From Jiangellaceae bacterium (GTDB taxonomy: Bacteria > Actinomycetota > Actinomycetes > Jiangellales > Jiangellaceae): a DNA stretch of 64,000 nucleotides. Under the pieces are notes generated by a model. The model worked only from the letters and a program-made list of their open reading frames with translations. It was not told where the DNA came from and did no database searches. This document shows positions 1 to 64,000 of this stretch, one piece after another. How positions within the stretch are numbered: position 1 is the first letter of the stretch; each line of letters opens with the position of its first letter. The position numbers were made by a program, and so were the translations under genes. Where the stretch lies: contig DASUYL010000069.1 of NCBI GenBank assembly GCA_036377395.1, positions 5,757 to 69,756 of the forward strand, written 5' to 3'.

Positions 1-2
1 CG

Positions 3-650
3 GACGTCCTTTCCCGCAGTACCACCATCCGGGACGAGATCGGGTCACCCGAGCACATGCTGCTCGGGGTCGACCGGCTCGACTACACCAAGGGAATCGG
101 ACACCGCCTCAAGGCGTGGGGCGAGCTACTCGCCGACGGCGAGGTGACCCCCGACGAGGCCGTCTTCGTCCAGGTGGCGACGCCCAGCCGCGAGCGGGTC
201 GAGGCCTACCAGACGTTGCGGGACGACATCGAGCTCCAGGTCGGGCGGATCAATGGCGACTACGGCCGCATCGGCACGCCGGCCGTCCAGTACCTTCACT
301 CGTCCTACGACCGGCCCGAGCTGGTCGCCCTCTTGTGCGCCGCGGACGTCATGGTGGTGACGCCGCTACGCGACGGCATGAACCTGGTGGCGAAGGAGTA
401 CGTCGCCGCGCGTTCGGATCTGCGTGGGGCGCTCGTGCTCTCCGAGTTCGCCGGGGCCGCAGACGAACTCGATGGCGCGTTCCTGGTGAACCCGCACGAC
501 ATCGACGGGCTCAAGCGGACGCTGTGCGAGGCGATGCGCCTGCCCGACGACGAGGCCGAGAAGCGGATGCGGCGACTGCGCGAGCACGTCATGTCGCACG
601 ATGTCGCCCGCTGGGCACGGGAGTTCCTGCAGGCCCTCCGCGCAGTCTGA
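3..650 (+). CDS. otsA: trehalose-6-phosphate synthase (GT20 family), C-terminal part; the 5' end lies upstream of the window
   Basis: The frame is open to the window start. The translation [12 protein letters not shown]...[13 protein letters not shown]...[13 protein letters not shown]...SEFAGAA is the conserved C-terminal half of OtsA-type enzymes. Confidence 0.85.
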
Positions 651-655
651 GTTGC

Positions 656-928
656 TCAGTCGCTGTCGCCGTCGTCGAACAGGGTCGGCTCGGGGTCGCG
701 GTCGGTGTAGGCGATCCACGCCTGGGTGTCGGCGGCGTCGAAGGCGCGCTCCGCCGTGGTCCCCGCGGGCTCGGCGTCGACGCCGAGACTCTCGACCGCA
801 TGCTCGGCACGGTCGATCTCGAGGCTGGCGAGTTGGACCAGGTCACGCAGGCCCTCGGGGCCGAACCGGTCCCTGATGTTCCTCACGGCGTCGGCCACCA
901 TCGCGTCGACGTCGGCGGTGGGCTCCAT
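656..928 (-). CDS. small acidic hypothetical protein (about 90 aa)
   Basis: An internal ATG at 928 is preceded by GAGGAG. Third-position G/C is high from MEPTADVDAMV onward, and the longer ORF upstream of it looks non-coding. Confidence 0.5.
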   Translation of the reverse strand: MEPTADVDAMVADAVRNIRDRFGPEGLRDLVQLASLEIDRAEHAVESLGVDAEPAGTTAERAFDAADTQAWIAYTDRDPEPTLFDDGDSD

Positions 929-1089
929 GGCGCACTCCTCGGTCTCGTTGCTGCGTTGAGGAAGGCTAGCCGCCGGCGTTGGTCGACGGCACCTCAGGCC
1001 GGAGCCGCCCGAAGCTCGGCGGTGATCACTAAAGCAGCAGGTGTCGGCTAGGGTGAAGTTGAAGTAAACATGAAGTCCGAGGTGTTCCT

Positions 1090-1545
1090 GTGGGCAGTCG
1101 GCTGACGATCGGCGAAGTCGCCGCGCGGAGCGGAGCGTCGACGTCCGCATTGCGTTTCTACGAAGCCAAGGGGTTGCTCTCGTCCGATCGCACCGCGGGT
1201 GGTCACCGCGTCTACCCTCGGTCGACCCTGCGCCGGGTCGCGTTCGTCCGCGCGGCGCAGCGGGTCGGGCTCAGCCTGGAGGAGATCCGCACCGCCCTGG
1301 GTACGCTGCCCAGCGCGCGGACACCGACCACAGCGGACTGGACGCGGCTCTCCCAGACGTGGCGCTCGCGGCTCGACCGCCGAATCGGCGAGTTGACCCG
1401 GCTGCGCGACGAGCTCGACCAGTGCATCGGGTGCGGCTGCCTGTCGCTGCAGACCTGCAACCTGTACAACCCCGGTGACCGCGCCGCCGTCATGGGCGCC
1501 GGCCCGCGTTACCTGTGGGGCGATTCGCGCCCTGACCCGACGTGA
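1090..1545 (+). CDS. soxR: redox-sensitive MerR-family transcriptional activator SoxR
   Basis: N-terminal MerR HTH (LTIGEVAARSGASTSALRFYE) plus the C-terminal CIGCGCLSLQTC motif, which is the CX2CXCX5C 2Fe-2S ligand pattern. GTG start with GAGGTG upstream. Confidence 0.9.
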   Translation: MGSRLTIGEVAARSGASTSALRFYEAKGLLSSDRTAGGHRVYPRSTLRRVAFVRAAQRVGLSLEEIRTALGTLPSARTPTTADWTRLSQTWRSRLDRRIGELTRLRDELDQCIGCGCLSLQTCNLYNPGDRAAVMGAGPRYLWGDSRPDPT

Positions 1546-1575
1546 CGCGCATCGATCCGCGGTTAGGCTCGTGGC

Positions 1576-2394
1576 ATGCGAGGGCGCATTCGACGAATCG
1601 TCGGATGCGCCGCGGTCGCCGGTCTCCTGTTCGGCTGCGCAGGTGAACGGGCCAGCACGGAGCCGTCCGCGCAGTTGAGCGCGACAGTGATCCAGTCCAA
1701 CCTGGACCTGTCCAGAGGAACCATCCGGGTTCAGGTGACCAACGCCGGTGATGCGCCGGTCAGGGTCGACGACCTCACCTTGGCGGCGCCACCGTTCCCC
1801 GAGAGGACCAGCCGGGACCGGGCCGTCATCCAGCCCGGACGACGCATCAACTTCCGGGTCCGCTACGGCGAGCCGACCTGCTCCGGGCAGACGCCGACCT
1901 TGGGGCCCGCCTCGGCTCGGCTCGTCGCCGACGGACGCGATGCCCGGATCAGCGTGGAGGACTCCTCGAACGTGCTCCGGCGCCTGCTGGGCCTCGGCTG
2001 TGGCCGCCAACGGTTGGCCGACGTCGTCGAGATCGACCTGGGCCAGACGTGGACGCCCGCACCCGGCGGGCAGGCACTGATGGGCAGCATCGAGCTTCGG
2101 CGAGTGAGCGCCGGCCCGGTGGTGGCCCTCGAGAAGGTGGCTGGCAGCGTCGCCTACACCTTGCAGCCGATCGATGACACCGAGCCGGTCGCGACGCTGG
2201 AACCCGACCAGGCAGCGCTGTCGATTCCGGTGCGGGCGGTCGCCCTCCGTTGCGATCCGCATGCCCGCGCCGAGGGCAAGAAGAACTACGTCTTCCCCCT
2301 CTGGTTCAGCCTCGACGGCGGACCCCAGATCCACGTCGAGGTGAAAGGGGACGTGGGCATCCAGAGCGCCTTCGACACATTGTGCGGACCCTGA
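1576..2394 (+). CDS. putative lipoprotein, function unknown
   Basis: Signal peptide with lipobox (AVAGLLFGC) and coding-like codon bias. Confidence 0.6.
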   Translation: MRGRIRRIVGCAAVAGLLFGCAGERASTEPSAQLSATVIQSNLDLSRGTIRVQVTNAGDAPVRVDDLTLAAPPFPERTSRDRAVIQPGRRINFRVRYGEPTCSGQTPTLGPASARLVADGRDARISVEDSSNVLRRLLGLGCGRQRLADVVEIDLGQTWTPAPGGQALMGSIELRRVSAGPVVALEKVAGSVAYTLQPIDDTEPVATLEPDQAALSIPVRAVALRCDPHARAEGKKNYVFPLWFSLDGGPQIHVEVKGDVGIQSAFDTLCGP

Positions 2395-2454
2395 CCGCAC
2401 CCGGCGGAGCGTGGTGGGCACCAACCAGGTCCGGAAGCCGACCGGCGTGGAACC

Positions 2455-3102
2455 GTGACACAGGTCCGGGTCGTGCACAAGGATGACCCCCGTGATCCGG
2501 CCGCTGCTCGCCGTCCCGGGCCGGGTGGCCCGGCGGCCGAGTGGCCCGTGGTGACGGTCGTGCTCCCGCGCCGGTTCGCTCTCGTCCGGCACGTCGATTA
2601 CACCGGTGTCTCCGGTGTCGGTGTCGTCGCCTTCGGAATGGTGTTCTCCGACGGCCACGTCGTCCTGCGGTGGTGCTCCAGCCATCCGGCCACCAGCACG
2701 TGGGGTTCGCTGGAGGACATGCTCGCCATCCACGGGCAGGGTGAGGCAACGAGTATCCAGTGGATCGACGCACCGGCACCTGAGCTGGAGGAGGTGCCGG
2801 GTGCCTCGCGGGTGGGACGACGCGCGCGGCGTCGGGCGGAACGCGACGCCGCCGCTGACGCCGAGCCGTCGGCCGACGACCCCGGCGTCGAGGCCGGGCG
2901 CGTGGGTCCCGCCGCCGAAACCGGTGCGGGCAGGGGGTTGGCGACCAACGGGCACGCGAGACGTCGCGATCCCGCGGTGGGAACGCCCGGGCCGACTGGC
3001 GGAGACACCGACGACGACGGGCCTGACACCATGCCGAACCTGGACCGGTCACGGGTTCCCGGGCGGCACCGGCGCTCGGACCAGGTCGAGCCCCGGCGCT
3101 GA
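2455..3102 (+). CDS. hypothetical protein with an Arg/Asp/Pro-rich C-terminal tail
   Basis: GTG-initiated ORF with coding-like bias. I recognised no family. Confidence 0.4.
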   Translation: MTQVRVVHKDDPRDPAAARRPGPGGPAAEWPVVTVVLPRRFALVRHVDYTGVSGVGVVAFGMVFSDGHVVLRWCSSHPATSTWGSLEDMLAIHGQGEATSIQWIDAPAPELEEVPGASRVGRRARRRAERDAAADAEPSADDPGVEAGRVGPAAETGAGRGLATNGHARRRDPAVGTPGPTGGDTDDDGPDTMPNLDRSRVPGRHRRSDQVEPRR

Positions 3103-3115
3103 CCGGCGCACGACG

Positions 3116-3481
3116 ATGACCGGAGACGGACGATGGCCCCGCCAGGTCTACGAGGTCGGAGACGAGCCTGATCCCCGGTTCAGCTTGGCCAACGAGCGGA
3201 CGTTCCTGGCGTGGATCAGGACCGGCCTGGCCCTGCTGGCTGTAGGAGTGGCACTCGAGGGACTCACGGTGCCCGCGTCCGATGGCGCCCGGCACGCCCT
3301 CGTCGTCACGGTCGTCGTTCTCGGTGTCGTGTCCGGCGCGGGTGCCTACTTCCGGTGGGCCCGCGCCGAGCGGGCCCTGCGCCAGTCGCGCCCGCTGCCC
3401 TCGCCCACGCTGGCGCCACTGCTCGGCTTCGGGCTGATCGTGGTCGGCGTCGTGATCGTGATCGCGGTCCTCGCCGGATGA
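3116..3481 (+). CDS. DUF202 (YidH-like) membrane protein
   Basis: The LANERTFLAWIRTGLAL motif followed by hydrophobic segments. ATG at 3116. Confidence 0.75.
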   Translation: MTGDGRWPRQVYEVGDEPDPRFSLANERTFLAWIRTGLALLAVGVALEGLTVPASDGARHALVVTVVVLGVVSGAGAYFRWARAERALRQSRPLPSPTLAPLLGFGLIVVGVVIVIAVLAG

Positions 3482-3822
3482 CGCCCTCCTCGACCGGCTC
3501 CGGCGTCCCGCCCAGTGCCGACGGCGTGGCGAACGATCGAACGGCGCTGGCCTGGACGCGCACTGCGCTGGCACTGCTGGGTGCCGCGCTGCTGGCGACA
3601 CGGGCGGTCGCGGACCGGTTCGGGCTGCTCGCGGCGGCCTTCGCCGTGGTCGCCCTCCCCATGGCCGTGGTCGTCCTCGTGGGCGCGGGGCGACGCTACC
3701 GTACGGCCCGCGCCGCCGAACGGACGAAGGCAGAGCCGCCCGACGGGCGGCTGCCCGCGGGCGTGACCGTCCTACTGGTCGCTCTCGCCGTGACCGAGCT
3801 GGGCTGGGTCTTCTCCGGCTGA
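3478..3822 (+). CDS. DUF202 (YidH-like) membrane protein, second copy
   Basis: ANDRTALAWTRTALALL motif. ATGA start/stop overlap with the preceding DUF202 gene. Confidence 0.7.
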   Translation: MTPSSTGSGVPPSADGVANDRTALAWTRTALALLGAALLATRAVADRFGLLAAAFAVVALPMAVVVLVGAGRRYRTARAAERTKAEPPDGRLPAGVTVLLVALAVTELGWVFSG

Positions 3823-3858
3823 CCACACGGGATCGAGGCTGCCACGATTCCGTCACGG

Positions 3859-5124
3859 CTATCCGATGGCGTGCTGGATCGCGGCGTCCGCCGCGGCCGC
3901 CGCCTCCTCGGCCGTGATCTCCCCGCGCATGAGCCGCTGCGCCTGCTCAGGCAAGACAAGACCACCCTCGACCGCACCCCACCAGCCGGCCGGTGGGTAG
4001 GACCGTGAGTGCTCGACAAGCTGCCGGCGCAAGACGCCGTCGAGGTCGTCGCCGATGGATGCCTCGACACCGGCCACCGTCCCGGGCAGGAAGCCGATCT
4101 TCCCGGTGAACATGGCGACCTGCCCGGGCGCGATCATGTGTCGGGCGAAGGCGTGGGCCAGCTCCTGCTGGTCGGACTCCTGGAACACCACCAAGTGGCT
4201 GCCGCCCGCGACGGCATCCTGGCTGCCCGCCGGGCCGGCCGGCATCAGCGCGATGCCGAGCTTGCCCTCGAGGTCCGGGTTGGCCGACAGAACCGCCGAG
4301 AGGTCCGAGCCACCACCGATCATCATGGCGGACTGGCCGCTGGTGAAGGCCGCCCGGGCATCGTCGGCGTCCCACTGGACTGCGTCCACGGGCGACCAAC
4401 CCTTTTTCCACAGCGTCTCGAAGAAGCTGAAGGCCTCGCGTCCCGCGGCACTGTCGACGCCCGCCTGCCAGGTGTCGCCCTGCTGGGTGGCGATCTCGCC
4501 GCCTGCCCCCCACACCAGCGAGGCCATCATCGGGACATGGCCGCCGACGATGTGCATCGGGGCGATGTTCGGGACGGTCGCGGCGATCGCGTCGCCGACC
4601 GAGCGGATCTCGTCCCAGGTGGCCGGCGGCTCGACGCCGGCCTGATCGAACACGTCGGTCCGGTAGATCAGCGCCGTCACATCCGCGTACCACGGATAGC
4701 CGTAGGTGGTGCCGGCGACCGTTCCGGACTCCACCAGCGCGTCGACGTACTCGAAACCCTCCGCTTCCTGGACCGGAGCGAGTGCACCCTGCTCACCGAA
4801 CCCGGGCGTCCAGGTCGTGCCCATCTCGGCAAGGTCGGGGACCAGGCCTGCGGCGATCCCGATCGCGAACCGGTCGTGCGTGTCGGCCGGCGGCACGTAG
4901 TCGATGTCGATCGTGACACCCTCGTGCGCGCCCTCGAAGGCCGCAGCCGTGGCGTCGATCGTCTCCCGGATCTCGGGATTGCCCGGATCCATGATCCAGA
5001 CGGTGAGGTCGCCGCTCAGTTCGGCGGCGTCGTCGGCCGCGGCGCTGCTCTCGTCGTCACCGGTGCAGGCGGCCAGGACGAGAGCCAGCGCCGCGACACT
5101 CACCCTCGTGGTCGTCGGACTCAA
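3859..5124 (-). CDS. ABC transporter sugar-binding lipoprotein (solute-binding family 1); no adjacent permease or ATPase genes
   Basis: Lipobox (LVLAAC) followed by Asp/Ser-rich linker. The length and sequence are typical of carbohydrate SBPs. Confidence 0.8.
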   Translation of the reverse strand: MSPTTTRVSVAALALVLAACTGDDESSAAADDAAELSGDLTVWIMDPGNPEIRETIDATAAAFEGAHEGVTIDIDYVPPADTHDRFAIGIAAGLVPDLAEMGTTWTPGFGEQGALAPVQEAEGFEYVDALVESGTVAGTTYGYPWYADVTALIYRTDVFDQAGVEPPATWDEIRSVGDAIAATVPNIAPMHIVGGHVPMMASLVWGAGGEIATQQGDTWQAGVDSAAGREAFSFFETLWKKGWSPVDAVQWDADDARAAFTSGQSAMMIGGGSDLSAVLSANPDLEGKLGIALMPAGPAGSQDAVAGGSHLVVFQESDQQELAHAFARHMIAPGQVAMFTGKIGFLPGTVAGVEASIGDDLDGVLRRQLVEHSRSYPPAGWWGAVEGGLVLPEQAQRLMRGEITAEEAAAAADAAIQHAIG

Positions 5125-5155
5125 CCGTCACGCCTCCTCGGCCCGGGTCAGGCAG

Positions 5156-5827
5156 TCAGGCGTTCGTGTCCGCGGCGCGGCGCTGCCGACGCTTGCGCAC
5201 GACCCACCAGCCGAGGACCAGGGCGATCGCGGCGACGACGACGTAGTCGATGTAGGCCAGGTACTCCTCGACCCGTTCGTACTGGGTGCCGAGGGCATAG
5301 CCGGCTCCCACCAGCGCGCTGTTCCACAGCAGGCTACCGAGCATCGTCAGCACCACGAACGGGACCAGCGGCATCCGCTGCGCGCCCGCCGGCAGCGATA
5401 CCAGGCTGCGCACGATCGGAACGAACCGCCCGAAGAAGACGACCCCGTGACCGTGACGCTGGAACCAGGAAGATGCCTGGTCGAAGTCTGACTCGTCGAC
5501 GAGCGGCAGCCGGGTCAACCACCGGCGGGCGCGCTGTTCGCCGAACGCTGCGCCCAACCCGTAGATCACCAGTGCACCCAGGACAGCCCCGAGGGTGGCC
5601 GCCACGACCACCCAGACGACGTTCATCCGGCCCCGCTCGGCCAGGTAGCCGGCCAGGGAAAGGATGGGTTCGCTCGGTATCGGCGGGAAGACGGATTCGA
5701 CGAGCGTGAGCAGCCCGACGCCGACCTCGCCCACCGCCACCATCATGTCGGCGGCCAGGCCGGTCAGCCCGGTCAGGCCGTCCACCGTCTCGGCGGGCGG
5801 CACGGAGCCGGTCGACAGCGCGAGCAT
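5156..5827 (-). CDS. DedA family membrane protein
   Basis: VESVFPPIPSE...FFGRFVPIVRSLVSLPAG are DedA/SNARE-associated signature stretches. The start was chosen at the internal ATG at 5827. Confidence 0.85.
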   Translation of the reverse strand: MLALSTGSVPPAETVDGLTGLTGLAADMMVAVGEVGVGLLTLVESVFPPIPSEPILSLAGYLAERGRMNVVWVVVAATLGAVLGALVIYGLGAAFGEQRARRWLTRLPLVDESDFDQASSWFQRHGHGVVFFGRFVPIVRSLVSLPAGAQRMPLVPFVVLTMLGSLLWNSALVGAGYALGTQYERVEEYLAYIDYVVVAAIALVLGWWVVRKRRQRRAADTNA

Positions 5828-5985
5828 GAACCAGCGTGTCCTCGTCGTCGCGGATCTGAGGGTCGCAGCCTGTCCGTTCGGTGGTCTCGGGCTGCGGGGG
5901 ACCGGACGATTGTAGGTGCGCCGCAACGGCCCTCGTACACTGACGCGCGCCCGCGACCGTGGACGACGGCCGCAACGGAGGCTCA

Positions 5986-8310
5986 GTGTCCCGCTCTACC
6001 CTGATCCGCGCGCTGCTGGCGCTGGCGGTTCTTGCCATGTCGTCCTACGTCGTACTCACCGCGTCCCCACGACTCGGTCTCGATCTCCGCGGAGGCACTC
6101 AGATCGTCCTCGAGACAAGGGACTCCCCCACCGTGCAGGCGGATGCCGAGTCGACCGACCGTGCCCTCGAGGTGCTGCGCCGTCGAGTCGACGCCCTGGG
6201 AGTCGCAGAGCCGACGCTGGCCCGATCGGGTGAACAGCGCATCATCGTCGAACTGCCCGGCGTCCTGGACCCGCGCGAGGCGGCCGAGGTCATCGGGCGG
6301 ACGGCACAGCTGACGTTCCACCCGATCCTCGGCGTCGCCGATGAACCCGCTGCCGCCCCGTCGCCAACTTCGGCAACACCGGCGCCGGCTCCCGACGCGG
6401 AGGTCGTGCTCCCGGACGAGTCGGGGCAGTCGCTGCGGCTGGGACCGGCCGCACTCACCGGCGACGGCGTGGCCGGTGCCGATGCCGCCATCGACCCGCA
6501 GACAGGCTCCGGCTGGTTCGTGACCGTCGACTTCGCCGGTGCCGGCGAGCAGGCCTGGGCGGAGCTCACCGGCCAGGCGGCGTGCTCGCCGCCTGGCGAT
6601 CCGATGCGGCGAATCGCGATCGTGCTCGACGAGGAGGTCATCTCCTCGCCCCAGGTCGACCCCGGCGTTTCCTGCGACATCGGCATCGCCGGCGGGGAAA
6701 CGCAGATCACCGGCACGTTCACCCAGGAGGAGGCCACCGACCTCGCGGTCCTCATCGAAGGCGGCGCCCTTCCGGTGCCGGTCGACGTCGTGGAGCAGCG
6801 CACGGTCGGCCCGACCCTCGGCGCCGAGGCCATCGATGCGAGTGCGCGAGCGGCGATCATCGGGGTTGCCTTGACCGCGTTGTTCATCGTCGCCGCGTAC
6901 CGACTGATGGGCCTGGTGGCGACCATCGGACTCGCCTGCTACGCGCTGATCTCGTTCGCCACGCTGACCGCCATCGGCGCGACCCTCACGTTGCCCGGCC
7001 TGGCGGGATTCGTCCTGGCCGTCGGTATGGCCGTCGACGCCAACGTGCTGGTCTTCGAACGTGCCCGCGAGGACTACGTCGAGGGCAAGACGAAGAGCAT
7101 CCGCAAGGCAGTACAGAGCGGCTTCCGCCATGCGCTGTCGGCCATCGCCGACTCCAACGTCACCACCCTGCTCGCTGCCGTGCTGCTCTTCTTCCTCGCT
7201 GCCGGCCCGGTCCGGGGGTTCGGCGTCACGCTGACCATCGGCGTGCTGGCCTCGCTGTTCTCGGCGCTGGTCGTCACCCGGGCACTCGCGGAGTGGATCG
7301 CAGCGCGAGAATGGGTGCGCCGCCGACCGGAGGTCACCGGGATCGCCCGGCACGGGCGGGTCCGCACCTGGCTGAACGAGAAGGGCCCGGACCTGATGCG
7401 ATACAGCCGGCGTTGGCTGCTGGTCTCCGCGGTGGCGGTCGTCATCAGCATCGCCGGCATCGCACTGCGCGGCCTCGACTTCGGCGTCGAGTTCACCGGT
7501 GGACGGCTGGTCGAGGTCTCGACGACCCAGCCCGTCGACGTCGAGCGGGCCCGGGCGGTCGTGGCCGAGGCCGGGTTCCCCACTGCCGTCGTCCACGAAT
7601 CCGGAGACGACGACATCACCGTCCGTACCAGCGAGCTCAGCGACGACGAGGCGGCCCGCATCCGTGCGGCCCTCGGCGGCGCCGGCGGGGGAGCCGAGGT
7701 CGTCCGCGACGAGTTGATCGGGCCCAGCCTGGGTGACGAGCTGCGCCGGAACGCACTGATCGCCCTCGCCGTGGCGCTCGCCGCGCAGCTGGCCTATCTG
7801 GCGATCCGCTTCCGGTGGACGTTCGGCGCCGGCGCCGTCGTGGCCCTGTTCCACAACGTCGTCATCGTCCTGGGCATCTTCGCCTGGGTGGGCAAGCCGA
7901 TCGACGGGATCTTCCTCGCGGCACTGCTGACCATCATCGGCTACACGGTGAACGACTCCGTCGTCGTCTTCGACCGGATCCGCGAGAAGTGGACGGAGTC
8001 GCCCGGCTCGCCGTTTCCCACGGTGGCGAACGCGGCGGTCCTGGCAACGCTGCCCCGCACCGTCAACACCGGGATCAGCACACTGTTCATCCTGGCCGCC
8101 CTACTGGTGCTGGGCGGCGACTCGTTGTCCGACTTCGCGCTCGCACTGCTGCTGGGAATCCTGGTCGGCACGTACTCCTCCAACTTCACGGCGACGCCGC
8201 TGGCGATCGAGCTCCAGGCCCGCTCCCCCGGGTCTGCACCGCGGCCCCGATCCGAACGACACTCCGACGACCGGGGACGGCAGGAGCCGAACTACGGCGC
8301 GGTGGTGTGA
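5986..8310 (+). CDS. secDF: fused protein-export membrane protein SecDF
   Basis: A SecD-like N-terminal part (LGLDLRGGTQIVLE, periplasmic domain, six TM segments) is followed by a SecF-like part (GLDFGVEFTGGRLVEV, second TM bundle) in one ORF. GGAGG lies 5 nt before the GTG at 5986, and an alternative GTG is at 5959. Confidence 0.9.
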   Translation: MSRSTLIRALLALAVLAMSSYVVLTASPRLGLDLRGGTQIVLETRDSPTVQADAESTDRALEVLRRRVDALGVAEPTLARSGEQRIIVELPGVLDPREAAEVIGRTAQLTFHPILGVADEPAAAPSPTSATPAPAPDAEVVLPDESGQSLRLGPAALTGDGVAGADAAIDPQTGSGWFVTVDFAGAGEQAWAELTGQAACSPPGDPMRRIAIVLDEEVISSPQVDPGVSCDIGIAGGETQITGTFTQEEATDLAVLIEGGALPVPVDVVEQRTVGPTLGAEAIDASARAAIIGVALTALFIVAAYRLMGLVATIGLACYALISFATLTAIGATLTLPGLAGFVLAVGMAVDANVLVFERAREDYVEGKTKSIRKAVQSGFRHALSAIADSNVTTLLAAVLLFFLAAGPVRGFGVTLTIGVLASLFSALVVTRALAEWIAAREWVRRRPEVTGIARHGRVRTWLNEKGPDLMRYSRRWLLVSAVAVVISIAGIALRGLDFGVEFTGGRLVEVSTTQPVDVERARAVVAEAGFPTAVVHESGDDDITVRTSELSDDEAARIRAALGGAGGGAEVVRDELIGPSLGDELRRNALIALAVALAAQLAYLAIRFRWTFGAGAVVALFHNVVIVLGIFAWVGKPIDGIFLAALLTIIGYTVNDSVVVFDRIREKWTESPGSPFPTVANAAVLATLPRTVNTGISTLFILAALLVLGGDSLSDFALALLLGILVGTYSSNFTATPLAIELQARSPGSAPRPRSERHSDDRGRQEPNYGAVV

Positions 8311-8379
8311 CCACGCCATTGGGTACCATGAGGCCCTTCCCAGGCTCGACGAACGCCACGCCGACCGGCAGGTACTGAC

Positions 8380-11289
8380 GTGACGCTGCTCCTCCTTCTG
8401 CATCTCGGCCTGGCGGCACTGGGTCCCGTCGTGATGCGTGTGATGGGCCGATACGCCTTCCTGGTCCTGGCACTGGCACCGGCCGCGTCGTTCTGCTGGC
8501 TGGTGGCGCAGAGCTCACAGGTCGCCCAGGGTGGGTCCGTCGTCGAGGTCGTCAGCTGGGTGCCGAGCCTCGACCTCGAGCTCGCCTTCCGGCTGACCAC
8601 GCTGCAGTGGGTCTTTGCCCTGCTCGTCACCGGCATCGGCGCGATCGTGCTCGTCTACTGCACCTGGTACTTCGACGCCGACGACGAAGGGCTGGGGAGG
8701 TTCGCGCTGAACTTCACCGGTTTCGCCGGCGCCATGCTCGGTCTGGTCGTCGCCGACGACCTGCTGCTGCTGTACGTGTTCTGGGAGCTCACCACCGTCT
8801 TCTCCTACCTGCTCATCGGCCATCGGCCCGAGCGCCGCGCGGACCGGCGGGCCGCACTGCAGGCGTTGATCGTCACGACGGCCGGCGGCCTGGCGATGCT
8901 CGTCGGGCTGATCCTGATCGGAAACGAGGCAGGGACGTACCGGATCTCCGAGATCCTCGCGGCGCCGCCCACGGGTGCCGCCGTCACCGCGGGTGTCACC
9001 TTGGCACTCGTCGGTGCCGTGTCGAAGTCGGCCCTCGTCCCGTTCCACTTCTGGCTGCCGGGAGCGATGGTCGCGCCGACGCCCGTGAGCGCGTACCTGC
9101 ACGCGGCGGCCATGGTGAAGGCCGGCGTCTACCTCGTCGCGCTGTTCGCACCGGCCTTCGCCGACATCGGGCCGTGGCGACCCATGGTGCTGGGCCTGGG
9201 CGCCGCGACGATGGCACTGGGCGCGTGGCACGCCCTGCGCCAGTCCGACCTCAAGCTGCTCCTCGCTCACGGCACCGTCAGCCAACTCGGCTTCCTGGTG
9301 GCCATCGTCGGGCTCGGCACCCGGTCGGCGGCTCTCGCCGGCGTGGCGATGGTCGTGGCGCACGCGCTGTTCAAGGCGTCGCTGTTCCTCGTCGTCGGCA
9401 TCATCGACCGCGTGACCGGAACCCGCGACCTGCGGGAACTGTCCGGGCTGGCCAGGTCGATGCCGCTCGTGGCGGCGACCGGCCTGGTGGCAGCGGCGTC
9501 GATGGCGGCCATCCCGCCGGTCGCCGGGTTCGTGGCGAAGGAGAGCGTGTTCATCGCGTTCGTCGACGTCGGTGCCACACCCGACGGCGACGGCACCGGC
9601 ATCGGCCCGATTGTCGCCGGCATCGTCCTTGCCGCCCTCGTCGCCGGCTCGGCGCTGACCGTCGCCTACACCGCAAGGTTCGCCTGGGGGGCCTTCGCCA
9701 CCAAGCGCGGCGTGTCCGCCACCGAACCGGCTCCCGTCGCGGCCGGCTTCGTCGCCGCTCCGGCCATGCTCGGCCTGCTGAGCATCGCCCTCGGCTTCGC
9801 CGGCGCCGCCGAGACCGCGCTCATCGAGCCCTATGCCGTCGCCTTCCCGCCCGGCGCCCACGTGCCCGACCTCGCGCTCTGGCACGGCCTCGAACCGGCC
9901 CTCGCGCTGTCGGTCGTCGCGGTGCTCGGCGGTCTCGCCCTGTTCGTCCTCCGGGACCGAGTCGAACGTCTGCAGGCGCGAACGGTTCCCATGGTCGACG
10001 CCGGGCGCGCGTACGACACGCTGATGCGCGGCCTGGACCGGCTCGCCGTCGAGGTCACCGGAACGACCCAGCGCGGATCGCTGCCGATCTACCTGGCCGT
10101 CATCCTGGTCGTCGTCGTGGTGCTGCCGGGTGGCGCCCTGGTGCTCGGCGGCGCATGGGGCGTCGACGTCAGGGCCTGGGACGTTCCGGCGCAGGCCTTG
10201 ATCGGCGGGCTGATCGTCGCGGCGGCCGTGCTGGCCACCCGGGCCCGCCGCCGGCTCAAGGCGGTTGTCCTCCTCGGAGTCACCGGCTATGGCACGGCTT
10301 TGCTGTTCCTCCTCCACGGTGCGCCCGACCTCGCGCTCACCCAGGTGCTGGTCGAGACCGTGACGATCGTCGTGTTCGTGCTCGTGATGCGCCGGTTGCC
10401 GGTCTACTTCTCCGACCGGCCGCTGACGTCGAGCCGCTGGGGAAGGCTGGGCATCGGCCTGCTGGCCGGGACCGCCGTCGCGGGCTTCGTGCTTTCGGCC
10501 ACGTCGGCACGGATCGCCGAGCCGGTGTCGGAGGACTTCCCCGCCGAGGCAGTGAGCTTCGGCGGCGGTAAGAACATCGTCAACGTCACCCTCGTCGACA
10601 TCCGCGCCTGGGACACCCTTGGTGAGATATCGGTGCTGGCGGTGGCCGCCACCGGGGTCGCGAGCATGGTGTTCGTGCACACCCGGCGGGCCGGCATCGC
10701 CCGGCCGGCCGAGGGTCCCACGATCGCCGCACGGCGGCGCGCGACGGGCGACGACTACCGCAACACCTGGCTGCGAGGCGGGCGGACGCTCACCCCCGAA
10801 CGGCGGTCGATCATCTTCGAGGTCGTGACCCGGCTGTCCTTCCATACCATGATCGTCTTTTCGCTGTTCCTGCTGTTCGCCGGTCACAACAACCCCGGCG
10901 GCGGCTTTGCCGGAGGTCTCGTCGCGGGCCTGGCCCTGATGGTCCGGTACCTGGCCGCCGGCCGCTACGAGCTCGACGAGGCGGCGCCGGTCGACGCCGG
11001 TCTCGTGCTCGGGCTCGGGCTCGTGGTGGCCACGGGCACCGGGCTGATGGCGCTGCTGTTCGGTGGCGAGGTCCTGCAGAGCGCCGTGATCGACCTCACC
11101 GTGCCGCTGCTCGGTGAGGTCCACCTGGTGACCTCGATCTTCTTCGACATCGGTGTCTACCTGGTGGTCGTCGGGCTGATGCTCGACGTGCTTCGCAGCC
11201 TGGGCTCCGGCGTCGACCGGCTGGCAGACGACGACGAGGAGGGCGAGCCCGCAGAGCGGGAGCCCGAGGTCGTCGGAGGTGTCGGATGA
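8380..11289 (+). CDS. mrpA: Na+/H+ antiporter subunit A (MrpA with fused MrpB-like C-terminal region)
   Basis: A 969-aa polytopic NuoL-like protein, first gene of the overlapping mrp operon. Confidence 0.9.
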   Translation: MTLLLLLHLGLAALGPVVMRVMGRYAFLVLALAPAASFCWLVAQSSQVAQGGSVVEVVSWVPSLDLELAFRLTTLQWVFALLVTGIGAIVLVYCTWYFDADDEGLGRFALNFTGFAGAMLGLVVADDLLLLYVFWELTTVFSYLLIGHRPERRADRRAALQALIVTTAGGLAMLVGLILIGNEAGTYRISEILAAPPTGAAVTAGVTLALVGAVSKSALVPFHFWLPGAMVAPTPVSAYLHAAAMVKAGVYLVALFAPAFADIGPWRPMVLGLGAATMALGAWHALRQSDLKLLLAHGTVSQLGFLVAIVGLGTRSAALAGVAMVVAHALFKASLFLVVGIIDRVTGTRDLRELSGLARSMPLVAATGLVAAASMAAIPPVAGFVAKESVFIAFVDVGATPDGDGTGIGPIVAGIVLAALVAGSALTVAYTARFAWGAFATKRGVSATEPAPVAAGFVAAPAMLGLLSIALGFAGAAETALIEPYAVAFPPGAHVPDLALWHGLEPALALSVVAVLGGLALFVLRDRVERLQARTVPMVDAGRAYDTLMRGLDRLAVEVTGTTQRGSLPIYLAVILVVVVVLPGGALVLGGAWGVDVRAWDVPAQALIGGLIVAAAVLATRARRRLKAVVLLGVTGYGTALLFLLHGAPDLALTQVLVETVTIVVFVLVMRRLPVYFSDRPLTSSRWGRLGIGLLAGTAVAGFVLSATSARIAEPVSEDFPAEAVSFGGGKNIVNVTLVDIRAWDTLGEISVLAVAATGVASMVFVHTRRAGIARPAEGPTIAARRRATGDDYRNTWLRGGRTLTPERRSIIFEVVTRLSFHTMIVFSLFLLFAGHNNPGGGFAGGLVAGLALMVRYLAAGRYELDEAAPVDAGLVLGLGLVVATGTGLMALLFGGEVLQSAVIDLTVPLLGEVHLVTSIFFDIGVYLVVVGLMLDVLRSLGSGVDRLADDDEEGEPAEREPEVVGGVG

Positions 11290-11711
11290 CGGCGAACCTG
11301 ACCCTCGTCCTCACCGCATCGGCGCTCGTCGCCGCCGGCGTCTACCTGTTGCTCGAACGCAGCCTCACCAGGGTCCTGATCGGCATCATCCTCATCAGCA
11401 ACGGCGTCAATGTCGCGTTCCTCGTCACCGGCGGGCGGGCCGGAGGCGCACCCATCGTCGGGGTCACGGAGCCCGCCCGGATGAGTGACCCGCTGCCGCA
11501 GGCGATGGTGCTGACCGCGATCGTGATCACCCTCGGGCTCACCGCCTTCCTGCTGGCGATGGCGTATCGGAGCTGGCAGCTGACCGGTCACGACGATGTG
11601 CAGGACGACGTCGAGGACGCGGCGATCCGCCGGCTGGCCGAGTCCGATGCCGGGTCCAGCAGCTACGACGACACCGACGACGATGCCTCGCCGCCGGAGG
11701 CCCGGCCGTGA
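11286..11711 (+). CDS. mrpC: Na+/H+ antiporter subunit C (NuoK-like)
   Basis: ATGA overlap with mrpA. Three TM segments, with an LLERSLTRVLIGIILISNGVN motif. Confidence 0.9.
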   Translation: MTANLTLVLTASALVAAGVYLLLERSLTRVLIGIILISNGVNVAFLVTGGRAGGAPIVGVTEPARMSDPLPQAMVLTAIVITLGLTAFLLAMAYRSWQLTGHDDVQDDVEDAAIRRLAESDAGSSSYDDTDDDASPPEARP

Positions 11712-13312
11712 GGGCGGTCAGCCTCGTCCCGCTCCCGGTGGTGCTGCCGTTGCTGGGAGCCGGTGTCGCCCTGGCGCTCGGGCGCTGGGACCGCGCCCAG
11801 CGCGCCGTGAGCCTGGTGGTCCTGATGGCAACGGTGGCCATCGCCGCGGTCCTGCTGGTCAATGCCGACGCGGACGGGCCGCTGGTGGTCTGGATCGGCG
11901 GCTGGCCCGAGCCGCTGGGCATCTCACTCGTCGCCGACCGGCTGTCGGCGCTGATGCTGCTGGTGTCCGCGACGGTGACACTCGCCGTGCTCGTGTACTC
12001 GCTCGGCCAGGGCGTCGCGGACGGCACCCGCAACACCCCGGTGTCGATCTACCACCCCACCTATCTCGTTCTCTCCGCCGGAGTCGCGAACGCGTTCCTG
12101 GCCGGTGACCTGTTCAACCTGTTCGTCGGTTTCGAGGTGTTGCTCGCCGCCAGCTACGTCCTGATGACGCTGACGGGTACCAGCGAGCGCATCCGGGCCG
12201 GCACGACATATGTCGTGGTCAGCCTGCTGTCCTCACTGCTGTTCCTCGTCGCCATCGCGCTGGTCTACGCGGCGACGGGAACGGTCAACCTCGCCCAGCT
12301 CTCCGGGCGGCTTGCCGACCTGCCCGACGGTGTCTCGCTGGTCCTGCAACTCCTGCTGCTCACCGTGTTCTCCATCAAGGCGGCCGTGTTCCCGCTGTCG
12401 GCATGGCTGCCGGACAGCTATCCGACCGCTCCGGCGCCGGTGACCGCCGTGTTCGCCGGACTGCTCACCAAGGTGGGTGTCTACGCGATCATCCGGACCC
12501 AGACGCTGCTGTTCCCGGACAGCCCGCTGACCGACCTGCTCATGTGGGCAGCGCTGCTGACGATGATCGTGGGCATCCTGGGTGCGGTCGCTCAGTCCGA
12601 GATCAAGCGGATGCTGTCGTTCACGCTGGTGAGCCATATCGGCTACATGGTTTTCGGCGTTGCCCTCGCGACCGCCGCCGGGCTGGCCGGAGCGATCTTC
12701 TACGTCGTCCACCACATCACCATCCAGACCACGCTGTTCCTCGTCGCCGGTCTGGTGGAACGGCGTGGCGGATCCACCTCCCTCAGCCGGCTCGGGGGCC
12801 TGGCCCGGGCGTCACCGATCCTGGGAGTCCTGTTCTTCGTCCCGGCCATGAACCTGGGCGGGATCCCGCCGTTCTCCGGCTTCCTGGGCAAGGTCGGGCT
12901 ACTGCAGGCGGGAGTTGGATCCGGCCTGCCGCTCGCGTACGTCCTGGTGGCGGGTGGGGTGGTCACCAGCCTGCTGACGTTGTACGCGGTCGCGAAGGCA
13001 TGGAACCTCGCCTTCTGGCGTGCTGCACCGGCCGAGATTCTCGAGCCCGCGTCGGCCGTGGATGCCCGCGAGGCGGTGCGGGCTCGCGGCGCCGGGGGGA
13101 CACCGCGCAATCCGGCCTCGGACCAGCCCGCACCCTCCCCGCCGGTCGCGCTGCCGGCCGCCATGGTGGCGCCGACGGCCGGCCTGGTCGTCGCCGGCGT
13201 CGCCCTCAGCGTCGTCGCCGGTCCGCTGTTCGCCGTGGCCGACCGGGCCGCCGCCGACCTGCTGGAGCGCTCACCGTACGTCGAGTCGGTCCTGCCCAGG
13301 GGTGCGCCGTGA
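11708..13312 (+). CDS. mrpD: Na+/H+ antiporter subunit D (NuoN/NuoM-like)
   Basis: GTGA overlap with mrpC. A 534-aa proton-pumping-subunit-like protein. Confidence 0.9.
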   Translation: MRAVSLVPLPVVLPLLGAGVALALGRWDRAQRAVSLVVLMATVAIAAVLLVNADADGPLVVWIGGWPEPLGISLVADRLSALMLLVSATVTLAVLVYSLGQGVADGTRNTPVSIYHPTYLVLSAGVANAFLAGDLFNLFVGFEVLLAASYVLMTLTGTSERIRAGTTYVVVSLLSSLLFLVAIALVYAATGTVNLAQLSGRLADLPDGVSLVLQLLLLTVFSIKAAVFPLSAWLPDSYPTAPAPVTAVFAGLLTKVGVYAIIRTQTLLFPDSPLTDLLMWAALLTMIVGILGAVAQSEIKRMLSFTLVSHIGYMVFGVALATAAGLAGAIFYVVHHITIQTTLFLVAGLVERRGGSTSLSRLGGLARASPILGVLFFVPAMNLGGIPPFSGFLGKVGLLQAGVGSGLPLAYVLVAGGVVTSLLTLYAVAKAWNLAFWRAAPAEILEPASAVDAREAVRARGAGGTPRNPASDQPAPSPPVALPAAMVAPTAGLVVAGVALSVVAGPLFAVADRAAADLLERSPYVESVLPRGAP

Positions 13313-13887
13313 CACCCTCCGCTCCCCGCTCGCGGATGGGTCACGCGCTCCGCTCCCCGATGGTCGTGTGGCTCACGCTCACCTGGGTCTTCCTGTGGGG
13401 CGACCTCTCGATCGCCAACGTCGTGTCCGGTGCGCTGATCGGCATCGTGGTCATCGCCGTCTTCCCGCTACCTCCGGTTGTCTTCGAGGGTCGCGTGCAC
13501 CCGGTCGCGTTGGTCCGCCTGATCGGCTGGTTCGTCGTGGACCTCGTCCGGGCCAGTGTTCAGGTCGCCGCCCTGGCGGTGCGGTTCGGCCACCAGCCGC
13601 GGAACGCGGTGGTCCAGGTGGACCTCCGCAGCCGATCCGACCTCTACCTCACCATCACGGCCGAACTGGTCACGCTCGTTCCGGGCAGCATGGTCATCGA
13701 TCTCCGGCGCTCCACGTCGACGCTGTACATCCACGTGCTCGGGGTCCGAGACGAATCCGACGTCGACCGCGCGAGGGCACACACCCTCGACGTGGAGGAG
13801 CGGGTGGTACGGGCGCTGGCGTCCAAGGACGAACTGGCGGAGTTCCGGCGGATCCGGACCGCCGAGGCGGGCAGGACACCGTCATGA
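13309..13887 (+). CDS. mrpE: Na+/H+ antiporter subunit E
   Basis: GTGA overlap with mrpD. Position in the operon and MrpE-like sequence (WLTLTWVFLWGDLS...). Confidence 0.8.
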   Translation: MTPSAPRSRMGHALRSPMVVWLTLTWVFLWGDLSIANVVSGALIGIVVIAVFPLPPVVFEGRVHPVALVRLIGWFVVDLVRASVQVAALAVRFGHQPRNAVVQVDLRSRSDLYLTITAELVTLVPGSMVIDLRRSTSTLYIHVLGVRDESDVDRARAHTLDVEERVVRALASKDELAEFRRIRTAEAGRTPS

Positions 13888-14177
13888 CGGTCGTGTTGTG
13901 GGTGTGTGGGGTCGCGTTCGGCTCGGCCGCGGCGCTGGCCTTGTGGCGCATGAACCGGGGGCCGCGGATGCTCGACCGGATGATCGCCGTCGACGTCCTC
14001 ATCGCCGCGGCCGTCGGCGCGCTCGGGCTCGAGGCGGCGGTGAACCGGCACGCAACCACGCTGCCGATCCTCCTCGTTCTGTCCATGGTGGGGTTCGTCG
14101 GCTCGGTCAGCGTCGCCCGCTTTGCCGCCGGCGAGTCTCGGCCGCCGGTTCCCGAGTCGGAGGAGGGGCCGCTGTGA
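13884..14177 (+). CDS. mrpF: Na+/H+ antiporter subunit F
   Basis: ATGA overlap with mrpE. A small three-TM protein. Confidence 0.8.
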   Translation: MTVVLWVCGVAFGSAAALALWRMNRGPRMLDRMIAVDVLIAAAVGALGLEAAVNRHATTLPILLVLSMVGFVGSVSVARFAAGESRPPVPESEEGPL

Positions 14178-14536
14178 CGTGGGACACCGCCCTCGACATC
14201 GCATCGGGGTTCTGCCTGGTCGCTGGAGCGCTGCTGGGCCTGGCCGCGGCGATAGGCCTGGTCCGGTTCCCCGACCTGCTGAGCCGCATGCATGCAGCGA
14301 CGAAGCCTCAGGTGCTCGGCCTGCTGCTCGTCGTGACCGGCGTGGGCCTGCGTCTGCGGGACCCCGGCGCCGCCGGCCTCCTCATGCTCGTCGCAGCGCT
14401 GCAACTGCTGACGACTCCGGTGGCGGCGCACATCGTCGGCCGGGCCGCCTACCGTACGCGACAGGTCCGTGAGGACCTGCTCACGACCGACGAGCTGATG
14501 ACCGCACTCGAGTCGGACGACACCGGTGCCGTCTGA
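14174..14536 (+). CDS. mrpG: Na+/H+ antiporter subunit G
   Basis: GTGA overlap with mrpF. LVRFPDLLSRMHAATKPQ motif typical of MnhG/MrpG. Confidence 0.85.
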   Translation: MTWDTALDIASGFCLVAGALLGLAAAIGLVRFPDLLSRMHAATKPQVLGLLLVVTGVGLRLRDPGAAGLLMLVAALQLLTTPVAAHIVGRAAYRTRQVREDLLTTDELMTALESDDTGAV

Positions 14537-14552
14537 GTAACGGGTCGCCGGC

Positions 14553-14936
14553 TCAGGTGAGGAGCTTCGCCTTCTGCGCCTCGAACTCGTCGGCGGTGAT
14601 CACACCGGAGTCGCGCAGCTGGGCCAACTTGGTCAGCTCGTCGGCCGAGGAGGTGCTGCCGGTCGACGCGACTTCCTGGATGTACTGCCGCGTCGCCCGC
14701 TGGCGCTCGGCCGCGTCGCTCATGGTCCGCTGCTGCATCGAGTCGCCCCGCGCGATCAGGTAGATCAGCGCGCCCAGCCACGGCACGATGATCACGAACA
14801 GGGTCCACAGCGCCTTTGCCCAGCCGGAAAGGTCGTCGCTACGGAAAATGTCGGTGATGATCGAGATCAGCAGCCAGATCCAGGCGATGAACAGGAAGAA
14901 CCAGAGCATCGTCCAGAACAGATCGAGTAGTGGCAT
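14553..14936 (-). CDS. membrane protein with a PLDc_N-like N-terminal TM region and a C-terminal SHOCT domain
   Basis: Trp/Phe-rich two-TM N-terminus (LWTLFVIIVPWLGALIYLIARG) and a C-terminal LAQLRDSGVITADEFEAQKAKLL SHOCT motif. Confidence 0.8.
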   Translation of the reverse strand: MPLLDLFWTMLWFFLFIAWIWLLISIITDIFRSDDLSGWAKALWTLFVIIVPWLGALIYLIARGDSMQQRTMSDAAERQRATRQYIQEVASTGSTSSADELTKLAQLRDSGVITADEFEAQKAKLLT

Positions 14937-14970
14937 GACGGTGACCTCCGCAGGGTGATGGTTTCGTGCT

Positions 14971-15219
14971 TCAGATCCCGAGAATCTGCTTCTTCTTCGC
15001 GTCGTACTCTTCGTCGGTGATCAGGCCCTGTTCCTTGAGCCGACCGAGTTGCTCCAGCTCGGCGACGTAGGACGGCTGCGCGGGCTGGGCCGGTGCGGCC
15101 GGCGGTGCGTAGTCCGGTTGCTGCGAGGCGTACTCCGGCTCCGGCGAGGCCATCGCCTGTTGCCGGCGCGAAACCCGCCGGCTCGTCCGGCGGGCTACGC
15201 GCCTGCTGGGTCCGAACAT
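14971..15219 (-). CDS. SHOCT domain protein
   Basis: C-terminal LGRLKEQGLITDEEYDAKKKQILG motif. The start lies 2 nt after the stop of the upstream gene. Confidence 0.7.
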   Translation of the reverse strand: MFGPSRRVARRTSRRVSRRQQAMASPEPEYASQQPDYAPPAAPAQPAQPSYVAELEQLGRLKEQGLITDEEYDAKKKQILGI

Positions 15220-15221
15220 GG

Positions 15222-15758
15222 TCAGCTCTCCTTCGTCTCGGTGGTGTCAGCCGCGCCTTCTGCCTCGGCTGCCGAGATGAAGCCGACGGCAACGAGATCG
15301 AGCGGGCTGATGAATCCGTCGCTGATCCGGAACCCGCCGGCCCGGGCGATCGCGTCGCGCAGCGGGATCGCCCAGCGGTGCTCCAGCAGGACGAGGGCAG
15401 CCGCAGTGTCGTTCGGCAGCTCGTCGAGGACGTCCCAAGCATCCTGCTCGGAGAAGACGTCCACGCCGTCCGCGGCGGCCTCCGCGCCCGCGACAGCGCC
15501 CGCTTCCATACCTTTCTCACCCTCGGCGCCGAGACCGACGAGGGCACCGACAACGGCGCCGAGCTCCGCTGCCTCGTCGGCCGAGAGGTTGCTGACCTTC
15601 AGCGCGGCGACGTCGCCCTCGGCGTCCTTGTACACCGCGAGGGCATCGATCAGGCGAACCGTGTCGTCTTCCCGGAGCCGGCTGAGCTCGGCCAGGATCT
15701 CGCCTCTGAAATCGGGCTGGCTGAAGCCGAGCACCAACAACTGCACTGGTCCGATCAT
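15222..15758 (-). CDS. DUF1269/DUF6325-like protein (function unknown)
   Basis: MIGPVQLLVLGFSQPDFRGEILAEL...LIDALAVYKDAEGDV architecture. GAGGGGA lies 6 nt before the ATG at 15758. Confidence 0.6.
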   Translation of the reverse strand: MIGPVQLLVLGFSQPDFRGEILAELSRLREDDTVRLIDALAVYKDAEGDVAALKVSNLSADEAAELGAVVGALVGLGAEGEKGMEAGAVAGAEAAADGVDVFSEQDAWDVLDELPNDTAAALVLLEHRWAIPLRDAIARAGGFRISDGFISPLDLVAVGFISAAEAEGAADTTETKES

Positions 15759-15867
15759 CGTGATCCCCTCGTTGCCCAGCGGCACAGGGCTGCTTCGTCA
15801 CATCAGACGCGCCGTGCGCCGGGCACGCCTCACCCGGACGGGGTGAAAAGTCCGGCTCGGGTCCCGG

Positions 15868-18231
15868 TCATTGACGTGCCATCGCGATCCGCAGTCGCTC
15901 GTCCGGCGAGATCAGGTGATCTAGATCCTCGGCGGCCTCGTCGGTGTCGATCTGTACCCATCGAATCCGCCCGCTGAAGGAGCTGCTCTTCGGGCCGTAG
16001 TCGTCGCTGACGGGTGTAGCGGTGTCCGATCCGATGTCGGTCGTTTCGTCGGCCGAGAAGAGCATGGGAACCGTCCCGTCCACCCGCCCCTCGCCGGCCC
16101 GGTTGCCGTCGACGAAGAGGGTGACCGTCCCGCCCTTGCCCAGCCCTCCACCGTCGTAGACGAACTCCGCCCGAACCTGATGCTCGCCGGCCGGAATCGG
16201 CTCGTCGCCGTAGACCTTGAAGCGGCGGAGACCGAACAGGTTGTAACAGAACGCCGGCTTGCCGTCCATGGCGTAGAGGCTGAACCCGCCGAAGCCGCCG
16301 CCCTGGGCGATGATCACCCCGCTGGCACCGGTGTCGGGAACGTCCACCTCGGCGGTGATGGCGAACGACTTGTTCTTGGTGACCACGATGCTGTTCTCGG
16401 ACAGCCGGCCCATCCCGCCGAACAGAACCTGCGAGTTGCCTTTCACCAGCTGGGGGCGGCCGGCCAGTTCGGGGTTGAAGCGCTCGAAGCGGCGGTCGTC
16501 CAGCGGAAGCACGTCGTACTTGACCGCCTCGATCAGGAACAAGCGCTGGAGCTCGTGCAGCTTGTCCGGGCGCTCCCCGGACAGGTCGTGCGCCTGCGTC
16601 CAGTCCTCCGGGCTGTAGAGCTCCCAGACGTCATCGTCGAAGGCCGGCATCTCCGTAGGTGCCCACGGGATGCTGTGCCGGGTCACGGCCGTCCAGCCAT
16701 CGTGGTAGATGCCCCGGTTGCAGAACATCTCGAAGTACTGGGTCGTGTGGCGATCCTCGGCGTCGCCCCGTTCGAAGGAGTACGCCATGCTCACACCGTG
16801 CAAGGGCATCTGCAGGACGCCGTTGACACTGTCGGGTTCGGGCAGCCCGGCTGCCTCGAGGATCGTCGGCGCGATGTCGATAACGTGGTGGAACTGGGAG
16901 CGGATCTCGCCGCGAGCCGGAAAGCCGTTGGGCCAGTGGACGATGGTGCCGTTGCGCGTGCCGCCCCAGTGTGACGCGACCTGTTTGGTCCATTGGTACG
17001 GCGCATCCATGGCGTGGGCCCAGCCGACGGCGTAGTGGTTGTAGGCCGCGGGCGTCCCGAAGTCGTCGATGCGCGACGCCATGAACTCGACCGTCTCGAG
17101 TCCGGCGGCACCGTTGAGGACGACGAGTTCGTTGAAGCAGCCGTTGGGTGTGCCCTCGGCTGAGGCCCCGTTGTCCCCGATCAGGTAGAAGATCAACGTG
17201 TCGTCGCGGATCTCGAGTTCGGTGAGTGCGTCGATCAGCCGTCCGACGTGGTGGTCGGTGTGCTCGAGGAAGCCGGCGTATACCTCCATCTGCCGGGCCA
17301 GGACGGGCTTCAGACCTTCCGGCATGTCGTCCCAGGCCGGAATTTCCGCCGGGCGCGCGGTCAGCTCAGCGTCGGGCGGAATCACACCGAGCTCCTGCTG
17401 CCGGGCGAGGGTCTCCTCGCGGAGCCGGTCCCAGCCCTGGTCGAACCTGCCCTTGTACTTGTCCGCCCACTGCTTCGGAACGTGGTGCGGCGCATGGGTC
17501 GCACCGGGCGCGTAGTAGACGAAGAACGGCTTGTCCGGCGCGAGCGCCCGCTGCTGTCGTACCCAGGCGATCGCCCTGTCGGTCATGTCCTGGGTGAAGT
17601 GATACCCCTCCTCCGGCGTCCGGTCCGGCTCGATCGGCACGGTGTCCTGGTAGATCGCTGGAGCCCACTGGTTGGTCTCGCCCGCGACAAAGCCGTAGAA
17701 GTGCTCGAAGCCGGACCCCGTCGGCCATTGGCGGAACGGTCCGACGGGGCTCGCCTCCCACACCGGAACCTCGTGACATTTGCCGAACTGTGCGGTCGAG
17801 TAGCCGTTGAGTCTGAGGACCTCCGCCAGCGGCGCGGCGGTGTTGGGCCGGATCGAGTTGTACCCCGGCGCAGACGTGGCGATCTCGGTGATGCCGCCCA
17901 TCCCGACGGCGTGGTGGTTCCTCCCCGTCAGCAGGGCCTGGCGCGTGGGCGAGCACAGCGCCGTCGTGTGGAACCGGTTGTACTTCAGACCGTTCGCGGC
18001 CAGCCGGTCCGCGGTGGGCGTCTCACACGGCCCGCCGAACGCGCTGGCGGCACCGAACCCGACGTCGTCGAGCATGATCACCAGGACGTTCGGCGCACCC
18101 GCCGGCGGTCGGAGTGGGTCGATCGGCGGGAACGCGGTCGCGGGATCCTTTGCGTCGTAGGTCACCAGACCACTGGGACGGCGATCCGGAACCGGAAGGA
18201 CGTGGCGACCGAGCGCTTCGCTGTGGGTCAT
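15868..18231 (-). CDS. arylsulfatase (Cys-type sulfatase family), no signal peptide
   Basis: MLDDVGFG metal-binding motif and the CSPTRQALLTGRNHH formylglycine signature. Confidence 0.9.
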   Translation of the reverse strand: MTHSEALGRHVLPVPDRRPSGLVTYDAKDPATAFPPIDPLRPPAGAPNVLVIMLDDVGFGAASAFGGPCETPTADRLAANGLKYNRFHTTALCSPTRQALLTGRNHHAVGMGGITEIATSAPGYNSIRPNTAAPLAEVLRLNGYSTAQFGKCHEVPVWEASPVGPFRQWPTGSGFEHFYGFVAGETNQWAPAIYQDTVPIEPDRTPEEGYHFTQDMTDRAIAWVRQQRALAPDKPFFVYYAPGATHAPHHVPKQWADKYKGRFDQGWDRLREETLARQQELGVIPPDAELTARPAEIPAWDDMPEGLKPVLARQMEVYAGFLEHTDHHVGRLIDALTELEIRDDTLIFYLIGDNGASAEGTPNGCFNELVVLNGAAGLETVEFMASRIDDFGTPAAYNHYAVGWAHAMDAPYQWTKQVASHWGGTRNGTIVHWPNGFPARGEIRSQFHHVIDIAPTILEAAGLPEPDSVNGVLQMPLHGVSMAYSFERGDAEDRHTTQYFEMFCNRGIYHDGWTAVTRHSIPWAPTEMPAFDDDVWELYSPEDWTQAHDLSGERPDKLHELQRLFLIEAVKYDVLPLDDRRFERFNPELAGRPQLVKGNSQVLFGGMGRLSENSIVVTKNKSFAITAEVDVPDTGASGVIIAQGGGFGGFSLYAMDGKPAFCYNLFGLRRFKVYGDEPIPAGEHQVRAEFVYDGGGLGKGGTVTLFVDGNRAGEGRVDGTVPMLFSADETTDIGSDTATPVSDDYGPKSSSFSGRIRWVQIDTDEAAEDLDHLISPDERLRIAMARQ

Positions 18232-18605
18232 GTTTGGTTCCCTTCGTGTTCGAACCGTTCGAGCGCCGCGTCGATGTCGTAGCCGACCGCCAGCGCAAGC
18301 TCAGGTGCCGCCGACACGATCCGTGCGACGCCCACAGTGGGCGCTACGGAGATCAGGACGCCGACGATCTCCTCGACCGTGGCACCGGAGGCGAAAGCGG
18401 CCCCGACGACGGACTGGTACGAGGCCGGCGCGGCGTCGAGAGCCAGCAGCGCTGCGAGCCGCACCAGCGCGTGGATCTTCGGATCCAGTCCCGACGCCTC
18501 GACGTCGTCCGGGCGCATCGCCAGCACCGAGTCGATGAACTTCTCGTCGTTGAGCGCCAGGCACCGCAGCCGGCGGTGGTGCAGAAGGTCATGGTTCGAC
18601 ACCAT
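18228..18605 (-). CDS. carboxymuconolactone decarboxylase (AhpD-like) family protein
   Basis: CMD-like helical sequence (LDPKIHALVRLAALLALD...TVEEIVGVLISVAPTVG). ATGA overlap with the sulfatase start. Confidence 0.75.
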   Translation of the reverse strand: MVSNHDLLHHRRLRCLALNDEKFIDSVLAMRPDDVEASGLDPKIHALVRLAALLALDAAPASYQSVVGAAFASGATVEEIVGVLISVAPTVGVARIVSAAPELALAVGYDIDAALERFEHEGNQT

Positions 18606-18704
18606 CGCCCGACTCCTGTCGCGCTGCAGCCGCCCGGGAACGTCGATTCGGCGGTGGCCTCCATGTCACGCCACGACCTAGCGGCGGCGCATCACCCGGA
18701 CCGG

Positions 18705-21032
18705 ATGAAAGGGGCGGTCCGAACCTTTGCGAGTTGGTACCGTGCCCGGGTGAGCGGCCCGCCTCCACGGCGCGCCACACCTAACCGCGGGGGGGCGCCG
18801 GCACGATCAGCGAACGTGACGTTCGGCGTCATCGAGTCCAAGCTCCATCCGCCGCCGACGCGCGCCGGCACCGTGCCTCGTGCCGCCTTGGTCGACCGGC
18901 TCACCGGCTCGTCCGCGCCTGTCGTCGCCATCGTCGCCCCGCCGGGATACGGGAAGACGACACTGCTCGCCGAGTGGCAGGAGACCGAGTCCAGGGCAGT
19001 CGTGTGGATCTCGCTCGACAGCGGAGACAACGACCCGGTCGTGCTGACGACCCACCTGGCCACCGCCCTCGACCGCATCGAGTCTCTCGGCCCACCGGTG
19101 TTCGCCGCTCTCTCGTCCACGGGCACGTCGGTGATCTCCACGGTGTTGCCCCGGCTGGGTGCGGCCATCGCCGCCATGTCCCGACCGGTCGTCCTGCTCC
19201 TCGACGATCTCCACGTCGTGAATGACCAGGTGAGTCTCGACGTCGTCGCCGAGATCGCCGAACGGCTCCCACCGGGTTCCCAGTTGGCGGTGACCTCCCG
19301 CGTCGTGCCGGATCTTCCCCTGGCCCGGCTGCGGGCCCGTGGCGCTCTGGCCGAGGTCGGCGCCTCCGACCTGGCGTTGGATGCCGTCGCGGCGCGGACA
19401 CTGATGCGCAGCGCGGGAGTCGACCTGCCGGACCCGGCGGTGGCGGAGCTGACCCGACGGACCGAGGGTTGGCCGACCGGGCTGTACCTCGCCGCGCTGT
19501 CCGTCCAGGCCCGCGGGCACAACAAGGTCCAGGCCATCGCGTTTCGTGGCGACGACCGGTTCGTCGCCGACTACGTGCGGTCGGAGATCCTCACCGGGCT
19601 GCCCGACGACCTCGTACGCTTTCTCGTCCTCTCCGCGGTACTCGACCGGATGTGCGGGTCGCTGTGCGACGCCGTTGTCCGCCGCACGGGGTCGGCAGGG
19701 CTTCTACGGTCGATCGAGAGGTCCAACCTTCTTCTCGTTCCGCTCGATCACCACCGCGAGTGGTACCGCTACCACCATCTGCTCCGTGACGTGTTGCTCG
19801 CCGAACTTGACTCGAGGGAGCCCGGCCTGGCGCCGATACTCCACCGCCGGGCGGCGGACTGGTTCGAGGCGAACGGGTTTGCCGAGGAGGCCTTTCACCA
19901 TGCTCACGCGGGCGGAGAGGACGATCGGGCCGCGCAGCTTCTGGAGCAGCTGGCACTGCCGCTGAACCGGACCGGCCGGCTCAAGACGATGCAGGGCTGG
20001 CTTGACCAGCTCGGGGAGGTCGCCATCGGGCGTCATCCGTCGCTGGCGGTGCTGGCCGGATGGAGCGCTGCGTTGTCCGGTGACGTGATCGGCGCCACGT
20101 GGTGGGCGGAGCTCGCCGAACGCAGCCCCGTCGTCGAGGCTTCGGCCGACGGCGGAACGTCGCCCGATTCGAGACTGCACCTCCTCAACGCCATGACCTG
20201 CCGACATGGTGTCGACCGGATGAGAAAGGATGCCGAGATCGCCGTCCGGCTCGAGTCCGAGCGCAGCCCCTGGCATCCGCCGGCGCTCGCCCTACAGGGA
20301 GTGGCCCTCCTGCTCACCGGCGACCTGGACAAGGCCGACGACGTCCTCTCCGACGCGGTCGAGTCGGCCGAGCGTGCCGGCGCAGGGCCGGCGGCATCGA
20401 TCGCCCTTGCGGAGCGCTCCCTGCTGGCCATGGCCCGAAGCGACTGGCACGCGGCGCGCCGTCTCGCCGATCGCGCCCTGGCCACCGTGGAGGCCGGCCA
20501 TCTCCACGACTACATGGTCAGCTCGATCACGTTCGCCACCGTCGCCCGGGTCGCTCTCCATCACGGCGACGTTGCCGCCGCCAAGAGGGAGGTCATCCGG
20601 TCTCAGCGGTTGCGGCCGCTGCTCACGCGTGCCGTTCCCTGGCTCTCCGTCCAGACGATGGCCGAGCTCGCCCGGGTGCAGTTCGCCCTCGCCGATCGAG
20701 CGGGCGCGTGGATGCTGCTGTCCGACGCGCGCGACATCGTCGGCAGGTTGCCCGATCTCGGCGTACTCGGTGAACAGCTCGGCGATGTCCGGCGCCGGCT
20801 CGAGCTCCTCCGCGGTGGTGACCTCCCCGGCCCCACCGCCCTGACCGCTGCCGAACTGCGACTGCTGGCGTACCTGCCGACGCACCTGTCCTTCCGCGAG
20901 ATCGGCGAACGCCTCTTCGTGTCGACCAACACCGTCAAGACGCACGCCATCTCGATCTATCGCAAGCTGGGCGTCTCATCTCGAACCGATGCGGTGGTGA
21001 GAGCCCGCGACATAGGGCTGCTGGAGGCATGA
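18705..21032 (+). CDS. MalT/LAL-type LuxR-family transcriptional regulator (P-loop NTPase + helical repeats + LuxR HTH)
   Basis: Walker A APPGYGKTTLL, a long helical repeat region, and a C-terminal LSFREIGERLFVSTNTVKTHAISIYRKLGV HTH. The start is uncertain (ATG 18705 or GTG 18816). Confidence 0.85.
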   Translation: MKGAVRTFASWYRARVSGPPPRRATPNRGGAPARSANVTFGVIESKLHPPPTRAGTVPRAALVDRLTGSSAPVVAIVAPPGYGKTTLLAEWQETESRAVVWISLDSGDNDPVVLTTHLATALDRIESLGPPVFAALSSTGTSVISTVLPRLGAAIAAMSRPVVLLLDDLHVVNDQVSLDVVAEIAERLPPGSQLAVTSRVVPDLPLARLRARGALAEVGASDLALDAVAARTLMRSAGVDLPDPAVAELTRRTEGWPTGLYLAALSVQARGHNKVQAIAFRGDDRFVADYVRSEILTGLPDDLVRFLVLSAVLDRMCGSLCDAVVRRTGSAGLLRSIERSNLLLVPLDHHREWYRYHHLLRDVLLAELDSREPGLAPILHRRAADWFEANGFAEEAFHHAHAGGEDDRAAQLLEQLALPLNRTGRLKTMQGWLDQLGEVAIGRHPSLAVLAGWSAALSGDVIGATWWAELAERSPVVEASADGGTSPDSRLHLLNAMTCRHGVDRMRKDAEIAVRLESERSPWHPPALALQGVALLLTGDLDKADDVLSDAVESAERAGAGPAASIALAERSLLAMARSDWHAARRLADRALATVEAGHLHDYMVSSITFATVARVALHHGDVAAAKREVIRSQRLRPLLTRAVPWLSVQTMAELARVQFALADRAGAWMLLSDARDIVGRLPDLGVLGEQLGDVRRRLELLRGGDLPGPTALTAAELRLLAYLPTHLSFREIGERLFVSTNTVKTHAISIYRKLGVSSRTDAVVRARDIGLLEA

Positions 21033-21041
21033 CCGGCGGTG

Positions 21042-21911
21042 CTACCCGGACGTCGCCTCCTGGGCCGACGGCGACAGCACCCAGCGGGCGGCCAGGGCTA
21101 CTGCGAGCGGAAGCAGCGCCGACATGACGCCGTAGGTGACGACCGCGACGCTCACCGCCGGGACCGTGGAGAACGACGTGCGTGCAATGCCGAGGGCGAG
21201 TGCGTTGGCGCGCACGCCGGTGACGAGCGCGACCGCGGCCCGCGTGGCACGAGCGGGTCCGCCGGCGAGCCAACCGAGGACCAGGGCGGCAGCGACAGCC
21301 AGCAGAACCAGGGGAACGATGCCCGCGGCGAAGGCCTCCCTCAGCGTGGAGACGTTCCGACCGACCACCAGAACGATCACCACGACCAGCAGTACGTTCG
21401 ACAGGACGATCGCCCTCGGCGCCCATCGTTGCGCCGACTGCGGCCATCGGGTCCGCGTGGCCATGCCGAGGGCGAGCGGAAGGAGGACGAACACCGCGAG
21501 CGTGGCGACCAGTTCACCGAGCGGAACGACGACACCGGGCGGCATCAGCAGCGCGACCCAGACCGGAATAGCCAGCGCGTTGGCCGCCTCCAGAACGGCG
21601 ACCAGCGACACGGCGCCGGCCACGTCGGCACCCGCGATCTGCGCTGCCTTGATGCCCAGCGGCCCTGCCGAGGCGAACCCGATCAGGAGCAGTCCGATCG
21701 CGTAGTCCGTCGGGATCGAAAGCATGTGGACGAGTGCCCAGACGATCAGGGGTATCCCGGCCACGTCGAGAATGACCACCCGGGCCACGAGTCCGGCCTG
21801 CCGCAGCGGCGCGAGCAGTTCCGGCAGTCCGAACGACATGCCGATGCCGATGCCAGTCGACCACAGGGTCAGCAGCAGGACGCCGTCGGACAAGCGGTCG
21901 AGAAGGCCCAC
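21042..21911 (-). CDS. bile acid:sodium symporter (BASS/ACR3-like) family transporter
   Basis: Polytopic protein with BASS-like segments (LLLIGFASAGPLGIKAAQIAG...VTGVRANALALGIA). GTG start at 21911. Confidence 0.75.
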   Translation of the reverse strand: MGLLDRLSDGVLLLTLWSTGIGIGMSFGLPELLAPLRQAGLVARVVILDVAGIPLIVWALVHMLSIPTDYAIGLLLIGFASAGPLGIKAAQIAGADVAGAVSLVAVLEAANALAIPVWVALLMPPGVVVPLGELVATLAVFVLLPLALGMATRTRWPQSAQRWAPRAIVLSNVLLVVVIVLVVGRNVSTLREAFAAGIVPLVLLAVAAALVLGWLAGGPARATRAAVALVTGVRANALALGIARTSFSTVPAVSVAVVTYGVMSALLPLAVALAARWVLSPSAQEATSG

Positions 21912-22124
21912 GGCCTCACGGTAGAGGGGTCGGGCGCCACCACGGACTGGATTCGACCCGAACGACGATCCGCCGCGACACACCGCTGCCCGTTCGCGAA
22001 GATCGTCGTGCACGCTCTTGCAGGGTTCCGAGCGGAGCTGTTCCGCACGACGATCTTCACGGCAGCCACGGCCGGGGGTGTCGCTCCCGTAGGCTGGACG
22101 GCCGCCGACCATGGTGAGGACCAC

Positions 22125-22538
22125 ATGCCGCCTGCCGCAGAGCCTGCCCGCGACTTCATCGACCTGATCGGCCTCGAACTCGACGACGTCTCGGCTGATC
22201 GGGTGACCGCGCACCTGACGGTCCGGCCGGAGCTCTACCAGCCCTTCGGGATCCTGCATGGCGGCGTCCACTGCGCCATCGTGGAGACGCTCGCCAGCGT
22301 CGCGGCCTCGGTCTGGTTCGGCGAGGACGGGCACGTCGTCGGCGTTGCCAACCAGACCGACTTCCTCCGCGCGGTCCACTCGGGTGAGCTGAGGGCGGAG
22401 GCGGTGCCGGTGTTCCGTGGCCGCACCCAGCAACTGTGGTCGGTCCAGATCTGGGACGAGGACGAACGGCTGGCGGCTCGCGGCCAGGTGCGCCTGCAGA
22501 ATGTCCGGTCGACCGCCGACCTCGGACGCCCGGCGTAG
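22125..22538 (+). CDS. PaaI-family hotdog-fold thioesterase
   Basis: The GILHGGVHCAIVETLASVAA motif and its length of 137 aa. Confidence 0.85.
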   Translation: MPPAAEPARDFIDLIGLELDDVSADRVTAHLTVRPELYQPFGILHGGVHCAIVETLASVAASVWFGEDGHVVGVANQTDFLRAVHSGELRAEAVPVFRGRTQQLWSVQIWDEDERLAARGQVRLQNVRSTADLGRPA

Positions 22539-22548
22539 CGGTCCGCCC

Positions 22549-23928
22549 ATGGCCCAACCTGGTGGATCGAACGGCCCGCTGCGTGTCGCGGTCATCGGGG
22601 CCGGGCCGGCCGGGATCTACGCGACGGGGGCACTGCTGGCCGCGCCGGAACCGGTCAACGTCGACGTGTTCGAAGCGCTGCCGGTGCCGTTCGGGTTGGT
22701 TCGCTACGGAGTCGCCCCCGACCATCCCAAGATCAAGTCGGTGTCCGCCGTGCTTGCCGAGATTCTCGGCTCGCCGCAGGCGCGGTTCCTCGGCAACGTC
22801 AGCTACGGCACCGACCTCACCGCCGACGACATCGCCCGCCACTACCACGCGGTCATCCATGCCACCGGCTCGGCGAACGAGCGCAGCCTGGGCGTTCCGG
22901 GCGAGCAACTCGCCGGAAGCTTCGCCGCCGCCGACTTCGTCGCCTGGTACAACGGCCATCCGTCTGCCAGGGCCCAGGCATTCCTGGCGGCACGCGAAGC
23001 TGTGGTGGTCGGCGCCGGCAACGTGGCACTCGACGTCGCCCGCATGCTCGTCACCGGAGCCGAGGCGCTGGCCGCGACCGACATCCCGGACCACGTGCTC
23101 GAGGCCTGGCGGTCGACGGCCGTCACCGACGTGCACCTGCTCGCCCGCCGGGGGCCTGCGTACGCGAAGTTCACGACGCCGGAATTGCGCGAGATGGCCG
23201 ACCTCGAGGGGGTCGACCTCGTCGTCGACGCCGCCGACCTCGAGCTCGACGCGGCGAGCGAACTCGTCGTCGGCATGAACCGCGTCGCTCGGCGGAACGT
23301 CGACGTCCTCCGCGGATGGGCCGATCGGCAGCCGTCCGGAGCGCCGCGCCGGGTCCATTTCAGGTTTTGGACCCGACCGGTCGAGATCCTCGGATCAGAC
23401 CACGTCGAGGGCGTTGCGGTCGAACGGACTGCCATCGACGCCGACGGAGCCCTCGTCGGCTCCGGCCGACAGGAACGCCTGCCGGCACAGGCCGTCTTCC
23501 GGGCAGTCGGGTACGCGGGCCGGTCGCTGCAGGGGCTTCCGTTCGACGACGTCTCCGCTGTCGTGCCGAGCGTCGAAGGCCGCGTGACCGGGGCCGACCG
23601 GGCCGGCACATACGTCACCGGCTGGATCAAGCGAGGACCGACGGGGGTGATCGGCACGAACAAGAGTGATGCGGCGCAGACGGTGCGGTCGCTGCTCGCG
23701 GACGCTCCCCGCCTGCCACGGCCGCCGGAACCCGATCCCGACGCGGTGACAGCGCTGCTCGACAGCCGGGGCGTGAGGTACCTCGACTGGGACCAGTGGC
23801 TGCTGCTCGACGCGTACGAGACGGCGGAGGGCGCCAGGCGCGGGCGGCCACGACTCAAGGTGTGCAGCGTCGAAGACATGCTGGCCATCGCCCACCAGGG
23901 CGAGGACGAGGCGGCCTCGACCGGGTGA
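22549..23928 (+). CDS. fprA: ferredoxin--NADP+ reductase, adrenodoxin-reductase type
   Basis: VAVIGAGPAGIYA FAD motif, FGLVRYGVAPDHPKIK, and a second Rossmann motif VVVGAGNVALDVARML. Confidence 0.9.
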   Translation: MAQPGGSNGPLRVAVIGAGPAGIYATGALLAAPEPVNVDVFEALPVPFGLVRYGVAPDHPKIKSVSAVLAEILGSPQARFLGNVSYGTDLTADDIARHYHAVIHATGSANERSLGVPGEQLAGSFAAADFVAWYNGHPSARAQAFLAAREAVVVGAGNVALDVARMLVTGAEALAATDIPDHVLEAWRSTAVTDVHLLARRGPAYAKFTTPELREMADLEGVDLVVDAADLELDAASELVVGMNRVARRNVDVLRGWADRQPSGAPRRVHFRFWTRPVEILGSDHVEGVAVERTAIDADGALVGSGRQERLPAQAVFRAVGYAGRSLQGLPFDDVSAVVPSVEGRVTGADRAGTYVTGWIKRGPTGVIGTNKSDAAQTVRSLLADAPRLPRPPEPDPDAVTALLDSRGVRYLDWDQWLLLDAYETAEGARRGRPRLKVCSVEDMLAIAHQGEDEAASTG

Positions 23929-23973
23929 GCCGGCAGGAACACGGCGCAAGGCCGATCTCGCTCGTCCTGAGCC

Positions 23974-24336
23974 TCAGCGGCGCAGCAGATCGGCGAGGAC
24001 GGCCGCTGCGCTGATCTCGGGATCCTTGGTGGCCGTCAGCAGCGTCAGTGGCTCATGGTCGGCGACGTCACGCAGATGCTACACTTCGTCAGCCCGCTCG
24101 GGTTCTTCGAGTTCGGCTCGGTAGCGGCGAGTGAACTCCTCGAATTTCACCGGGTCGTGGCCGTACCACCGTCGCAGGTCGGTCGACGGGGCGACAACCT
24201 TGCACCACTCGCTGAGCTCGGCCCTGTCCTTGGTCAGGCCGCGCGGCCAGATACGGTCGACCAGCACGCGCTGGCCGTCCCGGTCGGACGGCTCGTCGTA
24301 GACGCGGCGGATCCGAACGTTCCGCTTGCACGACAT
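23974..24336 (-). pseudogene. DUF488 family gene interrupted by an in-frame TAG (plus-strand cta at 24079-24081)
   Basis: N-terminal part RVYDEPSDRDGQRVLVDRIWPRGLTKDRAELSEWCKVVAPSTDLRRWYGHDP...ERADEV, then TAG. The same frame continues HLRDVADHEPLTLLTATKDPEISAAAVLADLLRR to the TGA at 23974-23976, which is the normal DUF488 C-terminus. Confidence 0.7.
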
Positions 24337-24346
24337 GGCAGCGTCG

Positions 24347-25039
24347 TCACGGGCGCAGTTCCACACAACACTCGCCCGGACGCGGGGCGAGCGTCGCGTT
24401 GACCGTGCTGTTGCCGAGTCCGCGGAGCAGACCGTCGATCAGCTCGCGGTTCATCCCGCACACCAACTCGCGCTGCCGGGCAGCGAGGGGGTGGAACGGG
24501 CAGTTACGCATGCGCACGGACAGGTCGTCGTCGCGGTAGGGCTCGTAGCCGATGCGCTCGAGCACGCCGCAGGCCAGGTGCAGCGCCCGTTCGGCACCGG
24601 TGCGGTTCAGGCGACGCCCGGTGCGCTCGGCCGTGCCGAGTTCGATGCCGCGATGCCTGGCACCGAGCCGCGCAGCCTCCTGGGCGGTGCCGGTGACGGC
24701 TTCCGTGGCCAGGGCGTCGACAAGGACCTCGCCGAGCAGGTCGAGCCGCCGTTCCGGGATGGAGATGCTCAGCTCTGTGTCAGTGGGCCGGTAGACCTTC
24801 GGCGCCCGGCCCGGGCCCCGGCGCGATCCCGACGGCGTTGTCTGCCGTTCGGTTTGCAGTAGGCCGGCCTCGACCAGCTTCTCCAGGTGGAAGGCGGCCA
24901 GCTTGCGGGATATCCCCGCCTGCGCCGCGGCCTCGTCCCGAGTCACGGGACGGGCCCGACGGCGGATGTAGTCGTACATGATCCTGCGCGAGTCCTCCGC
25001 GAGCACCGCCACCGCGGCCACCGGCTGAGAATCACTCAT
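24347..25039 (-). CDS. winged-helix (ArsR/HTH_20-like) transcriptional regulator with a Cys-containing C-terminal domain
   Basis: N-terminal RRIMYDYIRR...VTRDEAAAQAGISRKLAAFHLEKLVEAGLL HTH. C-terminal NCPFH...VCGMN...ECCVEL. Confidence 0.75.
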   Translation of the reverse strand: MSDSQPVAAVAVLAEDSRRIMYDYIRRRARPVTRDEAAAQAGISRKLAAFHLEKLVEAGLLQTERQTTPSGSRRGPGRAPKVYRPTDTELSISIPERRLDLLGEVLVDALATEAVTGTAQEAARLGARHRGIELGTAERTGRRLNRTGAERALHLACGVLERIGYEPYRDDDLSVRMRNCPFHPLAARQRELVCGMNRELIDGLLRGLGNSTVNATLAPRPGECCVELRP

Positions 25040-25127
25040 GCCACTACGTTACACCAACATATGTGCGTCAAAAGTGAGGACTGGACGGGTCTTGACAGCG
25101 CAGGCTGATTTAGACTAAGGATAGTTA

Positions 25128-25142
25128 GTGAAATTATCTCAC
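25128..25142. promoter_or_regulatory. near-perfect 15-bp palindrome GTGAAATTATCTCAC in the divergent regulator/folE intergenic region (candidate operator)
   Basis: Six of seven arm positions are complementary. It lies in the only A+T-rich patch of this intergenic region. Confidence 0.35.
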
Positions 25143-25166
25143 GGTTCGAGGAAGGCGGCAGCACCG

Positions 25167-25841
25167 GTGAGCGGTTCGGTAGTGGACTCGGATGTCATCA
25201 GCCTGCCGAGCAAGGCGATGGGATCGAGGTTCACCCCGCCGCATCGGCCCGCGTTGCGTGTCGTGCCCGAAACGGCGCCTGTCGACCTGGAGACCGCCGC
25301 CGATGCGGCCGCGCAGTTCCTGAGCGCCTTGCGCCTGGACCTGGAGGGAGACGGCCTGGCTGAGACTCCGCGGCGGATGGCCGCCGCTTACGCGGAGATG
25401 CTCGCACCGCGCCCGTTCAGGCTCACGACCTTCCCCAACGACGAGGGCTACGACGGGCTGGTACTGGCCCGGTCCATCCCCGTGCAGTCGGTCTGCGAGC
25501 ACCACCTGCTGCCCTTCGTCGGCACTGCTCATGTCGGGTACCTGCCGGGAAAGCGGATCCTGGGCCTGTCCAAGCTTGCCCGCGTCGTCGAGCTGTTCGC
25601 CCGACGCCCGCAGGTGCAGGAGCGGCTGACAAAGCAGGTTGCCGAGTGGTTGCAGACCCATCTGGAGCCGCGCGGGGTGGGAGTGGTTGTCGAAGCCGAG
25701 CACCTGTGTATGACGCTGCGCGGCGTCCGCGCCGCAGCGTCGACCACGGTCACCTCGACGCTGCACGGGCTGCTCCGTGATGACGCGCGGTCCCGCAGTG
25801 AGTTCCTCGCGCTGGCCCTACCCGATGGGAGCGTCGGATGA
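25167..25841 (+). CDS. folE: GTP cyclohydrolase I
   Basis: QSVCEHHLLPFVGTAHVGYLP and RRPQVQERLT signatures. The start is uncertain (GTG 25167 with GAGGAAGG upstream; alternatives are GTG 25128 and ATG 25218). Confidence 0.9.
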   Translation: MSGSVVDSDVISLPSKAMGSRFTPPHRPALRVVPETAPVDLETAADAAAQFLSALRLDLEGDGLAETPRRMAAAYAEMLAPRPFRLTTFPNDEGYDGLVLARSIPVQSVCEHHLLPFVGTAHVGYLPGKRILGLSKLARVVELFARRPQVQERLTKQVAEWLQTHLEPRGVGVVVEAEHLCMTLRGVRAAASTTVTSTLHGLLRDDARSRSEFLALALPDGSVG

Positions 25842-26980
25842 CCGGCCCGCTGGATGCCCTCACCGCGGCGGGCGTATCGATCTGGCTCGACGACCTCAGC
25901 AGGGCCCGCCTGGACGGCGGCGAACTGGCCCGGTTGGTCGCCGAGTGCCGCGTGACAGGGGTGACGACCAACCCGACCATCTTCGCCGCCGCCGTCGCGG
26001 CCGGCGACCTCTACGACGAGCAACTGCGCGCGTTGGCTGCGCGAGCGGTGACGGTCGACGAAGCCCTGCGCCAACTGACCACGGATGACGTTCGTGCGGC
26101 TGCCGACGTGCTGAGGCCCGTGTACGACGACAGTGGTGGCCGCGACGGGTACGTATCCATCGAGGTCGATCCCCGCCTCGCGCACGAGACCGAGCGGACC
26201 GTCGCCGAGGCCCGCCTCCTGTGGCAGCAGGTGGACCGACCGAACCTGTTCGTCAAGATCCCGGCCACGCCCGCCGGCCTGCCGGCCATCAGCACCTGTC
26301 TCGCCGACGGGATCAACATCAACGTCACCCTGCTGTTCGGTCTGGACCGCTACGACCAGGTGATCGACGCCTTCCTGGACGGGATGGAGGCCGCGCACCG
26401 GGCCGGGCACGGCCTGTCACGCATCGCCTCGGTGGCGTCGTTGTTCGTCAGTCGGCTCGACACCGCGGTCGACACGCTGTTGGACGGACTCGCGACGGCG
26501 GAGGCACGGCAGCTTCGTGGCAAGGCGGCCCTGGCGAATGCTCATCTGGCCGCCGAGCACCATCGGCGTGCGTTCTCATCCGACCGATGGGTGGCCCTGG
26601 CCGCGGCAGGCGCTCGGCCGCAGCGACTGCTGTGGGCCAGCACGGGGGTCAAGGACCCCGCCTACGACGACACCCGTTACGTCACCGGACTGGTCACCCC
26701 CGACACCATCGCCACGATGCCGGAGGCCACGCTGCGAGCGGTCGCCCACCATGGCCGGATCACCGGCGACACGGTCGTGGGTCATGCCGAGCAGGCCCAT
26801 GAGGTGCTGAGCGCCCTGGCCGGAATCGGCATTCGCTACGCCGAGATCGTCCGGCAACTCGAGGACGACGGGGTGGCCGCCTTCGAGACCAGTTGGGACC
26901 GGCTCAGCGGTCAGGTCGCAGACAAGCTCGACCGGTTCCGCGCCACGGCCCACCATGCATCCCCCACGCGGAGAGGGTGA
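25838..26980 (+). CDS. tal: transaldolase (actinobacterial long form)
   Basis: GVSIWLDDLSR...VTGVTTNPTIF...FVKIPAT motifs. ATGA overlap with folE. Confidence 0.9.
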   Translation: MTGPLDALTAAGVSIWLDDLSRARLDGGELARLVAECRVTGVTTNPTIFAAAVAAGDLYDEQLRALAARAVTVDEALRQLTTDDVRAAADVLRPVYDDSGGRDGYVSIEVDPRLAHETERTVAEARLLWQQVDRPNLFVKIPATPAGLPAISTCLADGININVTLLFGLDRYDQVIDAFLDGMEAAHRAGHGLSRIASVASLFVSRLDTAVDTLLDGLATAEARQLRGKAALANAHLAAEHHRRAFSSDRWVALAAAGARPQRLLWASTGVKDPAYDDTRYVTGLVTPDTIATMPEATLRAVAHHGRITGDTVVGHAEQAHEVLSALAGIGIRYAEIVRQLEDDGVAAFETSWDRLSGQVADKLDRFRATAHHASPTRRG

Positions 26981-26987
26981 GTAAGCC

Positions 26988-28223
26988 ATGCCCACGACGG
27001 CACCGTTCGTCATCGTCGGCGCCAGCCTCGCCGGCGCGAAGACCGCCGAGGCGCTGCGCGACCTGGGCCACGATGGGCGCATCGTCCTCGTCGGCGACGA
27101 GACCGAGCACCCCTATGAACGCCCGCCACTGTCGAAGGACTACCTGACCGGCAAGGCCGATCGGGACACGGTCTACGTGCACCAGCCGTCCTGGTACGAC
27201 GAGCACGACGTCGAGTTGAGGCTGGGCACCACCGTCACCGCCGTCGACCCCGGTTCGCACCGGGTCATCCTGGACGACGGCGCGTCTCTCGACTATGCGA
27301 AGCTGCTCATCGCCACCGGATCCACACCCCGTCCGCTCCAGGTTCCCGGCGCCGACCTCGACGGTGTGCTCTATCTGCGCCGGCTGGCAGACAGCGACCG
27401 GATCAGGCAGACGTTGCACGAAGGTTCCCGCATCGTGGTCGTCGGCGGCGGCTGGATCGGGCTCGAGACAGCGGCCGCCGCCAGGATGGCAGGTCTCGAC
27501 GTCAGCGTGCTGGAGAGGTCCGAGTTGCCCCTGCTGCGGGTGCTCGGCGCCGAGATGGCGCAGGTCTTCGACGATCTGCACCGCGCACACGGCGTCCACA
27601 TGTATCCGGGCGTGACCGTCGCAGAGGTCGCCGGTCGCGGCGGCGCCGCCGAGGCGGTGGTGCTGGACGACGGCACGCACCTGCCGGCCGACGCCGTCGT
27701 CGCGGGCGTCGGTATCACCCCGGTCACCGAGTTGGCCGAGGCCGCCGGGCTCGACGTGGACAACGGGATCCTCGTCGACGAGCACCTGCGGACCAGCGAC
27801 CCGGACATCTACGCGGCCGGCGACGTCGCCAACGCCTACCATCCGCGCCTCGGCCGGCGCCTTCGAGTGGAGCACTGGGCCAACGCGCTCCACCAGCCCG
27901 CCGTGGCCGCCGTCGGCATGCTCGGTGGCGAGGCCACCTACGACCGCACCCCGTACTTCTACACCGACCAGTACGACCTGGGCATGGAGTACACCGGCTA
28001 TGCCGAGCCCGGCGGCTACGACCAGGTCGTGATCCGGGGCGACGCCGGTCGGCGCGAGTTCATCGCGTTCTGGCTGCGCGACCGGCGCGTGCTGGCCGGC
28101 ATGAACGTCAACGTCTGGGACGTCATCGACCACATCGAGGCGCTGACGCGCTCCGGAGCCCAGGTCGACGTCGCACAACTCGCCGACCCCGACACACCCC
28201 TCACCGACCTCGTCGAGCGCTGA
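26988..28223 (+). CDS. FAD/NAD(P)-dependent ferredoxin (rubredoxin/putidaredoxin-type) reductase
   Basis: VIVGASLAG...ERPPLSK...VVVGGGWIGLE...AAGDVA motifs. Confidence 0.85.
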   Translation: MPTTAPFVIVGASLAGAKTAEALRDLGHDGRIVLVGDETEHPYERPPLSKDYLTGKADRDTVYVHQPSWYDEHDVELRLGTTVTAVDPGSHRVILDDGASLDYAKLLIATGSTPRPLQVPGADLDGVLYLRRLADSDRIRQTLHEGSRIVVVGGGWIGLETAAAARMAGLDVSVLERSELPLLRVLGAEMAQVFDDLHRAHGVHMYPGVTVAEVAGRGGAAEAVVLDDGTHLPADAVVAGVGITPVTELAEAAGLDVDNGILVDEHLRTSDPDIYAAGDVANAYHPRLGRRLRVEHWANALHQPAVAAVGMLGGEATYDRTPYFYTDQYDLGMEYTGYAEPGGYDQVVIRGDAGRREFIAFWLRDRRVLAGMNVNVWDVIDHIEALTRSGAQVDVAQLADPDTPLTDLVER

Positions 28224-28267
28224 CCATCCCGCCGCCACCCCCGGCGGCCGCAGGAAGAGGAGACACC

Positions 28268-28720
28268 ATGACCGGCCACACGCCACCAACGCACGCAACC
28301 AGGTCGACCTCGAGCGCTGATCCGTACCAGCAGGCCTTCGCCCTGCTCCGAACCGGGTTCACCGTGGCGCCGATCCTGTTCGGACTGGACAAGTTCTTCA
28401 ACTTGATGACCGACTGGCCGCAGTACCTCGCGCCCGTCGTGGCCGACATCACTCCGGGCACACCACAGCAGTTCATGTACGCCGTCGGCGTCGTCGAGAT
28501 CATCGCCGGGCTCGTCGTCGCCGTCCGTCCGCTCTGGGGTGGCTATCTGGTCACCGCCTGGCTCGCCGGGATCATCGCCAACCTGCTCATCCTGGGCGAC
28601 TTCTACGACATCGCGCTGCGCGACTTCGGCCTCCTGATCGGCGCCCTCGCACTCGCGCGGCTGGCCGCGGGTCAGTCGTTGGAACGCAGCGGTTCAGGGC
28701 TGCGGTCGGCACGCGACTGA
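28268..28720 (+). CDS. hypothetical membrane protein (DoxX-like topology)
   Basis: Four hydrophobic segments and coding-like bias. Confidence 0.5.
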   Translation: MTGHTPPTHATRSTSSADPYQQAFALLRTGFTVAPILFGLDKFFNLMTDWPQYLAPVVADITPGTPQQFMYAVGVVEIIAGLVVAVRPLWGGYLVTAWLAGIIANLLILGDFYDIALRDFGLLIGALALARLAAGQSLERSGSGLRSARD

Positions 28721-28745
28721 CGACCAGCCCGGCGCGCTCGCCGCA

Positions 28746-29435
28746 TCACGGCGCGCCCCCGCGACTCGCTGCCGCCTCCAGGTGGGTGACGAACCACTCA
28801 CCTGCGAGGCGGGCGACCTCATCGAGTGCGCCGGGCTCCTCGAACAGATGCGTCGCTCCCTCGACGATCACCAGGTCTCGAACGCAACGCAACTCACCCA
28901 GGGCCTCCTCGTTGAGCCGCAGGACGACATCGTCCCGGCCGCCGACGATCAGCAGTGTCGGGGCATGCACGTCCGCCAGTGCGGTGCCGGCCAGATCCGG
29001 TCGACCACCACGCGACACGACGGCCGCGACCCGGTCGCTCATCCTCGCCGCTGCCACCAGAGCCGCCGCTGCGCCGGTGCTCGCGCCGAAGTAGCCGAGT
29101 GGCAGGTGCGCAGTCGACGGCTCCTGCACCAGCCACCGCGTCGCCGCGAGCAGCCGATCGGCGAGCAGGCCGATGTCGAACCGGTGGCGTCCCGTGCGGG
29201 CGTCCACCCTCTCCTCGGCGTCGGTGAGCAGGTCGGCCAGCATGGTGGCCAGGCCGCGACCCTGCAGCTCGCCTGCGACGCTGCGGTTGCGCGGGCTGTG
29301 CCGGCTGCTGCCGCTGCCGTGGGCGAACAGCACCATGCCGCGGGCGCGCTCGGTCACGGCCAGATCGCCGTGTATCGCCTGGCCCGCAGCGACCTCGATG
29401 GTGACGGTTCGCTCGGATACAGGGTCTACAGCCAC
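28746..29435 (-). CDS. dienelactone-hydrolase-like alpha/beta hydrolase
   Basis: MVLFAHGSGSSRHSPRN, nucleophile elbow GASTG, and C-terminal ATHLFEEPG. The GTG start at 29435 overlaps the upstream stop (GTGGCTGTAG). Confidence 0.8.
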   Translation of the reverse strand: MAVDPVSERTVTIEVAAGQAIHGDLAVTERARGMVLFAHGSGSSRHSPRNRSVAGELQGRGLATMLADLLTDAEERVDARTGRHRFDIGLLADRLLAATRWLVQEPSTAHLPLGYFGASTGAAAALVAAARMSDRVAAVVSRGGRPDLAGTALADVHAPTLLIVGGRDDVVLRLNEEALGELRCVRDLVIVEGATHLFEEPGALDEVARLAGEWFVTHLEAAASRGGAP

Positions 29436-30904
29436 TCGAGGACCTTCCGGGCGAAGGCATCCTGGACCCAGAAGCTGCTGTGGTCGACGGCGGCGGCGGC
29501 AGGGAACACCAACGGATCGGCGGGTGCGAAGCCGTCGAGTCCGGCCACGCGGTGGACGCCTTCGGTCGGCACGATCAGGTCGTTCTCGGTACTGCCGAAC
29601 ACGACGTCGATGAGCGCGTCGCGCGCCGTCCGGGACAGCGGCGAGCCCTTGGTCGGCTCGAAGTTCGAGGCAACGGCACGGTAGGTGCTGGCCGTAGTGG
29701 TGGGCAGGTTGAGGTACTCGCGGAGATAGCTGCCCTTGGGATCCATGGAGGCCAGCCCGTCGAGTCCTCGGAACGCGCCCACGGCGAGTTGCTTCAGGAC
29801 GGCGAGGACGACGTCGACGGTGTCGGTGACCGGATTGTCCGGCACCAGCTGGACCAGGTTCGTCACCCGGTCGAGCAGCGTGTCCAGGTGCTCGGAGTCT
29901 GCCAGGGCGGTGCCCGCGTTCGGCGTGCCTACCATGATCAGATTGCGCACGTCGACGACTCCGCCGAGACCCAGCTCTTGGCCGTGCTCGGCCAAGACCC
30001 GCCCGACCAGACCACCGCGCGAATGGGCGATCACGTCGACGGTCATGCCGAGACCCTGCGGCAGCTGCTTCGCCAGCCACCGGACGTTCTCCGTCGGGTC
30101 CACCGAGATCGTGAAATGGTCGAAGGCGATCACCCGGCCCTCGTAGCGACGATGCAGCTCGCTGATCAGCGGCTCGGGGATCCGGCGGAAGCCGGTGTGG
30201 GCCTGGCTCATGGTCCCGTGGACGAACATCAGCACCGGCCCGGCGGCCAGGGAGGACCAGTCCGGCAGCTGGCCGCCCGCAGCCTGCCGGTACGTGGCGG
30301 GCTCGAACGGCCGCAGGCCGTTGCGCCGGTGATGCTGTTCCCAGCGCGATGCGAAGTAGTCGCCGACCTTGCCCAGCAGGGGATCCACGAGCGGGAACAC
30401 GAGCACCTTGAGCAGCTTGGAGCCCACCATGCCGAGCAGGCCCCGCTGCCCGTCTCCCGCGGAACCCTCCGCCGGCATCACCGCACGCGGTACGCGGTAG
30501 ACGCGGCTGTCACCACCGCGGGACGCCACCGACTCCGGGTCCTGGGGTACGTCCACCGGCAGGTGCCAGCTCACGGTCCCGTCCTCGGCGGTGTAGATCA
30601 GGAACTGGCCCAGGCCGGTTCCCGGTCCGGGCACCTCCGCCTCGATGTCGTTCTCACCACCCGCCGCCCGGCTGCCGGTGCCGTCGTCGCCGGTCTGCCA
30701 GACGTCGCGGATCTCGATCGTCAGCTGTTCTTCGACGCCGGCCCGTTCGAGGCAGTCGAGGAACTCCGCCGTCGCGTCCTCGGCGGCGCGCATTCCGGAG
30801 CCGCCGGCATGATGGACCTCCGCCGTTCCGGTGAGCCCCGGCGTGCGCAGCGTGACGCTGCCGATCGGGACTGCGACACCTGTGGGGTCGAGCTGCTCAG
30901 CCAC
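29426..30904 (-). CDS. protein with a roughly 215-aa N-terminal region of unknown function and a C-terminal lipase/PGAP1-like alpha/beta-hydrolase domain
   Basis: VLMFVHGTMS oxyanion-type strand and an AHSRGG nucleophile elbow (Ser codon 30020-30022). The GTG at 30904 is preceded by CAGGGGGAC and overlaps the CHAT stop (GTGGCTGA). Confidence 0.75.
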   Translation of the reverse strand: MAEQLDPTGVAVPIGSVTLRTPGLTGTAEVHHAGGSGMRAAEDATAEFLDCLERAGVEEQLTIEIRDVWQTGDDGTGSRAAGGENDIEAEVPGPGTGLGQFLIYTAEDGTVSWHLPVDVPQDPESVASRGGDSRVYRVPRAVMPAEGSAGDGQRGLLGMVGSKLLKVLVFPLVDPLLGKVGDYFASRWEQHHRRNGLRPFEPATYRQAAGGQLPDWSSLAAGPVLMFVHGTMSQAHTGFRRIPEPLISELHRRYEGRVIAFDHFTISVDPTENVRWLAKQLPQGLGMTVDVIAHSRGGLVGRVLAEHGQELGLGGVVDVRNLIMVGTPNAGTALADSEHLDTLLDRVTNLVQLVPDNPVTDTVDVVLAVLKQLAVGAFRGLDGLASMDPKGSYLREYLNLPTTTASTYRAVASNFEPTKGSPLSRTARDALIDVVFGSTENDLIVPTEGVHRVAGLDGFAPADPLVFPAAAAVDHSSFWVQDAFARKVLEWL

Positions 30905-32999
30905 GGTCGTCCCCCTGTCCTGGTATGAGCCGTAACCGCGGATGGCCGAACAGCTGGTACGCCACGAACGTGGCGCTGTCGGCCGTCCCGGCGTCGACGT
31001 TGTCGGCCGTGTATGTCGCGCGGATCCTGCGGAGCGCTTCGGCCACCGGCGGTGCGCTGTCCCCGCCGTAGACGACGGTGTAGAAGTCGTCGGCGACTCG
31101 GCTCGCAACCTCGTCCTCGACGTTCCACAACGCGGCAACGACCCCGGACGCGCCGGCCCTCAGGAAGGCGGCGGCCAGACCCGCGTAGTCGCCGAGGGCC
31201 ACCTGGCCCTGCCCGACCTGGCAGGCGTTAAGGAACAGGAACGTGGGTCGCGGCATCGTGACGGCGTCGACGTGCTGCGGCTTGAGGTACTGGGGGCCGA
31301 AGCCTCCGTTGGCCTTCGGTGCCAGCAATACGAGGCCCTGGTCGACGCCCTGCGGGTCGAACCGCCCGTGCAGGGCGACATGCAGGACGTCCGCAGCGGG
31401 CCTCCCGCCCAGACAGTCGAGGACGGCACGGAAGACGGGCTCGATGACGGCCGTCCGCGGATAACGCTTCGCGAGGTCGTCGGCCTCGGCCTCGGCGAAG
31501 GGCAGCTGCGGCCAGCCCGTGACCCCGACGTACTTCGCGGTCAGCACCGCACGGTCGACGACCTCGACGCTGCGCCGGGCGACGGGCTTCGGCCGGGAGT
31601 CGGTGAGGGGCCAGCGGCCGAGCGCCACGTGCGCGCCCAGGAACGGCGACCTGCCGCCGAACGGCGTGACCAGCGGCGGGTTGAACGACGCGAGCTCCCA
31701 CGGCACGTACGGCTCCTCGGTGAACAGCAGCACGGACGCGGCCTCGGTGAGATCGGGCTGCTCCGCAACGTGGCGGATGGCGGCCTGCATGGCCGGTGGC
31801 ACCGCGTCGCCGATCCTGCGGCCGGTTCCGACCAGGAAGGTGTACAGCGCATAGCGGTCGCTGGACGTCGCGACCTCACGTCCGATGTCGGTCGTGAAGC
31901 TCCGCGGGTCACCGAGGTTCTCGGCCCGCTCCGAGTCCGGCACTGGGACGCCAGACGCAGCGGGATAGGCGGCCCACACGTACCCGCCCGGCGCCGTCGA
32001 GTCGGCCCGGAACACGGCGAGCACGAGGTCGGGGGCATCCTCGGCGACCAGCGATGTCAGGTCCAGCAGCTCGCGCTCACGGGTCTGCGGTTTCGGCGCG
32101 CTCGCCATGTCCTCCGCAGTCCGGACCGCGACGACGACGCGCCACGCGATGGCGACGACCACGCCGTCGCGCAGGTAGTGCACGCCGATGCGCCGTTCGT
32201 CCCCGAGATCGTCGCCGTCGAGCGCGGTGAACCGCACGGTTGCCGACGGGTAGGGATCGTCGCGCGTGACCGGCAGCGAGAGCCGGGAGTCGCCGTCGAG
32301 GTGGAGAGACTGCGGGTCGTAGGTCAGCATCACCTCGACGCGCAGGTCGCCCTCGGGGAGGTCGAAGGCCCCGGTACCGACGAGCGTCCGGTCCCGGCGC
32401 GGTGCGATACCGACCGTGACGTCGAAGGGATGATCGATGACGACGACGGACGGCGCGTCGACCCGCGGGTATGCCTCACGCCTGGTGGATACCGGTGCCG
32501 ACCCCGGCGGTTCGTCCACAGCCACCTCGACTCCGAAGTCCGGCAGCTCGATGCCCTCAGGCGATTCAAGGCCCCTGGTCGGAGGTGCGGCTGAGTCGGC
32601 ATCCGAGTCCGCGCTGTCGACCGCGGCTGCCACCGGCCAGAAGCCGGCAAAGACCCGCGAGCTGGCCCGCCGCATCGCCTCCATCGCACCCACCGGGAAC
32701 GGGCCGCACGCCTCGATGTCGGCCGCGAGCGTGAACGGGTCGCCGAGGTCGATCTGGTCCCAGTTCGCCGACGTCAGCCGCTGCCAGGACCCGGCCCTGG
32801 CCAGGGCCACGGACAGCCAGAACCGGACTCGGCCCGACGGTTCCCCGTCGACGAGGCGCTGCACGTCGCCGACGTGCGGCCGCACGTCGTGACGGGCGAG
32901 TGTTCGCGCGGCGTCGAAGCGCCGACTCTCGGTGGTGTCCCGAAGGGCGGTCCAGATCGCCTCGAGCTCGCGGTCGTCGTTCAGATCGGCAGCGCTCAT
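30897..32999 (-). CDS. CHAT-domain (caspase-like) protease with a helical-repeat N-terminus and a beta-rich middle domain
   Basis: C-terminal region with LLFTEEPYVPWELA, VLHVALHG (His codon 31368-31370) and FLFLNACQVGQG (Cys codon 31221-31223), the CHAT His/Cys dyad context. Confidence 0.85.
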   Translation of the reverse strand: MSAADLNDDRELEAIWTALRDTTESRRFDAARTLARHDVRPHVGDVQRLVDGEPSGRVRFWLSVALARAGSWQRLTSANWDQIDLGDPFTLAADIEACGPFPVGAMEAMRRASSRVFAGFWPVAAAVDSADSDADSAAPPTRGLESPEGIELPDFGVEVAVDEPPGSAPVSTRREAYPRVDAPSVVVIDHPFDVTVGIAPRRDRTLVGTGAFDLPEGDLRVEVMLTYDPQSLHLDGDSRLSLPVTRDDPYPSATVRFTALDGDDLGDERRIGVHYLRDGVVVAIAWRVVVAVRTAEDMASAPKPQTRERELLDLTSLVAEDAPDLVLAVFRADSTAPGGYVWAAYPAASGVPVPDSERAENLGDPRSFTTDIGREVATSSDRYALYTFLVGTGRRIGDAVPPAMQAAIRHVAEQPDLTEAASVLLFTEEPYVPWELASFNPPLVTPFGGRSPFLGAHVALGRWPLTDSRPKPVARRSVEVVDRAVLTAKYVGVTGWPQLPFAEAEADDLAKRYPRTAVIEPVFRAVLDCLGGRPAADVLHVALHGRFDPQGVDQGLVLLAPKANGGFGPQYLKPQHVDAVTMPRPTFLFLNACQVGQGQVALGDYAGLAAAFLRAGASGVVAALWNVEDEVASRVADDFYTVVYGGDSAPPVAEALRRIRATYTADNVDAGTADSATFVAYQLFGHPRLRLIPGQGDDRG

Positions 33000-33426
33000 G
33001 TGTGTTCCTTCATCCGCTCCACCGCCGGCGCGATGCGGCCGAACGGGATCGTCGGACCCTGCTCGATGGCGACAATGTCGATGAACACGCGGGCCGGATC
33101 AACGCTGAACTGGATGGCCCGGGCGCCGAGGGGGCTCGTCCCGGTCCGACGTGCCTTGCCGTGCCGTCCAGGTCCACGTACGAAGGGAGGTACGAGCGGG
33201 CACCGGTGATACGTCCCGTCGCTTCGTCATGTGCGACGCCGGCCGGATCGTCGGTCACGTACGTGACCACCTCGACCGGGGTACGCAGCGGTGCGGTGGG
33301 GGTCCGGTCCGGCTCCGGCCGCCGCGCTGCGAGCGCGACATCGCGGATGCTCTGTGGCGCGAGGAGGTGGTCGCCGGTGATGGCGTCCACGCCATTGGCG
33401 ATGAGCAGATCGTCCGGCCCGGTCAT
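32996..33426 (-). CDS. small hypothetical ORF upstream of the CHAT gene; intact only with a frame change near 33130-33160
   Basis: The frame from ATG 33426 (MTGPDDLLIANGVDAITGDH...) has good codon bias until about 33150. A second frame (open from 33226) then takes over the bias and ends in an ATGA overlap with the CHAT start. Confidence 0.35.
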
Positions 33427-33690
33427 GCGGCTACCGTCGCTGGACCTCGCCCCGAACCGGCCCCATGCCGTCCCCCCGAAAGCCCACGCACCACTGTGCT
33501 GTGACACGGCGGCGCCGGCAGCGACGGTCGGCGTCTCCCTGCCGGTGAGCCTACTCCCGCGCACAGCCTGTGGATGGTCAGGGGCGGGCGCGCCGGCCGT
33601 CGTCAACCCGGGCCGGGTGTAGACAGTTCAGTCCCTGCTACTCGACTGTATGTGGTGACCCGAGCGTCGACGAGCCAGGGAAGGTTCACC

Positions 33691-34143
33691 ATGAGCAACA
33701 CCCATCCGGCCGCTCCGAGTAGTGACCGAGCCGCCGTCCACGCAGGAACCCTGTGGGCCGGAGGCGCGGCCACGGCACTCGTGGCCGCACTGATCGCGCT
33801 GGTCGGCATCCTGGTCGTCCGCGAACTCTTCGACACGCCCGTGGTCTACCCACCGGACGATGGTGCCCTCGGCTCGCAGACCACGGCGCTCATGGTCTAC
33901 GCCGCGCTCGCCGCACTCGCGGCGACGGCACTGGCTCACGTCCTGATGCTGACGACCCCGCGAGCGTTGTCGTTCTTCGGGTGGATCATGGGTCTGCTGA
34001 CGATCGCCGTGACGCTCACCCCTTTCATCACCGACGAGAGCACGGAGTCGAAGATCGGCAGTGCGGTCATCTACCTGGTGATCGGTATCGCCATCACGTC
34101 CCTCATCTCCGGTGTCGCGCTTACCGCCCGCCGCCGCGCCTAG
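33691..34143 (+). CDS. hypothetical four-TM membrane protein (DUF6069-like)
   Basis: ATG at 33691 and a hydrophobic segment pattern. Confidence 0.55.
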   Translation: MSNTHPAAPSSDRAAVHAGTLWAGGAATALVAALIALVGILVVRELFDTPVVYPPDDGALGSQTTALMVYAALAALAATALAHVLMLTTPRALSFFGWIMGLLTIAVTLTPFITDESTESKIGSAVIYLVIGIAITSLISGVALTARRRA

Positions 34144-35093
34144 CACTCGGCCTTTGCCATACGCACGTCAACTCGTTGCCCGGGAACGCGCTCCTGCTCG
34201 CGCGCCAGCATGGTGAGCACCCGGACGTCGGCAGCGGTCGGCCTGGCCTGATCGAGCGCACGCGGCCACAGTCCGCGGCGCAGTACCACCGCCGTCTCCG
34301 CGCTGATGACCAATGCCTGGCTGACGAGATACATGACGGCGAAGATCCCGACGACGGCGGCGAAGCTGCCGTAGACGGCACCCGCGCTCGCGGTGGACAT
34401 CGCGACCAGCGTCGAGCCGACTGAAATGATCGCGGCCGTGAGAAGCGCCCCGAGCGCTGCGGCCGGCCACGTCGCTCGAAGCGAGATTCTGCGGACTATC
34501 AGGAGCCTCGCGGCTGTGACCAGGACGACGAACAGCACGACGAACATGCCGACGAAGCTCGCGGAGCGCTCGACCAGGCTGTCGCCGGGCAATGCTGCAA
34601 CCAGCAGGCTCGTGCCGGAGCCGACCACCGCGCCGACGAGAACGACGAGCAGAACGAGCGCGTTGTAGGCGTACCGCGCCACGAAGCCACGCCGGTCGCG
34701 ATGACGGATGGCGACCAGATGGTTGAGGGTGACGTACGCCGACCCCACCACGCCGGTACCCGCATAGAGCAGACCGATGACGCCGACGACGAAAGGCCAG
34801 CCGGTGTCGGGCATCGATGCCAACCCCTCGTCCACGATGGGGTGAAACCGCTCGGGCACGATCTGGTCGATCAAGTCGTCACGTAGCGACGGATTGGCCT
34901 GCAGAATCCGCGAGGTCACGGCGACCGCCAGCAGCATCGCGGGGAAGATGCTGAGGAACCCGAAGTATGTGATGAGCGCAGCGTGTCGGACTCCGGCGTC
35001 GTCGCCGTACTTCTTGATCACCGCGTACGGAAAGCCGAGGAGGGCGTGCCGGCGCTGCAAGTCGTCGACCCGATGGGTGATCCGGCCCATCAC
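34140..35093 (-). CDS. YihY/BrkB family membrane protein
   Basis: AALITYFGFLSIFPAMLL and a six-TM layout typical of YihY. Confidence 0.85.
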   Translation of the reverse strand: MMGRITHRVDDLQRRHALLGFPYAVIKKYGDDAGVRHAALITYFGFLSIFPAMLLAVAVTSRILQANPSLRDDLIDQIVPERFHPIVDEGLASMPDTGWPFVVGVIGLLYAGTGVVGSAYVTLNHLVAIRHRDRRGFVARYAYNALVLLVVLVGAVVGSGTSLLVAALPGDSLVERSASFVGMFVVLFVVLVTAARLLIVRRISLRATWPAAALGALLTAAIISVGSTLVAMSTASAGAVYGSFAAVVGIFAVMYLVSQALVISAETAVVLRRGLWPRALDQARPTAADVRVLTMLAREQERVPGQRVDVRMAKAEC

Positions 35094-35133
35094 GCCCCCG
35101 CGGCAAGGCCACTGTCGTCCGGCGGCAGCGTTC

Positions 35134-35526
35134 TCACCAGCCGTCGTACGGCGGCTCGCGGCGCTCCACCTGGTTCCAGTAGTCGCGATGGTCGACGATC
35201 TGGCCGTTGTCGTCGAAGCGGAGCAATGTCGTGCCGGCCAGGGTCAGGCGCTGACCGTCCTCGACCCAGGTCGCCCACCACTCGATCGCCGCGCGGTCGC
35301 CGCTGGCCACCGGCGTGCCGAACCAGCACTCGACGTCGTCTTCTACTCCGAAGTTCTCCCGCAGGTAGCGGCGCACCCCGGAGACACCGAGATCCGGTTT
35401 GCGGAACGCCAGGGCGCGGTACTCGGCATCATCGGAGTAGAGCGCCGCGATGGCGTCCACGTCGTGCTCCGGCCACGCGCGAGTCCAGGTATCCGCCCAG
35501 CGACGTGCAACAGCGTCGACATCCAT
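35134..35526 (-). CDS. nuclear transport factor 2 (SnoaL-like) family protein
   Basis: 130 aa with a WADTWTRAW...YSDDAEY...IEWWATW pattern. Confidence 0.75.
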   Translation of the reverse strand: MDVDAVARRWADTWTRAWPEHDVDAIAALYSDDAEYRALAFRKPDLGVSGVRRYLRENFGVEDDVECWFGTPVASGDRAAIEWWATWVEDGQRLTLAGTTLLRFDDNGQIVDHRDYWNQVERREPPYDGW

Positions 35527-35610
35527 GGCCTGGATGCTAGATCGGCGACGGCTCGGATCCCACTCATCCGATCAGTCGCCCGTCGGGTCGACCGGGCGCC
35601 AGGATCGACC

Positions 35611-36558
35611 GTGGCGGAATCGGGCAGACTCGACGCTGTGCTGCAGACCATGGTGTCCGATCAGGTCGGGGCGATGTTCCGTCGCATCGTGTCCGGTGAT
35701 CCAACCGGCCGGCCGCCGTGGGTCCAGGCGATCGAGGACGGCGACGACGCGGGCCTGTTCGGCCCGGGCTCGGCCCCATGGGTCGTGCACGGTCACTTGG
35801 CGACGTTGGCCGGCGGTGTCCGGGCGCTGCTCCTGCAGGCATCGCACCCAGGTGCTCTGGTCGGCGTCCGCGAGCACTCGCGCTTCCGCGACGACGCCTT
35901 GGGGCGTCTGGCCGGGACGACCCGCTGGCTCGTCACCCTGACCTTCGGGTCGACCGCCCTGGCCGAGCGGGAGTCGGCACGGGTGCGGCGCATGCACGAA
36001 CGTGTTCGGGGCAGCTACGAACCTCCGGGCGAGCCGGGTGTCCGGCGTCGGTACTCCGCCGCCGATCAGGACCTGTTGCGGTGGGTGCACGTGACGTTCA
36101 CCGACTCGTTCCTGACGGCGCACGAGGCGTGGGGAGGGCAGATCCCGGGCGGACCGGACGCCTACGTCGCGGCGTGGGGTCGTGCCGCCCAGTTGCTCGG
36201 ACTGGTCGACCCGCCCCGGTCCCGCGCCGAGTTGGACGAACAGATGCTGGCGTTCGAGCCGGTCCTCGACGGCGGAACGGCAGTTCGCGAGATGGCACGG
36301 TTCGTGCTCGCTCCACCGCTGCCCTTCGTTGCCAGGCCCGCGTACGCCGTCCTCGGGGCCGGTGCTGTGGCCACGCTGCCTCGCGTCCACAGGGAACGGC
36401 TCGGGCTGCCGTGGGTGCCTGGTCGCACCGCGCGGCTGGCGACCAGAGGTCTGCTTGCGGCGCTACGGCTCGCGCTGGGCGACACCTCTCCGAGCGAGCA
36501 GGCCGCGCGGGCGCGGCTGGCACGGCTGCACGCAGGATCGGCCACCACTGCGTCGTGA
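35611..36558 (+). CDS. DUF2236 (MpaB-like oxygenase) family protein
   Basis: LLQASHPGALVGVREHSRFRDDALGRLAGTTRWL...RVRRMHERVRG motifs. GTG 35611 or ATG 35650. Confidence 0.8.
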   Translation: MAESGRLDAVLQTMVSDQVGAMFRRIVSGDPTGRPPWVQAIEDGDDAGLFGPGSAPWVVHGHLATLAGGVRALLLQASHPGALVGVREHSRFRDDALGRLAGTTRWLVTLTFGSTALAERESARVRRMHERVRGSYEPPGEPGVRRRYSAADQDLLRWVHVTFTDSFLTAHEAWGGQIPGGPDAYVAAWGRAAQLLGLVDPPRSRAELDEQMLAFEPVLDGGTAVREMARFVLAPPLPFVARPAYAVLGAGAVATLPRVHRERLGLPWVPGRTARLATRGLLAALRLALGDTSPSEQAARARLARLHAGSATTAS

Positions 36559-36576
36559 CCCGGACGGCCGGCGTCG

Positions 36577-37296
36577 CTAGTGTCCGGCAGCATCTCGGAT
36601 CTGCCGGATTGCCTCGGCTACGCCACCGTGCCACGGTGCACCATGGCCGGGCAGTACCCACGTCGCTGGCACAGCCTCCAGCCTGGACAGCGACGCCAGC
36701 GCCGCGCCCGGCTCGAGGGTGAAGGGAGCGGGTCGCGGGCCGCGCTCGCCGGTCAGGACGTTACCTGTGGTCATCGCGTCGCCGACGAACAGCGCATCGA
36801 CGGCCGGTACGTGGACGGCAACGCTGCCCGGCGTATGCCCCGGCACGTGGATGATGCGAGGGGAACCGGGTAGATCGAGTGTCTCGCCGTCGGTGAACGT
36901 CGCGACCTCGGTGACCGGTGGAACGCGCAGTCCACCGCGTCTCGCGCTGTACCAGAGGAATCTCGCCATAGAGCCGATCTTGATCGGTCCCCAGCCGGTG
37001 TTCGGCTTCTTGACCTCCCCACGCGCGCGGGCAGCGTCGAGTTCGTGCACATGGACCGTTACTCCACGTTCACGCCGCAGCCGTTCCGCGTAACCGATGT
37101 GGTCGGTGTCGCCATGGGTCAGGACAATGCCGCGAATGTCGCCGAGCGATCGGCCCATCTGGGCAAGCTCCGGCTCGAGCTCTGCCCAATGTCCCGGCAG
37201 ACCGGCGTCGACGATCGTGACGCCGCCGGCCTGCTCGACCAGGTAACTGCTGACGATGTCGGAACCGATGCGGTGAAGGTGCGGTGCCAGCTTCAA
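36577..37296 (-). CDS. MBL-fold metallo-hydrolase
   Basis: The LTHGDTDHIG metal-binding motif (HxHxDH variant). TTG start at 37296 with GAGGGG upstream. Confidence 0.85.
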   Translation of the reverse strand: MKLAPHLHRIGSDIVSSYLVEQAGGVTIVDAGLPGHWAELEPELAQMGRSLGDIRGIVLTHGDTDHIGYAERLRRERGVTVHVHELDAARARGEVKKPNTGWGPIKIGSMARFLWYSARRGGLRVPPVTEVATFTDGETLDLPGSPRIIHVPGHTPGSVAVHVPAVDALFVGDAMTTGNVLTGERGPRPAPFTLEPGAALASLSRLEAVPATWVLPGHGAPWHGGVAEAIRQIRDAAGH

Positions 37297-37330
37297 CGGG
37301 CCTATCCCCTCTGTCGGGCCACGCGGAGCC

Positions 37331-40300
37331 TCATGCCAGCCTGGCCGCGAGCGATGGAGACGCCATCGTCCGCAGCCGGGCCAGTCCAAGCGCCACGCTG
37401 TCGGCCGCTGCGGCAGTGCTGTCGAACCCCTCGGTGACGAACGCATCGACCGCACCACGCACGTACGGATCCTGGCTCAGGTAATAGGCGAGCTCGCCGG
37501 CGTAGAGATCGCGCTCATCGTCGCCGGCGGCGGGCAGGATCGCTTCCAGGGCGGCGGTTGCCTGGTCAGCGGACTGACCGGGCAAGTACGCCGCCAGTCG
37601 TTCCTCCGCGCTGAGGGCGACGGGTTCTCGCGGCAGTGATGGAGCCGCAGCCGGAAGCGCGCGGGCGAGCAGGGCGTCGGCATCCACGATGCCGGCCCCG
37701 TATTGTGAGCCGTCCCAGCCGGTCGGCCGGCGGGCCGTCCTCCGTACGAGGTCGATGAAAACGGCCTGCAGGGCCGCCTTGCCGTACCTCGAGATCAGGT
37801 TCTCACGGCCGTGATGGGCGAGCCACAGCGCCGCCACACCGGCCGTGAGCGCCACGGCGAACGAGGTGCCCGCACTTCGACCCACCGAGAACACCGGTCC
37901 GTCCGCACCTTTGCGCGCCCGGGCCGTGTGGACGCTCTCGCCGGGTGCGCTGATGTCGACCAGCTGACCATGTGACGACCCGCTCCACGGTTCGTCGCGG
38001 ACGTTCGTCGCCGCGACGGCCACGACCTCGGCGTAGTTCGCCGGTGAGACGACGAACCCCACCTGGTTCCCGGCTGCCGCCAGCACGATGATCCCGTCGT
38101 CGATGGCCGCATTGATCGCGGCTCGGAGCGCCGGTGAGAACCCGACGCCGCCGAGGCTCATCGTGATCACGTGGCATCCGCTCCGCCGCGCATACTCCAC
38201 GGCCCGGGCGACGTCCCCGTCGAAGACGAGGACGACGCTGCGGATCGCACGCAACGGGACCAGACTCGAGCCCGGCGCGGACCCGGTGACGGTTCCCGGA
38301 TCGCGGCTCATCACCACCGACGCCGTGGCGGTCCCGTGCCCGGGGTTGTCCATCCACCACCATCGCCTGGTGAGTGGATCGGTGGCGTCGTTGTCGTTGT
38401 CGAGCAGGTCTCGCTGCCGGGCAGTGTCGATACCCGGCTGCAGTTCCGGCTGCGCCGTCACACCGGTGTCGGGTTGGGCCACCGAGATTCCGGCACCGCG
38501 GGACGGTTCCTGCGTCCATGCGCCGGGCACACGCATGCTCTCCAATGCCCACCGGGGATTCTCGGTCCCCGGCAGATGCGCGGACTGCGCGCCTGCACCA
38601 TCGATGGTCGGGTCTTGAGCGTCGAGGTCGTATACCCCGACCGGCGGGTACATGGCTCCGGACGGCAGGTCGGGCTGCACGTCGAAGCCGGTACGCCTCA
38701 TCAACTCCCGCGACATCTCGAAGGCCAGGGACCTGCGCTGGTCGTCGGTGCCGCGCCGGAGGCTTCCCGTCACTGCGTAGTAGCCCTGCAGGTCCGGAGG
38801 AGGCGGCGTGTCGGGGTCGATCTGGAACAGCGGCTCGACGGTCCAGCGCCGCCCGAACGTTCGTTGCACCGCTCGCCGGACCGTGGCGCGATCCGCGTCG
38901 CCGGCAGCGACGAGGAAGCGCAGCAGCGTGGGGACTTCCATGGCGGGTGCGCGTACCAGTGTGGCTCCGGGCTGGACGCCCCATCGTCCCGATGGGAGCG
39001 GACCCAGGCGCTCGCGCCGGTTCGCGACCAGCGTTCCCTCGTGATAGCCCATCAGCCGCAGCCGGAGGGCCCCGGCACCGGGCTTCCTGATCGTCGTCGG
39101 CCGCTCGTCGCGGACGTTGACCGAGGCCACGGGCCGGTCGTCGAGGTAGACGTCGATCCGGTCCATTCCGCCCGTGGTGATGGTGAGCTCCAGCGTTCCT
39201 CCGCGCACCACCGTCGCCGGGTCGATGTCGAGCCGGCGCGTCGGCTGCGTTCCGAGCATGGCTGCGGCATGTGCGATCAGGTCGTCGTTCGCGCCGTCGA
39301 CGTCGCGGCGGGTCATGCGGTGGATTTCGTCCGGCACGACTCCCAGGTCCTCGACCGGTGTACCGGCGGCGTCGGCGACCCGCAGCGTCCGCCGGATCGA
39401 GACCCTCATGTCGACGCCCGCCGGCAGCGCGCGATACGGCGACCGCACGGATCCACGTTCGTTCATCAACTGGCTCAGCAGGCTGTGAGTCCACACATTC
39501 GCGCCACCCGCGCCGGTGTTGGAGTCCACCCCGAGCACCTTGCCGATGCCGTGATCCTGGAAGCCGCCGGCGAAGATGTCCGTCGCGGAGTAGCAGCGAG
39601 CATCGGTGATCAGGACGGCCGGCCCGAAGTAGCGTTGGCCGACGGCGTTCGCCCGGTCGCTGGGTGTGATCGAGAAGGCGTTGGAATGGGTGGCGCCGGT
39701 CTCGACGGCTTGCTCCATCGAGGGTAGCCATGGCCCGAGGTTGATGCCGCCCTGTCCACGATCATGCTGTCGGCAGATCTCCGTGTTTAGCGCCGAGTTG
39801 ATGAACTGCGTCGGCTCCGGCGTGATGACGGCGGGCGTCAAGGTCTGCAGGATGAGTTCGGCGGCCCAGATGTGCCCGCCCCCGTTCCCCCGTACGTCGA
39901 TGATCAGGCCACGGCGCGGCATCGCCTCGATGAGCCGGACGAACTCCGCCACGAACGCGTCGGGATCGCTCACGTTGAACGTGAAGATCCGCACGTATCC
40001 GAACTCGGTCTGGTCGATGGTGACCGGGCGGGCACGGAACACCGAAGGGAGACTCGTCTCGATCTCCCCCTGGGCGGGGCGGGGCTCGTCGGCGCTTGGA
40101 TCGAGTTCGCTCGCCGCGACCGCCGGTGCGAACAGCAGCTTCCGGGCTCGGTAGGCCTCGTCCTGGTCGAGATCCAATCCGCTGGCCGTTCTGGACTCGT
40201 CGATGCGTGCATCCTCCGCCGTCGCCGGGGGCAGGTTCGGCGCCACCAGCCACGGCTGGCGGAACTCTCCCGGCGTGCCGTTCTTCTGGAACCCGATGAC

Positions 40301-40990
40301 CACCCAGTCCTCGTCCGGGTACCGGTGGATGCGCAAGGGACGGATGGTGAGCGACTCGACCCCACGTGCGTGACGGGCGGCGTCGTTGCTACCCGCGTAT
40401 CGGGCGGCGTTCAGCTCGATGGCCCGCTCGATCGGCATCCCGTTCCAATGAGTGATCTCGACGCCGTGTGCGAAGTCACCGGTGGGTGCACCCTCCATGA
40501 CCTTGGTGACCAGGTACTTCGGGCGGTCGTCCTCGTAGAACTCCTCGACCAGGAACGGAAGAAATGCCAGTTGGCCGCGGTACGGGTCCGGGAGGAGATA
40601 GTTGGTGTGCAGGTCGCGCAGCGCGTGGAAGATCTCCGACAGCTCACCGTGGAAGTCGTCAGCAGGCGAAAGAGGGCCGCTGGTCGACCTCGTCAGGCGT
40701 GCCTGCAACAGCCGTAAGCGCTGCACCGGGTTCACCGCGTGCATCGCGACCTTGTGCGGGAGGTGGACGTAGTTCTGCTCGATCAGCACGAGGGCCTGCT
40801 CCACGATTCGCCGGCGGTCGGGCATCGTCAGCCGGACTTCCTGCTGCCGGAACGTCGCCAGATCGACGGCCTGCGCCAGCAGAGACTGCACACCCTCGGG
40901 TGCGGCCTCGGCCAGGTCGGCTCCGATGCCAGAGGACTGGCCGGCGCCGGAGTCGTTCCGCCCGTCGTAGGACTCGTCGTCGCTGACCAT
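37331..40990 (-). CDS. large cytoplasmic dual-protease fusion: N-terminal S41 peptidase + beta-rich linker + C-terminal S8 subtilase
   Basis: S41: GLIIDVRGNGGGHIW and LITDARCYSATDIFAGGFQD. S8: AQPDTGV (Asp), NPGHGTATAS (His), AAAGNQ (Asn), SAGTSFAVALTAG (Ser). Acidic N-terminus with no signal peptide. GGAGGG precedes the ATG at 40990. Confidence 0.85.
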   Translation of the reverse strand: MVSDDESYDGRNDSGAGQSSGIGADLAEAAPEGVQSLLAQAVDLATFRQQEVRLTMPDRRRIVEQALVLIEQNYVHLPHKVAMHAVNPVQRLRLLQARLTRSTSGPLSPADDFHGELSEIFHALRDLHTNYLLPDPYRGQLAFLPFLVEEFYEDDRPKYLVTKVMEGAPTGDFAHGVEITHWNGMPIERAIELNAARYAGSNDAARHARGVESLTIRPLRIHRYPDEDWVVIGFQKNGTPGEFRQPWLVAPNLPPATAEDARIDESRTASGLDLDQDEAYRARKLLFAPAVAASELDPSADEPRPAQGEIETSLPSVFRARPVTIDQTEFGYVRIFTFNVSDPDAFVAEFVRLIEAMPRRGLIIDVRGNGGGHIWAAELILQTLTPAVITPEPTQFINSALNTEICRQHDRGQGGINLGPWLPSMEQAVETGATHSNAFSITPSDRANAVGQRYFGPAVLITDARCYSATDIFAGGFQDHGIGKVLGVDSNTGAGGANVWTHSLLSQLMNERGSVRSPYRALPAGVDMRVSIRRTLRVADAAGTPVEDLGVVPDEIHRMTRRDVDGANDDLIAHAAAMLGTQPTRRLDIDPATVVRGGTLELTITTGGMDRIDVYLDDRPVASVNVRDERPTTIRKPGAGALRLRLMGYHEGTLVANRRERLGPLPSGRWGVQPGATLVRAPAMEVPTLLRFLVAAGDADRATVRRAVQRTFGRRWTVEPLFQIDPDTPPPPDLQGYYAVTGSLRRGTDDQRRSLAFEMSRELMRRTGFDVQPDLPSGAMYPPVGVYDLDAQDPTIDGAGAQSAHLPGTENPRWALESMRVPGAWTQEPSRGAGISVAQPDTGVTAQPELQPGIDTARQRDLLDNDNDATDPLTRRWWWMDNPGHGTATASVVMSRDPGTVTGSAPGSSLVPLRAIRSVVLVFDGDVARAVEYARRSGCHVITMSLGGVGFSPALRAAINAAIDDGIIVLAAAGNQVGFVVSPANYAEVVAVAATNVRDEPWSGSSHGQLVDISAPGESVHTARARKGADGPVFSVGRSAGTSFAVALTAGVAALWLAHHGRENLISRYGKAALQAVFIDLVRRTARRPTGWDGSQYGAGIVDADALLARALPAAAPSLPREPVALSAEERLAAYLPGQSADQATAALEAILPAAGDDERDLYAGELAYYLSQDPYVRGAVDAFVTEGFDSTAAAADSVALGLARLRTMASPSLAARLA

Positions 40991-41116
40991 GACACCCTCC
41001 ACTGTCCACGTCCTCGACCGCCGACACCGGCTGACTCTCGCCTACAGGGACGAAGAGGCGATACTGCCGCCATTGATACGCCTAGGCCATGTCGCTGCCG
41101 ACGGGAGGGCGCACGG

Positions 41117-42235
41117 CTACCCCTCGATGTCCAGCACCCGCAGCGGGTGGAAGCGCCCACCACCCACGGCCAGCCGGGTGCCGCGGCGAAGGTCGATGTC
41201 GCCGTTCGCATCGAAGCCGAACCGACCCTGCAGACCGGGGAAGTCGCGCGTACCGAAGGCCGCCTCGACGATCGCGGCCCGATCCGGCACGCCGACACGC
41301 TCGACCGCCTCGAGGACGACGCCCATCGCGTCGTACGCGGAAGCGGCGTACGACTCGGGCTCCTTCCCGAAGCGCTTGACGTAACGGCGGAAGAACACTC
41401 GCCCCGGACCCTGCAGGAGCGCCGGTGGAACGCTGCCGAACGTGACGTACGTGCCTTCGGCGTGCTCACCTGCATCCGCGATGAAGGCCTCCTCGAAGAG
41501 GGCGTCCGAGCCCATCATCATCATCTCCGGAGCGGCCGTGCGGATGTCTCGCCACAGCGGACCTGCACCGTTCTGGATGATCCCGCCGTAGAAGACGAGG
41601 CCGGCACCACTGGCGGCGACCCGCTCGGCCAGCTCTGCGTACTCCTGCCGCTTCGGCGCGATTCCGATCGGCTCCCCCACGACTTCGACGCCGAGCTCGC
41701 GACAGCGGTCGGCGAAGGGCAGCGCGACACCGCGGCCGAACGGCTCGGTGTCGTGCAGCACGACGGCCGCGTCGGCACCGAGCTCCTTCGCCCAGTCCGC
41801 AGCGAATGCACCTTGCAGGTCGTCCGGCAACGCGGTGCGCAGATAGGTGCGCCTGCCCGTCGGGTAGTACTTGTCGGGCTCGCCCGGGTCGAATGGGCGG
41901 GTGAGACCCGGATAGGTGTTGCACGGCGAGATCTGGAGCAGGCCCGCCCGGTTGGTGATCGGGATGGAATGGGGCGCGGCGTCGGCGTCGAGTGTGGCGA
42001 CGTACGCGAGGACGTCCGGGTCGGCGACGGCGTGGCGGGCGTTGGCCCGCTCACGCTCGGCGTCCCACGAGCCGGTCGCCTCGCTGCCGCCGTCGAGGTC
42101 CTCATACCCGATCGGCACGCCGAGCAGGCGGTTGCCGGAGTCCTCCATGCGTAGCCGCATGGCGTTGACGATCGAGTCGCTCTGGCCGATCGACGAGCCG
42201 CTGCGGGTGAGGCTGGACACCAGCTTCACCCGCAT
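41117..42235 (-). CDS. type 1 periplasmic-binding-protein fold (LivK/AmiC-like) ligand-binding protein lacking a signal peptide
   Basis: LivK-like length and sequence (ITNRAGLLQISPCNTYPGLT..., FGFDANGD). The N-terminus MRVKLVSSLTRSGSS is not a signal peptide or lipobox. Confidence 0.75.
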   Translation of the reverse strand: MRVKLVSSLTRSGSSIGQSDSIVNAMRLRMEDSGNRLLGVPIGYEDLDGGSEATGSWDAERERANARHAVADPDVLAYVATLDADAAPHSIPITNRAGLLQISPCNTYPGLTRPFDPGEPDKYYPTGRRTYLRTALPDDLQGAFAADWAKELGADAAVVLHDTEPFGRGVALPFADRCRELGVEVVGEPIGIAPKRQEYAELAERVAASGAGLVFYGGIIQNGAGPLWRDIRTAAPEMMMMGSDALFEEAFIADAGEHAEGTYVTFGSVPPALLQGPGRVFFRRYVKRFGKEPESYAASAYDAMGVVLEAVERVGVPDRAAIVEAAFGTRDFPGLQGRFGFDANGDIDLRRGTRLAVGGGRFHPLRVLDIEG

Positions 42236-42313
42236 GACGCCCCTCTAACCGCGTTCGGGTCCACCTCAGGCCGACGAGATTCGTCGCGAGCCGCGGCCCG
42301 GACGACAGGCGAG

Positions 42314-42523
42314 CTATGCGCCGCCCTCGTACTTGAACGAGATGCGCACCTTCGTTCGGAACGTGAGACTACCGTCCTCACTCAGGTTGATGTCCTGTGC
42401 CACGACCTCGGCGACCCTGAGGTCGCGGATCGTCTGACGCGCCGTGTTGATCGCGACTGACGCTGCGTCTTCCCAGGACTCCGTGCTCGTGCCGATCACA
42501 TCGGTCACGCGGTAAACGCTCAT
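42314..42523 (-). CDS. dodecin family flavin-binding protein
   Basis: 69 aa, MSVYRVTDVIGTSTESWEDAA...RISFKYE. GAGGAGGG RBS. Confidence 0.8.
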   Translation of the reverse strand: MSVYRVTDVIGTSTESWEDAASVAINTARQTIRDLRVAEVVAQDINLSEDGSLTFRTKVRISFKYEGGA

Positions 42524-42739
42524 CCGACCCTCCTCGCCAGACCGGCTCACTGTCTGGACAGTCCTAGTGGAGGGATGCGCCCGGCCACAAGGGACACCGG
42601 CGCATTCGTGTCCAGCCAGGTCGGACTGCCGACGGTCGACGGCTAGTTCCTCGAGATGTCCCGTCTGAAATCCGCCAGTCTCCGAACCACGGTGACGGAA
42701 GCATGGGTCGTGGACGAGCAATCGACAGGGGAGTCGGCA

Positions 42740-43693
42740 ATGGTGCGACCTTTTCGGTTCGGTGTTCTGGGTGAGTCCATTCGTACCGGCACCGAGTTGA
42801 CGGATACGGCCAGGCGGGCCGAGGACCTCGGCTACTCAACGCTGCTGATCCGCGACCACCTCGTCGCAGAGCCCTTCGGCCATCAATTCGCTCCCCTGGT
42901 GGCATTGGCGGCCGCCGCCGCAGTCACCACCACGCTGCGAATCGGCACGCTGGTGCTCGCCAACGACTACCGCCATCCGGCGCTGCTCGCAAAGGAGGCG
43001 GCGACCCTCGACGTGCTCTCGAACGGTCGGCTCGAACTCGGGTTGGGCGCCGGGTGGCTGCGGGACGAGTACGAACAGGCCGGCATTGCCTTCGATCCGC
43101 CAGGGGTCCGGGTCAGTCGCCTCGCCGAGTCGCTGCATGCACTCAAGGAGCTGTTCAGCGGCAAGCCGACGACGGTGCACGGTGATCACTACGAGATCAC
43201 GGACCTCGCCGGCTTCCCCGTCCCAGTGCAACAGCCGCACCCACCAATCCTCGTCGGCGCGGGCAGCCGGCGCATGCTCGGCCTCGCCGGGCAGGAGGCC
43301 GACATCGTCGGCATCCTGCCGAAGGCACTTCCGAGCGGAACCATCTCCGACGACCTGTCCGAACGGACCGCCGCCGCGACGGCACAGAAGGTGGCCTGGA
43401 TCCGTGCAGGCGCCGGCGACCGGTTCGAGGAGATCGAACTCAGCATGATGATCTCGCCACTGATCGCCGAGCGGCAGGACGACGTTGCGGCGCAGTTCGC
43501 CGCAGCGCGTGGGTGGGGTCCCAGCGCGGCCGTGCATGTCAGCGACATGCCGTCGGCGTTCGTCGGCCCGGTCCAGCGCATCGTCGATCTCATGGCGGAG
43601 CGACGGGAGCGCTACGGCTTCTCGTACTACGTCGTGTCCGACCGGGCACTGGCGGCGTTCGCTCCCGTCGTCACCAGCCTGGCAGGCCGCTGA
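42740..43693 (+). CDS. LLM-class F420-dependent (luciferase-like) oxidoreductase
   Basis: FRFGV...AEDLGYSTLLIRDHL...GRLELGLGAGW motifs. Confidence 0.85.
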   Translation: MVRPFRFGVLGESIRTGTELTDTARRAEDLGYSTLLIRDHLVAEPFGHQFAPLVALAAAAAVTTTLRIGTLVLANDYRHPALLAKEAATLDVLSNGRLELGLGAGWLRDEYEQAGIAFDPPGVRVSRLAESLHALKELFSGKPTTVHGDHYEITDLAGFPVPVQQPHPPILVGAGSRRMLGLAGQEADIVGILPKALPSGTISDDLSERTAAATAQKVAWIRAGAGDRFEEIELSMMISPLIAERQDDVAAQFAAARGWGPSAAVHVSDMPSAFVGPVQRIVDLMAERRERYGFSYYVVSDRALAAFAPVVTSLAGR

Positions 43694-43723
43694 CCCGGCC
43701 GGTGCCGCGGTCGGCAGCGGTAC

Positions 43724-44188
43724 CTATCCAGCGACGAGCACAGCCAGCTTGTCGAAGGCGTCGTTCCACCCGGCCTCGGCGTGGCCGCGCCCCACAGGCG
43801 GGTAGGGCGAGTCACTGAGCGTCATGCGCGTCCTGGTGCCGTGGTCGTGAAACTCCACGCGCACGATCGTGGACTCGTGCATGCCCACTTCCGGCATCGG
43901 GTCCGAGCGCAGCACGATGAGCTCCGGCTCCACGACTTCGAGTATCTCGTAGCCGACCGTGAACTCGGAGCCACCGCCCCGCTCGACCATCGCCAGCTCG
44001 TAGCGCCCGCCGACGCGCAGGTCGATATTGATCCGCTCGCGCGGTGTGTCGAAGTGCTCCGGGCCGTACCACGCCGCCACGTGGTCGGGATCGGTCCACG
44101 CCCTGAACACACGCTCTCGCGGCGCATCGAACACTCGCGTGATCAAGACCTCCTGATCGGCGGCTGCCACAGGCATCGGGTCACTCAT
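43724..44188 (-). CDS. SRPBCC/AHSA1-family protein
   Basis: LITRVFDAPRERVFRAWTDPDHVAAWYGP motif. 8-nt overlap with the arsR stop. Confidence 0.85.
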   Translation of the reverse strand: MSDPMPVAAADQEVLITRVFDAPRERVFRAWTDPDHVAAWYGPEHFDTPRERINIDLRVGGRYELAMVERGGGSEFTVGYEILEVVEPELIVLRSDPMPEVGMHESTIVRVEFHDHGTRTRMTLSDSPYPPVGRGHAEAGWNDAFDKLAVLVAG

Positions 44189-44513
44189 CGTGCTCTCCCT
44201 TCCGGCGCAGATGCGCTTCGAGTCGGTCCATCCGGGCCTCCCACGTCCGCTTGCGCGACTGCATCCACTCCACCGCCTCGTCGAGCGGGTCGGCCTGCAG
44301 TCGGCTCGGCCGCCACTGAGCATGCTGGCTACGGACGATCAGACCCGCGCGCTCGAGCACCTTGAGGTGTCTCGAGATCGCCGGCAGGCTCACTGGGAAC
44401 GGCTCCGCCAGCTCGTTCACGGTCGCCTCGCCCTGGGCGAGACGAGTCAGGATCGAGCGGCGGGTCGGATCGGCGAGAGCGGCGAAAGTGAGGCTGAGCT
44501 GGTCCACTGGCAT
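44181..44513 (-). CDS. ArsR/SmtB family transcriptional regulator
   Basis: FAALADPTRRSILTRLAQGEATVNELAEPFPVSLPAISRHLKVLERAGLI. Confidence 0.9.
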   Translation of the reverse strand: MPVDQLSLTFAALADPTRRSILTRLAQGEATVNELAEPFPVSLPAISRHLKVLERAGLIVRSQHAQWRPSRLQADPLDEAVEWMQSRKRTWEARMDRLEAHLRRKGEHDE

Positions 44514-44529
44514 GGAACACTCCGGTTAA

Positions 44530-44545
44530 TTAATGAAGTCATTAA
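44530..44545. promoter_or_regulatory. perfect inverted repeat TTAATGA-AG-TCATTAA 17 nt upstream of the arsR-like start (candidate operator)
   Basis: The palindrome was read directly. It sits in a short A+T-rich patch in otherwise G+C-rich DNA. Confidence 0.5.
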
Positions 44546-44737
44546 ATACTACCCACTCCAGAAGGTCAACTCAGGGCACCGAGCGAGGAAGCCACGCCGT
44601 CTGCCGGTGTCATGGCAGTTCAGGGGGGCGCGGGTCGGCCAGAACGGGCGCCTACAGGGCGCGAGCCAGCTGATTCATGGCGAGCAGGCCTCGCTCTCCC
44701 GCCCTCGCCAGCGGTGATCACACCGACACGTGCTGAC

Positions 44738-45847
44738 CTACGCATCCTGCAAGGTCGAGGATCCGCTTTCTTCACTCTGCGCTGCGCGGGATCGCATGAT
44801 CGCGTCGCGGTAGACCTGTTCGTAGCCACGGGCCATCGACTCGATCGAGAAGCGATCGACGACCACCTGCCTGCACGTGTCCGGGTCGATCTCGTCAGTA
44901 CGTTCGATGGCGGCGGGCAACTCGTCCGCGTCGTCGCAGATGAAGCCGTTCACGCCGTCCTCGACGATCTCCGGGACGGCTCCGCGGCGGAGCGCCACAA
45001 CGGGGGTTCCGGACGCGAGGGCCTCGATCATGACCATACCAAACGGTTCGTCCCACTGGATCGGCATGACCAGGGCACGAGCCCGCGCAAGGTAGTCGTG
45101 CTTGCGTTCCTTCGGTGGCTCCTCCAGCCACTCGACGTCGTCATCGAGCAGCGGTTCCACGACCCGCTCGAAGTACTCCTTCTCATCCGGCTCGCGGCAC
45201 TTCGTCAGCGCCACGAGCCTCCGCCCGGCATCGCGTGCCGCGCGCACAGCAAGCTCGGGCGCCTTGTCCGCACAGCACCGCCCGAGGAACAGGACGAAAT
45301 CGTCCTTGTCCCGCCGGAAGTCGTGGTCGGACACGCGCACGCCGTTGTAGACGGTGCCCGCCCACGGCAGGTCGGGCGCGCCGGCTCGCTGTGAGTCCGA
45401 GATCGCGACGAAGGTGAGGTTCTCGCCGAGATGACTGAAGTAGCCGCTGACATCGCCGTAGTAGTCGCCGAGCTCACCATCGACCGGACCGTGCGCGGTC
45501 AAGATCGTCGGAATCGCCATGCCCGCAGCGACCAGCGGACCGGCAGCGGTGTGGTCGTGGATGACGTCGACGTCGAGGTCCGCGAGGACACGTGACGCGG
45601 CTGCGGAGTGTCGTACCTCGGTGAGGACGTCCCCGACCCGATCGCTCTGCGGCTCTTCGGTCGCGGCGAAGAACCGCGTCGCGTCCGTGTTGTCCTCACC
45701 CGCGCCGATGAGCGTGACATCGTGTCCCAGGTCGACGAGTCCGTCCACGAGTCCTGCGCAGACCGACTCGATGCCGCCGTAGCCAGTCGGCGGCACCGGG
45801 AACCAGGGCGGTGCGACCACCGCGACCCGTAAGCTCGACTTTTTCAT
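44738..45847 (-). CDS. glycosyltransferase family 4 protein
   Basis: VAPPWFPVPPTGYGGIE N-terminus and a C-terminal EPFGMVMIEALASGTPVV motif. Confidence 0.85.
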   Translation of the reverse strand: MKKSSLRVAVVAPPWFPVPPTGYGGIESVCAGLVDGLVDLGHDVTLIGAGEDNTDATRFFAATEEPQSDRVGDVLTEVRHSAAASRVLADLDVDVIHDHTAAGPLVAAGMAIPTILTAHGPVDGELGDYYGDVSGYFSHLGENLTFVAISDSQRAGAPDLPWAGTVYNGVRVSDHDFRRDKDDFVLFLGRCCADKAPELAVRAARDAGRRLVALTKCREPDEKEYFERVVEPLLDDDVEWLEEPPKERKHDYLARARALVMPIQWDEPFGMVMIEALASGTPVVALRRGAVPEIVEDGVNGFICDDADELPAAIERTDEIDPDTCRQVVVDRFSIESMARGYEQVYRDAIMRSRAAQSEESGSSTLQDA

Positions 45848-45918
45848 GGCGGGTTCCCCCTTGTCATATGCCGGGAGGTTGATACCCGCTCACCTGAAAG
45901 TTAGGCCTACCGGTCGAA

Positions 45919-48102
45919 TCAGGGCCCGTTCCAACGAGTGCCGACCTGTAGCCCGGGCGGAAGGCCGGTGACAGCGGCCCGCCGGCCACGCACTCGGACG
46001 GATACCCGGCTCCCGGCGAGCGGCACGTTGTCGAGTTCGAGGGTCCCCCAGCTCTCGGGCAGACTCGGCGACATCGTGATGGTTCCGCCCGGAACGTTCG
46101 GCTCCGCGCCGAGCAGGACGCGCACCAGTTCCAGTGGTGTCGCAGCAGCCCATGCCTGCGGGGAGCAGGACGTGGGATACGGCACCGGCGCCGGGAACTC
46201 GGCCCGGTCGAAACCGCACATGAGCTCGGGGAGACGGCCGCCGAACTGCTCGGCGGCTTCCAGGATGCCGCGGGCGACGAGCTGCGCCTCGTCGGCGTGC
46301 CCCGAGCGCTTGAGTCCCGCGGCGACGATGGCCGAGTCGTGCGGCCACACCGACCCGTTGTGGTAGCTCATCGGGTTGTACGCGGTCATGGACCTGGCCA
46401 GGGTGCGTACACCCCAGCCGGTGAACATCTCCGGTGAGGTGAGCAGCTTGGCGAGTCGTGCTGCGCGATCCGGTGCGACGATGCCCGACCACAGGCAGTG
46501 GCCGATGTTCGACGTCAACGAGTCGATAGGCCGTTTGTCGGCATCGAGACCCAGGGCGTACCAGCCGAGGTCGGGCAGCCAGAACGCGTCCTCGAACGCC
46601 TGCCGCAGGGCCTCGGCCCGATCCCGACAGCGGCGGGCGAGCGGCGCGTCGCCGGCATCGTCGGCCAGCGCTGCACGCGCCAGGTACGCCGCGTAGACGT
46701 ATCCCTGCACTTCGCACAGCGCGATCGGCGCCTGCGCCACGCGTCCGTCGGCGTAGGTGACACCGTCCCACGAGTCCTTCCATCCTTGGTTGGCGAGTCC
46801 GGACGGTGACAGTCGCTGGTACTCCACGAACAGGTCACCGTCGCGGTCACCGTACGTCTCGATCCACTCCAGTGCCCGATCGGCGGCCGGCACGAGGGCA
46901 TGGATCTCCTCGCGCGGTGCACCCCATCGGAGGAGCTCACCGAGCAGCACGACGAACAGCGGCGCGGCGTCCACGGTGCCGTAGTAGGCCGTACGTCCGC
47001 CCAACGCGGTCGAGGCCTCCAAGCCGAAACGGACCTCGTGCAAGATGCGACCCGGCTGCTCCTCGGTCGCCGGGTCGATCCGGGTCCCTTGGCGGCGCGC
47101 CAGGCTGCGCACCGTACCCAGCGCCAGTTCGGGGTTGAGGCTGAGCGACATGTACGAGGTGATCAGCGAGTCTCGACCGAACAACGCCATGAACCACGGC
47201 GACCCTGCCGCGACCACCTGGTCGGCGGGGTGGTCGGGATCCAGGATGCGCAGCGACCCGAGATCACGGCGGCTCGTGCGCAGGGTGTGCGCCAGACCGG
47301 ACGGTCCGTTCCGCAGGGCGGGGACCTGGGTCCGCCAGTCGGCCTGCCGCCGGGCCTGTGCGGTGTGCTCGAGCGGCACGTCGGCCGGGAACCAGGCGTC
47401 CGGGTCGACTGCTTCGTGTGCACCGATGTGCACGGTCGTGCGCCACGCGCCATGAGGCGGCAGCGCGACGTACCATCGCAGGGCTCCGTCGCGGTAGTCC
47501 GCACCCGGCGCCTGCACAATCACCGACCGGCCGCGCTCGCCGACGCGGTGCTCGAACCGCACACCGTCGTCGGTCTGCTCCGATGCCCCCTCCCGCGGCC
47601 GGGCGCGACCTTCCTTGACGGCGAACACGTCGGCGAAGTCCGCGTCCACCTGGATGGCCACCTCGATGCTCGTCGGGTGCGGCGCGTGGCTGCGCACGAC
47701 GATGTCCTCGCGCATCCCCTGCCCGACGAAGCGTTCTCGACGGACGAGCAGCGCACTGTCCGCACGTCCATGCTGGGGCCTCGCCCGTGATACGAAAAGC
47801 GCGTGGTACGGCATCGGGACGAATGATCGGAGAAGTTCCGGTCGATGCCCGTCGATGTCGAGCGTCCAGCGGGAAAGGACCCGCATGTCCTCGACGAACA
47901 ACCCGTGGACCTCACCGACCTCGACGTCGCCCGACGGCCCAGCCATGCAGAATGTGGATCCGTCCAGGATCGTCACCGAGCCCGCGGCACGGATCACCGA
48001 GTCGCCGCCGAACTCCCAGAGTTCCGGTTGCGGCACCCGGTGAGTCATCTCGTCCGGCTGCCGCGCCTGAGTGTCGGCGTCGGTCATCGAGCTGGTCGCC
48101 AC
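45919..48102 (-). CDS. amylo-alpha-1,6-glucosidase / glycogen debranching enzyme family protein
   Basis: GDE N-terminal (ILDGSTFCM..., HGLFVEDMRVLS) and C-terminal (six-hairpin glycosidase-like, YHNGSVWPHD) regions. Confidence 0.85.
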   Translation of the reverse strand: MATSSMTDADTQARQPDEMTHRVPQPELWEFGGDSVIRAAGSVTILDGSTFCMAGPSGDVEVGEVHGLFVEDMRVLSRWTLDIDGHRPELLRSFVPMPYHALFVSRARPQHGRADSALLVRRERFVGQGMREDIVVRSHAPHPTSIEVAIQVDADFADVFAVKEGRARPREGASEQTDDGVRFEHRVGERGRSVIVQAPGADYRDGALRWYVALPPHGAWRTTVHIGAHEAVDPDAWFPADVPLEHTAQARRQADWRTQVPALRNGPSGLAHTLRTSRRDLGSLRILDPDHPADQVVAAGSPWFMALFGRDSLITSYMSLSLNPELALGTVRSLARRQGTRIDPATEEQPGRILHEVRFGLEASTALGGRTAYYGTVDAAPLFVVLLGELLRWGAPREEIHALVPAADRALEWIETYGDRDGDLFVEYQRLSPSGLANQGWKDSWDGVTYADGRVAQAPIALCEVQGYVYAAYLARAALADDAGDAPLARRCRDRAEALRQAFEDAFWLPDLGWYALGLDADKRPIDSLTSNIGHCLWSGIVAPDRAARLAKLLTSPEMFTGWGVRTLARSMTAYNPMSYHNGSVWPHDSAIVAAGLKRSGHADEAQLVARGILEAAEQFGGRLPELMCGFDRAEFPAPVPYPTSCSPQAWAAATPLELVRVLLGAEPNVPGGTITMSPSLPESWGTLELDNVPLAGSRVSVRVRGRRAAVTGLPPGLQVGTRWNGP

Positions 48103-48447
48103 CTACCGTGCGAAGGCTCGGCGTGATCGAGACTGTCGAACTGGAACATCGTTGTGGCCTCGACTGTCGGCATTCGGCATCCTTCCTGGCTTCGACGCAG
48201 CACGTCATCGACGGCAGGCAGCGGGGAGTGCGGATGTGATTCAGTCGATCTGACGGCCGTGTATTTCCACAGGTCAGAGCGAAGCCGCCACGACTACTGA
48301 TTCGGCTGATTTCGTGCTGACCACAGTCTTGCAGTCCACGGTGACACCCCGCAGGACCTCGCCCCACATCGTCGCATGATGAACGACGGACCCGACACGC
48401 ACGATATCCGTTCGTGTCCGGGAAGCCGGGTCACACGGCGGACACCG

Positions 48448-49329
48448 TCAGGCGGTTGCCGGGGCCGGACGGCTGGCAGTCCGGGCTCGCCAGATGCCCA
48501 CCATGAGCGCGCCCAGACCGAAGACAACGGCGGCGAATCCCACCAGCCCACCGAGCACGGGGACCAGTGCCAGCAGGCGCAGAATGCCCCAGCCGGCCAG
48601 GAAGGCCAAGACCCAGGCGGTCGGCTCACCCAGGATCCTCCGGCCGACGATCCACGCCGTCGCGCTGTACCCGAGCGCATAGATGAGTCCCAGCGCGGCC
48701 AGGACGCCCAGGCCAAGTGGGATCCCGACGATCGTGACCAGTGCGATGATGCCCAGAATGGGAAGGCCGAAGAACGCGAGCAACCCCCATCCGATCGACG
48801 GGCCGATCCCGGTCCAACCCGCTTCCGCGATCCTGCGAGCACCGGGGCCGACCAGCCACAGCAGCACCAACCCGACCACCAGGGTCGACACCGAGACGGC
48901 GAGCCACCAGGCCAGCCGGCCGACCCAGCCGAACCCGTCCCAGTTGTAGTTCGTCTGGATCCGCTCGGTGTCCCCGCCGATCGTCGCCCCGGACGCCACC
49001 TCCGGCTCGCTGCGGGATACCACGTCGCCGGTCACGTCGGCACCGTCGAGAAGCTCCACCCGGCCGTTGAAGACGACCAGGTCACCGTCCACGCGACCGG
49101 AGACGGTGACCGGAGCATCGAAAGCGGTCACCGACCCGTTGACGGTGCCGTCGATGGTCGAGGACCCGTGGAAGACAACGAGGTCGCCGACCTCCTCCCC
49201 CTCGGGAACGTCGGCTCGTCCGGTCAAGACCACGAACGCATCGTCAGCTTGCCCGTCTTGCGCCCACGCCGGCGCCGGGAGAATTAGCAGGCCCAGGGTG
49301 AAGAGTCCGACAGCGATGAACCGGCGCAT
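48448..49329 (-). CDS. secreted/membrane protein with bactofilin-like beta-helix repeats and a C-terminal multi-TM region
   Basis: Signal peptide (LLILPAPAWA), repeated G-D/T-V motifs, then a hydrophobic C-terminal half. Confidence 0.6.
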   Translation of the reverse strand: MRRFIAVGLFTLGLLILPAPAWAQDGQADDAFVVLTGRADVPEGEEVGDLVVFHGSSTIDGTVNGSVTAFDAPVTVSGRVDGDLVVFNGRVELLDGADVTGDVVSRSEPEVASGATIGGDTERIQTNYNWDGFGWVGRLAWWLAVSVSTLVVGLVLLWLVGPGARRIAEAGWTGIGPSIGWGLLAFFGLPILGIIALVTIVGIPLGLGVLAALGLIYALGYSATAWIVGRRILGEPTAWVLAFLAGWGILRLLALVPVLGGLVGFAAVVFGLGALMVGIWRARTASRPAPATA

Positions 49330-49465
49330 ATCAATCGCCTCCAACCGTTCACTTCAGCCTCTACCCTGAGTCAACCCCGTCCAAGATCGCAGCACAAGAG
49401 GTCGGCGTTCCACAGATAGGAAAGGTGACACCATCGACACCGGGCATACACCCAAATAGCGACGG

Positions 49466-49897
49466 TCAGGGTGATTCCACTGGTCGGGATGTCGGAGTGA
49501 CGCGGCTGGCGACGTCCCTGATCCCCAAACCAATCAGGATGAACAGCAGGCCGATGAGGGCTGCCATTGCGGCCACACCGAATGCCACGACCGAAGTGAA
49601 CAACGAGGCTTGGAGGAAAGAGGCGGTAGCAGCAGTCTCGCGCAATGGATCCTCACGATCCAACTCTGCGTATCGCAAGCCTCCCGTCGCGTCGAGCGCG
49701 TGCTCGTCGATGATCATTGCCTCGCAGTAAGCACTCGCCGGCCCGTCGACGTCGTCACCAGCCAGGCAGGGGGCGTCATCGGAAACGGTGATCTTCTGGT
49801 CGGCCAGTGTGTTGCTGACCAACACCCACGTGGCAATTGCACCGGCAATGAGGACGATGCCGACGACGATTGACAGAATCCAGGCGGCCTTTCTCAC
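49466..49897 (-). CDS. hypothetical two-TM membrane protein
   Basis: N- and C-terminal TM segments flank a soluble loop with two Cys. Confidence 0.5.
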   Translation of the reverse strand: MRKAAWILSIVVGIVLIAGAIATWVLVSNTLADQKITVSDDAPCLAGDDVDGPASAYCEAMIIDEHALDATGGLRYAELDREDPLRETAATASFLQASLFTSVVAFGVAAMAALIGLLFILIGLGIRDVASRVTPTSRPVESP

Positions 49898-50080
49898 TGA
49901 CGTCCCCTTCTGTCGATAACACCGTGCATTCGCAAAGCGGCATGCTCGAACACCGATGATCGAAGTCGCCGCAGCGCGACGGTAGCACCCTCGCGTCGCG
50001 TCGTCGAGGGGATGATCGCGGTGTCAGGAAGCTCGCGGACGGCGATTGACGCCGGCGCAGGTTGAGCGTCCGTCGGCGCG

Positions 50081-50500
50081 ATGCCTCAGGATGGTGACGT
50101 GAACCGGCCGGCCATTCCGCTGTCCCGGCATCTGCTGAGGGTGCGCGACCTGATCGACCGCGCTTACCCGGATCAGCTCGACGTGGCCGCCCTCGCCCGC
50201 AGCGCGTCGGTTTCCCCGGCGTACTTCAGCCGGAGCTTCAAGTCGGCGTTCGGCGAGACTCCGCACCAGTACCTGGTGAGCAGGCGCATGGAGCGGGCCA
50301 TGGCACTGTTGCGTTCGGGCCACCTGTCAGTCACCGACGTGTGCTTCGCCGTCGGGTTCTCCAGCCTCGGCTCGTTCAGCACGCAGTTCCGGCGCTTCGT
50401 CGGCGAAAGCCCGAGCAGTTACCGGAAGCGTGACGGTCACGCCGACCTCGCGCAGGTTCCCAACTGCTACGTGCGGATGTGGACTCGCCCGCGCGGCTGA
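50081..50500 (+). CDS. AraC-family (HTH_18) transcriptional regulator, DNA-binding domain only
   Basis: LARSASVSPAYFSRSFKSAFGETPHQYL...VTDVCFAVGFSSLGSFSTQFRRFVGESPSSY. Confidence 0.85.
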   Translation: MPQDGDVNRPAIPLSRHLLRVRDLIDRAYPDQLDVAALARSASVSPAYFSRSFKSAFGETPHQYLVSRRMERAMALLRSGHLSVTDVCFAVGFSSLGSFSTQFRRFVGESPSSYRKRDGHADLAQVPNCYVRMWTRPRG

Positions 50501-50607
50501 CCGGCCAGGAGTGGGCAGTTTCGAAGAAGCTCTCCCCCGGAGGCGCTTCCTATCGTCGTCGACGACGGCTGCGGAGCCACCGCGCCGGGACAGCCGGGAG
50601 GCTCGTA

Positions 50608-51384
50608 ATGGAACAGGTTCAGTCCAAGGACGGCACCTCGATCGCATTCGACCAGTTGGGCGAAGGCCCGCCCCTGGTCCTGGTGGCGGGCGCTTCCTGC
50701 GACCGGTCGATCGACGCACCGATCGCCCAGGAGCTCGCCAGGTACTTCACGGTGCTCAACTACGACCGCCGTGGTCGGGGTGACAGCGACGACACGCTGC
50801 CGTTCGCTGTCGAGCACGAGGTCGAGGACATCGACGTCCTGATCGCCGCGGCGGGTGGTTCGGCGACGGTGGTGGGGCTCTCGTCCGGTGCGGCGCTGGC
50901 GGCGGAGGCGGCCGTCGCGGGGCTCCGGATCGACGCGTTGGTGATGTGGGAGCCACCGTTCAGCATCGATCCCGACGGCGTGCAACAGGCGAAGGAGTAT
51001 TCCGAGGAGCTGGCCGTCCTGCTCGCGGCAGATCGCCGAGGCGATGCGCTGGCGCGCTTCATGCGGAGGGTCGGCGTTCCCGAGGAGATGATCGCCGGTA
51101 TCCGCCAGTCGCCGTACTGGCAGGTCGGCGAGAGGCTGGCTCCCACGTTGTCCTACGACGACGCCGTGATGGGCGACAGCACCATCCCGACCGAGCGATA
51201 CGGCCGGATCACCGTTCCCACACTCGTCCTCGCCGGCTCCGAAAGCCCCGAAGCCTTGCGACAGGCCGCCGCTCAGGTGGCGGCCACGATTCCGGGCGCA
51301 CGCCATGACGTCCTCGAGGGTCAGGACCACAATGTGGCCGGCGACGCCCTGGCGCAGGCGGTCTCCGCCTTCGCCGGACGATGA
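50608..51384 (+). CDS. alpha/beta hydrolase
   Basis: PLVLVAGA..., nucleophile elbow GLSSGA, and C-terminal GQDHN. Confidence 0.8.
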   Translation: MEQVQSKDGTSIAFDQLGEGPPLVLVAGASCDRSIDAPIAQELARYFTVLNYDRRGRGDSDDTLPFAVEHEVEDIDVLIAAAGGSATVVGLSSGAALAAEAAVAGLRIDALVMWEPPFSIDPDGVQQAKEYSEELAVLLAADRRGDALARFMRRVGVPEEMIAGIRQSPYWQVGERLAPTLSYDDAVMGDSTIPTERYGRITVPTLVLAGSESPEALRQAAAQVAATIPGARHDVLEGQDHNVAGDALAQAVSAFAGR

Positions 51385-51456
51385 ACGCCGACCGCGCGCG
51401 AGGACAGTCGGATGTGCCAAGGTGCATATGGATCGCTGCTGATGAGGGGAAGGTGC

Positions 51457-51879
51457 ATGATCACCGGCGTGGGTCTGGTATGCGTCTTCGTCCTCGACAT
51501 GGACCGGGCGCGCGAGTTCTACACGGACAAGCTCGGCCTCGAGGTCGGCGTGGACATGGTGCGTGACGGTGTCCGCTGGCTCACCGTCCACTCGCCGCAC
51601 CAGCCCGACCTGCCGATCATGCTGGTCGATCCGTCACCTCCGGTCGTGGACGAAGAGGCGGCGAAGCAGATCCGTTCGCTGGTAGCCACCGGTTATCTCG
51701 GTCCGGGTTCGCTCACCACCGACGACTGCCGGGCGACCTTCCACGAGCTCGAGGCGAAGGGCGTCGAGTTCGTCGAGGAGCCGGAGGAGCGCTTCTACGG
51801 CATCGATGCCGGTTTCCGCGACCCGTTCGGCAACCATTGGCGGCTCACCCAGCCCAAGCCCATCGTGCCGGCGACGTAA
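51457..51879 (+). CDS. VOC (glyoxalase/bleomycin resistance) family protein
   Basis: VFVLDMDRAREFYTDKLG...FRDPFGNHWRL. Confidence 0.85.
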   Translation: MITGVGLVCVFVLDMDRAREFYTDKLGLEVGVDMVRDGVRWLTVHSPHQPDLPIMLVDPSPPVVDEEAAKQIRSLVATGYLGPGSLTTDDCRATFHELEAKGVEFVEEPEERFYGIDAGFRDPFGNHWRLTQPKPIVPAT

Positions 51880-51916
51880 CGGGCGTACGGAGACAACGTA
51901 GAGGCAGGGAGGCGAG

Positions 51917-52873
51917 ATGGCGACGTTGACAGTTGCGGCTGTGCAGGCGGCCTACGTGCTCATGGATCGCGAAGCGACGCTGGCCAAGGTGGAGGAGTCG
52001 CTGGCCGACCCCGAGGTGCGGGCGGCCGACCTGGTCGTGTTTCCGGAGGCGTTCGTTCCTGGTACGCCGATCTGGATCGACGGGGCGCGGATCTGGGACG
52101 GTGACGAGCAGTGGTTCGAGATGCTCGCCGACCAGGCCGTTGTCGTACCGAGCGAGGTCACCGATCGCCTCGGATCGGCAGCCCGGGAGGCGGGCGTCTA
52201 TCTGGTGATCGGCGTCAGCGAACGTGAGCCGACGGGGAACACCATCTACAACACGCTGCTGTACTTCAATGCCGACGGCAACCTCTTCGGCAAGCACCGC
52301 AAGCTGATGCCGACCGGCTCGGAGCGCACGGTCTGGGGGATGGGTGACGGCTCGACGCTCGACACCTACCCGACGTCTTTCGGGCGCATCGGCGGGCTGA
52401 TCTGCTGGGAGAACTACATGCCGCTGGCTCGGTTCTACCTGTACTCGCAGGGTGTCGACGTGTGGGTGGCACCGACGCTGGCGAGAGGTGACGGCTGGGT
52501 CTCGACCATGCGACACATAGCCCGGGAGGGCCGCTGCTACGTGATCGGCGTGAATCCGTGCGTGCGCGTCGACCAGATCCCGGCGGACTTCCCCGACCGG
52601 GACCGGGTGTGGCAAACCGATCCGGAGGACCCCGAGTGGGTGGAGCCCGGCAACTCGGTGATCGTCGGCGCGAACGGAGAGGTCCTCGCCGGACCGGCCC
52701 GGCACGCCGAGACCGTCCTGGTCGCCGAGCTGGACCTCAGCAAGGTGCTGTCGGCGCGACGGTTGTTCGATCCGGTCGGTCATTACCACCGCCCGGACGT
52801 GTTCCGGCTCGCCGTCGACACCGCACCGCGACCTGTCGTCACCGCGCTGCACAGCGGCCTCGCCGACGATTGA
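51917..52873 (+). CDS. nitrilase / carbon-nitrogen hydrolase family protein
   Basis: VVFPEAF (Glu), HRKLMPT (Lys), and ICWENYMP (Cys) catalytic-triad contexts. Confidence 0.9.
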   Translation: MATLTVAAVQAAYVLMDREATLAKVEESLADPEVRAADLVVFPEAFVPGTPIWIDGARIWDGDEQWFEMLADQAVVVPSEVTDRLGSAAREAGVYLVIGVSEREPTGNTIYNTLLYFNADGNLFGKHRKLMPTGSERTVWGMGDGSTLDTYPTSFGRIGGLICWENYMPLARFYLYSQGVDVWVAPTLARGDGWVSTMRHIAREGRCYVIGVNPCVRVDQIPADFPDRDRVWQTDPEDPEWVEPGNSVIVGANGEVLAGPARHAETVLVAELDLSKVLSARRLFDPVGHYHRPDVFRLAVDTAPRPVVTALHSGLADD

Positions 52874-52891
52874 CCGCCGCCGCCTCTCTTC

Positions 52892-52953
52892 CCGTTGATC
52901 TTGGCGAAGTGGGCTGAAACGCTTCCACAGGCCCACTTCGCCAAGATCAACGG
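52892..52953. repeat. perfect 23-bp inverted repeat (CCGTTGATCTTGGCGAAGTGGGC / GCCCACTTCGCCAAGATCAACGG) with a 16-nt loop, 19 nt after the nitrilase stop
   Basis: Both arms were read directly from the sequence. No U-tract follows. Confidence 0.8.
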
Positions 52954-53417
52954 CTGGGGTACGGGTGCCGTCTCTTCCTGTGACGGTTACCTGCGGTAGG
53001 TGGACAGGCAAGATCTGGCAGGTCCTGCGTGAGACCACTGTTCGGCACGATCGAGCTGGCATCGTCCTGCACAGCTTTCCTTGCTGCGCAACTCAGGGCG
53101 ATATCGCAGGGGGATAGCCCGACGCCCACCATTAGTCCCAAAGACTCTTGTGAGCGTTAACAGGACGCTCTATCTTGACAACCGCCATGCACGGCGTGGC
53201 CCACGTCACAGCCCTTTGACTCGAAGCTTCATCGTCAACGAGAGGACGTGATGAGGATGCTGGCCGCGCGTTCGAGCGACGGAAGCGCCGGGCGGACGCT
53301 GTCGACCACACGACCGTTCTTCGTCCGGGCGATATACGACACCACGACGATCTACCAGTTCTCGCCGTCGCGGCGCGGACATCGACAGTTTCGATGACGG
53401 AAGGGAGTGAGCGACTG

Positions 53418-54506
53418 ATGAAGCACACGCGGGGGGGTGGTCCGCGGCACATCACGCGGCGGGCACAGGCCGGCCTGGTAGCCCTTGTCACCGTAGCCAT
53501 GTTGGCTGCGTGTACGGGCGCCGACGACGATGACGGCGGCGAGGGAAGCGCAGGCGAGTCTCCTGGCGCAGATGGGACCGCCGCCGTAGGTGACAAGTGG
53601 TGCTCCGACGTCAGCATCGCCGCCTTCCCAGGCGGAGGGCAGGGGACTCCCTTCACCAACAATGTCTACAACGGCTACCGAGCGGCAGAGGCGGACCTCG
53701 GCCCCGAGGTCACGTACTACTTCTCCGACTGGAACGTGGAGACGATGGTCGCCCAATTCCGCGAGGCTTTGGCGCTGGAGCCGGACGGCATGTCGGTCAT
53801 GGGACACCCCGGTGACGCGGCGATGGGCCCACTCATCGACGAGGCATACGAAGCCGGTGTCCAGGTCACGGTAGTCAACGTTGAGCTACCCGAGTCTCAG
53901 GCCAGGCACGCGGCCGAGGGTCTCGGGTACGTCGGGGCACCCAACTATGCGGCCGGAAAGCGGCTCGCGGAGGAGGCGGTAGCACGCTCCGGCGCCCAGG
54001 CCGGAGAGAAGGCGTTCGTCTGGGGTCTGCTGGCGGAGGCAGGTCGTGGCGAACGCACCCGTGGCATCGTCGAAGGCTTCGAGGAGGCCGGTCTGGAGGT
54101 CGTCTACCAGGAGATCGACCCGGCGACCAACGCCGACGCCCAGGCCGGTACCCCGACGTTCACCGGCGTGATCGCGGCCAACCCGGATGTCTCGATTGTC
54201 GTGACCGACCACGGTGCCCTGACATCGACGGCCGAGACCTACGCGACGGCTGCGGGGCTCGCGCCGGGCGACGTCTATTTCGCCGGGTTCGACCTCGGGC
54301 CCGCGACCGTTGACGCGATCAAGAGCGGCTTCCTCAACCTGGTCATCGACCAGCAGCCGTTCCTGCAGGGCTACTTGCCGATCCTGCAGATCTGCCTGAC
54401 CCAGAAGTACGGGTTCTCGGGTCTGTTCGTCGACACGGCCGGCTCGTTCGTCGACGCGGACAACGTCGATTTCGTCGAACCGCTCGCCGTCGAGGAAATC
54501 CGGTAG
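53418..54506 (+). CDS. sugar ABC transporter substrate-binding lipoprotein (ribose/xylose-type PBP)
   Basis: Lipobox (AMLAAC), Asp/Gly-rich linker, and GGAAGGGAG RBS before the ATG at 53418. Confidence 0.85.
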   Translation: MKHTRGGGPRHITRRAQAGLVALVTVAMLAACTGADDDDGGEGSAGESPGADGTAAVGDKWCSDVSIAAFPGGGQGTPFTNNVYNGYRAAEADLGPEVTYYFSDWNVETMVAQFREALALEPDGMSVMGHPGDAAMGPLIDEAYEAGVQVTVVNVELPESQARHAAEGLGYVGAPNYAAGKRLAEEAVARSGAQAGEKAFVWGLLAEAGRGERTRGIVEGFEEAGLEVVYQEIDPATNADAQAGTPTFTGVIAANPDVSIVVTDHGALTSTAETYATAAGLAPGDVYFAGFDLGPATVDAIKSGFLNLVIDQQPFLQGYLPILQICLTQKYGFSGLFVDTAGSFVDADNVDFVEPLAVEEIR

Positions 54507-54620
54507 CGACGATGCGTGTGACCTGGGGTGGGTCTGATGCCACCCCAGGTCAACCGTCCCGACCCCTGGCGGTCGCCGAGGGGACGGGGAGTCCACCGAG
54601 ACGAGAGGCATCAGACCACC

Positions 54621-55421
54621 ATGGATGAGAGTCCGAAAGCCGAGGAAGGCAGCGCCGGCGCGCTGCCGGTGATCGAGTTGCGCAACGTCTCGAAGACGTT
54701 CGGCGACGTGCACGCGTTGTCCGGTGTGGACTTCCATGTGTCGCAGGGAGAGATCGTCGGCCTGCTCGGCGACAACGGCTCGGGCAAGTCGACCATGGTC
54801 AAGCTGATGATGGGAGTCCACGAACCGGATCGTGGCGGCGAGGTGTGGGTCGACGGTCAGCGCGTCCGCGACTGGTCGGTCAACCGGGCCCGGGCGCTCG
54901 GGATCGAGACGGTCTATCAAGAACGCGCACTGGCCGAGCAGCAAGCCATCTGGCGGAACATGTACATGGGTCGTGAGCTGGTCAACCGGTTCCGTCTGCT
55001 CGACATCAGGAGGATGCGCCGCGAAGCCAGCGGCGTGATGAGCGGGCACCTCGGCTTCACGTCGACGGCCGTCCACCCGGACAACGTCGTCGAGACCATG
55101 TCGGGTGGCGAAAAGCAAGGAGTCGCGATCACGCGAGCGCTGTACTTCCGCGCCCGACTGCTGCTGCTCGACGAGCCCACCATGGGCCTGTCTCTGTCGG
55201 AGACCCGCAAGACGCTCGACTTCGTCGGCTCGATCAAGGAGGCCGGGCGTTCTGCCGTGCTTGTCGACCACAACATCTTCCACGTCTACCCGGTCGCCGA
55301 CCGGCTCGTGGTACTGGATCGCGGTCAGGTGGCCGGCGCGTTCACCCGTGCCGAGATCTCCATGGACGACCTAATCGATCGTCTGTACACGGTCGCGCGG
55401 ACCGGTCAGATGGAGGCCTAG
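54621..55421 (+). CDS. ABC transporter ATP-binding protein (single NBD)
   Basis: Walker A GDNGSGKST, signature MSGGEKQ, Walker B LLLLDEPT. Confidence 0.85.
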   Translation: MDESPKAEEGSAGALPVIELRNVSKTFGDVHALSGVDFHVSQGEIVGLLGDNGSGKSTMVKLMMGVHEPDRGGEVWVDGQRVRDWSVNRARALGIETVYQERALAEQQAIWRNMYMGRELVNRFRLLDIRRMRREASGVMSGHLGFTSTAVHPDNVVETMSGGEKQGVAITRALYFRARLLLLDEPTMGLSLSETRKTLDFVGSIKEAGRSAVLVDHNIFHVYPVADRLVVLDRGQVAGAFTRAEISMDDLIDRLYTVARTGQMEA

Positions 55422-56468
55422 ATGGCGGAAAAGACCCGGAGCAGCGGCGTCGCGGAGGAGACCAGTGAGTCCGCCTTGCGCGCATCGGGCGGCAGCATGC
55501 CTGTCGTCAGTCTCAGGAAGCAACTGCGCCGCCACGCCCTGACCGTCGCCACCCTCGGTATCGCCGTGGTGATCTGGCTCGCATTCCTGGTGGCGGCTCC
55601 CGACGTCTTCCTGAACTCCAGGATCTACAGCGCATTCGCCACGACGACGCCGCTGTTCGCCATGATCGCTCTGGCCCTGACGCTGGTCGTGATCACCCGG
55701 GAGATGGACCTTTCCTTCGGATCGGTCATGGCCCTCGCCATGGTCGGGTTCGTCAAGACCATCGACTACACCGGCAATGTCCTGCTCTCGGTGCTGGCCT
55801 GCCTCGTGGTCGGAGTGGTGTGCGGCCTCATCAATGGCTACCTCGTCGCGATCCTCGGCATCCCGTCCCTCGTCATCACCCTGGGTACGCTGTTCTTCTT
55901 CCGTGGCATCGAGCTTGTGCTGCTGGATGGTCGACCGGTCGTCCTCAGAGACCCGGAGATCGAGGGGCTGCGAGACGCTCTCAACGGACGCGTATTCGAT
56001 ATCCCCAACGAGCTACTGTGGACCCTTGCGGTCGCGATCGTGCTCTGGATGGTCCTCAACCGGACGCGGTTCGGCGCACACGTGTTCCTGGTCGGCGACA
56101 ACCCGGTGAGTGCACAGCTCATGGGTGTGCGGGTCGCCCGCGTCAAGATCGCGACCTTCGTCATCGTAGGAGTCATCGCAGCGTTCACCGGCCTCATGAC
56201 GGCGATGCAGCTGGCGACCCTGTTCCCCACGCTCGGCGACGGCACGCTGCTCCAGCCGATCGCCTCCGTCTTCCTCGGCGGCACCTCGGTCTTCGGCGGG
56301 ACCGGCTCCATCACCGGTACGTTCGTCGGCTCCTTCATCATCGGCTCGATCAACGCCGGCGTCATCAGCGCCGGCATCCAGGGCTTCTACACGCAGCTGT
56401 TCTTCGGGTTGGTCATCATCCTCTCGCTGGTGCTGCAGACGCTGATCAGTCGCCGGATGCGGCACTGA
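55422..56468 (+). CDS. sugar ABC transporter permease (RbsC/XylH-like)
   Basis: Polytopic protein immediately following the ATPase stop, with a GGTSVFGGTGSITGT motif. Confidence 0.85.
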   Translation: MAEKTRSSGVAEETSESALRASGGSMPVVSLRKQLRRHALTVATLGIAVVIWLAFLVAAPDVFLNSRIYSAFATTTPLFAMIALALTLVVITREMDLSFGSVMALAMVGFVKTIDYTGNVLLSVLACLVVGVVCGLINGYLVAILGIPSLVITLGTLFFFRGIELVLLDGRPVVLRDPEIEGLRDALNGRVFDIPNELLWTLAVAIVLWMVLNRTRFGAHVFLVGDNPVSAQLMGVRVARVKIATFVIVGVIAAFTGLMTAMQLATLFPTLGDGTLLQPIASVFLGGTSVFGGTGSITGTFVGSFIIGSINAGVISAGIQGFYTQLFFGLVIILSLVLQTLISRRMRH

Positions 56469-56578
56469 CGAGTAGCGACGTGGTAGCCCGCGCAAGTGGG
56501 CCGATCCATCCTTCGCCGCCCCCCGCATGCCGAGCCCAACCCGCCCGCGTCGCCCGTGGTGACCAGAGCAGCAGAACC

Positions 56579-58009
56579 TCAGCGATCAGCGTGTTCTCTA
56601 GCCTTCACGACCCCGCGCGCAAGGGCGTAGAATGCTGCTCCCGCCGCGACGCCGATCACGAAGTCTTGTGCTAATGCGAACACCGCGCCGCCCAGCAGGA
56701 CCGCGAGCCCGATGAGTACAAGGCGCGTCAGTGGTTCGTTCGTCGTCGTTGTCTCCGGTGCCGACGCTTCCACGGCGGTCGCTCCCGTCGCGGGACGACC
56801 TTCAGGGGTGTCGCCAACGCTGGGTGCGGGTACGCGTGTGCCTCGCCATGCCTCGCCCAGCGAAAGCATCGCGCCGGTGTGCAGGATGGCGCGGGTGTAG
56901 ATGCGGCCGCCGAGCACGACCAGGGCGGCGATCACCGCGAGCGTGAGGACAACGGCGACAGCCGGATCCCACCAGGTGGCCGCGCCCATCGCGATGCGGT
57001 TGGGCATTGCCAGCGGCGCGGTGAGGGGGAACCACGAGACCAGCTGAGCCCACGTGGTATCGGCGCTGCCGATGGCCGCGAAGGAGACCATGAACCCCAG
57101 GACGAGAACGACGGTCACCGGTCCGGTGACGCTCGATGCGTCTTCGGTTCGCGAGGCAAGCGAACCGAGGACGCCGAACACCGTGGCGTATAAGGCGTAG
57201 CCCAGGACGAACCACACGACGGCCCAGGCGATCACGCTGCCGCGGATAGCGGGGATGTCGACGCCGTCGACCACGGTCCCCGCGCCGAGGGCGGCCAGCG
57301 CAGCCGCGGTGACCTGAGCCAGCCCGAGCAGCCCGATGCCGGCGATCTTGCCCGCGAGGAGGTTTCGGGCAGGCATGCGAGCCAGGAGGACTTCGACGGT
57401 GCGACTGGACTTCTCCTCGACGACGCCGCTCAAGACCATGGCCCCGTAGGTGGTGATGGCGCCGAAGAGCACCAGGGTCATGACGAAGGCGGCGGTCTCG
57501 TCGTCCGGGCTGCGCCCAGCTACCTGCCCGAGTTCGACGTTGTCGACCGGCATTGGCGCCGCCATGGCCGCCAGTTCGTCCGGACTCATCCCGGCGGCAG
57601 CGGCACGCTCGCGCACGGCGACGGACTGGATCGCCCCGGTGACGACCGCCTTCAGTTGCTCGTCGGCGCGTTGTTGCCACTCCAACTTCCGGCCGTTTAC
57701 GACCAGCACGTCGACCGCAGCGTCGCGGACCGCCTCCTCGCCGGCGGCGACGGTGTCGAAGTGGTGGATCCGGATCGTCGTACCGACGCCCTCGCCCTGG
57801 GCCTGCATGGCGGCCGCCAGCTCGGCCGGAACCGAACCGGTCAGGCCGACCTCTTTGGTGCCCGCGCCGGTGTCGAGCAGGACGGGAAGTGTCACCGCTC
57901 CCACCACAGCAACGAGCATCAACACAAACGAGATGAGAAATGCGCGCGAGCGGCCGCGCTCACGAATCTCGCGAGCTGCAACAAGCCTGACCTGGCGCAT
58001 GCCGTTCAT
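56579..58009 (-). CDS. ABC-2 type transporter permease (NatB-like)
   Basis: N-terminal TM segment, a large extracytoplasmic loop, then a multi-TM bundle. ATGA overlap with the upstream ATPase gene. Confidence 0.8.
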   Translation of the reverse strand: MNGMRQVRLVAAREIRERGRSRAFLISFVLMLVAVVGAVTLPVLLDTGAGTKEVGLTGSVPAELAAAMQAQGEGVGTTIRIHHFDTVAAGEEAVRDAAVDVLVVNGRKLEWQQRADEQLKAVVTGAIQSVAVRERAAAAGMSPDELAAMAAPMPVDNVELGQVAGRSPDDETAAFVMTLVLFGAITTYGAMVLSGVVEEKSSRTVEVLLARMPARNLLAGKIAGIGLLGLAQVTAAALAALGAGTVVDGVDIPAIRGSVIAWAVVWFVLGYALYATVFGVLGSLASRTEDASSVTGPVTVVLVLGFMVSFAAIGSADTTWAQLVSWFPLTAPLAMPNRIAMGAATWWDPAVAVVLTLAVIAALVVLGGRIYTRAILHTGAMLSLGEAWRGTRVPAPSVGDTPEGRPATGATAVEASAPETTTTNEPLTRLVLIGLAVLLGGAVFALAQDFVIGVAAGAAFYALARGVVKAREHADR

Positions 58010-58893
58010 CCGGCCACCGCCTGCCGGAAGAGCTCGGAGAGTGTCGGGGGCTCATAGGCGAACGAGACGAGATCGGTGCTGCGCCGAGCCGTGGTGATCA
58101 CGGCGGCGAGGTCGACGTCCTGGCCGACGCGGAGACGGGCCGTTTCGTCGCTCTTGTCGATGAGTTCGATGGATGGCAGCCCGGACAAGTCAGGTGGTGT
58201 GCCACGGAAGCGGAGGCTGACGAATCGTTGCGGAACCGCCGCCCGCAGCTCGGCCAGGTCACCGGCTCGGACGATCCGGCCGTCGTTGATGATGACGACG
58301 TCCTCGCAGATGTCCTCGACGAGGTCGAGCTGGTGACTGGAGAACAGCACCGTGACACCGGCAGCCGCCACGCCGGCAAGCAGATCGGACATGGAGGCGA
58401 TGGCGAGCGGATCGAGCCCGGAGAACGGCTCGTCGAGGACCAGCAGCTCTGGGTCGTTGACGAGCGCGGCGATCAGCTGAACCCGCTGCTGGTTGCCGTG
58501 TGAGAGGGCGTCGAGCCGATCGCCCGCCCGGGACGCCAGATCGAGCCGATCGAGCCACAGGTCGACGTTGCGACGCGCCTGCGTGTCGGTCAGCCCGCAG
58601 AGTTCTCCCAGGTAGACGAGTTGGTTGCGCACCCGCATGCGCGGATACAGCCCGCGCTCCTCGGGCATGTAGCCGAACCGCGCCCGCTGCTCTTGCCCGA
58701 TCGCCGCACCTCGCCAGCGCACCGTGCCGCTGTCGAGATCGACGAGCCCGAACACCGTCCGCATCGCCGTTGTCTTCCCCGCGCCGTTCGGGCCGACGAA
58801 GCCGGTCAGCCGCCCGGGTCGGACTGCGAAGGAGCACGAATCGAGCGCGGTCAGCGCGCCAAACCGCTTGGTCGCGCCGTCGAAGTCCAGCAT
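58006..58893 (-). CDS. ABC transporter ATP-binding protein (NatA-like)
   Basis: Walker A GPNGAGKTT, signature LSHGNQQR, Walker B LLVLDEPF. Confidence 0.85.
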   Translation of the reverse strand: MLDFDGATKRFGALTALDSCSFAVRPGRLTGFVGPNGAGKTTAMRTVFGLVDLDSGTVRWRGAAIGQEQRARFGYMPEERGLYPRMRVRNQLVYLGELCGLTDTQARRNVDLWLDRLDLASRAGDRLDALSHGNQQRVQLIAALVNDPELLVLDEPFSGLDPLAIASMSDLLAGVAAAGVTVLFSSHQLDLVEDICEDVVIINDGRIVRAGDLAELRAAVPQRFVSLRFRGTPPDLSGLPSIELIDKSDETARLRVGQDVDLAAVITTARRSTDLVSFAYEPPTLSELFRQAVAG

Positions 58894-58989
58894 TCCGCAC
58901 CACCACTCCCAGCAGATCGGGCCGGCAGCGGTCACTCGTAGAGTCCAAGGGCACGAGATGCGGCACAAAGGTCCCGACCCGATACCGCT

Positions 58990-60321
58990 CTACCTGGTTC
59001 GATCCCGAATCCGGCGTCTTCGGTGGGCGAACCGGCCGGCGTCGGCACGACACAGGGACGCGACATGCTTGGCCATCGCGATGATCGTCAAAATCGGCGG
59101 CCCGCCGAGCGACCGCGGGAACAGCGAGGCGTCGGCGACGTAGACGTTGTCGGGCAACCGTTCGTCGTGGAACGTCGTGGCTGTCGCCTCGGTCAACGGG
59201 AGCGTCCCTCCAGGGTGGCCCGCATTGATCGTGCCGCGGAACACGCTCGCCGGATTCGCCCCCAGGCCGGTGAGGATCTCGGTGGCGACGCCGACGCCGT
59301 CCTCGAGCCTGGCCCGGTCGGTGGCGGTCAGCAACTTCTCGATCCGGCCACGGGAGGAGACCGATCCGCCTTCCTCGTCCGCAAGCTTGATCATGACGCC
59401 GACGATGTCGGGGAGGGGATGCCGCCACGCTGGGTCGAACAGGGCGCTGATCCAGTCGAAGTACGGCGACAGGATGTAATGAGGCCGGCGCACGACGAAC
59501 GGCATCTCGATCTCGTTGCACTGCCACGCCCCAGGCATGCGGGCCGCCACGGTGAGAACGGGGTCGACGAACAGGTGGTGCTCGCAGGTGATGCCCGAGC
59601 GCTCGAGGATCGCGGGGGTTCCGAATCCGCCGGCCGCGACCACCACGAGGTCGGCCGAATGGAACCGAGCCCCGAACGGCCCGCCCACGAGCACGCCGGT
59701 CGCTCGATCACCCTCGATCACGATCCGGTGCACGCGTGCGCCGGTCACGAGCTCGGCCCCGCGGGACACCGCCTGGTCCAGAAACGCCCGGGTGTCCCAC
59801 TTGATGCCGTACGGGCACCCGAACACGCACCGCCCACAGTGCCGGCACTTGTCCGAGGTCGCCATCTTCGGAGTCACGAACGGATCCAGGCCCATGGTGT
59901 CGACGACCTCGAACAGGCGGCGAGTGGTCCGATGCCACCTGCGCTGATTGCCCGTCGTGATCGGGACCTCCCGGGCGATCTGGTCGAACTCCGGGTCCAG
60001 ATCGATTCCGATGGACCGCAGGTCGTCGTCGAGACGCATGCCGTTGCCGGTCGAGATCGTGGTCGTCCCACCGGCCGCCACCGCGTTGACCAACACCATG
60101 TCATGGGACTTCCGGACGCGGATCGCCGGCAGCGCCACCCGGAGAAGTCGTTCGTCGACGAGCAGGCGAGCCCGACGCAACTGCTCGATCGTCTTCCAAT
60201 CCATGGTCGCCCGACGGAACGGCCTTCCCTCCTCGAGGACGGTCACCTGGAATGCGCCTTGAAGCTCGTTGGCGACGGTGGCACCACCGGCGCCGCTCCC
60301 GACGACGATGGCCGTGTTCAT
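58990..60321 (-). CDS. GMC-type FAD-dependent oxidoreductase with an embedded CxxCxxCxxxCP motif
   Basis: N-terminal IVVGSGAGG, C-terminal GTINAGHPGGT and VYVADASLFP, and an internal DKCRHCGRCVFGCPYG (59812-59847). Confidence 0.8.
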   Translation of the reverse strand: MNTAIVVGSGAGGATVANELQGAFQVTVLEEGRPFRRATMDWKTIEQLRRARLLVDERLLRVALPAIRVRKSHDMVLVNAVAAGGTTTISTGNGMRLDDDLRSIGIDLDPEFDQIAREVPITTGNQRRWHRTTRRLFEVVDTMGLDPFVTPKMATSDKCRHCGRCVFGCPYGIKWDTRAFLDQAVSRGAELVTGARVHRIVIEGDRATGVLVGGPFGARFHSADLVVVAAGGFGTPAILERSGITCEHHLFVDPVLTVAARMPGAWQCNEIEMPFVVRRPHYILSPYFDWISALFDPAWRHPLPDIVGVMIKLADEEGGSVSSRGRIEKLLTATDRARLEDGVGVATEILTGLGANPASVFRGTINAGHPGGTLPLTEATATTFHDERLPDNVYVADASLFPRSLGGPPILTIIAMAKHVASLCRADAGRFAHRRRRIRDRTR

Positions 60322-60872
60322 GTCGCCCTCACCGCCGTTGGAGCCAGGGTTGCCAGGCAGGCGGGTGCGCCCTCGGTGATGCGCCGGGTGAACGCGAGGC
60401 GCTGCCCGCCCGTCAGGCCGGCGAACAGGCCGGCATCGAGCGAGGACATCACCGCGCAGACCTCCGGCCCGTAGATGCCCGCGAACGAGCACCGAGCCAC
60501 GACCACCTCACCGGTCGGAGACCCGCGCAGGTCGATGTCCAGTGCCCGGTACACGGCGCGAGCCGCGACCATCGCGTCGGCGACCGTCGTGATGCCAAGG
60601 CCCCGTCGCAGGCCGCGGCCGATGCGTTCGGCGATCCTCCACAGCTCTCGCCGGGCTGCGTGGATGTCGCCGTGCCCGGCGAGGAGCAACTCGGCTCGCG
60701 TATTCGAGAACGTCGCGTACGCGAACAGCAGATCCATGCCCGACGCCCGTGCGCGCATCGGCGGCCGGCGCACTCCGAACGCATCGGCGGTGCGATGCAA
60801 CAGCCGTCGCACGACGAACGGGCGGAGCAGCGATGGCGGGACCGCCGCGAAGGCGCGCAGCCGGAGGGTCAC
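60318..60872 (-). CDS. hypothetical Cys-containing small protein (possibly a V4R / ATC-hydrolase-like ligand-binding fold)
   Basis: GTGA overlap with the upstream gene and ATGA overlap with the downstream gene. ARCSFAGIYGPEVCAVMSSLDAGLFAGLTGG...GAPACL. Confidence 0.45.
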   Translation of the reverse strand: MTLRLRAFAAVPPSLLRPFVVRRLLHRTADAFGVRRPPMRARASGMDLLFAYATFSNTRAELLLAGHGDIHAARRELWRIAERIGRGLRRGLGITTVADAMVAARAVYRALDIDLRGSPTGEVVVARCSFAGIYGPEVCAVMSSLDAGLFAGLTGGQRLAFTRRITEGAPACLATLAPTAVRAT

Positions 60873-63664
60873 GTCCGCGCCACCTTCCTCCGCACCGGTG
60901 CCTCGTGCGCCGCGTAGAGACCGTCGATCGTCGAGCGGTAGCGTTCGGCGACCCTCGCCCGCTTCAGCTTCAGGTTCGGCGTGAGGTCGTCGCCGACCGA
61001 CAGGTCGTACTGCAGGACGGCCCATCGTCGAACCTGTTCCGGCCGCGACAATGCCAGGTTCACCCGCTCGATCGCCGCGTCGATCGCGGCGATGCGCTCC
61101 GGCGTGAGCGGGCCATCGGCCCACACCAGCGCCGAGCAGAAGGGCCTCGCTTCCCCCATGGCCATGGCCTCGGTCACGTCGGGAATCGCCCGCAGCATCG
61201 ACTCGACCTTGGAGGGGTTCACGTACTTCCCGTACGCCGTCTTGAGCAGATCCTTCTTCCGGCCCTCGATCACCAGCGCGCCATCGGCGGTCAGGCGACC
61301 GAGATCGCCCGTCAGCAGCCAACCGTCCTCAAATGGCTGGGCCGAGCCCTCGTCCGCGTACCCCACCATCACCTGGGGCCCGCGCACCAGGATCTCCCCG
61401 TCCGCGGCGATCCGCAGGCGCGTGTCCGGGAGCGGCTCCCCCGCGGTCCCGATGCGGTTGCGCCCCGAGCGGTTCAGCGTCACCAGCGGGGCCTCGGTCA
61501 GCCCGTAGGCGTCGTGGATCTCGATGCCGAGGTCCCGGAACGCACGCAGCAGCGGCTCCCCGACCGCCGCCGACCCGACCATCAGCTGTGAGCAGCGGTC
61601 GAGGCCGGCCCGGCGGAGGAGCTGGCGGCGGACGAAGGGACGCAGGAGGCGCTTCGGCGGGCCGTCGGCCATCGCCAGGAATCGCCGCCCGGCTCGCGAC
61701 GCCCGGGCCACCTCCAGGAACCTCTCGTAGAGGCGGGGGACGGCAAAGAACACCATCGGCCGGACTGCCGGCAGCGCACGCGGGAGGTCCGCGAAGTCGG
61801 CCACGAAGGCGATCTCCACGGGAACCGGCATGTAGTAGGGCGAGTAGGTCCCGAGGATGCCCTCGACCACGTGGTTCATCGGTAGGAACGACAGGTACGA
61901 ACCTGGGCGCATCCGCGTCGACCACGGGACAAGGCTCGCCATGGTCTCGGCCATCCATCGCAGCTGCCGGTGCGTGAACGCCACGCCCTTGGGCGGCCCC
62001 GTGGTCCCCGAGGTGTACCGGAGCGTGGCGACGTCGTCGAACGAGACCGAGGATCTGGGTTCGAGTGGAGCGGCACGACCTCTTTGCAGGAACGCATCCC
62101 AGCTCTCCACGGACCCGCCGGTCGCCTCCTGGTCCTGGGCGAAGGAGACGCAGGGGCGCTTCGAGGCCTCCGGGCCGAGGCGCCGCAGGGCGTCCGCGGA
62201 ACCCACGAACACCACTTCGGCGCCGCTGGCTCGGACGATGTGCTCGATGTCCTCGGTCGGGCTGGTCGGATACATCGGGACGCTGACCGCACCCACGAGG
62301 CCGATCGCGAGGTCGATCGTCAGGTATCTCGTGCCGTTCGGCCCTATCATCGCCACCCTCGTCCCGAGGCCCACACCCATGGAGCGAAGGGCCGCCGAGG
62401 CCGCCACGACGTCACTGCGGACCTCCGGGCCGGTGCGTGCCTCAGTGCGGTCGCCGAGGATGTCCAGGTACCGCATCGCGAGAGATCTGCTCCCGAGGCG
62501 GAACAGAGCCTGTTCGTGGACCGTGCGGTCGGAGCGGTGCAGGAACCCGTGTTCCACGGCGTGCTCGAGAAGGGCAGGCAGGAACGTTCGCCACGGCAGT
62601 GCGTAGGGGCCGAGCACCCGGTCGGTGTTGTCCCGCCGGAAGCGACGCTTCTCGCGCAGGTACGGGCGCAGCACCGCGGTCGTGGATCTCGATCGGGATC
62701 CGCCACGCCGCTGGAGTTGAGACGCCGCGACCGCGGTCCGCCGCACCGTCGGGATGGGCAAGAACACAACGCGCGGGAGGCGGATCCCGAGCCGCTCCGT
62801 CGCCCACCCGCGGACGAACCGCATCAGTTCCAGTGCGCTGGGGAGATCCTCTGGCGGCGCGGTGAGGTGGAAGGTCGTCCCGTCCGCCGCCGGCTCGAAC
62901 GTCAGCCGCACGATGGCCTCCGCGACGTAGTCGACGGGGACGATGTTCACGCGGAGGCGACGGCTCGCGGGCGCAACCCGGAGATGGCCGGTCAGGTACC
63001 GGCGGAGGGCGACGTAGAAGGTGTTGAACGTTCGAACCTCGCCGGTTCGCGAATCGCCCACGATCATCGCCGGCCGGAACACTGCGACGGGCAGGTGATC
63101 CATCTCGGCGCGGACCAGTCGCTCACCCTCGAACTTCGTCAGCTCGTAGGAGTTCTCGAACCCGAACCGGCCGTCGAGTGCCTCCTCGGACACCTCGCCG
63201 GTCCGGCCGCCGGCCACGTACGCCGTCGAGACGTGCGAGAGGCGGGAGAGCCCGTGATCCGCGTCGCACGCACGGGCGAACGCCAGCACGTTGGCGACGC
63301 CCTCGACGTTCGTGGGTCGAAGTTCGTCTGGACCGGTGTCGATCCGAAGGTCCGCTGCCGCGTGGATGATGTGGGTGACCCGGCGGACCAGGTCACCGTG
63401 GACGAGCGGGTCGAGTCCGAGGCCGCCGCGGCGCACGTCGCCTGCAACGATCTCCAGCCGTCCCGCACCGAGTGCCTCCGCCAGATCCGGTGCGTACGAC
63501 CACGCTCGCGCGGCCGTCAGCCGTGCCTCCGCCTCGTCGGGCGCCAGTACGAGCGCGACGACCCGACCCTCCGATCGTCGCAGCAGCGTGCGTGTGATGT
63601 CGGTGCCCAGGAACCCCGTGGCGCCCGTCAGCAGAACTACGCCGCCCATACCTGCGGCCTCCAC
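60869..63664 (-). CDS. fusion of an N-terminal thioester-reductase-type SDR domain with a C-terminal AMP-dependent acyl ligase domain
   Basis: R domain: LLTGATGFLG and SYELTKFEGE (YxxxK). A domain: YTSGTTGPPKGV, DAYGLTEA, GDLGRL...IEGRKKDLLKTAYGKYV. No carrier-protein segment is visible. Confidence 0.85.
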   Translation of the reverse strand: MEAAGMGGVVLLTGATGFLGTDITRTLLRRSEGRVVALVLAPDEAEARLTAARAWSYAPDLAEALGAGRLEIVAGDVRRGGLGLDPLVHGDLVRRVTHIIHAAADLRIDTGPDELRPTNVEGVANVLAFARACDADHGLSRLSHVSTAYVAGGRTGEVSEEALDGRFGFENSYELTKFEGERLVRAEMDHLPVAVFRPAMIVGDSRTGEVRTFNTFYVALRRYLTGHLRVAPASRRLRVNIVPVDYVAEAIVRLTFEPAADGTTFHLTAPPEDLPSALELMRFVRGWATERLGIRLPRVVFLPIPTVRRTAVAASQLQRRGGSRSRSTTAVLRPYLREKRRFRRDNTDRVLGPYALPWRTFLPALLEHAVEHGFLHRSDRTVHEQALFRLGSRSLAMRYLDILGDRTEARTGPEVRSDVVAASAALRSMGVGLGTRVAMIGPNGTRYLTIDLAIGLVGAVSVPMYPTSPTEDIEHIVRASGAEVVFVGSADALRRLGPEASKRPCVSFAQDQEATGGSVESWDAFLQRGRAAPLEPRSSVSFDDVATLRYTSGTTGPPKGVAFTHRQLRWMAETMASLVPWSTRMRPGSYLSFLPMNHVVEGILGTYSPYYMPVPVEIAFVADFADLPRALPAVRPMVFFAVPRLYERFLEVARASRAGRRFLAMADGPPKRLLRPFVRRQLLRRAGLDRCSQLMVGSAAVGEPLLRAFRDLGIEIHDAYGLTEAPLVTLNRSGRNRIGTAGEPLPDTRLRIAADGEILVRGPQVMVGYADEGSAQPFEDGWLLTGDLGRLTADGALVIEGRKKDLLKTAYGKYVNPSKVESMLRAIPDVTEAMAMGEARPFCSALVWADGPLTPERIAAIDAAIERVNLALSRPEQVRRWAVLQYDLSVGDDLTPNLKLKRARVAERYRSTIDGLYAAHEAPVRRKVART

Positions 63665-64000
63665 CCGTGCTCGGCCGCGAAGGCCGCCAGCAGTTCGGGG
63701 TTCCGACGGGCCGTCGCGACGTGGCGTTCGTACTCTCGGCGCAGCCGGGCACGGAGCAGATCGTCATCGGTCAGCAGGCGGTCGACCGCGGCCGCTAGCT
63801 TGCCGAACATTTCCGCACCGGGAGTCAGGCACAACTCCGGCATCCCCATCTCGTCGAACAGCGTGCGCAATCGGAGATCCTGCGCAACGGCCACCTGTGG
63901 CACCGCCGCGGCGATGGACAGGACCGACGCGTGGTACCGGGATGTGACGAGCGCACCGAGGCCGCGGAGCAACGCCGTCATCTTCGAGGCGTCGAGGTCG
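63637..64000 (-). CDS. polysaccharide pyruvyl transferase family protein, C-terminal fragment (the gene continues beyond the window end)
   Basis: The frame is open to the window edge. LGALVTSRYHASVLSIAAAVPQVAV resembles the conserved R-x-H region of pyruvyl transferases. Confidence 0.55.
   Translation of the reverse strand, partial: DLDASKMTALLRGLGALVTSRYHASVLSIAAAVPQVAVAQDLRLRTLFDEMGMPELCLTPGAEMFGKLAAAVDRLLTDDDLLRARLRREYERHVATARRNPELLAAFAAEHGWRPQVWAA

Follow-up and report, generated by a model that had tools for sequence, protein, structure and literature searches.

The locus analyzed here is best read, with a probability that we put at about 0.55, as a two-gene protease-effector cassette in which an active CHAT protease would license a lipase-like hydrolase by cleavage. 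Sequence comparisons support a genuine functional pairing of the CHAT protease with the lipase/PGAP1-like hydrolase, and the conserved unit comprises the CHAT and DUF7379 hydrolase genes only. The gene pair, its conservation, the fusions, the intact catalytic residues and the presence of conserved Arg motifs where the hydrolase model has low confidence were directly observed, and we infer the direction of control, the cleavage, the substrate and a defence role of the pair. Both genes are located in the window, i.e., the whole stretch of 64 kb of DNA under analysis:

30897..32999, minus strand, CHAT (caspase-like cysteine protease) gene, first of the conserved pair, a 700-aa ORF
29426..30904, minus strand, DUF7379 alpha/beta-hydrolase gene, second of the conserved pair, from GTG 30904 to TAG 29426, 492 aa

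Linkage was analyzed across 67 genomes in which a relative of the CHAT core occurs; 62 of them were informative, since in the five loci left out a contig edge was too close to the CHAT gene. A DUF7379 hydrolase was adjacent or fused to the CHAT gene in 50 of the 62 informative genomes, which spanned about 10 phyla. Specifically, it was placed immediately downstream and on the same strand in 47 genomes (including L065, where CHAT and hydrolase form a single ORF), upstream in one, and at the N-terminal end of the CHAT ORF itself in two. When the reverse check was made, a CHAT gene preceded the hydrolase homolog in 3/3 cases. Plasmid-borne hydrolase-CHAT fusions were present in Ruegeria pomeroyi and Paracoccus yeei. 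Among the 150 best cluster representatives (of at least 1,284), about 25 were proteins of approximately 1,100–1,220 aa with a C-terminal hydrolase; the two fusions checked (P0196 and P0205) consisted of a C14-caspase, DUF4384, the N-extension and DUF7379. Pairwise distances of the CHAT core and of the hydrolase were correlated with r = 0.89, a value reached in 0/2000 Mantel permutations.

The product of the first gene comprises the following features:

32640..32999, minus strand, N-terminal helical domain, residues ~1-120 (AF2 helices 8-120)
32490-32639, minus strand, disordered linker, residues 121-170 (AF2 pLDDT < 50)
32124..32480, minus strand, Ig-like beta-sandwich, residues ~174-292, all-beta with high pLDDT, where the conserved core begins
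31590..32027, minus strand, alpha/beta region before the active domain, residues ~325-470 (AF2 secondary structure)
30915..31562, minus strand, catalytic CHAT domain, residues ~480-695 (Pfam match at residues 493-667)
31368-31370, minus strand, His544 codon in the VALHG context, read from the sequence
31221-31223, minus strand, Cys593 codon in the LNACQ context, read from the sequence

The assignment of the 700-aa protein as a CHAT protease by its VALHG and LNACQ motifs, made in the preliminary description, was borne out by a match to the PF12770 (CHAT) profile over residues 493-667 (71.4 bits vs a cut-off of 24; E = 1.1e-19) and by the H544/C593 dyad, which was invariant in 25 relatives and at least 90% conserved among 55 sequences. 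The search yielded 68 homologs, one of which, from a Jiangellaceae MAG, was 100% identical. With the AF2 model (pLDDT 81.8), Foldseek retrieved separase (5fby, E = 1e-9) and Csx29 (TPR-CHAT; 8eey, E = 1e-8), with further matches to DdvA (8rot) and gingipain R (1cvr); according to the model, the protein has a caspase/separase-like fold. Among these fold relatives, to which separase likewise belongs, gingipain R is Arg-specific. The Ig-like segment, which matched complement MG, CARDB and Calx-beta domains in Foldseek, was kept in all relatives. The alpha/beta region harbors the invariant residues P433-W434-E435 and R462-W463 and, with regard to the long structural alignments, is possibly a pseudo-protease lobe like that of separase/Csx29.

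The N-terminus, by contrast with this conserved core, is variable. The helical domain of the window protein gave no Pfam match even at E = 1 and was restricted to Jiangellaceae in tblastn searches, while relatives carry TIR, FHA+TIR, TPR, HEAT or TCAD7 in this position. TCAD7, whose Pfam description is "Ternary complex associated domain 7", was present in 8/55 relatives; neither this domain nor SAVED was found in the 700-aa protein, in which CHAT was the sole Pfam domain. The variable N-terminal domain is likely an input module, possibly a putative adaptor. The earlier view that the locus lacks a sensor thus stands with regard to NTPase, SAVED and CRISPR components, none of which was found at the locus, and needs to be amended for the CHAT N-terminus.

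The features of the hydrolase are distributed over an N-terminal extension and a catalytic domain:

30233..30904, minus strand, N-terminal extension, residues 1-224, conserved in full length across phyla
30788-30790, minus strand, codon of conserved R39 (87% of 164 sequences)
30668-30670, minus strand, codon of conserved R79 (93% of 164 sequences)
30518-30520, minus strand, codon of conserved R129 (80% of 164 sequences)
30443-30445, minus strand, codon of conserved R154 (97% of 164 sequences), followed by G155 at 30440-30442
29429..30232, minus strand, lipase-like alpha/beta-hydrolase domain, residues 225-492 (triad and Foldseek)
30020-30022, minus strand, Ser295 codon in the AHSRGG nucleophile elbow (S295 in 159/164 sequences)
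29579-29581, minus strand, Asp442 codon (D442 in 164/164 sequences)
29480-29482, minus strand, His475 codon (H475 in 164/164 sequences)

In line with its first description as a lipase/PGAP1-like enzyme with an AHSRGG elbow, the hydrolase matched the DUF7379 (PF24096) profile over residues 225-396 (190.8 bits vs a cut-off of 33; E = 3e-56), with weak matches to PGAP1 and Palm_thioest, and its model retrieved bacterial lipases, esterases and thioesterases in Foldseek. At least 627 homologs, all of about 490 aa, were found, and the hydrolase matches made up at least 1,284 clusters (50% identity, E <= 1e-30). H229-G230-T231 is taken as the presumptive oxyanion-hole motif.

The 224-residue extension is probably a cleavable prodomain, although this function is putative. 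It holds four conserved [T/S]-R-[G/S/A] motifs, which were retained in the caspase fusions; only eight of its columns were at least 90% conserved among the 164 sequences, R79 and R154 among them, and the residue at position +1 to R154 was G/S in 95% of the sequences. The pLDDT of the model was below 50 at residues 73-82 (R79) and 144-158 (R154), and lowered near R39 and R129, which places the four motifs in predicted flexible loops. Conservation and model together suggest the Arg motifs as candidate cleavage sites for the CHAT protease. The conserved Arg residues could alternatively have a role in binding or structure.

Within the proposed mechanism, the first gene encodes a cytoplasmic CHAT protease composed of a variable N-terminus, the Ig-like domain, a second alpha/beta lobe and the His544/Cys593 domain, and the second gene, which is translationally coupled to it, encodes a Ser295/Asp442/His475 hydrolase probably made as an inactive proenzyme. 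A signal perceived by the variable N-terminal domain (or, in other genomes, a partner protease) would activate the CHAT protease, which would then cut after the Arg residues of the extension, above all between R154 and G155. The hydrolase, freed or rearranged in this way, would attack an ester, a thioester or a lipid, and the cell would be stopped or killed, probably as an abortive response to a phage or other invader. A protease-licensed hydrolase effector, which had been put forward in the preliminary description, is, from the sequence data, the best-supported mechanism because of the adjacency of both genes, the fusions in both orders, the co-divergence, the conserved catalytic residues and the Arg-Gly loop motifs. 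The core of that description was not refuted, as the linkage was consistent and the His/Cys dyad conserved.

The same gene pair could be wired in reverse, with the hydrolase acting upstream of the protease or alongside it as a regulator, e.g., a pseudo-substrate, an inhibitor whose extension occupies the protease, or a sensor enzyme acting on a small-molecule or lipid signal. A "hydrolase-sensing protease" had also been raised at the outset; known effectors include caspase-like proteases with indiscriminate activity on cellular proteins, and the Arg loops of the hydrolase could serve as bait or pseudo-substrate. Moreover, CHAT-core relatives without any hydrolase exist (P0010/L002-L004, L022, L029, L030, L038, L040, L063 and L066), so that the protease can stand alone. 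However, the near-universally intact triad of the hydrolase argues for a catalytic output rather than for a mere inhibitor, its occurrence in fusions with two different protease clades, CHAT and C14, is more readily explained by a portable effector than by a specific sensor, and in the sole tested precedent (PMC12642450) it is the protease that activates the hydrolase. We regard the reverse direction of control as unlikely.

An equally improbable reading assigns the pair a physiological rather than an immune role, such as programmed cell death in stress or development, or a controlled maturation step by which a lipase/esterase would serve lipid or cell-envelope remodelling. The genomic surroundings agree with it in several respects. 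In the window and in syntenic Jiangellaceae relatives, the pair is stably placed between housekeeping genes: the flanks hold TAL, ferredoxin reductase, DoxX, DUF6069, YihY and SnoaL genes, and the adjacent genes are, in keeping with the first description, DoxX-like and ferredoxin-reductase-type on one side and DUF6069 and YihY/BrkB on the other. The roughly 200 nearest neighbors of related loci (118 + 89) were mostly housekeeping or metabolic, and their most frequent families gave no consistent defence-island signal and included no MoxR/vWA. None of the four window proteins matched a PADLOC model, no mobile-element genes were found in the window flanks, and no relative was found among the IMG/VR viral contigs.

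This contrasts with the patchy spread of the pair over about 10 phyla, where identities do not follow taxonomy (e.g., a Nitrospirota copy shares 40–44% identity with actinobacterial copies), and with the highly variable N-termini, TIR, FHA and TCAD7 among them. A second, sensor-like CHAT protein is adjacent in many related loci. In addition, some copies adjoin NERD genes and a DUF2397/DUF2398/SbcC/DUF2399 cluster, which we take to be Wadjet-like, and another copy adjoins a SIR2 + AAA_21 ATPase gene and an IS5 element. Neither the CHAT protein nor the hydrolase displays a signal peptide by eye, which makes a secretion-linked maturation unlikely.

Two further elements had been counted as parts of the operon:

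28746..29435, minus strand, DLH-like small alpha/beta-hydrolase gene, from GTG 29435 to TGA 28746, 229 aa
32996..33426, minus strand, degenerate upstream small-ORF region with two frames and a GC3 switch

Four ORFs joined by three overlaps had been reported, of which three ORFs and two overlaps are real. The CHAT stop overlaps the GTG start of the hydrolase in GTGGCTGA (30897-30904), an overlap retained in L001, L005, L006, L039 and L072, and the hydrolase overlaps the DLH-like gene in GTGGCTGTAG (29426-29435). Overlapping start and stop codons are routine for GC-rich operons. Both junction strings do contain GTGGCTG, as had been pointed out; this is probably a coincidence, since one junction derives it from a C-terminal Arg-Gly-stop together with Met-Ala, and the other from the C-terminal Trp-Leu-stop that is conserved in the family. 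The third ORF is DLH-like, as proposed (DLH 25.2 bits vs a cut-off of 21, with Hydrolase_4 also matched).

The small ORF, on the other hand, is not a single ORF. Although ATGA is found at 32996-32999, where it was said to join CHAT, only a remnant of 30 codons, open from GTG 33088, ends there, whereas the different frame that starts at TTG 33606 (198 aa) and also opens at ATG 33426 (MTGPDD...) ends at TGA 33010-33012, 10 nt short of the CHAT start codon ATG. The coding frame switches at about 33170-33200 according to GC3, and both halves share a single frame in L005 and L006, which indicates that the window copy is frameshifted (by decay or assembly error); L001 carries a 58-aa version. Many indels separate the relatives, and conservation was restricted to the last ~10 codons, which include AAGGA, the ribosome-binding site for CHAT. 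The region gave no Pfam or PADLOC match, and the small ORF was not found outside Jiangellaceae among 71 related loci.

That both elements are integral to a four-gene operon is thus very improbable, for although all four are on the same strand and the DLH-like gene overlaps the hydrolase in the window and recurs in L001 and L006, it was detected at only these 2/71 loci, both from Jiangellaceae, with gaps of ~140 nt and ~570 nt, respectively, instead of the overlap, and is replaced in syntenic L005 by a toxin-antitoxin-like pair (a 143-aa ORF and a DUF5615/PIN-like gene), while the small ORF is frameshifted here, indel-rich in relatives and absent outside the family. The DLH-like gene is a lineage-specific neighbor outside the conserved module. 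The four-gene operon of the preliminary description is largely refuted, with both extra elements confined to Jiangellaceae relatives.

The arrangement had been considered without described precedent, but both the pairing and the activation of a zymogen have been reported. Kaur et al. 2020 (PMC7159879) noted that the caspase-superfamily domains of their conflict systems always occur beside an alpha/beta-hydrolase, and in Lysobacter capsici AZ78, LcCaspase activates an alpha/beta-hydrolase zymogen, LcHydrolase, by cutting it at two Arg-Gly sites, toxicity arising from the cut enzyme only (Evans et al. 2025, bioRxiv, PMC12642450). Similar to the Lysobacter pair, a caspase-superfamily cysteine protease with variable extra domains adjoins a lipase-like alpha/beta-hydrolase, and Arg is followed by Gly at the cut sites, proven in Lysobacter and proposed here. 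Yet LcHydrolase has about 297 aa and is cut within its fold, while the window hydrolase has 492 aa, a separate 224-residue extension and four Arg motifs; likewise, LcCaspase carries its Cys at residue 129 of an N-terminal caspase domain, while the CHAT domain of the window protein is C-terminal (Cys593), behind the Ig-like domain and the second lobe. Given the differences in size and extension, homology and an identical mechanism are conjectural. With the MoxR-vWA-VMAP and GAP1 NTP-dependent ternary systems (PMC7159879) the pair shares the logic of caspase plus alpha/beta-hydrolase and, in some CHAT relatives though not in the window protein, TCAD7. Unlike the MoxR-vWA-VMAP systems, it is self-contained, with no MoxR, vWA, VMAP-C, GTPase or STAND genes in the window or among the most frequent families of the ~200 neighbors of related loci.

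The CHAT catalytic domain is also that of Csx29/TPR-CHAT (Craspase, type III-E) and of the SAVED-CHAT/PCaspase cascade (type III-B), and, as in CRISPR/CBASS-type CHAT systems, a triggerable site-specific protease is proposed to act on a neighboring gene product; the second CHAT protein adjacent in many related loci would make a protease cascade possible. However, no cas, SAVED or cyclase genes were found at the locus and, as first noted, no CRISPR-like spaced direct repeats across the 64 kb window; the putative target here is a hydrolase instead of Csx30/sigma-factor components. With gasdermin-protease operons and Pepco/EACC1/MBL pairs, none of whose genes was found at the locus, the cassette would share an adjacent protease that removes the inhibitory segment of a latent death effector, although this effector is an alpha/beta-hydrolase-fold enzyme and not a pore former or nuclease. 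TIR or FHA+TIR joined to the same CHAT core in P0010 and P0011 recalls Type IV Thoeris (TIR + caspase-like effector), from which the window protein differs in lacking TIR; the caspase-like protein of Thoeris is the terminal effector, with no hydrolase partner described.

More tentatively, CHAT/C14-caspase plus DUF7379 might constitute a family in its own right, a very large one with at least 1,284 clusters at 50% identity, made up of stand-alone immune/suicide cassettes absent from PADLOC, in which a "shreddable" prodomain with multiple sites keeps the lipase-like effector inactive. Were this the case, four Arg sites that all need to be cut would impose a threshold or timer on a stand-alone cassette, the mechanism would be distinct from that of the Lysobacter hydrolase, which is cut inside its fold, and many genomes may have a caspase-style cascade with input from a second, sensor-type CHAT protease (WD40-like or TPR). 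The pair most likely works like the protease-activated "death hydrolases" reported recently, and CHAT plus DUF7379 is a very widespread variant, as yet uncharacterised, within a known class of protease-effector systems rather than a new kind of system.

Three minus-strand ORFs of the window (GC content of 69%), encoding the CHAT protein, a hydrolase and a dienelactone hydrolase (DLH)-like protein, were as the preliminary description had given them, and the overlap strings GTGGCTGA and GTGGCTGTAG, as well as the ATGA at 32996-32999, were all found in the sequence. The CHAT protein shows 100% identity to a protein from a Jiangellaceae (Actinomycetota) metagenome-assembled genome (MAG). These genes and the upstream neighbours are as follows.

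30897-32999, minus strand: CHAT protein gene, 700 aa (ORF; Pfam CHAT, E = 1e-19)
29426-30904, minus strand: hydrolase gene, 492 aa, GTG at 30904 to TAG at 29426 (Pfam DUF7379, E = 3e-56; weak PGAP1/Palm_thioest)
28746-29435, minus strand: DLH-like gene, 229 aa, GTG at 29435 to TGA at 28746 (Pfam DLH/Hydrolase_4)
33574-34143, plus strand: DUF6069 membrane protein, upstream neighbour of CHAT
34140-35093, minus strand: YihY/BrkB-family protein, upstream neighbour

The fourth ORF differed: the small frame from 33606, said to join CHAT through the ATGA, stops at 33010-33012 in a different frame, and the ATGA closes another frame that stays open for just 30 codons. Third-position GC indicated a coding-frame switch near 33170-33200. 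Because the two halves lie in different frames here and in a single frame in the related loci L005 and L006, we consider the small gene to be frameshifted in the window, either genuinely or through an assembly error. Among relatives it carries many indels, with conservation limited to its last ~10 codons, which hold the ribosome-binding site of the CHAT gene. The GTGGCTG shared by both hydrolase junctions was rejected as meaningful, its source being unrelated codons in different frames, and a promoter/terminator consensus scan of 28300-33900 returned 0 sites, a scan that is uninformative at 69% GC. The DUF6069 and YihY/BrkB genes beside CHAT are retained in L005 and not in L001 or L006, in which CHAT is preceded by a SnoaL-like gene and an ORF of 261 aa; the insertion context therefore varies even within Jiangellaceae.

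The DLH-like gene was detectable in only two loci, both from Jiangellaceae and non-overlapping in both. In L005, an 89%-identical, syntenic Jiangellaceae locus, the corresponding slot (L005:5442-6262) holds a 143-aa ORF with no family match overlapping a DUF5615/PIN-like gene, which together look like a toxin-antitoxin pair; with the DLH-like gene replaced, the slot downstream of the hydrolase is a gene-turnover site. When the six-frame ORFs of 72 loci were clustered all against all, no third conserved gene emerged; the larger leftover clusters were antisense artefacts or local synteny. The unit therefore consists of two genes, CHAT and the DUF7379 hydrolase.

A CHAT-protein profile run against a species-representative genome set yielded 67 loci, which were then probed with the window proteins by tblastn and HMM search. 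The expected linkage of CHAT to its neighbours recurred for the DUF7379 hydrolase and was confined to the two loci mentioned for the DLH-like gene. Specifically, the hydrolase, with its entire N-terminal extension, lies directly downstream of CHAT on the same strand in 47 loci, at distances of -22 to a few hundred nt (mostly <60) and in one case (L065) as a single CHAT-hydrolase ORF; it is upstream in one locus (L058), and in two (L069, L070) it makes up the N-terminal portion of the CHAT ORF. Five loci were uninformative owing to contig ends, and ~9 of the 67 have no hydrolase. A CHAT gene also precedes the hydrolase homolog in the three cases looked up in reverse (3/3), and pairwise divergences of CHAT core and hydrolase are correlated (r = 0.89; reached by 0 of 2000 Mantel permutations). 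Genomes bearing the pair belong to Actinomycetota, Chloroflexota, Acidobacteriota, Gemmatimonadota, Nitrospirota, Planctomycetota, Bacteroidota and Pseudomonadota, and include a Desulfopila MAG, the family being spread over about 10 phyla.

The DUF7379 hydrolase profile, searched against 1.84 billion representatives, matched 1,284 clusters (50% identity) at E <= 1e-30. Among the 150 best cluster representatives, about 25 have a length of ~1,100-1,220 aa and a C-terminal hydrolase; two of these, P0196 and P0205, were scanned and carry an N-terminal Peptidase_C14 caspase followed by the complete extension and hydrolase (P0205 with DUF4384). Others are hydrolase-CHAT fusions. Given these caspase fusions and the CHAT pairing, one effector is coupled to two caspase-superfamily clades. 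Plasmids of Ruegeria pomeroyi DSS-3 and Paracoccus yeei also encode hydrolase-CHAT fusions, annotated only as "CHAT domain-containing protein", and members of the pair appear in databases only under this name and as "esterase/lipase family protein".

Several loci depart from the common layout. In L014 (34-4943), tandem CHAT-core genes, one of 655 aa cut short at the contig start and one of 1,057 aa, stand before one hydrolase gene, which is a local protease duplication. In Ilumatobacteraceae (L025:5845-7236, L028:1807-3207, L032:5696-7087), a 463-466-aa hydrolase lies directly upstream of CHAT, and no DUF7379 hydrolase is present; of these proteins, that of L025 was scanned singly and matches LCAT and PGAP1, with a weak match to Y_Y_Y. 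The arrangement resembles an effector replacement within the same scheme. Finally, three metagenome contigs (L002-L004, protein P0010) carry a TIR-CHAT core without hydrolase; a primase-like gene (D5_N/DUF5906) and a MerR regulator are found a few genes away, a setting that suggests an integrated mobile element.

The structural model of the CHAT protein (pLDDT 81.8) comprises five parts.

Residues 8-120: helical N-terminal domain
Residues 121-170: disordered linker
Residues 174-292: Ig-like beta-sandwich
Residues about 325-470: second alpha/beta lobe
Residues 480-695: catalytic domain

In structure it comes closest to separase, Csx29 (TPR-CHAT), DdvA (a CHAT anti-sigma factor) and gingipain R, and the His/Cys dyad proposed earlier proved invariant (His544, Cys593). 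Relatives keep the protein from residue ~172 onward and swap the N-terminus, which is TIR, FHA+TIR, TPR, HEAT or TCAD7, the last ("Ternary complex associated domain 7" in Pfam) being present in 8 of 55 relatives. L069 (3615-7289) encodes a single 1,224-aa protein with the domain order DUF7362 - DUF7379 - TCAD7 - DUF7363 - CHAT. Judged by position in this protein, DUF7362 may correspond to the hydrolase extension, to which its match in the window is weak (E = 0.067), and DUF7363, putatively, to the Ig-like domain. An adaptor domain common to both N-termini, as in "effector-associated domain" pairing, was rejected, no similarity being found at tblastn sensitivity: the matches of CHAT residues 1-170 were confined to CHAT genes of Jiangellaceae, and those of hydrolase residues 1-224 to hydrolase genes.

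The hydrolase was modelled (pLDDT 79, pTM 0.81) as two parts.

Residues 1-~200: beta-rich extension
Residues 224-492: lipase-like alpha/beta-hydrolase domain

Among 164 diverse family members, the triad S295/D442/H475 is kept in 159-164, and only eight columns of the extension are >=90% conserved. The strongest of all extension columns is R154 (97%), with an adjacent Gly/Ser in 95% and then a hydrophobic strand; R79 (93%), R39 (87%) and R129 (80%) share a [T/S]-R-[G/S/A] context. Model confidence falls to pLDDT <50 at 73-82 (R79) and 144-158 (R154), and is lowered around R39 and R129. R39, R79, R129 and R154/G155 are predicted cut sites, and H544/C593 of the protease and S295/D442/H475 of the hydrolase predicted catalytic residues.

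The pairing with its fusions, the co-divergence, the intact active sites and the Arg motifs are direct observations, and the most economical reading of the pair is a protease-effector cassette, to which we assign a probability of roughly 0.55 as an overall mechanism. An input at the variable N-terminal domain would turn on the CHAT protease. This would then cleave behind the conserved arginines of the hydrolase extension, releasing a lipase-like enzyme that would harm the cell; the direction of control, the cleavage itself, the substrate and the biological role are what we infer. A second, distantly related CHAT protein, with PD40 (WD40-like beta-propeller) repeats, a CBM9-like domain or TPR repeats, adjoins the pair in 14 loci. 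In several Actinomycetota it lies upstream in divergent orientation, and in others, such as L039, L043 and L062, it follows the hydrolase directly; no such gene is present in the window. Examples are the following.

L008:4888-7788, minus strand
L047:4672-6915, minus strand
L077:4788-7322, minus strand, Nocardioides donggukensis
L039:11205-13139, plus strand
L062:10591-12822, plus strand
L054:4605-8537, plus strand

This protein may be an upstream sensor protease, and would allow a protease cascade.

Two rivals were retained alongside this cassette and its probability held at that value, because the evidence for a conflict role is circumstantial and the counter-evidence is also real. One, in which the protease itself acts as effector under regulation by the hydrolase, we regard as improbable. 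The other, a non-immune, physiological role, we likewise regard as unlikely. The failure of PADLOC (v2.0.0) to match any window protein, the 55 pattern matches and 0 confirmed relatives of the CHAT profile in IMG/VR viral contigs, the dominance of housekeeping functions among about 200 neighbours in related loci and the stable, housekeeping context in Jiangellaceae all speak against a conflict role; NCBIfam gave nothing useful for the window proteins. In favour of a conflict role are the TIR, FHA and TCAD7 N-termini, the patchy cross-phylum distribution and two settings. In L076 (310-7213 and 17053-19760), a pair copy lies directly beside a four-gene DUF2397/DUF2398/SbcC_Walker_B/DUF3323+DUF2399 cluster, which we take to be Wadjet-like, and near two NERD-domain genes. 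On the R. pomeroyi DSS-3 megaplasmid (L073; NC_006569.1, 129335-136139), the 966-aa DUF7379-CHAT fusion SPO_RS20450 is followed by SPO_RS20455 (986-aa SIR2_2 + AAA_21/AAA_15 ATPase) and a hypothetical gene, and has an IS5 transposase upstream; in this cultured strain the setting is defence-island-like. The initially proposed four-gene operon, with its DLH-like gene restricted to Jiangellaceae, its small ORF frameshifted and no third gene conserved, is scarcely credible despite its overlapping junctions.

Protease gating of death effectors is emerging as a widely shared principle of bacterial immunity that parallels the caspase pathways of eukaryotes; its hydrolase branch, with a single tested example, is the least understood. 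To a specialist the locus is unsurprising, but its predictions are unusually concrete, testable and cheap: cut sites, catalytic residues and natural fusions, the latter offering possible single-chain test cases, including that of cultured R. pomeroyi DSS-3. If true, the mechanism would carry the zymogen principle over to a second type of hydrolase architecture and aid in finding the targets that such hydrolases destroy.

With regard to known systems, several were ruled out by their defining components: MoxR/vWA, sought among the about 200 related-locus neighbours and not found (ternary MoxR-vWA system); those of CRISPR- or SAVED-linked CHAT systems, likewise sought and not found, the window containing no CRISPR-like repeats; and that of gasdermin operons, not found at the locus. 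The literature searched yielded nothing specific on DUF7379 or TCAD7, and the CHAT + DUF7379 family is large, uncharacterised and missing from PADLOC v2.0.0. The caspase domains in the conflict systems of Kaur et al. always have a neighbouring alpha/beta-hydrolase (eLife 2020, PMC7159879). The proposed mechanism has a direct precedent in Lysobacter, where a caspase-like protease cuts the neighbouring alpha/beta-hydrolase at R73/G and R117/G, with only the cleaved form being lethal to cells (Evans et al., bioRxiv 2025, PMC12642450); the principle had been a prediction since 2020 and received its demonstration in 2025. The Lysobacter hydrolase, of about 297 aa, undergoes cleavage within the fold, whereas that of the window has 492 aa and a separate extension. 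The proteases differ too: the caspase domain is N-terminal in that of Lysobacter, and the CHAT domain is C-terminal, behind an Ig-like one, in that of the window. Compared by description, the locus would work like these caspase/alpha-beta-hydrolase zymogen modules, of which it is a putative member.

Follow-up and report, generated by a model that had tools for sequence, protein, structure and literature searches.

What could an actinobacterium do with a single polypeptide that carries two serine proteases of different families and no export signal? This question is raised by one gene of a Jiangellaceae bacterium, a high-GC actinobacterium, located on contig DASUYL010000069.1 within the 64,000-nucleotide stretch of DNA analysed here (the window). 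The product joins an S41 peptidase to an S8 subtilase.

One gene for two proteases

A preliminary description of this DNA had reported an uninterrupted frame fusing the two families, and this reading stands. The frame encodes 1219 aa. Pfam places Peptidase_S41 (PF03572) at residues 330-497, where it scores 64.7 bits (cut-off 24, E 1e-17), and Peptidase_S8 (PF00082) at residues 832-1077 with 99.8 bits (cut-off 21.8, E 2e-28). The two peptidase families belong to clans SK and SB, respectively. In the ORF listing, the longest frame on the minus strand runs from a GTG and spans 37331..41002. The ATG at 40990 is favoured as the start because a ribosome-binding-site-like sequence precedes it, giving the likely gene extent listed in Table 1.

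Both modules occur elsewhere as separate genes, as would be expected if a sequencing or assembly error had merged two adjacent genes. This explanation is effectively refuted, since the full-length homologues (20-21 sequences at 51-85% identity), 20 of them independent and drawn from different samples, share the architecture in one uninterrupted frame. The junction region is conserved, and coding-type GC3 is even along the entire ORF (0.84, similar to that of adjacent genes). The fusion is a genuine single gene encoding one polypeptide. Its two catalytic cores are conserved alike (0.79 and 0.78), and both halves look active because the catalytic residues are kept in each. In the predicted structures, which are separate models of the S41 half and the S8 half, each protease appears to resemble a locked precursor in its build.

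The N-terminus, which reads MVSDDESYDGRNDSGAG, is acidic and lacks a signal peptide, as had been stated. None of the 21 full-length homologues shows a signal-like N-terminus, a twin-arginine leader with its hydrophobic region or an anchor at the C-terminus. A scan in 19-residue windows finds no membrane-like helix except the buried helices of the S8 core. No cryptic secretion signal is detectable, and the protein is probably cytoplasmic, although an absent leader does not by itself prove location.

Table 1. Features of the fused gene and its product (nucleotide positions in the window)
Feature	Residues	Position	Strand	Basis or detail
Whole gene, S41+S8 peptidase fusion	1219 aa + stop	37331..40990	minus	ORF list, translation, homologues
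Ribosome-binding-site-like GGAGGG, 4 nt before ATG 40990		40995..41000	minus	Sequence reading
N-tail, acidic/polar, variable, partly disordered	1-45	40856..40990	minus	pLDDT <50 at 1-20; conservation 0.39
Helical N-domain, ends in invariant RDLHTNY	46-129	40604..40855	minus	Model helices 56-123
PDZ-like beta-rich domain	130-252	40235..40603	minus	Model strands 130-251
Inter-domain segment	253-317	40040..40234	minus	Disordered loop, conserved helix pair 270-297, disordered stretch
S41 catalytic domain	318-560	39311..40039	minus	Pfam PF03572; Ser468, Ala494, Glu547/Asp548
Helix + Ig-like beta-sandwich	561-662	39005..39310	minus	Strands 586-661; weak BiPBP_C match
Subtilase-propeptide-like domain (beta-alpha-beta-beta-alpha-beta)	688-773	38672..38929	minus	S8-half model, pLDDT 90-97 over most
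End of QPDLPSGAM motif + disordered linker	774-805	38576..38671	minus	Motif 771-780 overall; pLDDT <50 ~778-803
S8 subtilase core	806-1110	37661..38575	minus	Pfam PF00082; Asp841, His885, Asn975, Ser1043
C-terminal extension, five or six helices at end	1111-1219	37334..37660	minus	S8-half model

The S41 module

A comparison of the S41 half (residues 1-662) with proteases of known structure points to the chlamydial enzyme CPAF. CPAF (3dor, 3dpn) is the best PDB match of the S41-half model (pLDDT 82.7, pTM 0.85), with E 6e-22 over ~600 columns and a TM of 0.67 on target, and the two share the same order of N-domain, PDZ-like domain, inter-domain segment and S41 core. PDZ_4 (PF17816) is recorded for this protein and several homologues. 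Despite the common order, identity to CPAF is only about 15%, and the NCBIfam CPAF model NF033424 gives 49.7 bits against an equivalog cut-off of 250, a score that does not make the protein a CPAF orthologue. CPAF is also secreted and has no second protease fused to it, whereas the fused protein adds an Ig-like domain. This domain closes the stand-alone S41 module, and stand-alone S41 proteins of ~670 aa end there.

Profile and fold matches of the S41 half also include CtpB, D1 protease, Prc and tricorn; the S41 fold and the position of the nucleophile are common to Prc/Tsp, CtpA, CtpB (S41A) and the tricorn core. The motifs originally quoted for this half are present, IIDVRGNGGG at 363-372 and CYSATDIFAGG at 466-476. 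The nucleophile, Ser468 (codon 39587-39589), aligns with Ser452 of Prc, and the entry for the S452I mutant shows Ile at this column. In contrast to the Tsp/Ctp enzymes, the protein has no signal peptide, and the position of their catalytic Lys (Lys477 in Prc) is held by Ala494 within a TGAGGANVW motif that is invariant across homologues. Identity as an S41A Ser/Lys C-terminal processing peptidase was rejected on this ground, Ala standing where the Lys of TxGKG is expected ~25 residues past the Ser. Tricorn protease was rejected as well: there are no beta-propeller Pfam domains, and the protein is too short for them, with only ~125 residues, mostly helical, ahead of the PDZ-like domain.

The catalytic triad of CPAF is His/Ser/Glu. 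Ala494 and the CPAF-like fold together point to a Ser-His-Glu type for the S41 half. His128 (codon 40607-40609) is a candidate general base, proposed from its invariance and from topology. It lies in the RDLHTNY motif (conservation 0.92), two residues upstream of the first PDZ-like strand in the model. His114 is equally invariant, both residues being kept in fused, S41-only and all other architectures examined. His128, Ser468, Glu547 and Asp548 are likewise unvaried in each of these architectures, and the S41 half does not look like a degenerate domain.

CPAF is a zymogen, unlocked when an internal helix located between the PDZ domain and the protease domain is excised (PMC4734761). By positional analogy, the segment at 253-317 may correspond to this region, since it sits where CPAF has the excised inhibitory helix. 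It is poorly ordered at 258-268 (pLDDT <50) and forms helices at 274-296 in the model. The helix pair is better conserved (0.75) than the whole segment (0.59).

The S8 module

The segments proposed to separate the two halves and to follow the second are all found in the models: the beta-rich segment is the beta-sandwich of the S41 module, the propeptide-like segment is a folded domain followed by a linker, and the helical tail is a bundle at ~1128-1218 (469-559 in the numbering of the half, pLDDT about 70-90). The quoted subtilase motifs are present as well, PDTG at 840-843, GHGTATAS at 884-891, AAGNQ at 972-976 and GTSFAVA at 1041-1047. Within them, Asp841, His885, Asn975 and Ser1043 (codon 37862-37864) are invariant across homologues, with the Asp/His/Ser order and the oxyanion Asn intact.

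In the S8-half model (pLDDT 80.8), the core matches subtilisins with a TM of 0.85-0.87 (Foldseek), and a PDB profile search returns thermitase and subtilisins. By sequence the upstream domain matches no Pfam propeptide family, and in the model it has the propeptide fold. This domain and the core align together with unautoprocessed pro-subtilisin E, 3whi, over 437 columns (TM 0.81, target-normalised, Foldseek), in agreement with it in both fold and relative placement. The core superposition and the complete Asp/His/Asn/Ser set are thus shared with pro-subtilisin E and the S8A family. Unlike classical subtilases, the protein carries its propeptide internally, behind a 660-residue S41 module, has an extra helical C-terminal bundle and lacks a signal peptide. 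Between propeptide-like domain and core, residues 774-805 form a candidate autoprocessing junction, where Q772, P773, D774 and L775 are invariant and the QPDLPSGAM motif (conservation 0.81) gives way to a variable linker (0.36).

The C-terminal extension has no Pfam or other family match. It is also found in stand-alone S8 proteins of ~571 aa, and its LYAGELAY motif is conserved, with E1166 invariant and Y1169 nearly so.

Two known kinds of subtilase come close to this half. The intracellular subtilisin proteases (ISPs) of Bacillus and its relatives are leaderless, as this protein is, and have to be held inactive inside the cell. They have a short N-terminal peptide rather than a folded propeptide domain, are about 320 aa long and have no second protease fused to them. 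The ISP structures 7y6m and 7xr8 are among the best PDB sequence matches of the S8 half, and PMC6220982 describes leaderless intracellular subtilases and regulation of ISPs by a pro-segment. The best NCBIfam match is the actinobacterial mycosin model TIGR03921, and MycP1 is among the Foldseek matches. Identity as a mycosin was rejected, as the score of 118.8 bits falls below the cut-off of 278.75 and there is no leader and no hydrophobic C-terminus or membrane anchor.

Relatives, neighbours and proposed function

The S41-then-S8 architecture is rare, narrow and patchy in distribution. It comprises about 21 clusters forming one clade on the S41-half tree, with a single full-length representative at 50% identity clustering, and no paper on it was found. 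The fusion had been called unusual. This holds for the S41-then-S8 order, but the protein is not a one-off: the S41 module is joined to many hydrolases, including S8 in the opposite order, which has a separate origin in Alphaproteobacteria. Its other partners are amidohydrolase, alpha/beta-hydrolase, Trypsin_2 with Endonuclease_NS, and metallophosphoesterase. Amidohydrolase is the commonest, in 11 of 25 further long representatives and four of the eight tested earlier, and a row of separate genes is also seen, with a P460-family gene between S41 and amidohydrolase genes.

Each module also exists alone in many Actinomycetota. In about 15 genomes of Kribbella the stand-alone S41 gene keeps one chromosomal context, a pattern that looks like vertical inheritance of a housekeeping gene. 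Close relatives of the S8 module open plasmid-borne S8+trypsin / trypsin / large-ATPase operons, adjoining dCTP deaminase, integrase or patatin genes; in Bradyrhizobium, the adjoining gene is an Endonuclease_NS gene.

The two neighbours singled out at the start are present, an MBL-fold gene starting at TTG 37296 on the same strand, 34 nt past the stop, and a leaderless Peripla_BP_6 ligand-binding protein upstream (41117-42235), but neither is conserved in related loci. The genes around five other fused loci all differ, leaving no conserved neighbour. Toxin-antitoxin or TIR genes surround two of the fused loci. The MBL gene downstream is peculiar to the window, with no homologue in 97 related loci, among them the five other fused loci and five with a stand-alone S8 gene. 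Neither a sensor domain nor an immunity partner is evident, and PADLOC-DB v2.0.0 gives no match, either for the entire protein (E up to 1) or for its two halves (E up to 10).

These observations lead us to favour, tentatively and with slightly less than even confidence, a self-contained and tightly gated intracellular degradative effector built as a two-module double zymogen. Module 1 (1-662) would be a CPAF-like S41 protease and module 2 (about 688-1219) a pro-subtilase. The protein would be synthesised in a latent form, and the S8 core would cleave its own propeptide junction in the manner of classical subtilases, yielding products of ~85 kDa (S41 with propeptide) and ~46 kDa (S8 with tail). 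The S41 module may then clear the propeptide, which would still be bound as an inhibitor, perhaps with the help of the module's PDZ domain; alternatively, the S41 module might first be unlocked itself, as CPAF is. By either route, two steps would be needed before active proteases are set free. The preliminary description had already suggested a self-processing or two-step device; autoprocessing and the S41-to-S8 order of events are both inferred. Such an effector might serve in cell death, in turnover during development or in conflict with invaders.

According to PMC12642450, the gating of latent effectors by proteolysis is an established principle of prokaryotic defence. The proteases involved are trypsin-like, caspase-like or of family S8, and they unlock effectors that are latent MBL nucleases, alpha/beta-hydrolases or pore formers (PMC12642450, PMC12799240); S41 is not among the protease classes named in the sections covered. 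The S41 and S8 modules resemble such systems in that they recur with partners of the nuclease, alpha/beta-hydrolase and trypsin kinds and in large-ATPase operons; the fused protein differs from them in having no detectable sensor domain, conserved partner gene or PADLOC match.

A different view makes the protein a housekeeping enzyme of cytosolic protein or peptide degradation, with the two proteases acting sequentially on the same substrates, as tricorn does with its partner peptidases, and the fusion channelling products. The S41 fold falls on the CPAF/tricorn-like branch that lacks the Lys, the neighbours in the 64-kb window are mostly metabolic, the stand-alone S41 genes of Kribbella are syntenic, and the module's most frequent partner, also in a gene row, is an amidohydrolase; dipeptidases are known among the amidohydrolases, and aminopeptidases among the alpha/beta-hydrolases. 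A propeptide-fold domain and a CPAF-like inter-domain segment would nonetheless be superfluous in a constitutive enzyme, and S41 fusions to Endonuclease_NS with trypsin and to metallophosphoesterase misfit peptide catabolism. The patchy distribution and the ATPase-linked plasmid operons of S8-module relatives also weigh against this role, which we consider unlikely and, as a constitutive function, less likely than that of a gated effector.

Export by a non-classical route (type VII, partner-dependent or through lysis), with the propeptide as a folding chaperone, is more doubtful still. S41 and S8 families are mainly extracytoplasmic, secreted subtilases typically have a propeptide of this fold, the S8 half finds its top NCBIfam match and a fold match among mycosins, and the helical tail could hold a secretion signal. 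Yet the mycosin score is far under its cut-off, the 21 homologues have neither leader nor anchor, the annotated neighbours at six loci include no secretion-system genes, and the tail motif, read from the alignment as LYAGELAY(Y/H)LSQD, misfits YxxxD/E; leaderless intracellular subtilases, moreover, do exist. Very improbable is a two-gene defence module in which the fused protease activates the downstream MBL hydrolase as a latent nuclease. The two genes lie on one strand with a short gap between them, and PMC12642450 and PMC12799240 describe a protease-associated clade of MBL nucleases whose partners are S8 subtilisin-like proteases. Against this stand the absence of the MBL gene from related loci and the size of its 239-aa product, which Pfam Lactamase_B covers over its full length apart from about 13 residues, leaving scant room for the gating linkers of defence nucleases (PMC12642450). 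The gene lies downstream here, whereas defence MBL nucleases are 'typically upstream' according to PMC12799240, and its sole PADLOC match is a 43-residue motif at E 3e-4.

Whichever role applies, the fused protein, rare and unstudied, belongs to a much larger set in which the S41 module is combined with various degradative enzymes.

The gene and its two protease modules

The longest frame of the double protease, the gene in which an S41 peptidase is fused to an S8 peptidase, runs in the ORF listing over 37331..41002 on the minus strand from a GTG. Since GGAGGG at 40995-41000 precedes an ATG at 40990, the gene most likely occupies 37331-40990 and encodes 1219 residues. Its third-position GC of 0.84 is typical of real genes of the window (roughly 70% GC). 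The translation of this interval contains every motif quoted in the preliminary description, and a Pfam check found both domains in the one ORF, Peptidase_S41 at residues 330-497 and Peptidase_S8 at 832-1077, each far above threshold. Both domains recur together in 20 other full-length proteins of a large protein collection, at 51-85% identity; their sources are soil metagenomes and a single Actinomycetota MAG, and the double protease is evidently not a fusion artefact. Searching the surroundings of the gene for promoters and terminators gave nothing, and a tRNA scan of the window found none. The claim that the protein lacks a signal peptide extends to the family: hydrophobic leader, twin-arginine signal with hydrophobic region and membrane helix are absent from the double protease and from the 20 homologues, whose N-termini are variable and polar. 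These absent export signals support a putative intracellular location.

The two halves were modelled separately, as residues 1-665 (pLDDT 82.7, pTM 0.85) and 660-1219 (pLDDT 80.8, pTM 0.86); the predicted domains are listed in the table. [quoted passage not shown] The half is not a CPAF orthologue, reaching 49.7 bits against a cut-off of 250, but it belongs to family S41 and is of the non-Lys, CPAF-like kind. Its nucleophile is retained, Ser468 aligning with the Prc nucleophile Ser452. Because Ala494, within an invariant TGAGGANVW motif, takes the position of the Prc catalytic Lys477, the S41 module is, judged by alignment, not a Ser/Lys enzyme. CPAF and tricorn use a Ser-His-Glu triad. The best-conserved short motif of the double protease is RDLHTNY, and its His128 precedes the PDZ-like domain by two residues. 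All architectures examined share His128, Glu547 and Asp548 without exception, and His114 is likewise invariant. Together with the CPAF-like fold of the model, the first three residues point to a Ser-His-Glu type, with His128 as a candidate base and His114 equally invariant. In CPAF, an inhibitory helix between domains is excised on activation (PMC4734761). The conserved helix pair of the double protease stands at the same place, a likeness by position.

The S8 core superposes on subtilisins with TM 0.85-0.87, and unautoprocessed pro-subtilisin E aligns over 437 columns with the N-terminal domain and core of the S8 half. What had been described as a propeptide-like segment is thus modelled as a propeptide-fold domain in the zymogen position, which none of the Pfam propeptide families recognises by sequence. 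It is followed by a conserved QPDLPSGAM junction and then by a variable disordered linker. The S8 catalytic set is intact, as first proposed: Asp841, His885, Asn975 and Ser1043 are invariant in the S41-then-S8 homologues and in the stand-alone relatives. At 118.8 bits against a mycosin cut-off of 278.75, the half falls outside the mycosins and is a member of family S8. Conservation of the two catalytic cores is equal (0.79 and 0.78), which speaks against either half being a passenger in decay.

Predicted domains of the double protease, genes of the window and related loci (residues in full-length numbering; L-numbers are the locus handles of this analysis)
Feature	Location	Strand	Remarks
Disordered acidic tail	N-terminal end of S41 half		S41-half model
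Helical domain	residues 56-123		S41-half model
PDZ-like domain	residues 130-251		S41-half model; beta-rich
Inter-domain segment	helix pair 274-296		S41-half model; disordered loop and conserved helix pair
S41 core	residues 318-560		S41-half model
Ig-like beta-sandwich	residues 586-661		S41-half model
Beta-alpha-beta-beta-alpha-beta domain	residues 688-773		S8-half model
Disordered linker	residues about 778-803		S8-half model
Canonical subtilisin core	after linker		S8-half model
Helical bundle	residues about 1128-1218		S8-half model; five or six helices
LuxR-family regulator	window 18114-21032	plus	large; AAA_16, MalT-type TPR and GerE domains
DUF7379 protein	ORF 29426-31138	minus	directly after CHAT gene; alpha/beta-hydrolase nucleophile elbow VIAHSRGG
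CHAT (caspase-like) protein	30897-32999	minus	
MBL-fold hydrolase	36577-37296	minus	239 aa; TTG start 34 nt after protease stop
Peripla_BP_6 protein	41117-42235	minus	Pfam match from residue 9
GT4 glycosyltransferase	window 44738-45847	minus	weak match to 'GT4-conflict' Pfam family
Two adjacent ORF fragments	L001 18281-19172	plus	match different S8-module parts, E 1e-47 and 1e-18
S8-then-S41 gene	L092 5756-9391		Phenylobacterium; P0238/P0381
Row of giant hydrolase genes	L095 7246-19431	one strand	Mesorhizobium onobrychidis pOM4
S41 row	L100 7019-11792	one strand	Variovorax sp. RA8 plasmid 2
S8+trypsin operon	L096 8074-17071		Rhizobium phaseoli plasmid
S8+trypsin operon	L098		Ruegeria
S8+trypsin operon	L099		Sinorhizobium
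S8+trypsin operon	L094		Bradyrhizobium

Distribution and fusion partners

Each module also occurs alone. Stand-alone S41 proteins of about 670 aa, equivalent to residues 1-662 at about 55% identity, abound in Nonomuraea, Streptomyces, Kribbella, Lentzea, Geodermatophilus and others, and other phyla give scattered matches. Stand-alone S8 proteins of about 571 aa, which correspond to residues about 680-1219 at 47-65% identity, are common and keep the propeptide-fold domain and helical tail. The S41-then-S8 fusion is rare, bearing out the view that the architecture is unusual: at the 90% identity level it makes up about 21 clusters, which on the S41 half group as a single clade together with just one other sequence, a probable fragment, and an exhaustive search of 1.84 billion representatives returned a single full-length representative at 50% identity.

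That search also showed the S41 module to be fused frequently to other domains. Its commonest fusion carries an amidohydrolase N-terminal to it; others carry an alpha/beta-hydrolase C-terminal to it, Trypsin_2 with Endonuclease_NS, a metallophosphoesterase or, in reverse order, S8 domains in front. One metagenomic representative, P0323 (1298 aa), unites Trypsin_2, Endonuclease_NS and a CPAF-like S41 module in one chain. The S8-then-S41 proteins come from Phenylobacterium and the Mesorhizobium plasmid pOM4, and since their S8 lineages differ, S8 and the S41 module have by this comparison been fused on at least three independent occasions. The Phenylobacterium proteins P0238/P0381 have Thr (GTT) at the S8 nucleophile column and keep Asp, His and Asn, as does P0382, a related M4+S8 protein; such domains may be subtilases with a Thr nucleophile, or may be inactive.

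The hydrolase row of pOM4 consists in order of the S8-S41 fusion (1309 aa), a 559-aa protein of unknown kind, an 826-aa phospholipase-D-like protein with DrmC-like PADLOC matches and an M20/M25/M40 protein (1303 aa), with Fic and thermonuclease genes nearby. The Variovorax row encodes an S41 family peptidase, a cytochrome P460 family protein and an amidohydrolase between flanking antitoxin genes; the S41 and amidohydrolase pairing is seen elsewhere as a fusion.

The S8 module also stands behind a Vps62-like domain and, in Proteobacteria, ahead of trypsin or M4 domains. Among proteobacterial proteins, its nearest relatives are encoded by the first genes of operons on rhizobial and Ruegeria plasmids and in a Bradyrhizobium chromosome, which run from an S8+trypsin protein (about 930 aa) through a trypsin-like protein to a large ATPase (about 1100 aa). 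The ATPase bears the annotation 'AAA' in Rhizobium and 'hypothetical' in Ruegeria; the Bradyrhizobium protein matches AAA_16 weakly, and Sinorhizobium lacks the gene. The trypsin part matches PADLOC model PDLC03010, and the neighbours are dCTP deaminase and integrase or patatin and nucleotidyltransferase genes, with an Endonuclease_NS gene in Bradyrhizobium. This operon looks like an undescribed conflict system. A phage origin was set aside, phage genomes giving only two weak S8 matches.

Neighbourhood of the double protease

The MBL-fold hydrolase gene follows on the same strand at the distance first reported, and the leaderless binding protein is likewise present, 126 nt upstream; the latter is not conserved beside homologues. 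The suggestion of conserved neighbours failed, as five other fused loci have entirely different ones. Among fused, S41-only (80 GTDB loci clustered) and S8-only genes, shared neighbours were confined to within-genus synteny. The double protease has no obligatory partner gene. Two apparent S41-S8 adjacencies were rejected: in Lentzea the S8 protein is secreted and kexin-like, with a signal peptide, and the 'middle gene' is a spurious ORF, while in one Streptomyces the S8 protein is only distantly related.

Two ORF fragments in L001, another locus that carries a fused gene, are probably a broken second S8 copy. Toxin-antitoxin genes are plentiful in that region, and the intact fused gene is about 7 kb away. 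Neither the LuxR-family regulator nor the GT4 glycosyltransferase is obviously linked to the double protease. About 4.3 kb from it lies the CHAT and DUF7379 pair, where DUF7379 probably truly starts just after the CHAT stop. PADLOC gave the pair no match; it resembles the caspase and alpha/beta-hydrolase death-effector modules that are reported to be widespread in Actinobacteria (PMC12642450). BLAST of the S41-fused alpha/beta-hydrolase domain against the DUF7379 protein showed only the nucleophile-elbow motif, and that link was dropped.

A proposed model for stepwise activation and its significance

The architecture suggests a double zymogen. In the simplest scheme the S8 core would cleave its own junction, and the propeptide, attached to the S41 module, would remain bound as an inhibitor until the S41 module removed it, unless that module must itself be unlocked first.

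As the favoured reading, at a little under even odds, the double protease may be regarded as a gated intracellular degradative effector. Both modules have degradative enzymes as fusion partners, one of them a non-specific nuclease, and the ATPase-linked operons of the S8 relatives also agree with the published scheme of death effectors gated by proteolysis. The main rival is a housekeeping degradation enzyme, consistent with the synteny of the stand-alone S41 gene across Kribbella and with the many amidohydrolase partners of the S41 module, which fit peptide catabolism. PADLOC defence models do not match the double protease, and no sensor domain was found in it. The adjoining MBL protein was considered as a latent nuclease partner, since two recent reports describe latent MBL nucleases paired with S8 proteases in phage defence (PMC12642450; PMC12799240). 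This is unlikely: a homologue of this MBL protein occurs in none of 97 related loci, and the protein is only 239 residues long, lies downstream rather than upstream, is matched end to end by its general family with little room for gating linkers and has only a motif-level match in PADLOC. Its metal motif reads HGDTDH against the canonical HxHxDH.

A broader reading of the gated effector is tentative and rather doubtful: the CPAF-like S41 module could be the shared licensing protease of a large and so far undescribed class of protease-effector systems among soil bacteria, encoded as single polypeptides or as tight operons. It would unlock the latent degradative domain attached to it, here a pro-subtilase and elsewhere trypsin with a non-specific nuclease, or else an alpha/beta-hydrolase, amidohydrolase or phosphoesterase domain. 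If this did hold, the double-protease ORF would be a protease cascade within one chain, the cell would be killed or dismantled during infection or developmental cell death, and S41 would become a further protease family, beside the trypsin-like, caspase-like and S8 ones, with a known role in gating death effectors of prokaryotes.

In databases the combination goes under no other name than 'S8 family serine peptidase' or 'hypothetical protein', and no paper describing the double-protease architecture was found. A leaderless chain that joins two intact serine proteases from unrelated clans, each under a zymogen-type lock, would provide a compact model of stepwise intracellular activation. The more valuable lead is the wider pattern rather than the one gene: across different phyla and in either order, this S41 module recurs in fusions with proteases, a nuclease, lipase-like hydrolases and amidohydrolases. 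Should these turn out to be gated effectors, a new protease family would come under the recently recognised principle of proteolysis-licensed cell-death effectors; should they instead be catabolic assemblies, they would form a bacterial parallel to the tricorn degradation chain.
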